From Macrostomum lignano (Eukaryota), in contig NIVC01001466.1 of assembly GCA_002269645.1 (NCBI GenBank), forward strand, positions 1 to 59,381: DNA of 59,381 bases. The letters are read 5' to 3'. The notes under the pieces were generated by a model. That model was not told where the DNA came from, searched no databases, and worked only from the letters and a program-made list of their open reading frames with translations. The position numbers were made by a program, and so were the translations under genes. This document shows positions 1-59,381 of the stretch, piece by piece. Position 1 is the first letter of the stretch, and every line of letters begins with the position of its first letter.

Positions 1-68
1 GATTAAGAATAGATGATATGAAAGAGCAAGTGGGAAGGTAGAAGGAAACATGAGACGAGTTTAGCTGC

Positions 69-105
<37 letters not shown>

Positions 106-334
106 TGTGTCTAACAGTTAGGTCTATTTTTTACCTCATCGATATATTCCTTAATAGGGAGTTGAAAGTACGCTGGCTCTCTGCAGTTTTCTGTCTGTCC
201 AATGCGCACACAGCTTAGGAGAGAGATGAACTAGGAGAAGCGTGGCATAGAAGCAGGTGCAGCCTAAGTTTCAGATCCTATTTTTAGCTCCCAAAATGCC
301 TAGCCTATAAGTTCAATCTTTCTGCTCAGTGTTA

Positions 335-348
335 GTCGCCCTGGCAAC
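335..348. promoter_or_regulatory. RFX X-box-like motif
   Basis: GTCGCCCTGGCAAC fits the RFX consensus GTNRCC-N(0-3)-RGYAAC; it lies ~1.2 kb upstream of the first recognisable calmodulin-like exon. Motif match only. Confidence 0.25.
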
Positions 349-995
349 TAAACCTGACTATACTAGCTAGATACAGCTTTTGAAAAAGAAACTTGCTCGT
401 CCGTCTATTATTCAAGCAAGAAGTTGCCCTGCATAAGCAATTAGTTTCAGCTGTAAAAAACGAAATAATTAAAAAAAATCTTCTAGAACCATTAGTGTGT
501 GAGTGCGATTTGTGTAATGATTCTTGTGTATTTTTTTATTAATGCAACCCTTGATTTAAGTTTAAGTTTTAAGTTATGTATGGATGGAGTTGAATGTATG
601 TAATGGGGGGGGTAGCCATCCCGCTGAGGATGCGGGGTCAGATGTTACTTTGTCACTCTTACATTTTGGAGCTAATACCTTTTCTTTGGTGCTAAATTGG
701 CGCCAAAAGCCTTTCCAGTAGCACTTAGTTGGCGCCAAACCTTTTCTGTACGCGCTACATTGGCGCCAAAAATTATTTTAAAGAGGCTTAATCTCTTTGC
801 TAAAACGCTAAACTGATACCAAGCTGTTGGTCAGTGAGTAAGACTCTTAATTTCTGTCAAAATTATTTCTTAGTGCTGGTTTCAAGTATCGAAATTTTCA
901 TTAAGTTTCAACCACGTATTTGTCGAGAGGTTTTTTGTGTATTTTCTTTTGAAAATGAATTGTTTCTCTTTCTGGTTCTAATTAGATTAAGGAAG

Positions 996-1122
996 ACTGA
1001 CAGACAGACAGGGCAGACAGACAGACAGACAGACAGACAGCAGGCAGACAGACAGACAGACGACAGACAGACAGGCAAGCAGGCAGACTCTGAAACGGTA
1101 GACAAATAGATAGACTGACAGA
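996..1122. repeat. (GACA)n microsatellite
   Basis: Imperfect GACA/GGCA run. Confidence 0.9.
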
Positions 1123-1557
1123 CAATTCGCTGTCGCCATACTGTATCAAAATTGATAGAAAATTTAAGTTGCGAAGTCAATCCGAAGCCATCAAGCCACG
1201 AATTGTATCGAGGCGCAAGAATCCGCCGGTTAAATTTGTAGGCTTATGTTTTTTCTAGCATTTTTATTGTCTAATACTTATAGCACTCCTGAAGTTGTGA
1301 ATTTTGTCAAGGATGTCCCGTTTTTGAATTGATACAAAGTTAGCAGTAGCATGTTGATAGACAGCTACGTTTTAAAGAATTAAAAACACCTTCGCTACAA
1401 TGATTGCTGATATTTTCCATCAGGCGATACGGCTGTGCTTAGATCATGTAAAGAATAATCGTTGAAGAAGAAATAAAACAAAGTTTATTGCTTGTTATAA
1501 TTCGAATATACCCGGTTCGTTTAAAAGCTTGTTGGAGTTCGTTACCAAGATTTCAAG

Positions 1558-1754
1558 CTCGTGTGCAATAATGAGTTATCGGCAACGCCAGACACCGCTG
1601 CGTGTTCAACAGCCGCCAGCTCTTCAGCTGCTGGTCAAAAGCTTCGACAACAGCAGCAGCAGTCTGCAGGCTCGGCGTCTACATCGTCTGGAGTGAGCAG
1701 CTCGAATTCGTCCAGTTACTGCGATGCTCAGCGCCCAGCTCATCGGGTGGCAAG
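1558..1754 (+). CDS. Putative upstream Ser/Ala/Gln-rich exon of the calmodulin-like gene (needs a 1-nt frameshift)
   Basis: GC-rich island with acceptor TTTCAAG| and strong donor AAG|GTGAGA. Reads ...AAGQKLRQQQQQSAGSASTSSGVSSSNSSSYCDA, then in another frame SAPSSSGGK, which ends in phase 0 and matches exon 5180. Confidence 0.45.
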
Positions 1755-1798
1755 GTGAGAGTTGACAACTGGTAAACTGGATGCACATTGCACATGCA

Positions 1799-3625
1799 GA
1801 TCTAGTGTAGATTGGGAACTAGATCTGATGTAGATTGGGAATTAGATCTGATGTAGATTGGAAATTAGATCTGATGTAGATTGGGAATTAGATCTGATGT
1901 AGATTGGGAATTAGATCTGATGTAGATTGGAAATTAGATCTGATGTAGATTGGGAATTAGATCTGATGTAGATTGGGAATTAGATCTGATGTAGATTGGA
2001 AATTAGATCTGATGTAGATTGGAAATTAGATCTGATGTAGATTGGGAATTAGATCTGATGTAGATTGGAATTAGATCTGATGTAGATTGGGAATTAGATC
2101 TGATGTAGATTGGGAATTAGATCTGATATAGATTGGGAATTAGATCCGATGTGGATTAGGAATTAGATCTAGTGTAGATTAGTAACTAGATGATGTAGAT
2201 TAGGAATTAGATCTGATGTAGATTGGGAATTAGATCTGATGTAGATTGGGTAGTAGATCTGATGTAGATTGGGAATTAGATCTGATATAGATTGGGAATT
2301 AAATCTGATGTAGATTGGGGATTAGATCTGATGTAGATTAGGAATTAGATCTAGTGTAGATTGGGAACTAGATCTGATGTAAATTAGGAATTAGATCTGA
2401 TATAGATTGGGAATTAGATCTGATATATATTAGTAACTAGATGATGTAGATTAGGAAATAGATCTGATGTAGATTAGGAATTAGATCTAATCTAGATTGG
2501 GAATTAGATCTGATATAGATTAGTAACTAGATGATGTAGATTAGGAATTAGATCTGATGTAGATTGGGAATTAGATCTGATATAGATTGGGAATTAGATC
2601 TGATGTAGATTGGGTAGTAGATCTGGTATGGATTGGGTAGTAGATCTGGTATGGATTGGATAGTAGATCTGGTATGGATTGGGTAGTAGATCTGGTATAG
2701 ATTGGGTAGTAGATCTGGTATGGATTGGGTAGTAGATCTGGTATGGATTGGGTAGTAGATCTGGTATGGATTGGGTAGTAGATCTGGTATGGATTGGGTA
2801 GTAGATCTGGTATGGATTGGGTAGTAGATCTGGTATAGATTGGATAGTAGATCTGGTATGGATTAGGTAGTAGATCTGGTATGGATTGGGTAGTAGATCT
2901 GGTATGGATTGGGTAGTAGATCTGGTATGGATTGGGTAGTAGATCTGGTATGGATTGGGTAGTAGATCTGGTATGGATTGGGTAGTAGATCTGGTATGGA
3001 TTGGGTAGTAGATCTGGTATGGATTGGATAGTAGATCTGGCATGGATTGGGTAGTAGATCTGGTATGGATTGGGTAGTAGATCTGGTATGGATTGGGTAG
3101 TAGATCTGGTATGGATTGGGTAGTAGATCTGGTATAGATTGGGTAGTAGATCTGGTATGGATTAGGTAGTAGATCTGGTATGGATTGGGTAGTAGATCTG
3201 GTATGGATTGGGTAGTAGATCTGGTATGGATTGGGTAGTAGATCTGGTATGGATTGGGTAGTAGATCTGGTATGGATTGGGTAGTAGATCTGGTATGGAT
3301 TGGGTAGTAGATCTGGTATGGATTGGGTAGTAGATCTGGTATGGATTGGGTAGTAGATCTGGTATGGATTGGGTAGTAGATCTGGTATGGATTGGGTAGT
3401 AGATCTGGTATGGATTGGGTAGTAGATCTGGTATGGATTGGATAGTAGATCTGGTATGGATTGGGTAGTAGATCTGGTATAGATTGGGTAGTAGATCTGG
3501 TATAGATTGGGTAGTAGATCTGGTATAGATTGGGTAATAGATCTGGTATGGATTAGGTAGTAGATCTGGTATGGATTGGGTAGTAGATCTGGTATGGATT
3601 GGGAGCTAGATCTGATGATATATAT
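1799..3625. repeat. 23-bp minisatellite with two sub-arrays
   Basis: AGATCTGATGTAGATTGGGAATT up to ~2610, then AGATCTGGTATGGATTGGGTAGT. Confidence 0.95.
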
Positions 3626-4067
3626 TGGGAAATAAATCTTTTGTAGCCTAGGAAAGTAAAAAAGACTGAAATTTTGATTAAATAGAAAGCTTTGTAATAT
3701 TTTATTGGTAGGCATTATTTATGCGAAATATTGATAATTTAATACTGGCATATATTTAGACTAATGGAATAGATGATAAATCATCTGTATAATTTCCTAT
3801 ATGCTATAATTAAATGCATTTATGCTGCTATTCATAGAGGTTACCCTCCGACTGTTTTATCAAAATTTAGTCTTTTGTTATCTCACAGGAATTAGCCCAG
3901 TGTATATAAATAGTCTAATGCTGATAGATATAATTAAATAGTTCGATGCAATTTAATTTTTTTAAATAGACGTATTTGATTTTGCCTATCCGTCTAAATA
4001 TAAACTAATTGCTATAATCCACGCTCCTCTCTCAGTTCTCTACCCGCTCCTCTACCCTGAGCCTTTT

Positions 4068-5025
4068 ATAGCCGGACATCTCTACCACAGACCTCTCTGC
4101 CACAGGAATCTCTATCCTAGACCTCTGTACAGACATCTCTATCCTAGACCTCTGTACCACAGAAATCTCTATCCTAGACCTCTGTACCACAGACATCTCT
4201 TATCCTAGACCTCTGTACCACAGACATCTCTATCCTAGACCTCTGTACCACAGACATCTCTACCCTAGACCTCTGTACCACAGAATCTCTATCCTAGACC
4301 TCTGTACCACAGAAATCTCTATCCTAGACCTCTGTACCACAGACATCTCTATCCTAGACCTCTGTACCACAGAATCTCTATCCTAGACATCTGTACCACA
4401 GACATCTCTATCCTAGACCTCTGTACCACAGACATCTCTATCCTAGACCTCTGTACCACAGACATCTCTATCCTAGACCTCTGTACCACAGACATCTCTA
4501 TCCTAGACCTCTGTACCACAGAAATCTCTATCCTAGACCTCTGTACCACAGACATCTCTATCCTAGACCTCTGTACCACAGACATCTCTATCCTAGACCT
4601 CTGTACCACAGACATCTCTATCCTAGACCTCTGTACCACAGAAATCTCTATCCTAGACCTCTGTACCACAGACATCTCTATCCTAGACCTCTGTACCACA
4701 GACATCTCTATCCTAGACCTCTGTACCACAGACATATCTATCCTAGACCTCTGTACCACAGACATCTCTATCCTAGACCTCTGTACCACAGACATATCTA
4801 TCCTAGACCTCTGTACCACAGACATCTCTACCCTAGACCTCTGTACCACAGACACCTCTACCCTAGACCTCTGTACCACAGACATCTCTACCACAGACCA
4901 CTGCACCACAGACATCTCTATCCTAGACCTCTGTACCACAGACATCTCTACCACAGACCTCTGTACCACAGACATCTCTACCCTAGACCTCTGTACCACA
5001 GACATCTCTACCCTAGACCTCTCTA
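4068..5025. repeat. 30-bp minisatellite (two related 15-mers)
   Basis: Unit GACATCTCTATCCTA-GACCTCTGTACCACA; explains the 10-aa periodic ORF 4349-5005. Confidence 0.95.
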
Positions 5026-5179
5026 TCTCGCATCTTTATCTTGGCAGCAATTTAAGAAAAGCATCGTACGCGTTAACGAGCGTAGTGTAAATAATATTAT
5101 CAGAGCCAGTTAATTCTGTTTTGCACAAGCAATACAGATTTATCTATAAAATATTCTTATCTTGTTTGTCAAATCTCAG

Positions 5180-5236
5180 GTAGCAACAGCAGCAGCAACA
5201 TCCAGTGCCAACGGAAATGGTTGCCCGGCCTCTGCT
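5180..5236 (+). CDS. Putative calmodulin-like gene N-terminal exon (VATAAATSSANGNGCPASA)
   Basis: TCTCAG| acceptor, |GTAAGG donor, open in phase 0-0, in frame with exon 5415. Confidence 0.55.
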
Positions 5237-5414
5237 GTAAGGATGCTTGATTTACTTATATTTATATTAAAAAAATTGTAATTTTATTTTTTTCAAACTG
5301 CTTAATGCTATTCTGGCTACTTAGTCAGTGTTTAATTAGTAGCAATGTAAGGAAACGAACTGTAGTTTAATCATACAAATTTTATCACTTGTGGTATTTT
5401 AACTTTACTTTCAG

Positions 5415-5454
5415 AACGGAGATGACAACTATTTTTCTAGCGGTACAATGAGAT
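5415..5454 (+). CDS. Putative calmodulin-like gene N-terminal exon (NGDDNYFSSGTMR)
   Basis: TTACTTTCAG| acceptor, |GTGAGT donor, phase 0-1, compatible with exons 8245, 9405 and 13980. Confidence 0.6.
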
Positions 5455-5589
5455 GTGAGTTTAATTTAACTATTATTTAATTTTCTTGCAAGCGCGAGAA
5501 ATGGTTTCTGTTCGTTTGTCTTGTTAGAGAATATTATCGATTCTGATCGAGTGAATCTGAGAGCAGATCACAGTTTCCTTCTCGTCTCA

Positions 5590-5629
<40 letters not shown>

Positions 5630-5789
5630 CATGGCACTTGTCTTGTGTACTCGGGTTTCCAATCAGTGCCTACACGATGAAAACCTTTTCTCTTGGATGT
5701 CTGTCTCTGATTTGGGTTTTTGGCGTGTTCTCTCCTGACCTCTTCTTGTTGCTGCCTGCTTTGTTTCTCAAGTGCTTGGCGAATGTGTT

Positions 5790-5885
5790 TATGTGTCTGT
5801 CTGTGTCTCTGTCTGCCTGTCTGTTTGTCTGTGTGTCTCTGTTGTCTGTGTGTCTGTCTGTCTGTTTGTTTATCTGTCTGTTTCT

Positions 5886-5930
<45 letters not shown>

Positions 5931-6011
5931 TTATCTGTCTGTGTCTCTTTCTGTCTGTCTGTCTGTCTGTCTGTGTCTCTGTCTGCCTGTCTGTCTGTCT
6001 GTGTGTCTCTG

Positions 6012-6063
<52 letters not shown>

Positions 6064-6072
6064 GTGTCTCTG

Positions 6073-6130
<58 letters not shown>

Positions 6131-6172
6131 GCCTGTCTGTTTGTCTGTCTGTTGTCTGTCTGTGTGTCTCTG

Positions 6173-6208
<36 letters not shown>

Positions 6209-6219
6209 GTCTGTCTCTT

Positions 6220-6252
<33 letters not shown>

Positions 6253-6261
6253 GTGTCTCGG

Positions 6262-6304
<43 letters not shown>

Positions 6305-6306
6305 AG

Positions 6307-6349
<43 letters not shown>

Positions 6350-6400
6350 TCTGTCGTCTGTCTGTCTGTCTGTCTGTCTGTCTGTTCTGTCTGTCTGTTT
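5790..6400. repeat. (TGTC)n microsatellite; (CT)n nearby at ~5593-5627
   Basis: Long TGTC run; source of the spurious SVCL/QTDR ORFs. Confidence 0.95.
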
Positions 6401-7099
6401 GCGTGTATTTCCTGTCCCTCGTGTGCTGCATTGTAGGTTTCTGTCATGGCACATCAACTTTATAAATATGTTTTTTTGCATTCTAATTTTCTACTTCGGA
6501 TGCGAAATCGCACCCCGTTTTTCCCAAACTGAATGCCATTTAGTTTAAGTTTCATATTTTCCGTAGTTTTATTTCATTTATAGTAACAAAATTTTCAAAC
6601 TTGTGGGAATCTCTTTGCATTTCAACAGTATACGGTCTTGCCAATTATTAAATTTGAGTAATCTGTATGTAAACATGGAGCCTGAAGACTTCTGATGTAA
6701 ATTGGAGGACATTGCGGGCTGTTGCATATATCCCCAGTCATCAGTATGTTAAAGATTGCTGCAAAACTTTGCTTAGTAAAAATAGAATGAGAAGTTAGGT
6801 TCCAAATCGCTGAAAGCCTTAGCCTAAGCCCTAAGTCTAGATGATGGCTTTGTGTCCGGATTCCATTTATAACCTCAGCTGAATGCAGATTAACAAAGTG
6901 TCAGCATGTGCACACTCAGATTTAAAATGGCAACTCATTCAATAGAAAGGAAGCTTAAAGTCCCTGACACACTGATGCATAGGGTAGCGCTTTTATACTG
7001 GTCATTAAGTGATTCTGGCAACTCTTTTACGAGTACTCGTGCGACTTCATGTGATGACTAAATTTTATTTATAACCGAGGCTAAGTGGAATTAAGAGAA

Positions 7100-7640
7100 T
7101 GCTAGAGAGGAGATGAAATAGCTTGAGACAGGAGATTAATGAATTTTTGAGGGTAATGAAGGGTTGAGAAAAGAGATGAAGGGAGGCTGGGAGAACCGAA
7201 TGAGATGAAAGAATGCTGAGAGAATCTGATCAGATGAAGGGATGCTGGGAGAATCGGATGAGATGAAGGATGCTGAGAGAACGAATGAGATGAAGGGATG
7301 CTGATAAAATCTGATCAGATGAAGGGATGCTGGAGAATGAATGAGATGAAGGAATGCTGAGAGAATCTGGTCAGATGAAGGGAGCTGTGACAATGAATGA
7401 GATGAAGGAATGCTGAGAGAATCTGTTCAGATGAAGGAATGCAGAGAGAATCTGATCAGATGAAGGGAGGCTGGGAGAATCGAATAAGAAGAAGGACTGC
7501 TGAGAGAATCTGGTCAGATGAAGGGAGGCTGGGAGAATCTGGTCAGATGAAGGGAGGCTGGGAGAATCGGATGAGATGAAGGGATGCTGAAGTAATCGAA
7601 TGAGATGAAGGAATGCTGAGAGAATCTGATCAGATGAAGG
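7100..7640. repeat. Purine-rich degenerate minisatellite (GAGAATCTGATCAGATGAAGGGA family)
   Basis: Repeated AGATGAAGGGA(T/G)GCTG(A/G)GAGAATC; related to the 9950-10630 array. Confidence 0.85.
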
Positions 7641-8244
7641 AGCCTGGGAGCAGCTTACGCATGCATAAAAATATCATATGAAATCTGTCATGACCGCTTT
7701 GAAATCTGTCAGATACTCCTTGCTAGCGCAAGGGAGCTGAGGTTGAGCTGACTTTAGAAGAGAGGGAGAGCGAGGGTTGACGAGAGGGTAAAACGGAGTG
7801 AGGCGGTGTGCTTCGCCTCAGCACTGAGGCACCCCCTTTCTGCTTCTAGGCGCTGCCGACGCCTCCTGATTGGCTCAAAAAGGCGGTCTTCGATCTGCTC
7901 TGAAAGCAGAAAAGTTCCTTCCAGTCGTCTCCCCCCTCCCCTGTCTCCGATTCGATAGCGAACCGTATTTTAGTGGATAAAGTTTTTATGTCAGTCCTAA
8001 ACGAACGTGTCAAGAATATTCTAAAAGGCGAATCTCGTAAGCTCTTTCTGTTGTCCCTGTCAACAGCAGTCCTCGGTACAATCCAACAGCCTTGTTTCTG
8101 TTCCATCTTAGATAAATATTTTCTTCTATGCGAGAAGCATCGCAGCAAATAAAAATTATTGTCAATTAGTTTTGGTCTCTGCGTTAGTTATCTATTCAGC
8201 AACTTTTACTATAGAGATAACTTAGGGAGTCACCTTGGTGACAG

Positions 8245-8313
8245 TTGCTATGGCTCAGAGCAACGGAGGCAGCTCTGCGGGGTCGCAGCCGCAGCAGCAG
8301 CCAAGCGACAAAA
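8245..8313 (+). CDS. Calmodulin-like gene exon, internal or alternative first exon (MAQSNGGSSAGSQPQQQPSDK)
   Basis: GACAG| acceptor, in-frame ATG at 8250, A|GTGAGT phase-1 donor that joins exon 13980 in frame. A CCAAT-type CTGATTGG lies at ~7866. Confidence 0.7.
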
Positions 8314-8419
8314 GTGAGTAGATGTGCTTTTTTGGTTGCGTCTGTGTGCCAGTGCGACACTTCATCATTTCCAAAATCATATAAAATTTGTTACTCGATT
8401 GCTAAATTAAATTTCTTTC

Positions 8420-9200
8420 CTTTCCTGTCTACCCTCTCTCCTGTACCCTCCTTCTCTACCCTATCTACCCTCCTCTCTACCCTCTTTCTCTACCTCTCTC
8501 CCTGTACCCTCCCTCTCTACCCTCTCTCCCTGTACCCTCCTTCTCTACCCTATCTACCCTCCCTCTCTACCCTCTCTCCCTGTACCCTCCTTCTCTACCC
8601 TATCTACCCTCCCTCTCTACCCTCTCTCCCTGTACCCTCCCTCTCTACCCTCCTTCTCTACCTCTTTCCCTGTACCCTCCTTCTCTACCCTCTCTCCCTG
8701 TACCCTCCTCTACCCTCTCTCCCTGTACCCTCCTTCTCTACCCTCTCTCCCTGTACCCTCCTTCTCTACCCTCTCTCCCTGTACCCTCCTTCTCTACCCT
8801 CTCTACCCTCCCTCTCTACCCTCTCTCCCTCTACCCTCCCTCTCTACTCTTTTCTACTTTCTTTTCTCTCCCTACCATCTCTCTTCCTCTACCCTCTACC
8901 CTCTCTCCCTCAACCTTCTGCCTCTCTCCTTACGTAGTCTCTCTCCCTTTCTCCCTTTCTCCCTCTCTACTCTCTCTCTCCCTCTACCTCCCTCTCTACC
9001 CTCCCTCTCTACCCTCTCCCTCTACCCTCCCTCTCTACCCTCCCTCTCTACCCTCTCCCTCTACCCTCTCTCCCTCTACTCTCTCCTCTCCCTCTCTACC
9101 CTCTCCCTCTCCACCCTCCCTCTCTACCCTCTCCCTTTCTACCCTGTCCCTCTCTTTCTCCATGTCTACTTTCCCTCCCTTTCCCTCTCTACCATCTCCC
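8420..9200. repeat. Pyrimidine-rich minisatellite (CTCTACCCTCTCTCCCTGTACCCTCC)
   Basis: Repeated CT-rich units. Confidence 0.9.
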
Positions 9201-9404
9201 TTTCTACAGTTTTAAAAATTTCCTTTCTGTCATACTATTTCCCCCCCTCAAATCTCCCTCACAGCAGTCTATCCTTTCTCTATCTTTCCACTCTCTCCCC
9301 CCTCTTCGTGTTCTCGGAAACTTTTAGAATCTTGGGACACGTCTGCCCTCAATAGAGCTCCAATTGGCAACCCTGAACCGCCTCTCCACCCTCCCTCCAT
9401 CCAG

Positions 9405-9614
9405 TGCAAAGGCGTTCAACTACGATTCTTCGTCTCGAGTCTCATTCTTTCTTGAGCAGAAAAATCTCTTACACTTTCTCGCCCTCGCCCTCGCCCTCGC
9501 CTCGCCCTCGCCCTCGCCCTCGCCTTCACAGGCACGCACGCCCGTGCACACAGCCTGTTCAGCATCGCCCTGATTGCCCTGAGCTCCTCCCCGGCTCCTC
9601 TATATCGGGGATGG
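9405..9614 (+). CDS. Putative 210-nt symmetrical (phase 1-1) cassette exon of the calmodulin-like gene
   Basis: Pyrimidine tract plus CCAG| acceptor, open frame with SPSPSPRPRPR from a (CGCCCT)n run, donor ATG G|GTAAGG. Confidence 0.5.
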
Positions 9615-9949
9615 GTAAGGGAAACTAGGCTACAAGTCTACGCATCCCGAGCTAGAAGCTCTGTCTCCCCTCTCCCCTCCCCTCTCCCCTCTCTCTCTCC
9701 CCTCTTCCTCTTGAGAAGTTCTGCTCGCCGACTAGAAGCGGCCCTAATGAGTAGGAGGGGGAGGGGGAGTGATGAAGAAGACGAGAAATGCAGAAGCCTA
9801 AAAAAAGCCTTTCCCAAACTCCAAACTCCTCATCCTCCTCCAGCGGCAACCGAGTTTCTCAAGTGTCCCCCATATAGTTTGCTAGCTGTAATAGTTTAAT
9901 ACTATCTCACGCTTCAACTCTTCCTTGCTAGCCTTATCTATACGAAAAT

Positions 9950-10630
9950 CGGATAAGATGAGAGATGAGATGAAGGGAGGCTGAGACGAGATAAAGGGCG
10001 GCTGAGAGAATCCGATGAGATGAAGGGAGGCTGAGAGAGGAGATGAATGAAGTATGAGAGAAAGGAGATGAAGGGAGGCTGAGACGAGATAAGGGCGGCT
10101 GGAGAGAAGTGAAGGGCGGCTGAGAGAATTCGATGAGATAAAGGGAGGCTGAGAGAATCCGATGAGATGAAGGGAGGCTGAGAGAATCCCATGAGATGAA
10201 GGGAGGCTGAGAGAGGAGATGAAGGCAGACAGGAGATGATGGGAGGCTGAGAGAATCCCATGAGATGAAGGGAGGCTAAGAGAATCCCATGAGATGAAGG
10301 AAGGCTGAGAGAGGAGATGAAGGCAGACAGGAGATGATGGGAGGCTGAGAGAATCCGATGAGATGAAGGGAGGCTGAGAGAATCCCATGAGATGAAGGAA
10401 GGCTGAGAGAGGAGATGAAGGCAGACAGGAGATGATGGGAGACTGAGAGAATCCCATGAGATAAAGGGAGGCGGAGAGAGGAGATAAAGGCAGACAGAGA
10501 GGAGATGAAGGGAGGCTGAGAGAGAAGATGAAGGCAGACAGAAAAGAGATAAAGGGAGGCTGAGAGAAGAGATAGAGGCCTGAGAAAAGAGATGAAGGGA
10601 GTTTGAGAGAAGAGATGAAAGGAGGCTGAG
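9950..10630. repeat. Purine-rich minisatellite (GAGATGAAGGGAGGCTGAGAGAATCC)
   Basis: Tandem degenerate units. Confidence 0.9.
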
Positions 10631-11149
10631 GGAGTTGTCTTATGCTGTGTATAATAGAATATAAAATAATCCTAATTTCAATTTTGTATAGATTTTTAGG
10701 TGTGTACACAAATTTCTATGCATCAATGTGCGGGAGTTTATATGTATGCAGTATTTATACGAGTATATAATTGTAAGATGGCGTGACTGACCAACTACGC
10801 CCATATCTAGAACTCTATTCTACTTCTCTACTGATCTACTGGTTCTCTACTGATTTGATTAGTTTGTACCTCCTTGCCTCTGCCTAAATCCTGATGTAGT
10901 ATGTTATGTATGTGTGGATGGTTGGATAAACCTGATACGGTTCTTGTTTAGCTGGGGCTGGTGGGCTGACTGCCGCACACACTCCTGATCTATCTATGCT
11001 CCGTTCCGAGGGCTAACACTGCAGATTGAAGTGTTGGAGCAAACTTTTATTATATGTGCATCTACTAAAGTTAGATTCATTTCCAGTGTTGCTCTGCGCA
11101 AGAGGGGATAGAAGAAATTTAGAGTTGCAAAATACATGAAGTGTGACGA

Positions 11150-11945
11150 AAGGAGAAGAGTGACGAAAAAGAGAAAAAACAAGGAGTTGACAAAATGAAG
11201 AGAGTGACAGATTATGGAGTAAGTGAGTGACAGATAATGGAGATGAAGTGACAGGATGAATATAGTGGGCGACAGAGGATAGAAATAGAGTGACAGAATG
11301 GAGATATAGGGTGACAGAGAATGAAGATAGAGAGTGACATGATGTGTTAGAGAGTGGCAGGGGATGGAGATAGAGAGTGACAGAGAATGGAGATAAAGAG
11401 TGACAGAAAATGAAGATAGAGAGTGACAGAATGGAGATAAAGAGTGACAGAATGGAGATAGAGAGTGAAAGATGATGGAGATAGAGTGACAGATGATGGA
11501 GATAGAGTGACAGATGATGGAGATAGAGAGTGACAGAGAATGGAGATAGAGAGTGACAGGATGGAGATAGAGTGACAGATTATGGATATAGAGAGTGACA
11601 GAGGATGGAGAAATGTATGGAGATAGAGTGACAGATGATGGAGATAGAGTGACAGATGATGGAGATAGAATGACAGATGATGGAGATAGAGAGTGACAGA
11701 GAATGGAGATAGAGAGTGACAGGATGGAGAAAGAGTGACAGATTATGGATATAGAGAGTGACAGAGGATGGAGAAATGTATGGAGATAGAGTGACAGATG
11801 ATGGAGATAGAGTGACAGATGATGGAGATAGAATGACAGATGATGGAGATAGAGAGTGACAGAGAATGGAGATAGAGAGTGACAGGATGGAGAAAGAGTG
11901 ACAGATTATGGATATAGAGAGTGACAGAGGATGGAGAAATGTAAA
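11150..11945. repeat. Purine-rich minisatellite (GAGTGACAGATGATGGAGATA)
   Basis: Tandem ~21-24-bp units. Confidence 0.9.
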
Positions 11946-13059
11946 AAACTCACACTGCCAGACAGTGATTGAAAAAATGATGAACTGCCGAAAATTCCTA
12001 CTCAAATATCAGAGATAGGAAATATGGGTAAATAATGTTGCAGTTTTGGCCTCAATAGCTAGACACTCGGGGAATAAAATTACAAAGGAATTTTATTACA
12101 AATCTGCAGTAAAATGGTCGTTAAGATGAGCCTTTTTAGAGTCTGTTCCTCCATAGCCGGGTAGACTGAAACATTTTTTTTCTGTAGCGATTTAACGAGC
12201 GGATTAAGCAATGCCAATAAAATTATTAGCAGTAGAGATCAAGCTAAACGAGGGGTGATACGAGATGGATAGAGATAAGGGAAAGGAGGAGATGTAAGAC
12301 AGGGTAATAATGCGAGATAAAGAGAGATGTAGATAGGAGGAGATAGAGAGGGACATTGAGATGCAGATAATGGGAGATAGAGAGGGAGATAGAGAGGAAG
12401 ATTGAGGAAGATAATGACAGAAATATAGAGAGATGTAAGAGAGAGATAGATTAAGAGAAGTAGATAGGAGTCTGGAAGCTAGTGAGAGGGAGAGGCCAGC
12501 TACCAGAGGCCGCAGATCCCAGTCTTAGTAGTCTGATTTTTAGCTGCAGGCTGCCTCCTCCCATTCCCAGCGCCATCCATCCCTACTTACTCTGACGTTA
12601 ACTTGAGCTGCAGCCGGATTTTGTATTAGAGGGTTTGGAATGATGATTCTGCGAAATAATACTCATTTCATCTCAGCGGAGGCGGCAAGAGGCGTCGATA
12701 TCCATCGCGACAAGAAACCTGATCCGACATTAGCTCGAATGAATGCTTGAAGCAAAGGCCGGCAGGATTTTCTGATTCATATATACGATCTTCAGCCTTG
12801 TTTTGCGTCAGAGCAGATGCCCGGGCAGGCAATGCAGAAGATGGAAAGCTCTCTCTCTCTCTCATTCGGAGATGCTGGTTTGGCGAGAGAGAAATCTGCG
12901 CTTCCTCTGACGTCAAGATTTTTTTCTCAATTCCGTTGATTAAATTGCCAATCGCCATTTTTGTGTAGGCATTGCCTGGTGTTGGCAATGCGATTTGGAT
13001 GGGGCCTCCCACTGCCCCTCATCTTTTTCCTGACTTCCGTTCTTGACTTTTTCCTTTCT

Positions 13060-13850
13060 CATCTAATCTCATCCTACATCTCTAGTCTCATCCTACAATT
13101 CTAGTCTCATCCTACATCTCTTGTCTTATCTTACATCTCTAGTCTCATCCTACATCTCAAGTCTCATCCTACAATTCTAGTCTCATCCTACATCTCTAGT
13201 CTCATCCTACATCTCAAGTCTCATCCTACAATTCTAGTCTTATCTTACATCTCTAGTCTCATCCTACATCCCAAGTCTCACCCTACAATTCTAGTCTCAT
13301 CCTACATCTCTAGTCTCGTCCTACATCTCTAGTCTCATCTTATATTTCTACACCTCTTTTTTTATTAGAGACAGGGGGGTTGTGTGCACCCTGGCGCACT
13401 TTAAGCGACATCAACACACAACCGGTGAGAGGCATTACTGCCCACTCCGCCGACTCCCCTGAGCAGGCACACAAGCGCGCGGATACGTACGCAGTCATAC
13501 GCACAGGCACACACTCACACAGGAGTGTACAGCGGCCCTAACTTTATTTATCGTTAGGCATGTACACTTCACTGCGCCTTGGGGGTTGGCTCTCAGGGCC
13601 GTTAATTGCACGAGCAGAGCCAAGCCGAGATTCCAATTCAGCCCCAAATTAATGTGACTGCTCTTGGAATCGAGCCTGGGTCGCTGGCACACCAGAGCAG
13701 CGGCGCTACCGCTGGGCTACGGCCCCCCTTCTACACCTCTAGTCTCACCCTACAATTCTAATCTTATCTTAAATTTCTAGTCTCATATTACATCTCTAGT
13801 CTCATTCTAGACTTCTAATCTTTTATGTCATCCTACATTTTTAAGTTCAT
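13060..13850. repeat. 19-bp minisatellite (CTAGTCTCATCCTACATCT) split by a SINE
   Basis: Units occur on both sides of the 13358-13728 insertion. Confidence 0.85.
13358..13728 (-). mobile_element. tRNA-derived SINE, copy 1 (full length)
   Basis: Minus-strand head GGGGCCGTAGCCCAGCGG (A box) and GGCTCGATTCC (B box), A-rich tail, 12-bp TSD TTCTACACCTCT at 13346-13357 and 13729-13740; second copy at ~37.1-37.4 kb. Confidence 0.85.
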
Positions 13851-13979
13851 CCTACGTGAGCAATTTAGTTTTTGACTGAACTCATGCATAAGCTGGCTTT
13901 TGTGAATTCATGCGAAAAATTTCTTTAAACAGACTTTTGATTATCATGCGAGTAATTTGATTCTATGGTTTAAGAACAG

Positions 13980-14168
13980 GTCATGTGCCCCGCAAGATTA
14001 TTCAACGTCTCGCAAATCCCACAGCTCTTCAAGAAGCATTCAACTTTTTTGACATCGACCAAGACGGCCGAATCACTAGCGGCGAGCTGCAGAAGGTGCT
14101 GAAATTCCTTGGCTTCAAAACTAACGAGGACGAGGTGAAACTGATGATCGCCGATGTTGATATTGACG
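13980..14168 (+). CDS. Calmodulin-like protein exon (EF-hand 1 and start of EF-hand 2)
   Basis: HVPRKIIQRLANPTALQEAFNFFDIDQDGRITSGELQKVLKFLGFKTNEDEVKLMIADVDIDG; AACAG| acceptor and G|GTGAGG donor. Confidence 0.95.
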
Positions 14169-14214
14169 GTGAGGCATTCAGTTTAGCTGGCTAGATCCAT
14201 TCTATTTTAGTTTA

Positions 14215-15372
14215 CCTCTGATTGGCTAGATTAGCAATCCAGTCTATTCCAATTGATTTGTGATTGGCTAGATTACCAATCCATTCTATTCCAATTGATC
14301 TGTGATTGGCTAGATTTGCAATCCATTCTATTCCAATTGATTTGTGATTGGCTAGATTACCAATCCATTCTATTCCAATTGATCTGTGATTGGCTAGATT
14401 TGCAATCCATTCTATTCCAATTGATTTGTGATTGGCTAGATTAGCAATCCATTCTATTCCAATTGATTTGTGATTGGCTAGATTAGCAATCCATTCTATT
14501 CCAATTGATCTGTGATTGGCTAGATTAGCAATCCATTCTATTCCAATTGATTTGTGATTGGCTAGATTAGCAATCCATTCTATTCCAATTGATTTGTGAT
14601 TGGCTAGATTAGCAATCCATTCTATTCCAATTGATTTGTGATTGGCTAGATTAGCAATCCATTCTATTCCAATTGATTTGTGATTGGCTAGATTAGCAAT
14701 CCATTCTATTCCAATTGATTTGTGATTGGCTAGATTAGCAATCCATTCTATTCCAATTGATTTGTGATTGGCTAGATTAGCAATCCATTCTATTCCAATT
14801 GATCTGTGATTGGCTAGATTAGCAATCCATTCTATTCCAATTGATCTGTGATTGGCTAGATTAGCAATCCATTCTATTCCAATTGATCTGTGATTGGCTA
14901 GATTAGCAATCCATTCTATTCCAATTGATTTGTGATTGGCTAGATTAGCAATTCATTCTATTCCAATTGATTTGTGATTGGCTAGATTAGCAATCCATTC
15001 TATTCCAATTGATTTGTGATTGGCTAGATTAGCAATCCATTCTATTCCAATTGATCTGTGATTGGCTAGATTAGCAATCCATTCTATTCCAATTGATTTG
15101 TGATTGGCTAGATTAGCAATGCATTCTATTACAATTGATCAGTGATTGGCTAGATTAGCAATGCATTCTATTCCAATTGATCAGTGATTGGCTAGATTAG
15201 CAATGCATTCTATTCCAATTGATCAGTGATTGGCTAGATTAGCAATCCATTCTATTCCAATTGATTTGTGATTGGCTAGGTTAGCAATTCATTCTATTCC
15301 AATTGATCTGTGATTGGCTAGATTAGCAATCCATTCTATTCCAATTGATTTGTGATTGGCTAGGTTAGCAAT
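14215..15372 (+). repeat. 42-bp satellite (~27 units) filling a calmodulin-like intron
   Basis: ATTGAT(T/C)TGTGATTGGCTAGATTAGCAATCCATTCTATTCCA; reverse complement of the 19.4-24.6 kb and 27.4-27.7 kb arrays. Confidence 0.97.
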
Positions 15373-15393
15373 GCACTTTATAAACCCCCGCAG

Positions 15394-15500
15394 GCAACGG
15401 CACAGTAGAATTCAACGAGTTCCTCAAAATGATGAAGAAGTATTACAAGCAGAGTTCGGACGAGCACTCTGAGGACGCCGATATGTGGGAGGCATTTAAG
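15394..15500 (+). CDS. Calmodulin-like protein exon (EF-hand 2 end and central linker)
   Basis: GNGTVEFNEFLKMMKKYYKQSSDEHSEDADMWEAFK; CCCCGCAG| acceptor, |GTTTGT donor, phase 1-0. Confidence 0.95.
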
Positions 15501-15594
15501 GTTTGTAAAAATTAATTTGTAATTTAATTAAATATTTAAATAACCAGAATGAAAGAATGCAATGATTAAAACAAATAATTATATTATCTGACAG

Positions 15595-15742
15595 GCTTTC
15601 GATCACAATGGCGACAATTTTATCGACTTCGCCGAGATTAAGAAGACGATGCACTTCTTAGGCGAGGAGGTCACAGACGAGGACGTCCGGTCGATGATAC
15701 GAGAGGCGGATGTGGACAATGACGGCCGAATCAACTTTGAAG
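15595..15742 (+). CDS. Calmodulin-like protein exon (EF-hands 3 and 4)
   Basis: [49 protein letters not shown]; GACAG| acceptor, G|GTAACT donor. Confidence 0.95.
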
Positions 15743-16328
15743 GTAACTTTGCGTTGCTTGGCTTGTTATTCATGTGTCCAGTATGTTGTTTAAAATACTT
15801 ATTTTACGACAGAAAATGCGCTTCATAATAAATTCCTTTTTATGCCCTTTTTACACTACTTATGTCAGTAGAAAGCTAAGAAGCGAGAAACTTTAATCAA
15901 AAGCATAATTTATAAACAATAATTAAGTAACCACTTTTCTCTAACCAATCCGATATGTTGTGAAAGATACATTTGATCAATATCTCCTTTTAAGCCATTT
16001 TTACACTACTCATGTCAGTAGGAATATAAGAAACGACAACTTTTCTCGAACCAAAGGTTTAATTTTTTTACTATAATTTATTAACCAATTTTCTTAATAA
16101 GCCGATGTGTTGTGAAAAAACTTTGATTCAATTCAAAAAAGCATTTGGTAAATATCTCCTTATTTGCCCTTTTAACACTACTCATGTCAGTAGAAATATA
16201 GGAAACAATAAACTTTAATCGAATGATAATTTAAAATTTTATTAACAATTTAGTTATCAATGTTTCAAATCATCTACTTTTGTCAGTAGAAATATACGAA
16301 TAATAAAATATGTTTTGCTCGCCCGCAG

Positions 16329-16381
16329 AATTCAAGAAAATGATGGCCGTCATGCAGCAGAAGGCCAGCAGCCAATCGTAG
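16329..16381 (+). CDS. Calmodulin-like protein last coding exon
   Basis: EFKKMMAVMQQKASSQS-stop; CCCGCAG| acceptor in phase 1. Confidence 0.92.
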
Positions 16382-16875
16382 TGAGCCGCCGTCATCTCAG
16401 ACAATCCTTCTTCTTAAACGGCAGTGTTTCTTCTTCTTTATTCTTCATTCCTCTCTTTCTTTTTGCCCTTTTTAGACTTTAGAAGAACTGTTTCGTATGA
16501 ATTATGTTTCTCCTACAAGACTATTATTGTACTGAGGCCTTTTGTGGATTGCTGGATTCTTGATGACTTGCTTAAATGTTTTCCTCTGGTTTTTCGATCT
16601 AATTCTATATATATAATTAATATATCATACTGCCTGCTGTTTAAAAAATTGATTTTCTATTGATTCTGTGCACTTTCCTTCGGTAAATATTTGTCAAATA
16701 TGACTGCAGATTTAATTTATATATTCAACGATTGATTTGTACACACTGATTATTCGCGCCTGCTGTAATTTTATTTTATTCTAGTCTCATTGGCATTATT
16801 GTTTGCTCACCTGGGTGGGCAGAGTGCTGGCTCTGCTTTATTTACCTGCGCTGGGATCGTGATGTTGCTTGACGG

Positions 16876-17050
16876 ACAGATACAGACAGACAGACAGACA
16901 GACAGACAGGCAGACAGACAGACAGACAGGCAGACAGACAGACTGACTGACTGACTGACTGACTGACTGACTGACTGACTTGAGTGAGTGGGTGACTGAC
17001 TGACTGACTGACTGACTGACTGACAGACAGACAGACAGGCAGACAGACAA
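16876..17050. repeat. Compound (GACA)n/(GACT)n microsatellite
   Basis: Direct reading. Confidence 0.92.
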
Positions 17051-18061
17051 CTATTTTGATACCTAAGAAACTACTATGAAAGGGCAACATTCATAAATTG
17101 GTTTTATTAGCAAACAAGGTAAAGGGTATTTCGCATAACACAAAATATTGCAGCACTGATTATTGCAATAGCAGTTCTTGCATACTAGCAATCATTTATC
17201 AGATTGATCTAATTGAACTCTTTTGGTATCTAGTCTGTGTAAATTCACTTGAGAAGTCACACAATATTTCTATAAAATGCATCTATTTTGAATTATCATC
17301 ATTAATAAGCACGGGTGCAATTGTTCAAAACAGTCACAATCTTTACCTAATTAGCAATTTCTTTTGCACTTATAAGTCTGTGTTTTTTCTTTCAAAATCT
17401 CAGCTTTGATTTACAATTTTGTGTCAGCGCTAAGAGGAGTGAACACTTTATTTTCCTTGTTTCAATAACTTTTACTTGTTTTTTTAATTATCTTCATAAA
17501 TATTTCCTTTGTCCCGTAACTGATATTGCTGCTATTTAGTGCATTATTGATTCAATTTATTAAATTTATTAATATTATAATTAGTTCCAACCACAGTTGT
17601 CATGACAATAGATGCGATTAAAATATGTTATATTTTATTATTGACAATAATACAATTAGTAAAATTGCATATAAAAATGGTTGGTCATTAGTTTTTTGAA
17701 TAAATATTGACGCGTAAAAATGACTGGAATTTATTTTTTTATTAATGGAGAATTGAAGGCGATACGGTCAGAGTACTTTTAGTTGTTGCTGGGGGGCAGG
17801 TGGTAAACATGGGGCGTCTCCTGCGCATTCGCCTGGCGACCGCGCCCTAAAAAGTACTTTTGGATTTTGTAGGATGTGTTTTTTCGCCAAATTGTCGGAC
17901 AAAATCAACTGGGAAATGTTTTTTTAAGGACAAGAATCGATAAAATTTTGACGATGGGTTCAACGCGTAAATTATCCGTCTAAACTGTGTGACAATTGTC
18001 ATGTTTATGATTAGAAAAATGATTGTATATATCCAAAAAGTACGAAGATTTTATCGTGGTT

Positions 18062-18995
18062 ACTAGCAATCCACTCTGTTCGATTAGGCTATAGATTAGC
18101 AATCCACTCTGTTCGATTAGGCTATAGATTAGCAATCCACTCTGTTCGATTAGGCTATAGATTAGCAATCCACTCTGTTCGATTAGGCTATAGATTAGCA
18201 ATCCACTCTGTTCGATTAGGCTATAGATTAGCAATCCACTCTGTTCGATTAGGCTATAGATTAGCAATCCACTCTATGTTCAAGTAGGCTATAGATTAGT
18301 AATCCACTCTATATTCAAGTAGGCTATAGATTAGCAATCCACTCTATGTTCAAGTAGGCTATAGATTAGCAATCCACTCTATGTTCAAGTAGGCTATAGA
18401 TTAGCAATCCACTCTATGTTCAAGTAGGCTATAGATTAGCAATCCACTCTATATTCAAGTAGGCTATAGATTAGCAATCCACTCTATATTCAATTAGGCT
18501 ATAGATTAGCAATCCACTCTATGTTCAAGTAGGCTATAGATTAGCAATCCACTCTATGTTCAAGTAGGCTATAGATTAGCAATCCACTCTATGTTCAAGT
18601 AGGCTATAGATTAGCAATCCACTCTATGTTCAAGTAGGCTATAGATTAGCAATCCACTCTATGTTCAAGTAGGCTATAGATTAGCAATCCACTCTATGTT
18701 CAAGTAGGCTATAGATTAGCAATCCACTCTATATTCAAGTAGGCTATAGATTAGCAATCCACTCTATATTCAAGTAGGCTATAGATTAGCATCCACTCTA
18801 TATTCAAGTAGGCTATAGATTAGCATCCACTCTATATTCAAGTAGGCTATAGATTAGCAATCCACTCTATATTCAAGTAGGCTATAGATTAGCAATCCAC
18901 TCTATCCAATTAGACTATGGATTAGCAATCCACTCTATATTCAATTAGGCTATAGATTAGCAATCCACTCTATCTAATTAGGCTATGGATTAGAT
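18062..18995. repeat. 33/35-bp minisatellite related to the 42-bp satellite
   Basis: 33-bp ATTAGCAATCCACTCTGTTCGATTAGGCTATAG changing to 35-bp TTAGCAATCCACTCTATGTTCAAGTAGGCTATAGA; shares GATTAGCAATCCA(C/T)TCT with the 42-mer. Confidence 0.92.
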
Positions 18996-19091
18996 TGGCA
19001 AACTACATTGGTTAGTAATTATTATGATATTATTATTAGTAGTAGTAGTAGTAGTACAACATAACTCACGCGGTAATCTTAAAGATTAAGT

Positions 19092-19346
19092 CTAGAGTCG
19101 AGCATGAATAACAAACGAGTTTCCGCTCGACCCAGAACTCAGTCCAGTGCCGGATTCATCACACTCCGCCGCCTTCCTCAGCCAGAATCTGGGCCTCTTT
19201 GTCGCCGTTCTTCGCGGCCGCTTCGATGCCACTGGAGCGAAGGCAGCCGCAGACAACAGGTACCAGGCAATTGGCAGAGTCAGCAGCAGCGCTGCCAGGA
19301 AGGCGATGGCACGGAACACTAAAATGTGTGCGCAGTGGGGCAATGT
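19092..19346 (-). CDS. Last exon of the RNF217-like gene (TM helix plus basic tail)
   Basis: GC-rich island reading ILVFRAIAFLAALLLTLPIAWYLLSAAAFAPVASKRPRRTATKRPR; acceptor ATAAG| at 19347. There is a phase conflict with the upstream donor (see findings). Confidence 0.65.
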   Translation of the reverse strand, partial: TLPHCAHILVFRAIAFLAALLLTLPIAWYLLSAAAFAPVASKRPRRTATKRPRFWLRKAAECDESGTGLSSGSSGNSFVIHARL

Positions 19347-19353
19347 CTTATGG

Positions 19354-22300
19354 CTAATCTAGCCAATCACTGATCAGTTAGAATAGAATGGATTGCTAAT
19401 CTAGCCAAATCACAGATCAATCGGAATAGAATGGATTGCTAATCTAGCCAATCACAGATCAATTGGAATAGAATGGATTGCTAATCTAGCCAATCACAAA
19501 TCAATTGGAATAGAATGGATTGCTAATCTAGCCAATCACAGATCAATCGGAATAGAATGGATTGCTAATCTAGCCAATCACAAATCAATTGGAATAGAAT
19601 GGATTGCTAATCTAGCCAATCACAAATCAATTGGAATAGAATGGATTGCTAATCTAGCCAATCACAAATCAATTGGAATAGAATGGATTGCTAATCTAGC
19701 CAATCACAAATCAATTGGAATAGAATGGATTGCTAATCTAGCCAATCACAGATCAATCGGAATAGAATGGATTGCTAATCTAGCCAATCACAGATCAATT
19801 GGAATAGAATGGATTGCTAATCTAGCCAATCACAGATCAATTGGAATAGAATGGATTGCTAATCTAGCCAATCACAAATCAATTGGAATAGAATGGATTG
19901 CTAATCTAGCCAATCACAAATCAATTGGAATAGAACGGATTGCTAATCTAGCCAATCACAGATCAATTGGAATAGAATGGATTGCTAATCAAGCCAAATC
20001 ACAGATCAATCGGAATAGAATGGATTGCTAATCTAGCCAATCACAGATCAATCGGAATAGAATGGATTGCTAATCTAGCCAATCACAGATCAATCGGAAT
20101 AGAATGGATTGCTAATCTAGCCAATCACAAATCAATTGGAATAGAATGGATTGCTAATCTATCCAATCACAAATCAATTGGAATAGAATTGATTGCTAAT
20201 CTAGCCAATCACAAATCAATTGGAATAGAATGGATTGCTAATCTAGCCAATCACAGATCAATTGGAATAGAATGGATTGTTAATCTAGCCAATCACAAAT
20301 CAATTGGTATAGAATGGATTGCTAATCTAGTCAATCACAGATCAATTGGAATAGAATGGATTGCTAATCTAGCCAATCACAGATCAATCGGAATAGAATG
20401 GATTGTTAATCTAGCCAATCACAGATCAATCGGAATAGAATGGATTGCTAATCTAGCCAAATCACAGATCAATCGGAATAGAATGGATTGCTAATCTAGC
20501 AAATCACAAATCAATTGGAATAGAATGGATTGCTAATCTAGCCAATCACAAATCAATTGGAATAGAATGGATTGCTAATCTAGCCAATCACAGATCAATC
20601 GGAATAGAATGGATTGCTAATCTAGCCAATCACAGATCAATTGGAATAGAATGGATTGCTAATCTAGCCAATCACAGATCAATTGGAATAGAATGGATTG
20701 CTAATCTAGCCAATCACAAATCAATTGGAATAGAATGGATTGCTAATCTAGCCAAATCACAGATCAATTGGAATAGAATGGATTGCTAATCTAGCCAATC
20801 ACAGATCAATTGGAATAGAATGGATTGCTAATCTAGCCAATCACTGGTCAATTGGAATAGAATGGATTGCTAATCTAGCCAATCACTGATCAATTGGAAT
20901 AGAATGGATTGCTAATCTAGCCAATCACAGATCAATTGGAATAGAATGGATTGCTAATCTAGCCAATCACAGATCAATTGGAATAGAATGGATTGCTAAT
21001 CTAGCCAGTCACAGATCAATCGGAATAGAATGAATTGCTAATCTAGCCAATCACAGATCAATCGGAATAGAATGGATTGCTAATCTAGCCAATCACAGAT
21101 CAATCGGAATAGAATGGATTGCTAATCTAGCCAATCACAAATCAATTGGAATAGAATGGATTGCTAATCTATCCAATCACAAATCAATTGGAATAGAATT
21201 GATTGCTAATCTAGCCAATCACAAATCAATTGGAATAGAATAGATTGCTAATCTAACCAATCACAAATCAATTGGAATAGAATGGATTGCTAATCTAGCC
21301 AATCACAGATCAATTGGAATAGAATGGATTGTTAATCTAGCCAATCACAAATCAATTGGTATAGAATGGATTGCTAATCTAGTCAATCACAGATCAATTG
21401 GAATAGAATGGATTGCTAATCTAGCCAATCACAGATCAATCGGAATAGAATGGATTGTTAATCTAGCCAATCACAGATCAATCGGAATAGAATGGATTGC
21501 TAATCTAGCCAAATCACAGATCAATCGGAATAGAATGGATTGCTAATCTAGCAAATCACAAATCAATTGGAATAGAATGGATTGCTAATCTAGCCAATCA
21601 CAAATCAATTGGAATAGAATGGATTGCTAATCTAGCCAATCACAGATCAATCGGAATAGAATGGATTGCTAATCTAGCCAATCACAGATCAATTGAAATA
21701 GAATGGATTGCTAATCTAGCCAATCACAGATCAATTGGAATAGAATGGATTGCTAATCTAGCCAATCACAGATCAATTGGAATAGAATGGATTGCTAATC
21801 TAGCCAATCACAAATCAATTGGAATAGAATGGATTGCTAATCTAGCCAATCACAGATCAATCGGAATAGAATGGATTGCTAATCTAGCCAAATCACAGAT
21901 CAATCGGAATAGAATGGATTGCTAATCTAGCCAAATCACAGATCAATCGGAATAGAATGGATTGCTAATCTAGCCAATCACAGATCAATCGGAATAGAAT
22001 GGATTGCTAATCTAGCCAAATCACAGATCAATCGAATAGAATGGATTGCTAATCTAGCCAAATCACAGATCAATCGGAATAGAATGGATTGCTAATCTAG
22101 CAAATCACAAATCAATCGGTATAGAATGGATTGCTAATCTAGCCAATCACAAATCAATTGGAATAGAATTGATTGCTAATCTAGCCAATCACAGATCAAT
22201 CGGAATAGAATGGATTGCTAATCTAGCCAAATCACAGATCAATCGGTATAGAATGGATTGCTAATCTAGCCAATCACAGATCAATTGGAATAGAATGGAT

Positions 22301-24577
22301 TGCTAATCTAGCCAATCACAGATCAATTGGAATAGAATGGATTGCTAATCTAGCCAATCACAAATCAATTGGAATAGAATGGATTGCTAATCTAGCCAAT
22401 CACAGATCAATTGGAATAGAATGGATTGCTAATCTAGCCAATCACAGATCAATTGGAATAGAATGGATTGCTAATCTAGCCAATCACAGATCAATTGGAA
22501 TAGAATGGATTGCTAATCTAGCCAATCACAGATCAATTGGAATAGAATGGATTGCTAATCTAGCCAATCACAAATCAATTGGAATAGAATGGATTGCTAA
22601 TCTAGCCAATCACAGATCAATCGGAATAGAATGGATTGCTAATCTAGCCAATCACAGATCAATTGGAATAGAATGGATTGCTAATCTAGCCAATCACAAA
22701 TCAATTGGAATAGAATGGATTGCTAATCTAGCCAATCACAGATCAATTGGAATAGAATGGATTGCTAATCTAGCCAATCACTGGTCAATTGGAATAGAAT
22801 GGATTGCTAATCTAGCCAATCACTGATCAATTGGAATAGAATGGATTGCTAATCTAGCCAATCACAGATCAATTGGAATAGAATGGATTGCTAATCTAGC
22901 CAATCACAGATCAATTGGAATAGAATGGATTGCTAATCTAGCCAGTCACAGATCAATCGGAATAGAATGAATTGCTAATCTAGCCAATCACAGATCAATC
23001 GGAATAGAATGGATTGCTAATCTAGCCAATCACAGATCAATCGGAATAGAATGGATTGCTAATCTAGCCAATCACAAATCAATTGGAATAGAATGGATTG
23101 CTAATCTATCCAATCACAAATCAATTGGAATAGAATTGATTGCTAATCTAGCCAATCACAAATCAATTGGAATAGAATAGATTGCTAATCTAACCAATCA
23201 CAAATCAATTGGAATAGAATGGATTGCTAATCTAGCCAATCACAGATCAATTGGAATAGAATGGATTGTTAATCTAGCCAATCACAAATCAATTGGTATA
23301 GAATGGATTGCTAATCTAGTCAATCACAGATCAATTGGAATAGAATGGATTGCTAATCTAGCCAATCACAGATCAATCGGAATAGAATGGATTGTTAATC
23401 TAGCCAATCACAGATCAATCGGAATAGAATGGATTGCTAATCTAGCCAAATCACAGATCAATCGGAATAGAATGGATTGCTAATCTAGCAAATCACAAAT
23501 CAATTGGAATAGAATGGATTGCTAATCTAGCCAATCACAAATCAATTGGAATAGAATGGATTGCTAATCTAGCCAATCACAGATCAATCGGAATAGAATG
23601 GATTGCTAATCTAGCCAATCACAGATCAATTGAAATAGAATGGATTGCTAATCTAGCCAATCACAGATCAATTGGAATAGAATGGATTGCTAATCTAGCC
23701 AATCACAGATCAATTGGAATAGAATGGATTGCTAATCTAGCCAATCACAGATCAATTGGAATAGAATGGATTGCTAATCTAGCCAATCACAGATCAATCG
23801 GAATAGAATGGATTGCTAATCTAGCCAAATCACAGATCAATCGGAATAGAATGGATTGCTAATCTAGCCAAATCACAGATCAATCGGAATAGAATGGATT
23901 GCTAATCTAGCCAATCACAAATCAATTGGAATAGAATGGATTGCTAATCTAGCCAATCACAAATCAATTGGAATAGAATTGATTGCTAATCTAGCCAATC
24001 ACAGATCAATCGGAATAGAATGGATTGCTAATCTAGCCAAATCACAGATCAATCGGTATAGAATGGATTGCTAATCTAGCCAATTACAGATCAATTGGAA
24101 TAGAATGGATTGCTAATCTAGCCAATCACAGATCAATTGGAATAGAATGGATTGCTAATCTAGCCAATCACAAATCAATTGGAATAGAATGGATTGCTAA
24201 TCTAGCCAATCACAGATCAATTGGAATAGAATGGATTGCTAATCTAGCCAATCACAGATCAATTGGAATAGAATGGATTGCTAATCTAGCCAATCACAGA
24301 TCAATTGGAATAGAATGGATTGCTAATCTAGCCAATCACAGATCAATTGGAATAGAATGGATTGCTAATCTAGCCAATCACAAATCAATTGGAATAGAAT
24401 GGATTGCTAATCTAGCCAATCACAGATCAATTGGAATAGAATGGATTGCTAATCTAGCCAATCACAGATCAATCGGAATAGAATGGATTGCTAATCTAGC
24501 CAATCACAGATCAATCGGAATAGAATGGATTGCTAATCTAGCCAATCACAAATCAATCGGAATAGAATGGATTGCTA
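19354..24577 (-). repeat. 42-bp satellite (~124 units) forming essentially the whole intron
   Basis: CTAATCTAGCCAATCACA(G/A)ATCAAT(T/C)GGAATAGAATGGATTG on +; begins within ~10 nt of both splice sites. Confidence 0.98.
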
Positions 24578-24584
24578 GTCTCAC

Positions 24585-26331
24585 TCAGCAGTAGCCCGCG
24601 CACCATGCGCCGTCCGGCGGGGCACCCTGGCCAGAGGTTTTTCTCGCAGCCGAACACGCTGAACCGGCCAGCGTGGGTGCCCAGAGTCCAGTCCGTCAGC
24701 TTCGAGTACAGGCAGCAGGCTCCACCGCCGCAGCTTCCTCGAAGATCAACTCCGCAGTCTGCGCAGACTTCGATTCCGCAGTTGCGGCAATGCAGCTGGT
24801 TTTGAACGCCCTCGTGGCTTGTCGGGCCTTGGCAGCGCGGGCACCTTGGCTGTCCGTCCGCCGTCTGCTGCTGCTCCTCTTCTTCTGGAATCGCCTCGGC
24901 AGCAGCAGCAGCAGCCTCCGCCTCGTCAGGGACAACTGCTGGCGTCTGTTTGATGTTTTTTGATGTTCGCCGCCAGCTAGTTCGATTTGGCGGCTTCGTG
25001 GCAGCTGGCTTGTCGTTGTCTTTGACTCCCTGTTCGACCTCTTTGGTGTCGCCGCCGCTGCCTGTTGAGCTGCCCGTTGAACGCATCCGGGTTTTTCGCC
25101 AGGAGGTGCGCTTTGATTGGGACTTGTCCGCCGCCTTCTCATTAGGATTCTCATCTGCCGCCGCCTTCTCATCGGGATTCTTATTCGCAGTTGTCTTCTC
25201 ATCGGAATTCTCATCCGCATTTGTCTTCTCATCAGGATTCTCATCCGCCGCCGTCTTCTCATCGAGATTCTCATCCGCAATTGTCCTCTCATCGGGATTC
25301 TCATCCGCAGTTGTCGTCTCATCGGGATTCTCATCCGCAGTTGTCTTCTCATCGAGATTCTCATCCGCCGCCGTCTTCTCATCGAGATTCTCATCCGCAA
25401 TTGTCCTCTCATCGAGATTCTCATCCGCCGCCGTCGTCTCATCGGGATTCTCATCCGCCGCCGTCGTCTCATCGAGTTTCTCATCCGCAATTGTCTTCTC
25501 ATCGGGATTCTCATCCGCCGCCGTCTTCTCATCGAGATTCTCATCCGCATTTGCCTTCTCATCGGTCTTCTCATCGGAATTCTCATTCTCAATTTTCTCG
25601 TCTTGATTATTATCTGTTTTCTCACCATTAGTCTTCTCATCCGTCTTCTCATCTTCGGCTTCTTCAGCGATGTACATCGACATTGATTGGTCTTCGATGG
25701 CAGCTGCAGCTCCAGACTCAGACGTCTGTTCTCGAGCTCTTTTCGAAGCTCGCCTCCAACCGGCTTTCACGGCAGCCTTTTTGTCCCCGCCCTGCTGCTG
25801 CTGCTCCTCTTTTGACTCATCCGCTTTTGTCGACGTCGGTTGATTGCGCGCTTTCTTTGATGCGCGGCGCCAATTCGACTTAGCGCCAGGCGGCCCCGGT
25901 GGCGCCGGCTCCTCAGAGTCGATCTCCTCAGCCACGGCGTCGGATCTCAGTGAGTTGGTCGACGTCGCGCTGATCCGCTTTGAAGCTCGACGCCAACCAG
26001 CTCGACCAGCGCTGGCCTTCTCATCCGCCTTCTCAGTAGTCTTGTCTGCCGAAGAGTTTGCTGACATCGAAGTTAAATCTCGAACTTTTTTGGAGGTTCT
26101 TCGCCAATGTATCTTGGATTCCGACTTGTCATCGGCGGAACTATTAGTGACTCCGCCTACCACGGATTCTACCAGATCTTCAGCCTCCTTTGTTATACTG
26201 ACGTCTTCCATTTGTTTATCTACGGCGGCAGATTCGAGCGTCTTTGTCTCAGTCTTTGTTGTCGCTTTCTTAGAAGCCCGTCGCCACTGGGACTTGGCCG
26301 ACGGTGTCTCGGGTTGGGCTGCTGTCGACAT
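24585..26331 (-). CDS. Large exon of an RNF217-like (RBR-derived) protein: WRRASK repeats, acidic 10-aa repeats, degenerate RING2
   Basis: Open ~580 codons from ATG 26331 (acceptor after a (CT)n tract at 26335) to donor A|GTGAGA at 24584. C-terminal CPRC-x14-CRNC-x4-CADC...GTHAGRFSVFGCEKNLWPGCPAGRRMVRG resembles the RNF217 RING2 and post-RING2 segment as I recall it (GDH..LSIFGC....P.RP..RRLVRG). Confidence 0.8.
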
Positions 26332-26689
26332 TGACTGAGAGACAGAGAGAGAGAGAGAGAGAGATAATAGGATTCTGAGCTCGGGTCTTGCTGTCACGCA
26401 ACAAGCACGCAGACGTCTCGGAGACTCCGCCCAGTTTTTAAGGCCAGATCAGGCCTGGAAGCCACTCCCTTGGGCATTGTATGGTCACAATTTGAGACTT
26501 TTAGCTGCCTTTGACATTCGATTTGCTGTGCCCCAGACCATTGGCTGGGATTTATTATGAAAAAAACGGATAAAAAATAATGATGGAATTTCAACTGGTT
26601 TATTTCGTGTGCAGTTGACATGGTTGTCTGATTTCGAATTTGAGATTTTTGCTGCCTGGATTTTTGGGGTGAGATTAGTGAGAGTGACA

Positions 26690-27035
26690 TCAATGAGGAT
26701 TGACATTAGTGAGAGTGATACTAGTGAGGGTGATAATAGTGAGAGTGGTATTAGTGAGAGTGGTATTAGTGAGAGTGACATTAGTGAGGGTGACATTAGT
26801 GAGAGTGACATTAGTGAGAGTGACATTAGTAAGAGTGACATTAGTGAGAGTGGTATTAGTGAGAGTGACATTAGTGAGAGTGACATTAGTGAGAGTGACA
26901 TTAGTGAGAGTGACATTAGTAAGAGTGACATTAGTGAGAGTGGTATTAGTGAGAGTGACATTAGTGAGAGTGGTATTAGTGAGAGTGACATTAGTGAGAG
27001 TGGTATTAGTGAGAGTGATATTAGTGAGAGTTGTG
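26690..27035. repeat. 15-bp minisatellite (GAGAGTGACATTAGT)
   Basis: Direct reading. Confidence 0.95.
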
Positions 27036-27407
27036 AGACTGAAATTAGGGAGCATTGAATGAGCTCAGACTGGCTCAAATACCGCACACCCTGAAACTGG
27101 GTGAGTTCGCCTTTCCCCTCTGTCCATGCACGGGGGTGAAACTGGCCAGGTGCATGCTTCTCTCAGTCAAAAGGGCGTTGTCAGAAAGGCATTTCCATCT
27201 CCTTTTTTGGGTCTGCAAGGGGACTTGCAGCCACAGACGCTTCCACGCCCTGTTCTGTAACGACTGGGCAGGGCAAGGCGGAATGCTAGGGTACAGGTCA
27301 AAAATATTATTAATAATAGTATTTATATAACTAAAGAATACTTCTGTAAGCCTAATGTTTATTTTTGCGTGACAGATTAATTTCTACCAAATAGTAAAAT
27401 GTTTTGC

Positions 27408-27728
27408 TAATCTAGCCAATCACAATTCAATTGGAATAGAATGGATTGCTAATCTAGCCAATCACAGATCAATTGGAGTTGAATGTTTTGCTAATCTAGC
27501 CAATCACAGATCAATTGGAATAGAATGGATTGCTAATCTAGCCAATCACAGATCAATTGGAGTTGAATGGATTGCTAATCTAGCCAATCACAGATCAACT
27601 GGAGTTGAATGGATTGCTAATCTAGCCAATCACAGATCAACTGGAGTTGAATGGATTGCTAATCTAGCCAATCACAGATCAACTGGAGTTGAATGGATTG
27701 CTAATCTAGCCAATCACGAATCAACTGG
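27408..27728 (-). repeat. Third array of the 42-bp satellite (~7-8 units)
   Basis: Same unit and orientation as 19354-24577. Confidence 0.95.
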
Positions 27729-27763
27729 TATTCAATAAGTTCTAAATGCATGAAAACACTTAC

Positions 27764-27847
27764 GTGAATCAGACCATAGACAATCCGTCTTCAAATTGCC
27801 TTAATCTTTTTTTATTTCCAAGGGACTTTTTCCCAGCTGAGGAAACT
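27764..27847 (-). other. Possible upstream (5' UTR) exon of the RNF217-like gene
   Basis: Perfect minus-strand donor CAC|GTAAGT at 27763; the 5' boundary is unknown and abuts the Harbinger element. Confidence 0.3.
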
Positions 27848-28123
27848 CAGGGGCCGATTTCATAAAAAACTACAAGTTACAAGTGACAAGTCGACAAATG
27901 ACAAGTGACAAGCGTCAACGATTTTGGTTTCATAAACATCACGCGTTACTAGTTTTAAAAATAACTCACTTGTGTGTCCATGGTTGAACCAACTTATAAA
28001 ATATATCGATCCTTTTGACCACAGACCAAAATTTTTGGAGTTATGTCTTGCTTTGCTTTGACGGATTTGCTTAAAAGACGGCCTCTGTGTTCTCGGTCTG
28101 TAACATATACTTTATTCACTGCA

Positions 28124-28843
28124 ATGAAAGACAAAGAGGAAGCGAAGATTTTTTTGCTGGATCGTATCCAGACCGATAGGGAAGTTTTGTTCAGAAAGTT
28201 CACTAGCACATTAACAGAAAAGGACAAGCAAAAAAGTGGCAGGAAATTTTGGAGGCGTGCTCAGAAATGGGCTACAGCTTTGTGCCTGAATCAGCTAAAT
28301 CACTATGGAAATATTTACGAGACACCGTATGGAGCTCCAATTTAAAGAAAAGAGCTCTGGTAAGATATCATACCGTAACTTTGTGCGTTAACGCATTTGC
28401 TGTGATATTATTGTTGCCTTCCTTAAATTTCCGTCTTTCAGAAGAAGCGAGACAAAGGGAACAAAACTGGCAGTGAAGGTGGCAGGGAATTGATGCTAAC
28501 AGCTGTGAACAATCAAGTTCTTGAAATTCGGGGAGAGAATTCAGCTCAGGTGTGCGGGCTGCCTATAGAAGAGTCGGCTGGTCAGTTCGCAGAGACTGCA
28601 TCTGAGCTGTATTATGATGCTATGGATACCGCAGATCGACTCTCCAGTGTTAGAAAGTCAACAGTGCCTGTCGCGGACAGCCAAAGACAACAGCGGAAGA
28701 GACGTGTTATAGATTTTTTGCAGGATGAACGTGTGGAGGAACTGAGAAGAAAACGATGGGAGCAAAATGTTGAGATTCAGCAGTTAAAGAAAAGAAAGCT
28801 TGAACTGGAAATTCAGCTTCTCGAACGTGAGCTGAGCAATTAA
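28124..28843 (+). pseudogene. Harbinger Myb/SANT-like DNA-binding protein (1-nt frameshift, intron 28360-28441)
   Basis: MKDKEEAKIFLLDRIQ...LFRKF...KDKQK[fs in A-run]WQEILEAC...WKYLRDTVW..LKKRAL|KKRDKGNKTGSEGG...VCGLP...KRKLELEIQLLERELSN; canonical GT-AG intron in phase 0. Confidence 0.85.
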
Positions 28844-28988
28844 AGGTGTCTTCTTAAGTTTACTTCGAGTTTACTATTTACTGTGCAAGAAAGTTTACGG
28901 TAGTTCGCATTGTTGCTGTTTTGGTTGTAATAAACGTTCCAAATTAAATGTAAACTAACAGTAACAAAAAAATAACTAATTAACGTAG

Positions 28989-30010
28989 TTACGATACGAT
29001 ACTAGCTATACAGCGACGAGGGTCATTCTGCAGCAGTAGCAGATCCCCGTCGTTTCCGTCCCCAGGTGCAACTTCAATTGCCGCGTCTCCGCCGGCTGCA
29101 TCAGCTTCTTCATTAAAGGAGACAATGAAATTCCGCAGAAGGGAGCAACACTTGACGATCTCGTACGCTGGATCGACGCGCAGTTTACCGGAGAGGCATG
29201 CGAAGCGCTGCTTCAAAATTCCAAAGAAACATTCCGCAAGTCTTCGTGTCTTTGCGTGCACAACGTTGAATTTAGACAGCCTCTGTGAGATTTGCACCAC
29301 TTATTGGAGTGAAGAGCCATTCCTTCAGTCCATAGCTACTGTCTCCGAGGAGAATGGCGTTTGGAAAGGGGCGCCAGCCACCGTCAAATGCGACGCATAA
29401 TGAGCTATTATTCAGCACGCGCTTGTCATTCAGGCGTCCGGGCCATCGCGCAGACAAATAGAAGGCCTGGTTGTTAAGGCCTGCGACTACCATGCAGTTT
29501 CTGGAGTGATTTCCATGCCTGTCCAAGTACTGATCCTCATCGGTTGTTGGAGCAACAATCTGAATGAGTGTTCCGGCAACGCTCGGCATTCCACCAATTC
29601 GATAAATGTCTAACGCAACTTGAATTATTTGTTGATTGGTGACTGGCCAGCGAACAAGCCGGTCAAAAAGCTGTTCGTTTAAGGCCGATACAACTCGTCG
29701 AACAGTTCTACAGATTGTAGCCTTCGAAACTCCGTGTGCGTCTCCAACGACGAAATAGAAGCTACCACAAGCCAGAAATCTTAAAGTGCTCAAAAGTTGC
29801 TCTTGAGCTGTAAGGGCTTTGTTCCTGAGCGTACCATGTTCAATCACCGGACCGATAGTTTGTAAGAGTCTCCACCTGATCCATTCGGAGACGGAAGCGT
29901 TCGGAAAAGTAAAGGCCTTGAGGCTGAAAGTTGATTCGTTCTTTAAAAACTCTTTGCGCAGGTCCTAGAGCCACTAGGAGCTCTAATTCTTCGTCTTCGC
30001 TATCGGACAT
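28989..30010 (-). pseudogene. Harbinger (HARBI1-like) transposase, disrupted
   Basis: Three ORF pieces: LSTLRFLACGSF..VGDAHGVSKATICR, ARWPGRLNDKRV, LLGDSSYGL, RRLAECFFGILKQRFACL. Two frameshifts; SVAGTLIQI lacks the canonical (A/C)IDG. Confidence 0.92.
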
Positions 30011-31257
30011 GAAAAGATAAAACATAAGAAAACGATTTGATAAAAGCTACAAGTGTCACAGCGACTTGTCAAAAACACATGACAAGAAAGTACTTTCACA
30101 CAGAAGCATCCAGCTTTGTGCATGTCTATGGATGAAAACCCCGAAGAAACGCTTGTAATTTGTCAAATTTCGCTTGTCACTTGTCACTTGTAACTTGTCG
30201 ATTTGTCAAGTTGTAGCTGTTTTTTATGAAACGCATTATTTTGAGGAATTGTCATTTGTCACTTGTAATTTGTCCGATAAGTGCTTTATAAAATAGGCCC
30301 CTGCGGAAACTTCTCCATAAGCAATTTATTCATCATTATTTTATTCTTTACGCTCAGTCGTGCTACTGCAATGCAAGCATCAGAATGTCGTTTTGAGTCA
30401 AAAAAGATGCCAAAGAAGCTAATTTTATCCTTTACTGTCGTGCAGGCCTGTTTTCGGAAATTTTACCAGTTGTTCAAGATTTGAAAAATGGCATATAGCT
30501 ATGGCTATATTTAAGAGAAATAAATATCCAGTTCACCGGGTTTATTGTAGCTGTAATATGTAGCTGCTGACGGACAATCAAGAGGCTAATTGGAGATAAT
30601 TTCAGCGTCCTTCAATCAAATTGGGAGGCTGAAGCGATTATGTAGCTTGTCTACCACCACAACCATAGACACAATCTATCATTGTCTGCCTCTAAAACCA
30701 TAGACACAATCTATCATTGTCTACCACCACAACCATAGACACAATCTATCATTGTCTACCACCACAACCATAGACACAATCTATCATTGTCTGCCTCCAA
30801 AACCATAGACACAATCTACCATTGTCTGCCTCCAAAACCATAGACACAATCTATCATTGTCTGCCTCCAAAACCATAGACACAATCTATCATTGTCTGCC
30901 TCCAAAACCATAGACACAATCTACCATTGTCTGCCTCCAAAACCATAGACACAATCTATCATTGTCTACCACCACAACCATAGACACAATCTACCATTGT
31001 CTGCCTCTAAAACCATAGACACAATCGACAGGGACAACTAAAACCCTCGGGACGCGAAACGAGCCAATTCATGGCAAAAAATCTGAGGGGCTCGCTTAAA
31101 AGTATTGTTCTATGGCTTTTTCAAGTCTTCTCTGCTATCAGGCATTAACGGTTAGATTAAATAGTAAAGCGAGGAAATGTCGAGTATTTAATTTAAAGAA
31201 TAGGAACCAGTGATATAATTACAATGTATCTACAATAAAGTAACCGCCATATCAACA

Positions 31258-31690
31258 AAAAAACTCCAACGGCAAGAAGATAAAGGATGAAAGCGAAGAT
31301 GAAACTCCAACGGCAAGAAGATAAAGGATGAAAGCGAAGATGAAACTCCAACGGCAAGAAGATAAAGGATGAAAGCGAAGATGAAACTCCAACGGCAAGA
31401 AGATAAAGGATGAAAGCGAAGATGAAACTCCAACGGCAAGAAGATAAAGGATGAAAGCGAAGATGAAACTCCAACGGCAAGAAGATAAAGGATGAAAGCG
31501 AAGATGAAACTCCAACGGCAAGAAGATAAAGGATGAAAGCGAAGATAAACTCCAACGGCAAGAAGATAAAGGATGAAAGCGAAGATGAAACTCCAACGGC
31601 AAGAAGATAAAGGATGAAAGCGAAGATGAAACTCCAACGGCAAGAAGATAAAGGATGAAAGCGAAGATGAAACTCCAACGGCAAGGAGAT
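31258..31690. repeat. 41-bp minisatellite inside the P-type element
   Basis: AACTCCAACGGCAAGAAGATAAAGGATGAAAGCGAAGATGA x ~10. Confidence 0.95.
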
Positions 31691-31732
31691 AGAAGCAAAT
31701 ACGGAACTCCAAGGACAAGACGACACAAACAG

Positions 31733-33027
31733 TCAGTAGCTCGTACATAAAGGAACCTGGTCCGGATCGTCGACGGCTCGACCCAGAAGGTGACGGCATC
31801 GATATCGAACGGACGGTTGTATGTACATTTCGTCAAACATAATTACGCAGTTTCGCTGAGCTCCTGATAGACTAGCAAAAACTGACTGGATCACATCGGC
31901 TGCGTCGGTTTCTGTGCCAACTTCTCCTGTAACTGCTAGTTGCAGCTGCAGCGTTCGGGGATGAGGCAATGGCAATAGCTTCCGTAGGTAAGAGTAAGCC
32001 GAACTACTGATCAAGTAGAGCAATGCTGACTGTCGCACTAGTGAAATGTCATAGTGGCGATTGTTCCGATTTACTAATGTAAGGCTAAGTTGTCGAATCA
32101 AAAACTGAAGCGACGGATCCAAATCAGAGTCAGAATCTATATCATCACTGATTCTACTAACAAACGCTTCGACTTCACGTTGGGGATTGGCGTCGGAATT
32201 TTTGCACCGCACGACAACAGCATCCAGTTGCGACCAGCGCTTGAGTGTCGGTTGAAATCCCAACAAGTCTCGAACCAAAATCGGTGTATGCAGTTTGAAT
32301 GCACGAATCAGAAAGTTGGGTGAGACAGAAATTCGAACAGACAGGTCTCCATCTTTATCTAACGTAAACAAGTAAACGTCTTCGTTCAGAATAGCTGTGT
32401 TCAGTGCATGTCGAGATACGACATCCGAATTTTTCACCTCAGCTCGAAAACTTTCCCATGCCGGCAAAAATCAAGCAACTGAAAAGCGTCCATCTCATCG
32501 ATGTCGCCGCACCTCGCGTCAGAAAGAACACCGCGCTTTTCGGCCTGTCGGTCCTGGTCTAAAATAAGAGTAAAAATAAAAGTAAGATAATTGTGAGCGG
32601 CAAAATCGATATAGACGCTAAGTGTTGAGCAATCTTTAAGTTACGTACCTTGGTTCTGAACAAAACACGAGCTAGGAACTCTATTGAAAACAGAAGGAGG
32701 ATTAATTGGCCTTTCGGTAGAGTTTTTCTTGACCATTGGAGCATCGCTTGGCCAATGGTTTACGCACACGCCCATATTGTCAGTCACTCTCTAAAATAAA
32801 AAATTTTGGGTTTCAAGTTGTTTGGACGAGACTGGCATGCAGAATTGAAGCGGAATTATGCAACAGTAATGACAGCAAATAATCTGGTTTCTTACCTGGA
32901 GAATATTTGACAGCGCCTTTCTCCATCGCTCTCGCTCCTGAGGATCTCTGGGAAACGCGAATGTCCGTGTTCGAACGGCTTCAGAGTTATTTGACGAGCA
33001 CGGAAATACGCTGCACTTTCTTGGCAT
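31733..33027 (-). pseudogene. THAP-domain P-type transposase, frameshifted and 3'-truncated
   Basis: Exons 33027-32896 (MPRKCSVFPC...FAFPRDPQERERW) and 32790-32649 (VCVNHWP...PPSVF) form a THAP C2CH domain; downstream AYSYLRKLLPLPHPRTL and CVIMFDEMYIQPSVRY are P/THAP9-type motifs. The ORF ends soon after. Confidence 0.88.
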
Positions 33028-34737
33028 TTCATCAAGTGAATAAAAAATGCTTCTCTTGATATAGTTCAGCTTAGCTTCACTGCTGGCCGCAGCTAAAGCA
33101 ATTTTAATTTGCCTGATAGCAGAGAAGACTTGAAAAAGCCATAGAACAATACTTTTAAGCGAGCCCCTCAGATTTTTTGCCATGAATTGGCTCGTTTCGC
33201 GTCCCGAGGGTTTTAGTTGTCCCTGCACAATCGACCATTGTCTACCTCCAAAACCATAGACACAATCTACCATTGTCTGCCTCCAAAACCATAGACACAA
33301 TCTATCATTGTCTGCCTCCAAAACCATAGACACAATCTACCATTGTCTGCCTCCAAAACCATAGACACAATCTACCATTGTCTGCCTCCAAAACCATAGA
33401 CACAATCTACCATTGTCTGCCTCCAAAACCATAGACACAATCTACCATTGTCTGCCTCCAAAACCATAGACACAATCTACCATTGTCTGCCTCCAAAACC
33501 ATAGACACAATCTACCATTGTCTGCCTCCAAAACCATAGACACAATCTACCATTGTCTGCCTCCAAAACCATAGACACAATCTATCATTGTCTGCCTCCA
33601 AAACCATAGACACAATCTACTATTATTTACAAGGCTCGGGGATTGAGTCAGTTCATTGATTGTTTATTTCGATTTATTATTCAGTTTTATTAGCTTCATA
33701 ACTCACTAAATGTTGTTGAAAAACTTTAACCATTTGCTAGCTACGTATACCCTTAGCCCCCAGTCAGCTAAGTCCATCGCGTGCTGTAACTACACTTTTT
33801 GCTAACTTTTTTGCTTTCCCCTTTAAACCATGACCTGCAACTCACTCCCAATTGCATGCTTCTTCAATCGATTAATAAAATAATGCACGTTTTAGAGGGT
33901 TTCTTGCGAGAGAAAGAGCCGCGCCTTTTTTAGTAAGTTCGGAAGTTTTACCCGACTCAACTAAGTTTTTGTTCGTCACAGCTTTGAGTGTAATTAAAAG
34001 AAAATAATTCTACTGACGAGAAGCTTTTCTGTGGAAAAGAATAGAATCTTTGTCGCTGTTCAATAAATGGAGGTAGAGAGGCGTCTACTTGTGCAGTAGG
34101 ATCTTAGAGTATTAGGGGGGAACAACTAGAGCATTTATTAGGATACATTGCATACGTGTAGGATGCAATACATGTACAGAAGATAGAGATCTCATTTTTG
34201 TGAAGATTTAATAGCTAAATCATGATAGAACACAGCTAGATTAGCTACATCTAAATTAATTAGAGGTTACCGGTAGATTGTGACGACCAGCACATGTAGC
34301 TTAAGCATGCGACAAATATGTACGTGCGTTCTTGGACTGTCTTGAACTTACTTCTAAGAAAAATGGGGTGCAGCATCCTTCAACTCTAGTTGTCCATTGC
34401 TTATACGTAAACAAGGCAATGTGAAAATATGGTTTCTAAGGTAAGGAAAGGAAAAAGAAAAAATTGATAAAGATGATGCATGATATTGTTGAATTTTATT
34501 TTCCGGGATTGCCTATCTTGTATAAAGTTTTTGAATGTTCGTCCATGGGACCACACGTGCATCACACCATAGAACCCCCAGGAGCCCCAAAAAACCTGCT
34601 AAAAATACTACAATTGCCATGGACATTGTGATTGGATCATAAACAACTGCACTAGTGCAAGTGGGGCATACCTGCACAATTCAAAATGTCTTGCAGCAGG
34701 TCATGGTATTAATAGAACTCTTGTTACTACAGGTAGC

Positions 34738-35192
34738 TCACGTCAGCATGAGAATCTCCAGCTGCTTAAAGCTGTAGTACCAGCCGTCTGTAACGTTGCT
34801 TGGAGCATTACTAGCCCACACGATGCCCTTGGCCCTGTCTGCAGCTGATACATTCAGCGCGTATGGGTAGTTGAAGTACCGACCGAAAGGTCCACTACAG
34901 TGGCAGCACTTGTGCCAGTGAGGCAAGAAGACAACGGCACAATTAGCCGCGCAGTCACTCCATCCGCGGTCTCGGGTCATAAACTGCATATTAAAAGGGC
35001 CAAATAGGCAGTTTCCAAGACCTCCACCAGGCACAAAGGTGTAAGCAGACAGCGTATAGTTTGTACTTTCAGCCAGAATGTGAATGTTGACGTAGTAGGC
35101 GTAAATGTAAGTGTCGTCCCAGTACAGCAGGTCAACGCGGAACCGGTTGTTACTGGGCTGAGCGCTGGTCCTGGTGTGCAGCCACTCCAGGC
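34738..35192 (-). CDS. PAN-PAN-fibrinogen-domain protein, exon 4 (FReD)
   Basis: GLEWLH..T...RFRVDLLYWD...AYY..I..ES.NYTL...MQFMTRDR...CA...GIVW...YSFKQLEILMLT-stop; TTGCCAG| acceptor in phase 1. Confidence 0.9.
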
Positions 35193-35670
35193 CTGGCAAA
35201 GAAAATAATGTGCTACATGCTGGATTGCATTTGCTGGCTAAATAAGCTCACGCCAAAAAAAGACACATCGTAAGAAAAGTCCAAATTAAGAAAGACACAT
35301 TGCAAACAAGTTCACATCGCTAAAGGCACTTCGTCAAAGACATCCAAGACGCATCGTCAAAGACACATCGGCAAAGACACACACAGGCAAAGACACATAA
35401 TCCAAGACACATCGTCAAAGACACATCGGCAAAGACACACACAGGCAAAGACACATAATCCAAGACGCATCGTCAAAGACACATTGTCAATCAAGTCCAC
35501 ATCGGCAAAGGCAGAGCTAGCATTTTACTAGCTCGAAGCTTCAAAAGCATGAAATTTCACATCATTGAACAGTCTTGACATTCATGCACTCCCGCCAGCT
35601 AAAAACTTGAAGTTGGATACTTTTGAGCTTGAGAAAATATTAAACTTGTGAAACATTTAGTGTGACTAAC

Positions 35671-35803
35671 CAACAAAGTAGTTGTCGTGATAAGTCCCGA
35701 AGCCGGCCTTGTAGTCGGCCCAGAGCCGGTCGAAGCTCAAAGCGTCCGACACTCGAAGATTGACCGTCTCGAAGCACTGCTGGGTTAGAACCGTGTAGAA
35801 CTC
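35671..35803 (-). CDS. PAN-PAN-fibrinogen-domain protein, exon 3
   Basis: EFYTVLTQQCFETVNLRVSDALSFDRLWADYKAGFGTYHDNYFVG contains the FReD hallmark F.R.W..YK.GFG; phase 0-1 GT-AG sites. Confidence 0.88.
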
Positions 35804-35906
35804 CTGCATGAGTTTACAGTGGACGAGTATAACTCTAAGTTCTAACTATAATGTAAATTATGTGCGAAAATACATACAGAATCCTCTGTAAAATAACGTT
35901 GCTCAC

Positions 35907-50850: not shown

Positions 50851-51662
50851 GAATTGGTTATCTCCCAAAAGGCTCAACCGATTTTCATTGTTTCTTCAAA
50901 ATACTAAAAATGATATACAAAAATGGCTCTTCACCACACTTTTATTATTGATTCCAATGAGTGACTAACAGACAAAACTAATGCTTACCTATTGCCAGGC
51001 AGCTTTCTTGGACACAGAACTAAAATGGAATTATATTGGATTGCCAGTTAGACTTAGTAAGCTATTACTTTTGGGATATACTTATATTCTACCAGTTTTA
51101 GTATAATCCTTAACTTGATGATTGTTAAAGAATTAAGCATTGGAGATGTGATTTATAATTCAATACAGCAGCCTGAGCAGTGATAGGCAATGACTAGTTA
51201 ATAAAAGTTATCTTGAAAAGATAATTTTTTTTAAAATAAAAAACATTAAACATTTAAACTTAAACTCAAGAAACTAACTTTCTTGATAACAAAAAAACTC
51301 CAAATTTTCAAAAAATAGCTCTTTTCTGGCTAACTTGTCCATTACTGCAAATATGGAAAGATAATAATAGAAAAGGGACAAAGGCTAGCATAGCAAGCCT
51401 TTGTTAGCAAAATAACAAGGTGTTTATTAATATGTTGTTGACCACAAAGTCATTACCAAAAACACTATAAAAATATTTTCCAAGGTACACTATCATAAAA
51501 ATATACATAAATAATGAATACAAAGTCTAAAGTAATTTAAGTAAACAACCTAGCCCTACATTATAAGCTACCATTATATTTAAAAACTTAAGGACCAGAC
51601 TAAAGACAAATACATATATATAACCATTTTAACAACATATTAAAAATATTTGCATAACTTAC

Positions 51663-51871
51663 CTTGGAAAACATAACATTATTGAGACAAGGCCTCACTA
51701 TAGGAATTGGTTTTGTTGTACCATAACAAAACAAACACATTTTACTGCCTTTGCCTTTCCAAGCCAAAGTAATCCTGGCTTGCTGGTCTGCGTAGCCTTT
51801 TAGCCCTTGGACTTTGGCTTGAATGATCACCAGTTTCCATATTCTTTCTAAATTAAATAGAAAATTTGCAC
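51663..51871 (-). pseudogene. Probable internal exon of the CMC/EnSpm-like transposase
   Basis: TTTCCAG| acceptor and AAG|GTAAGT donor enclose an open frame ANFLFNLERIWKLVIIQAKVQGLKGYADQ; family assignment is inference. Confidence 0.35.
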
Positions 51872-52666
51872 CTGGAAATTTAAGTTGAGACTTCAGATTA
51901 AAATATAATTATGATCAAAAAATTATTACTGAGTTTGAAGAATATTTTATAAAGATACTCATAATCATGACTACTATTATGCATATTTCATAAGCTTAAG
52001 GACTAAGGGTAATATGCTTATAAAGATGCATTTTCTATTTAAATCATGACCTCATGATTTAAAGATCTCTGGATAATCTTTATAATCCATGATCTTACTT
52101 AGCTAGCTTATGGATTAGACCAGTATACTATCTATACTATATACATAGTCTATATATAGCATTGTCTAAATAGTGTATTACTAATAATAACAGCAAACAA
52201 AATCAAACATAATATAATTATCAATGAACCATGTAGTTTAAAGTTAGAAACACCCAGTTTTCAGAGTATGGCCCAGTGGCAAATATAGAGCCGCAACCAA
52301 AAATTTTTTTTCATACTTTTTAGGGTATAGGACCAAGTGAGAGAGAGCTATTATCTTCCTGCATTGCTATTGCCATATTGGTTGTGATGGGTTATAGAGT
52401 TAGATAAGAGGAAATATCCTAAGATTGGTTACTAATAACTTGTAATAAGGCAAATAAGTGGCCCAAAATGGTTGCAAGTCAACCAAGGCAATTTTAACAA
52501 TACGCCTAGGCCTATCTTATAGTTCCTTTACAATTCAAATTGAATGAAAAAAATGAGGAGCCTGGCTTATTTACCCACTTGGCCCATTTACTAGTTTCTT
52601 TCTTGTAGCCTTGTCTTATTGGCTCTTTCTATCTTACCCTTTCTCAGCATCATCCAATAACATGGC

Positions 52667-53399
52667 CCATAGTCAGGAAGGTGGCAGAGTGTGCGCCGGA
52701 ACAAATTTTGGCCTCTCCCAAAATTGTGCGCCGTGCGCCGACACAAAAACCCTCGTGTGCGCCGTTGTGCGCCCGCCACTACCTGCCTTGCGACAATAAA
52801 AGACCTTTTTTTACAACATAGCAACAATTTTTGTGCGCCAATATTTTCAATAAACTTTACACGAGAGTCGAGTCACGAGACAAGAGAATATAATGGTTAA
52901 TACGGGACGGTTACGGGCTATCTATATTATGAGAAATTGAGATCGTTAAACCGAAAATAGAAATTTAAAAAATTTTTAATTTAATTTCTAATTTTTAAAA
53001 CAAAACAAACATAAAAAGTAAGCAAATGGCTAAAACAAAGGTAAAAAGGAAAAGGAAAATATTTTATTTTATTTTTTATTTTTTGGTAGAATGCAGTGTT
53101 ACATTAGATAAAACAGTGAATAGTGTACTGTAACAAGTAACGACTTACATCGTTACATGGGATCGCCACAAGGGTAACGCTGCATGTGGCGCGGCGCCCG
53201 CCGCGCCGCGCCGCCCGCCGCGCCGCGCCGCCATGCGCCGGTGTCCTCTGGTGTGCGCCGTTGTGCGCCGCTGTGCGCCAGTGCGCCGCTGTGCGCTGTT
53301 GTGGCGCACCGCTGTGCGCCGCTGTGCGCCGTTGTGTGCCCAAAAAGGGCTTGTGTGCGCCGGAATTTTCCGACCAAACTGCCACCTTCCTGACTATGG
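52667..53399. mobile_element. 733-bp MITE (hAT- or P-type) nested in the CMC element
   Basis: Perfect 21-bp TIRs CCATAGTCAGGAAGGTGGCAG, 8-bp TSD AACATGGC (52659-52666 and 53400-53407), GC-rich GTGCGCC subterminal repeats. Confidence 0.9.
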
Positions 53400-54947
53400 A
53401 ACATGGCAAGCCAAATTCCTCCCCCTAGCTCCCCCAAGTATGGCAGTCTTTGTGTGGCAGTCTTGGCAACCTCAGTGTCAATTCCATTAGCCAGTTAGAG
53501 CTGTGGCAGTCTTGGTGTATGGCAGTCTTGGTCATGAGCCCTTTTTTGGTCTACAACTATAATTATGCCAGGTCTATTAAGTAGGCCTATTTTCCAATAT
53601 TGGGTTGTAGTGTTTGGTATAGCTTGGCCCCTTTCTTAAAAGTTTTCTAGATCTGCACTTGGTATGGCCTTTTATAAAATAGAATAAACTAGAGTCTAAG
53701 TAAGGAAAGGGCCTATTTATTCATAGCTCAATAGGCCTAACAGACAATATCAGTTATAGGGTGTATAGTACCATTGTCTGATTATAGAATAGGGTAGGCC
53801 TACCCATGGCCATGACCCATGAGTCATAGGAAGGGGGAATAGGTTATGTATGGGTACCCTATGGCCTACCTGTCCCTTGGTTAGTAGAGAAGTTAATGAA
53901 TAATAGGTAAATAGCTAAATAACTGGATATTATATATAATTTATAAGTTGAAAGTCGAAAGACCTTATTTTTTCATTCAAACAATAACATTATACCTATG
54001 GACATGTTGTCTGATATAATTTGTCAGTTGTCATGGCTTTTTCATCATTTTGACATTGCCAAGGTTATTATTGCATTAGCCTAAGAATGATGGAATATAT
54101 GAGAGACAAGTTAGACCTAACCTCTAAACTTTAAAGGTATTCTACCTAATTCCTAATGATCCTTACCGATTTAAAGATTAAATCTAAAGCACATTTTGGT
54201 ATATATGCGAAAGATTCAATCAACTGATCCTATTTTTAGATGGACAACAAGTCAATAATTGCAGATAAGGAGAGGCACGTTTTTCATTACTTTGTTCATA
54301 CCTATTTTACTAGCTAAGGTATAACAAAACATTTTTCATTGCGATGAAGTCTTTAACCGTTATTCCCTTTTATTTATTGAAAAGAAAATCAAATGTATAA
54401 AAAGTGAGTAACTTGTTTCGGCAACATATATTTAAACATATGTATGTTTAATTTCAAACCTTGTAAAGTAAGATCTGACACGAAGCAGCATATTTTGTTC
54501 CATATCTTGCATGAAAAAGCAGATATGACTGACGCAATTAATGACACTTTAAGCTTAACTGAAGCGTGTTTTTATGTTTGTTACTGTCATATTATTTCTT
54601 TCTATACATTCCTGATACTCCACACTCATTTGGATAAGAAATTTATGCACTTATCGTGAGCAGATACTAGCCGCATCTGGTAAGATATTACAAGACATAG
54701 CAGATGCTAAGATCTGTTAAGAAATGAAAGTTAAAAACAGATCTGCTACGCGGGTGTGAACAGATTGTCATCTAGGGAGGCTTTAGCTGCAAGACTTTAA
54801 CCAATCAGCTTGCTTCAACTCACGTTTTTAACTAATTTTACGTACACATCTTTACTCAACACTGCTCAGTGCACCCCCCAAAAGTCGCATATATATATTG
54901 AAATTATGTTAAAATAACTTCACAGCCAATATATTTGTTTTTAAACC

Positions 54948-55008
54948 CGAATAAATAAACCCTGACGAAGGCCCAGTCCAGGCCGAAATATCGGTTTCTG
55001 AATATTCG
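54948..55008 (+). ncRNA. Type I hammerhead ribozyme (minimal), copy 3
   Basis: AAACC-CUGACGA-A-GGCC(CAGUCCA)GGCC-GAAAUAUC^GGUUU with the CGAAU/AUUCG extension; predicted cut after C54992. Confidence 0.85.
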
Positions 55009-55817
55009 ACAACTAACGTTCTTCAATATTTCCGTGTGTGTGGTTTGCAGTTTGAAGCTGCCTTTTGCATATCTATCTATCTATCTATCTGTCCATCTAT
55101 CTATCTATCTATCTATCTATCTATGTAACTAGTCATATCTTCTAAACAAATATTTAATCTTTCTGCACGAATCCACATTCAGTTTTCACTTCAGTGACTG
55201 TATTCATTGGCTGAGTTCCCACAAAATATTTATTCTCTCTCTTCAACACTCGGTGGAACTTCTCAAATTTCTTTTACCTTCTTTCAGAGCTTTTTTTTCA
55301 AATATTGCTCACCGCCTTCAGCAATAGCTCCTCAGCAATGACTGGTTAGCTACTTCTTGACTGAAGTTGGAGCCCATACGCCGAGTGACTCACATAGAGT
55401 GCAAGGAAAAGCAGATCGATCCAATCCAATCAGACTCTCCGCCTCGCACGCTGAGCTGCCCCGGCTTCATCTGAAAGAGCTCAAGACAGTTCCTTCAATA
55501 GTCTCTGCCCCCTTCCCTGTCTGTCCATCCGAAATCTCAAATTTTCGCTCGAACTGTCTTCTAAAAATCCTCTATGTTTGCCTTCACCGAAAATTCTTTA
55601 TTTACTGTGCCAATCCTGACTGGGAAGCTATTGACTTTTAAAGCAGTCATTCTCCGCTGTTTTTTTCTCTATTGAGATCGAATTTCGGTAATTACCTTCT
55701 AGACTGGATAGATAATGTGTTCTATTTTCTGTCACGTTTAATCGGGTTAGGAAGAAAACATGATTACATGAACACTGGTTTGGAATTATTTCTAAGAAAG
55801 AAATTGTCAGAAAAAGG

Positions 55818-56130
55818 CGAGGAGGGTGGGGAGGAAGGAGAGAGGAGAGGGAGAGTGCAGGAGGAGAGGGAGAGGGCAGGAGGAGAGGGAGAGGCCAGGA
55901 GGAGAGGGAGAGTGCAGGAGGAGAGGGAGAGGGCAGGAGGAGAGGGAGCGGGCAGGAGGAGAGGGAGAGGCCAGGAGGAGAGGGAGAGTGCAGGAGGAGA
56001 GGGAGAGTGCAGGAGGAGAGGGAGAGGGCAGGAGGAGAGGGAGAGGGCAGGAGGAGAGGGAGCGGGCAGGAGGAGAGGGAGAGGGCAGGAGACGGAGCGG
56101 GCAGGAGGAGAGGGAGAGTGCAGGAGGAGA
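55818..56130. repeat. ~19-bp GA-rich minisatellite (AGGAGGAGAGGGAGAGGGC)
   Basis: Direct reading. Confidence 0.9.
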
Positions 56131-58294
56131 CAGATACTCATGTAGAAAGTGTGGGGAAGAGAAGTCCAAAACAGAGAGCCGAAGAGTGGGAGCTGCAAGA
56201 CAAGTCAGAGACAGGCAGGGGGGTCCGGCACAAGGAATGATGATTAGCTGCATCATCGATTCGCGGAACTCAAATCGAGGGCCAAAATTCGATGGGTGCT
56301 CAGTGCGAGTATAGAAAATCAATAATTTTTATTTAAAACACAACCCATACTTTACCAAGCACCGAAATGCCTTATAGAGTTTCCCAAAGGAGAAGAAAAT
56401 GATGAACAAGTTTCCAGGTCCCCTGTCGGAGTTGTAAGTCATTTTCAAAAGAAAAACAGAAAAAACACCCAGCAACTGAGCGGAGCTGAGAGTCCGGAGA
56501 CATGCGATCACAGTTTTCTTATCGAGCTGTGAGATCGCTTTTTCCCAGAAAAGAGGATCGAGCTGGAGTCTCGTCGAATGAGCGAGTGCGAGCGAGTGAG
56601 TTCCTTTGCTACAGCTTTGCACCCTCGGGGGAAATGTTTGGCCCAGCTGAATAAGTGGTAGAAGAGCGGCGCTTTTAGTCAATATAGCCGCTCTTCAAGC
56701 CCCGATAGCTACTCGTACATAAAACGAAGTGCACGCATTGGGGATTAGCTTCCTTTTATATACGAGCAAAATTTTAATCGATGACTAGTCAACTCTAGGC
56801 GTTGTTTGCAGCTCAAGAATTCGAAAATTGCTCTATAGTTTCTCGGATACGAATTGAGATCAAAAGTACATCTACACTCGCCGATTCTGTCAAGTTCGCC
56901 TCGAGGCCAATGTTTTTGCGCTGCAAAATGCATTAGCGAAATTGGAAGCGTTCAGTTTTTTTTACCAGGCCCTGAATTTAGAAAATCTCAACTTTTGGAA
57001 TTCCGAATGGCGGACAGAATGAGCATACGCATTGTCCGAAATGCACGGTTTTGAACGAGTATCGGTCGCTGAATGAGGTTCCGCCATAGACCAATTTCGG
57101 CTGGGAAGAATCTGTGCTAGAAACGAAAGAAGATGACATTTCGACGCAAATTTTAAGTGCACCCTGGAAACGAAAGAAATATTTTTTTCGCATGTAATTT
57201 TCCGCTTTGAAAGTGCGTTCCATTTTCCATAAGACTCGTCGTTGGTAGCCAAGCCTGTTCGCTAATCCGAGGCCAAGACACAATGGCTAAAGATTTTCCG
57301 TGATCAGTCAAATTGAACTGCCTGATATTCTTCACACAGACGCTTCTCGCTTGTCGAATTCCTGTTTGTAGAAAGAGAAGAAAAAAGTAAGGGGACTAAC
57401 CCGCATGTAGATCGAGAAGGAAGGTCAGAAGAGAGTGAAAGCAAACACCACAGCAACTGCTAGGTATTGATCGAACAAGGGGGGGGGAGAGAAAAAAGCA
57501 GAGAATGCTTTGCGCTTTCGAGTCAGCTTTACAGGCAGTCGTATGGCTGCCTGCCAAGCAAGTGCCCGCTCTTTTTTCTCAGCATTTTCCCCCAAGAAAA
57601 GTTCCGTCAGTCATTTTGCTCTTGGCTCAAGTGCGTCCATTTTTATCAACAAATCATTTAGTATTGGATTTTGAGAATGATTTTCTTGACTTGATCACTC
57701 CTTCTCATAGTTGTGCAAGCCTTGGACCATAGGCACGCAATAGCTGATTTCATTCGAAAAACATGGATATGACCGACGAATAAGAAGTCATAAAAGCTTT
57801 ACTACAGGTCAAGATTTACCGGATGATAAGCAACGGAAAAGTACGACCTAATTTTGGTTGCCATCGAGAGAGGTGACAGTGCTCATCAGATTGTGCGATG
57901 GCTGTGTGTAAAGAGAAAAGCTTTGAATTCTGTTGCCTGTTTGACTGTTTCGATTCGTTTTTTCATAACAATTTCATAAAGATGCTTATTAGGAAGGCCA
58001 AGCTTGCACTCAGAGTCAGCAGGTCATTCCATGGCTGTTCCAAAGCAACATTATATATAGGCGACTGGCTAATACTTTTTTATTCAACAAGAGCTTCAAT
58101 TTAAAAAACCGCAATTCATTGGATTTGTACATAAAAAATCCTTTCAGTTAACTGCTTGCTGTGTATATTTCTGAGGTCCGTCTTAGCAGGATCAGAGACT
58201 TTCGAACTGGTAAAATGGTTAAATATTGATGAGAGGTACAGGAGGAAGAAGAGCTACATGATGCAGTTAAAAAACCTAGGAGCACAGTTAGTAG

Positions 58295-59381
58295 TCACAC
58301 TTCGATAATACATTTCGACGTCGCACTGAATCGGTCACGTCTAGATCGAGCCGAAGCTGCTGCGGTTGTCGATGTTGGCGAAGCTAGCTGCTGCCGCTGC
58401 TGCACCAGCACGGAGCCCGTGCTGCTCCCGACGTCTCTCTCTCCGTCGTCGTCTTCGCCGGCGCTGTCACTTTCGTCGCCGCCGCGGCACAGCGCCGCGT
58501 ACACGATAGCAGCAATCAACAGGATAAACAAGGACGCGGCGACAGCAATGACGGCTGGAATCCGGCTAAACTGTGACTCGCAGCTGGCCAGCTGAAGGTC
58601 CAGCACTGGCCGGTTGTGCAGAGCGCTGGGTGAGGCGCAGCGCAGTTGACGCGAGGCAGCCCGACCACGGACACGTTTGGTTGCCAGGGCCCAACGCCAG
58701 AAATGACGCAGTCGGCCGCAGTCGCAGCGCAACGGATTGCCAACCAGGTCGATTCTGCGCAAGCCGAACAGCGAGCGCATGGCGTCAGCGCTGACGCTGA
58801 GATTCGCGCCGACCGGATCGACACGTCGCGCAGGTGGCTGCTGAACGGAAGGCGTCGCTGTCGATGTCTCTGATCGGATTGTAGTCAAGCGCCAGACGTC
58901 GTAGAGAACTCGGAAAGACAACGCCGGGCCCGCGGCGGCTGGCGGATGTTGCAGCGGCTGAGCTCAAGCTCTTCAAGCTCGTTGAACTCGGAACAGGCCC
59001 CAGTTGTTTGTTTTTTAGGTAGGCAAAGATTTCGTAGCGGTTGAGCTTGAAGACGCGCAGAGAGCTGGCTAGCCTGTCCAGGCTGGACTTGAACAGCGCA
59101 AGAGTTCGCGCCTCCATGGGGTTGTCGCTCAGGTCCAGCAGCTGCACATTTGTGCTGTGCAGGAATGCCTGCGTATCGATAGTACTGATGTTGTTCACGC
59201 CGACGTGTAGTTTGCTGAGGCCAGTGGAGCCGTAGTCAGCGAGTATCTGCAGCCGGTTGCCCGTCATGTCCAGCTCTTCAGCTCCTGGCCCAGGTCCATG
59301 GCTCAATCTGAGGAAATCATTCCAGCTGAGGTTGAGAAAAGCGCAGATGCGGACAGTCTCCGGTCAGGTTGTCCGGAATCT
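58295..59381 (-). CDS. 3' part of a leucine-rich-repeat single-pass transmembrane protein (several 1-nt frameshifts; pseudogene or assembly errors)
   Basis: LRR motifs (LDMTGNRL, LDLSDNPM, LALDYNPI, IDLVGNPL), LRRCT NPLRCDC...LRCASP...LASC, TM IPAVIAVAASLFILLIAAIVYAALC, tail ending IIEV-stop; runs off the window end. Confidence 0.85.

What the first reader, a model, noticed from the sequence alone, without database searches (positions are those of the whole stretch)
24585..24843. RNF217-like protein with a catalytically dead RING2 and no RING1/IBR in the window
Seen: CPRC-QGPTSHEGVQNQLH-CRNC-GIEV-CADC keeps the zinc-ligand spacing of RBR RING2 (CPxC-x14-CxxC-x4-CxxC) but has no Cys or His where the catalytic GCxH(M) motif lies. 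The following GTHAGRFSVFGC...P..RRMVRG and the TM segment match the RNF217 C-terminus as I recall it. The ~490 residues upstream in the same exon contain no Cys-rich RING1 or IBR, only repeats. Established: RBR ligases need RING1 for E2 binding and the RING2 Cys for thioester transfer. Inference: a membrane-anchored pseudo-ligase, scaffold or decoy derived from RNF217.
Basis: partly seen in the sequence, partly recalled or inferred. Interest (0 to 1): 0.75.

Follow-up and report, generated by a model that had tools for sequence, protein, structure and literature searches.

The report
Catalytically dead, membrane-anchored RNF217 RING2 relative
An animal gene (probably from a mollusc) keeps only the last zinc finger, juxtamembrane tail and membrane anchor of the ubiquitin ligase RNF217, has lost the finger's active-site cysteine and has no E2-binding domains in the window, so it most likely encodes a non-enzymatic "pseudo-ligase"; this is a modestly interesting lineage-specific variant, not a new kind of system.

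Summary
On the minus strand, 24843-24585 encodes CPRC-x14-CRNC-x4-CADC followed by LGTHAGRFSVFGC...RRMVRG. It ends exactly at a phase-1 GT donor.

A 5.27-kb intron made almost wholly of a 42-bp satellite leads to a last exon (19318-19092). That exon encodes a 34-residue hydrophobic anchor and a basic cluster.

- **Homology.** Among 1.84 billion representative proteins, the only real hit is the RING2, tail and start of the anchor of an RNF217 orthologue (E 9.9e-5). About 48 RNF217 proteins hit only this spot in the window (best 8e-12). A profile comparison gives 98.6% probability (E 8.6e-16).
- **What is kept.** All eight inferred zinc ligands and the RNF217-specific tail.
- **What is lost.** The catalytic loop matches 0 of 14 consensus residues, with Gln at the catalytic Cys column. 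Elsewhere 16 of 19 highly conserved columns are kept (p = 1.8e-4).
- **RING1 and IBR.** Neither exists anywhere in the 59-kb window. The 495 residues upstream in the same exon contain no Cys.
- **Coding status.** The exon is really coding. Seven WRR[AT]SK motifs are conserved through different synonymous codons.

The FYVE reading is rejected. No orthologue, transcript or species name was found, so function is inferred. I class it as a new variant of a known kind, of moderate interest.

The parts
24585..26331 (-). Large coding exon A, from ATG (MSTAAQ...) to the phase-1 donor CTGCTGA|GTGAGA. It encodes 582 codons plus one base.
   Evidence: ORF found and spliced model built. The chance that the 427 non-repeat codons stay open is about 1.4e-7. 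A (CT)n-cag just 5' of the ATG could be an acceptor, so the true 5' end is undefined.
24844..26331 (-). Cys-free, low-hydrophobicity N-terminal arm of 495 aa, probably disordered. It carries seven WRR[AT]SK-type motifs at 26269-26286, 26089-26106, 25978-25995, 25855-25872, 25741-25758, 25084-25101 (degenerate) and 24958-24975.
   Evidence: All 7 Trp lie in the motif. The motif copies use different synonymous codons. No homologue of this region was found.
25130..25591 (-). About 15 tandem acidic decapeptide repeats (ADEN[LP]DEKTA), built on 30-bp and 90-bp DNA periods.
   Evidence: TRF output and listing of the repeat units.
24646..24843 (-). RING2 (Rcat)-derived zinc finger: CPRC-x14-CRNC-x4-CADC...H...C. 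All eight inferred zinc ligands are kept.
   Evidence: Alignment A1, BLASTP at 55.8 bits and hhalign. The AF2 model has pLDDT of about 80-85 over the first three knuckles, and its best Foldseek hits are RBR RING2 and IBR domains.
24790..24831 (-). Remnant of the catalytic loop, QGPTSHEGVQNQLH, against the consensus KIYIQRSSGCDHMT. Gln at 24802-24804 occupies the catalytic Cys column.
   Evidence: 0 of 14 consensus matches in the loop, against 16 of 19 elsewhere at columns conserved at 90% or more; Fisher p = 1.8e-4. The column is anchored to the ARIH2 GGCNHM motif.
24595..24684 (-). RNF217-specific post-RING2 tail: LGTHAGRFSVFGCEKNLWPGCPAGRRMVRG.
   Evidence: The invariant H, G, C, R, R and G columns are kept. 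Its 21-residue insertion ends in S.L..(W/Y)TLG(T/S)H and is matched only by the 20-residue insertions of P0001 and the gastropod protein P0047.
19319..24584 (-). Intron of 5,266 nt. Positions 19353-24581 are a 42-bp satellite of 124 copies. The acceptor is cacattttag|TG.
   Evidence: The donor phase (1) matches the frame of the downstream ORF.
19092..19318 (-). Last coding exon B. It encodes the hydrophobic anchor (with LLL from exon A: LLLMFRAIAFLAALLLTLPIAWYLLSAAAFAPVA; the exon B part is 19227-19316), then the basic cluster KRPRRTATKRPRFWLRK, a 30-aa tail and the TAG stop at 19092-19094.
   Evidence: This is the only stretch with Kyte-Doolittle hydropathy above 1.6. hhalign extends through it, and the conserved L and P columns are kept.

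Best explanation
**What it is.** This is a real protein-coding gene whose 3' part descends from an RNF217-type RBR ubiquitin ligase of the mollusc-like subtype. Only three parts of the ligase survive: the RING2 (Rcat) zinc scaffold, the RNF217-specific juxtamembrane tail and the C-terminal hydrophobic anchor.

**What is gone.** The active-site loop has been completely rewritten, with Cys replaced by Gln. RING1 and IBR are absent from the exon and from the whole window. In their place the finger is fused in frame to a new, Cys-free, probably disordered arm of 495 residues. That arm carries seven Kemptide-like WRR[AT]SK motifs and about 15 acidic decapeptide repeats.

**What follows for chemistry.**
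- Shown: it has no catalytic Cys in the RING2 loop.
- Shown, within the window: it has no RING1.
- It follows from the established RBR mechanism that, as encoded here, it cannot recruit E2~Ub or form the E3~Ub thioester.

**Most likely mode of action (inferred).** It acts as a non-enzymatic, membrane-anchored pseudo-ligase. It would sit in the same membrane environment as RNF217, through the conserved anchor and tail. There it would either associate with RNF217 or compete with it for whatever binds the RING2 and tail surface. The N-terminal arm would serve as a docking platform, possibly switched by basophilic-kinase phosphorylation of its RRxS sites.

**How sure.** Descent from RNF217 and loss of the catalytic residues: about 0.9. 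A functional gene and not a relic: about 0.7. The specific regulatory mechanism: about 0.3. The confidence given for this explanation (0.6) is for 'a real gene encoding a non-catalytic RNF217-derived membrane protein'.
For: **Homology**
- The exhaustive phmmer search finds one real hit in 1.84e9 proteins. It is the RING2 and tail of an RBR protein, and every named relative of that protein is called RNF217.
- BLASTP gives 55.8 bits and 32% identity over 87 aa with a single gap.
- About 48 RNF217 proteins hit only 24846-24586.
- hhalign gives 98.6% probability, E 8.6e-16, over 104 columns including the anchor.

**Selective loss of catalysis**
- 0 of 14 loop residues match the consensus, against 16 of 19 highly conserved columns kept elsewhere; p = 1.8e-4.
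- All eight inferred zinc ligands are kept.
- The column holding the catalytic Cys is anchored to ARIH2, ARIH1, parkin and HOIL-1 RING2.

**Fold**
- The AF2 model's best PDB matches are parkin, HOIL-1, RNF216 and HOIP RING2 or IBR domains, plus the EMI1 and EMI2 zinc-binding regions.

**A real gene**
- The 427 non-repeat codons stay open with chance probability of about 1e-7.
- The seven motif copies are conserved at the amino-acid level but use different synonymous codons.
- The splice phase joins the finger exon in frame to an anchor exon in the same order as in RNF217.

**No RING1 or IBR**
-.

**Mechanism background**
- RBR ligases need RING1 for E2 binding and the RING2 Cys for transthiolation (PMC7458406).
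- The related RNF144A is regulated by self-association through its TM domain (Ho et al. 2015, cited in PMC7458406).
Against: - No orthologue, paralogue or transcript of this gene was found in any collection. Conservation across species and expression are therefore untested.
- Pfam IBR_1 and IBR scores fall below their gathering thresholds: 22.4 against 27 and 18.6 against 24.3.
- The AF2 model is only moderately confident (mean pLDDT 69) and was built from an RNF217 alignment. The Foldseek E-values are weak, 0.05-0.1.
- The 5' end is undefined. A (CT)n-cag acceptor-like site precedes the ATG, so upstream coding exons outside the window cannot be excluded.
- The locus is embedded in satellites and transposon remains, a setting where gene fragments are often non-functional.
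- The proposed interaction with RNF217 and the phospho-regulation have no direct support.
Confidence: 0.6

Rival explanations
1. The locus is a decaying partial duplicate. In this reading the 3' end of RNF217 was copied into a repeat-rich region and is a non-functional relic that happens to be joined to a low-complexity ORF.
For: - The surroundings are rich in satellites and transposons.
- No orthologue or transcript was found.
- The catalytic residues are lost.
- The finger region alone (87 codons) would stay open by chance about 10% of the time.
Against: - At only about 32% identity to the nearest RNF217, the segment has no stop or frameshift, and it needs just one 1-residue gap.
- 16 of 19 highly conserved non-loop columns are kept, including every zinc ligand, while the loop matches 0 of 14. 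That is a non-uniform pattern, not neutral decay.
- The 427 non-repeat codons of the exon are open with chance probability of about 1e-7.
- The motif copies show synonymous divergence with amino-acid conservation.
- The splice phase into the anchor exon is preserved.
Confidence: 0.15
2. It is the 3' part of a larger, complete RBR gene whose RING1-IBR exons lie upstream beyond the window. The protein would then bind E2 but carry an aberrant RING2.
For: - An acceptor-like (CT)n-cag lies directly 5' of the ATG, and the frame stays open for 22 codons upstream.
- From my own knowledge, RNF217 genes can be large.
Against: - There is no RING1 or IBR signal in the 33 kb upstream or anywhere else in the window.
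- Any such exons would be separated from the finger by 495 Cys-free residues. In RNF217 the IBR-to-RING2 spacer is about 35 residues and lies in the same exon as CPKCK.
- Similarity to RNF217 starts only about 3 residues before CPRC.
- Even with RING1-IBR attached, the catalytic Cys would still be missing.
Confidence: 0.07
3. It is still an enzyme with a relocated nucleophile. One of the extra cysteines (SCGGGACC in the insertion, or PGCP in the tail) would take over thioester formation, or the finger would use another acceptor chemistry.
For: Four cysteines absent from the RNF217 consensus lie in flexible stretches next to the zinc scaffold. The AF2 model shows low pLDDT for model residues 44-53, which cover that insertion.
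Against: - There is no RING1 to bring in E2~Ub.
- The whole ubiquitin-handling loop, including the His of the C-x-H motif, is erased.
- I know of no precedent for this.
Confidence: 0.03
4. It is an unrelated zinc finger of FYVE, rabphilin or B-box type that only resembles RING2 through its CxxC spacing.
For: Pfam reports FYVE at 16.3 bits and B-box at 12.2 bits over the same residues. HCRNCG..VC..C is reminiscent of the FYVE core.
Against: - Both scores are below threshold and below IBR_1 and IBR.
- No FYVE protein appears in the exhaustive search, the PDB sequence search or the fold search.
- Similarity to RNF217 continues for about 55 residues past the finger into the RNF217-specific tail and anchor.
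Confidence: 0.01

Closest known systems
RNF217 (IBRDC1/OSTL), a membrane-anchored RBR E3 ubiquitin ligase. The closest sequences are the mollusc-type orthologues P0001 (Logan SRR3401909 transcript) and P0047 (Babylonia areolata RNF217-like).
   Same: - The RING2 zinc-ligand spacing.
- The tail G-x-H-x4-S-x2-G-C...R-R-x-x-R-G.
- A C-terminal hydrophobic anchor followed by a basic cluster.
- An insertion of about 20 residues before TLG(T/S)H, found only in P0001 and P0047.
- An intron three residues after the RG motif, where vertebrate isoforms also diverge.
   Different: - No RING1 and no IBR.
- The catalytic loop IQRxxGC[DN]HM is replaced by TSHEGVQNQL.
- The ancient intron after CPKCK is absent.
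- The N-terminal 495 residues are unrelated to any RNF217 N-terminus.
EMI1 (FBXO5) and EMI2 zinc-binding regions: non-catalytic IBR/RING2-fold domains that inhibit the APC/C ligase (PDB 2m6n and 2rt9; PMC4141206).
   Same: They are IBR/RING2-fold zinc modules used without a catalytic Cys and outside an RBR triad. Both appear among the fold matches of the model, at ranks 6 and 16. They are a precedent for this fold working as a regulator of ubiquitylation rather than as an enzyme.
   Different: There is no sequence relationship, no F-box, D-box or RL tail, and they are not membrane proteins. The resemblance is structural and weak (Foldseek E 0.09-0.27).
RNF144A and RNF144B, the minimal RBR ligases with a C-terminal TM domain.
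   Same: RING2 is followed by a C-terminal membrane anchor. The TM domain of RNF144A mediates self-association that controls its activity (Ho et al. 2015, cited in PMC7458406). This is the model for how an anchor-bearing dead copy could interfere with its parent.
   Different: These are complete, active RBR ligases. No RNF144-type protein was recovered in any search with this sequence, and the tail motif here is the RNF217 one.

Membership tests
RBR E3 ubiquitin ligases (functional class) | RING1 domain that binds the E2 | tested here: not met
   The 495 residues upstream in the same exon contain no Cys. tblastn with 69 proteins and a RING1-IBR HMM find nothing in six frames of the 59-kb window; the best E is 1.1. 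Exons outside the window cannot be tested.
RBR E3 ubiquitin ligases (functional class) | IBR domain between RING1 and RING2 | tested here: not met
   The same searches apply. The finger matches the RING2 of P0001 at 55.8 bits but its IBR at only 22.7 bits.
RBR E3 ubiquitin ligases (functional class) | Catalytic Cys in the RING2 loop (G-C-x-H-M) | tested here: not met
   Gln (24802-24804) occupies the column. The loop matches the consensus at 0 of 14 positions. The column is anchored to the ARIH2 GGCNHM motif.
RBR E3 ubiquitin ligases (functional class) | RING2/IBR-type two-zinc scaffold | tested here: met
   C-x2-C-x14-C-x2-C-x4-C-x2-C plus the conserved H and C are all present. The AF2 model's top PDB matches are RING2 and IBR domains. 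Zinc binding itself was not measured.
RBR E3 ubiquitin ligases (functional class) | Pfam IBR or IBR_1 gathering score | tested here: not met
   IBR_1 scores 22.4 bits against a cut-off of 27, and IBR scores 18.6 against 24.3. These are nevertheless the best-scoring families.
RNF217 subfamily (descent) | Closest relatives are RNF217 proteins | tested here: met
   The only genuine hit among 1.84e9 representatives is P0001. All named relatives of P0001 are called RNF217. hhalign against an RNF217 C-terminal profile gives 98.6%.
RNF217 subfamily (descent) | Post-RING2 tail G-x-H-x4-S-x2-G-C ... R-R-x-x-R-G | tested here: met
   The H, G, C, R, R and G columns, invariant across RNF217 proteins, are all kept.
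RNF217 subfamily (descent) | C-terminal hydrophobic anchor followed by a basic cluster | tested here: met
   Exon B encodes it in the correct phase. Kyte-Doolittle hydropathy is above 1.6 only at residues 576-613. This depends on a predicted splice, not an observed one.
RNF217 subfamily (descent) | Gene structure: intron directly after CPKCK, and intron after RRxxRG+3 | tested here: inconclusive
   The first intron is inferred from read-through and alternative isoforms in molluscs and cetaceans. It is absent here. The second coincides with the point where the beluga and herring isoforms diverge, but its phase in those genes is unknown.
FYVE / rabphilin-type zinc fingers | Pfam FYVE gathering score and the WxxD, R(R/K)HHCR and RVC motifs | tested here: not met
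   FYVE scores 16.3 bits against a cut-off of 27.8 and covers only half the profile. The basic RRHH patch and the RVC motif are absent from the sequence. No FYVE hit appears.

The most novel reading that the evidence does not exclude
A functional 'RING2-only' pseudo-RBR. In this reading a membrane-anchored, catalytically inert Rcat module retains RNF217's anchor and tail. It acts as a phospho-switchable antagonist or adaptor of RNF217, or of its substrates or ubiquitin, through seven RRxS motifs on a disordered arm. That would make it the first described pseudoenzyme offshoot of the RBR ligase family that regulates its parent ligase.
Probability: 0.2. Interest if true: 0.55.

Novelty: new variant of a known kind. 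Interest (0 to 1): 0.4.

Why it matters
Pseudoenzymes that regulate their active relatives are well known for kinases, phosphatases, deubiquitinases, E2s (the UEV proteins) and RING partners. This statement rests on my own knowledge. My literature searches turned up no described RBR-derived protein that keeps only a Cys-less RING2.

If the gene is expressed, it would help in two ways:
- It would show which parts of RNF217 matter independently of catalysis, namely the zinc scaffold, the G-x-H...RRxxRG tail and the anchor.
- It would give a natural dominant-negative-like tool for studying RNF217. RNF217 is a poorly understood ligase linked to ferroportin turnover in mammals (PMC8295296).

The significance is limited. 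It is a single locus from an unidentified invertebrate, with no evidence yet of expression or conservation.

Tried and rejected
1. Word-indexed homology search with the spliced 175-aa C-terminus found nothing at E <= 0.01.
2. The same search with the N-terminal 245 aa found nothing. The arm is an orphan, and the species could not be identified this way.
3. phmmer of the finger against PDB sequences gave no RBR hit. The top hit is a designed Kelch-like repeat protein matched through a 27-aa repeat, which I judge spurious.
4. The second hit of the exhaustive search (P0002) is a repetitive, Cys-poor protein matched over 34 residues in four stretches. I rejected it as a compositional match.
5. Exact-sequence look-up of the unspliced ORF is not on record.
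6. A weak tblastn hit of a RING1 region at 51899-51645 (E 0.012) lacks the Cys pattern and is not recovered by the RING1-IBR HMM, so I rejected it. Weak hits at 28140-28018 and 34680-34543 were rejected as chance.
7. blastn of the P0001 transcript against the window showed no nucleotide similarity, so they are not the same or a very close species.
8. A literature search for the satellite sequence found no paper.
9. Cluster look-up for P0001 and P0003 returned no names.
10. The FYVE and B-box readings were rejected, as set out under the rival explanations.
Full report
**1. What is at the coordinates**

The finding lies on the minus strand. A 614-codon ORF (26397-24553) ends with ...QPRCPRCQGPTSHEGVQNQLHCRNCGIEVCADCGVDLRGSCGGGACCLYSKLTDWTLGTHAGRFSVFGCEKNLWPGCPAGRRMVRGLLLSETSNPFYSD*. 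Position 24843 is the first base of the first Cys codon. Position 24585 is the last base before a GTGAGA donor, CTGCTGA|GTGAGA, in phase 1.

The last 11 codons of the raw ORF run into a 42-bp satellite (19353-24581, 124 copies, 96% matches). Directly beyond the satellite there is an acceptor, cacattttag|TG. The ORF that follows it is in frame with the phase-1 donor. It encodes (M)FRAIAFLAALLLTLPIAWYLLSAAAFAPVASKRPRRTATKRPRFWLRK...ARL*.

The spliced product is 657 aa:
- exon A, 26331-24585
- intron, 24584-19319
- exon B, 19318-19092

The only strongly hydrophobic stretch is at residues 576-613. No transcript is available, so the splice is predicted and not observed.

**2. Is it RNF217-like?**

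Pfam gives only sub-threshold hits over the finger:
- IBR_1, 22.4 bits (cut-off 27)
- IBR, 18.6 bits
- FYVE, 16.3 bits
- B-box, 12.2 bits

A word-indexed search with the spliced C-terminus and a sequence search of the PDB found nothing useful.

The exhaustive phmmer search of 1.84 billion representative proteins returned two hits. One is spurious. The other is P0001 (E 9.9e-5), and its residues 579-665 align to residues 6-93 of the query. P0001 is a 709-aa protein from a transcript assembly. It has RING1, IBR, RING2 and a C-terminal anchor. Its RBR part retrieves 67 proteins, and every one that carries a name is called RNF217, from horseshoe crab, starfish, spider, gastropod, fishes and mammals.

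Further comparisons:
- Pairwise BLASTP of our C-terminus against P0001 gives 55.8 bits and 32% identity over 87 aa with one single-residue gap. The IBR of the same protein scores only 22.7 bits.
- tblastn of all retrieved proteins against the window shows that about 48 RNF217 proteins hit one place only, 24846-24586, with their RING2 plus tail. The best E is 8e-12.
- hhalign of our segment against a 14-sequence RNF217 C-terminal profile gives probability 98.6% and E 8.6e-16 over 104 columns, running through the hydrophobic anchor.
- The RNF217 profile in turn hits the RING2 domains of ARIH2, ARIH1, HOIL-1, CUL9 and parkin in the PDB. This anchors the column of the catalytic Cys, GGC*NHM.

Descent from an RNF217 RING2, tail and anchor module is therefore established by test, not by recollection.

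**3. Dead RING2**

The alignment shows what is kept:
- C-x2-C, C-x2-C and C-x2-C, plus the invariant His and Cys of the tail. That makes eight potential zinc ligands; assigning the last two as ligands is my inference.
- G after the third knuckle.
- G-x-H, S-x-x-G-C, and R-R-x-x-R-G.
- The conserved Leu and Pro of the anchor.

The 14 residues between the first and second knuckle read QGPTSHEGVQNQLH. The consensus there is KIYIQRSSGCDHMT. None of the 14 matches, and the catalytic Cys column holds Gln (24802-24804).

At columns conserved at 90% or more, the loop keeps 0 of 7. The rest of the finger and tail keeps 16 of 19 (Fisher p = 1.8e-4). This pattern points to relaxed constraint on catalysis with continued constraint on the fold and tail. 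It does not look like uniform decay.

An AlphaFold2 model built with an RNF217 alignment has mean pLDDT 69, with about 80-85 over the first three knuckles and below 50 in the Cys/Gly-rich insertion. Its best Foldseek matches in the PDB are RING2 or IBR domains of parkin, HOIL-1, RNF216 and HOIP, plus the EMI1 and EMI2 zinc-binding regions. The E-values are weak (0.05-0.3), and the model is not independent of the alignment. I count this as consistent, not decisive.

**4. No RING1 or IBR**

- The 495 residues before CPRC contain no Cys and no Phe. They are rich in A, E, D, T and K.
- A scan for Cys-rich open segments, tblastn, and a 201-position HMM built from the RING1-IBR regions of 54 RNF217 proteins all find nothing in any frame of the 59,381-bp window. 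The best HMM hit has E 1.1 at 6 bits. The RING2-tail HMM finds only our exon, at E 3e-9.
- Similarity to RNF217 begins about three residues before CPRC.
- In RNF217 proteins the IBR lies about 35 residues upstream of CPKCK. An intron follows CPKCK directly, as shown by read-through and alternative isoforms in molluscs and cetaceans. That intron is absent here.
- By contrast, our intron three residues after RRMVRG falls where the beluga and herring isoforms diverge, at GSVC|. This suggests that part of the ancestral gene structure survives.

What remains open is the 5' end. A (CT)n tract followed by cag sits directly before the ATG and could be an acceptor. Upstream exons outside the window cannot be excluded.

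**5. Is it a gene or a relic?**

- The non-repeat part of exon A (427 codons) would stay open by chance with probability of about 1.4e-7.
- All seven Trp residues of the N-terminal arm lie in a motif [KR]-x-x-x-W-R-R-[AT]-S-K-[KR] (one copy is degenerate). The copies use different synonymous codons. Arg is encoded by CGA, CGG, AGA, CGT, CGC and AGG. Ser is encoded by TCT, TCC, TCA and TCG. This indicates conservation at the protein level.
- The finger and tail have diverged to about 32% identity without any stop or frameshift.

These points favour a functional gene. Against this, no orthologue, paralogue or transcript was found in any collection, and the locus sits among satellites and transposon remains.

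**6. Likely origin and host**

The insertion between CxxCG and TLGTH is 21 residues in ours and 20 in the relatives. It ends in S.L..(W/Y)TLG(T/S)H and is seen only in P0001 and the gastropod Babylonia areolata protein P0047. Together with the Fibrinogen_C, EF-hand and LRR exons in the window, this suggests a mollusc or other lophotrochozoan. This is an inference. The species was not identified, and there was no nucleotide similarity to the P0001 transcript.

**7. Mechanism**

Established knowledge: RBR ligases bind E2~Ub through RING1 and take ubiquitin onto the RING2 Cys (PMC7458406).

Shown here: there is no such Cys, and there is no RING1 in the window. The protein as encoded here cannot be an RBR ligase.

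Inferred: it is a membrane-anchored pseudo-ligase. The conserved anchor and tail would place it where RNF217 sits, so it could associate or compete with RNF217. Two precedents support this kind of role:
- RNF144A activity depends on TM-mediated self-association (Ho et al. 2015, cited in PMC7458406).
- The EMI1 and EMI2 zinc-binding regions show that an IBR/RING2 fold can act as a non-catalytic regulator of ubiquitylation (PMC4141206).

The N-terminal arm carries seven Kemptide-like RRxS sites separated by acidic repeats. It looks like a phospho-regulated docking or membrane-interacting arm, but this is speculation.

If the intron is retained, the product would end in ...SETSNPFYSD and would lack the anchor.

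**8. Verdict**

- Novelty: a new variant of a known kind, namely a pseudoenzyme derivative of an RBR ligase.
- Interest is moderate at 0.4. The case is clean and well supported, but it is a single orphan locus without expression or conservation data.

Noticed in passing
window 19353-24581; also 27404-27728 and, inverted, about 14253-14444: One 42-bp satellite (GCTAATCTAGCCAATCACAGATCAATTGGAATAGAATGGATT) carries a CCAAT-box-like AGCCAATCA. It fills the gene's 5.3-kb intron to within about 4 nt of the donor and about 35 nt of the acceptor. It recurs upstream of the gene and, in inverted orientation, between the two EF-hand exons (13985-14194 and 15649-15828).
   Followed up: partly
window 18064-18993: A 35-bp satellite (27 copies) starts about 100 nt after the gene's stop codon. 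The last exon is therefore a unique island of about 340 nt between two satellite arrays. The adjacency of exons A and B depends on correct assembly across these arrays.
   Followed up: no
window 24958-26286 (seven sites, minus strand): Seven WRR[AT]SK motifs contain every Trp of the N-terminal arm. They are encoded with different synonymous codons and resemble the PKA substrate Kemptide (LRRASLG). No homologue of this region exists in the searched collections.
   Followed up: partly
window 24700-24740 (minus strand), residues SCGGGACC; also PGCP at about 24610-24625: There are four extra cysteines not found in the RNF217 consensus. They lie in a low-confidence, Gly-rich insertion and in the juxtamembrane tail. 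Their role is unknown; alternative ligands, lipidation and redox are possibilities.
   Followed up: no
window 29272-29847, 31733-32467 and 32791-33333 (minus strand): Transposon remains lie upstream of the gene: a Harbinger-type DDE_Tnp_4 transposase fragment (E 4.6e-14), and a P-element/THAP9-like HTH followed by a weak THAP domain.
   Followed up: partly
window 13985-14194 and 15649-15828 (plus strand): Two exons of an EF-hand, calmodulin-like gene (Pfam EF-hand_7, E 1.9e-10 and 6e-6).
   Followed up: partly
window 34738-35199 (minus strand) and 58295-59306 (minus strand): A Fibrinogen_C domain exon (E 1.5e-9), and the 3' part of an LRR-LRRCT gene with a C-terminal TM segment. Both are typical of invertebrate immune-type gene families.
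   Followed up: partly
window about 41500-47900: About 6.4 kb of microsatellite-like repeat that reads (SIYL)n in two frames. G+C is 0.28 and GC skew falls to -0.97. Many other satellite arrays occur across the window, at 2594-3715, 4349-5005, 5521-6465, 8245-8937, 9882-10709, 26669-27031, 31193-31836, 37397-37921, 40308-41188 and 55672-56322.
   Followed up: no
related proteins P0033, P0035, P0037, P0044, P0049, P0055-P0068: Many predicted RNF217 proteins from molluscs, other invertebrates and cetacean isoforms end or diverge right after CPKCK. This points to an ancient intron that splits the first zinc knuckle of RING2 from the catalytic loop. That intron is missing in the window's gene.
   Followed up: partly
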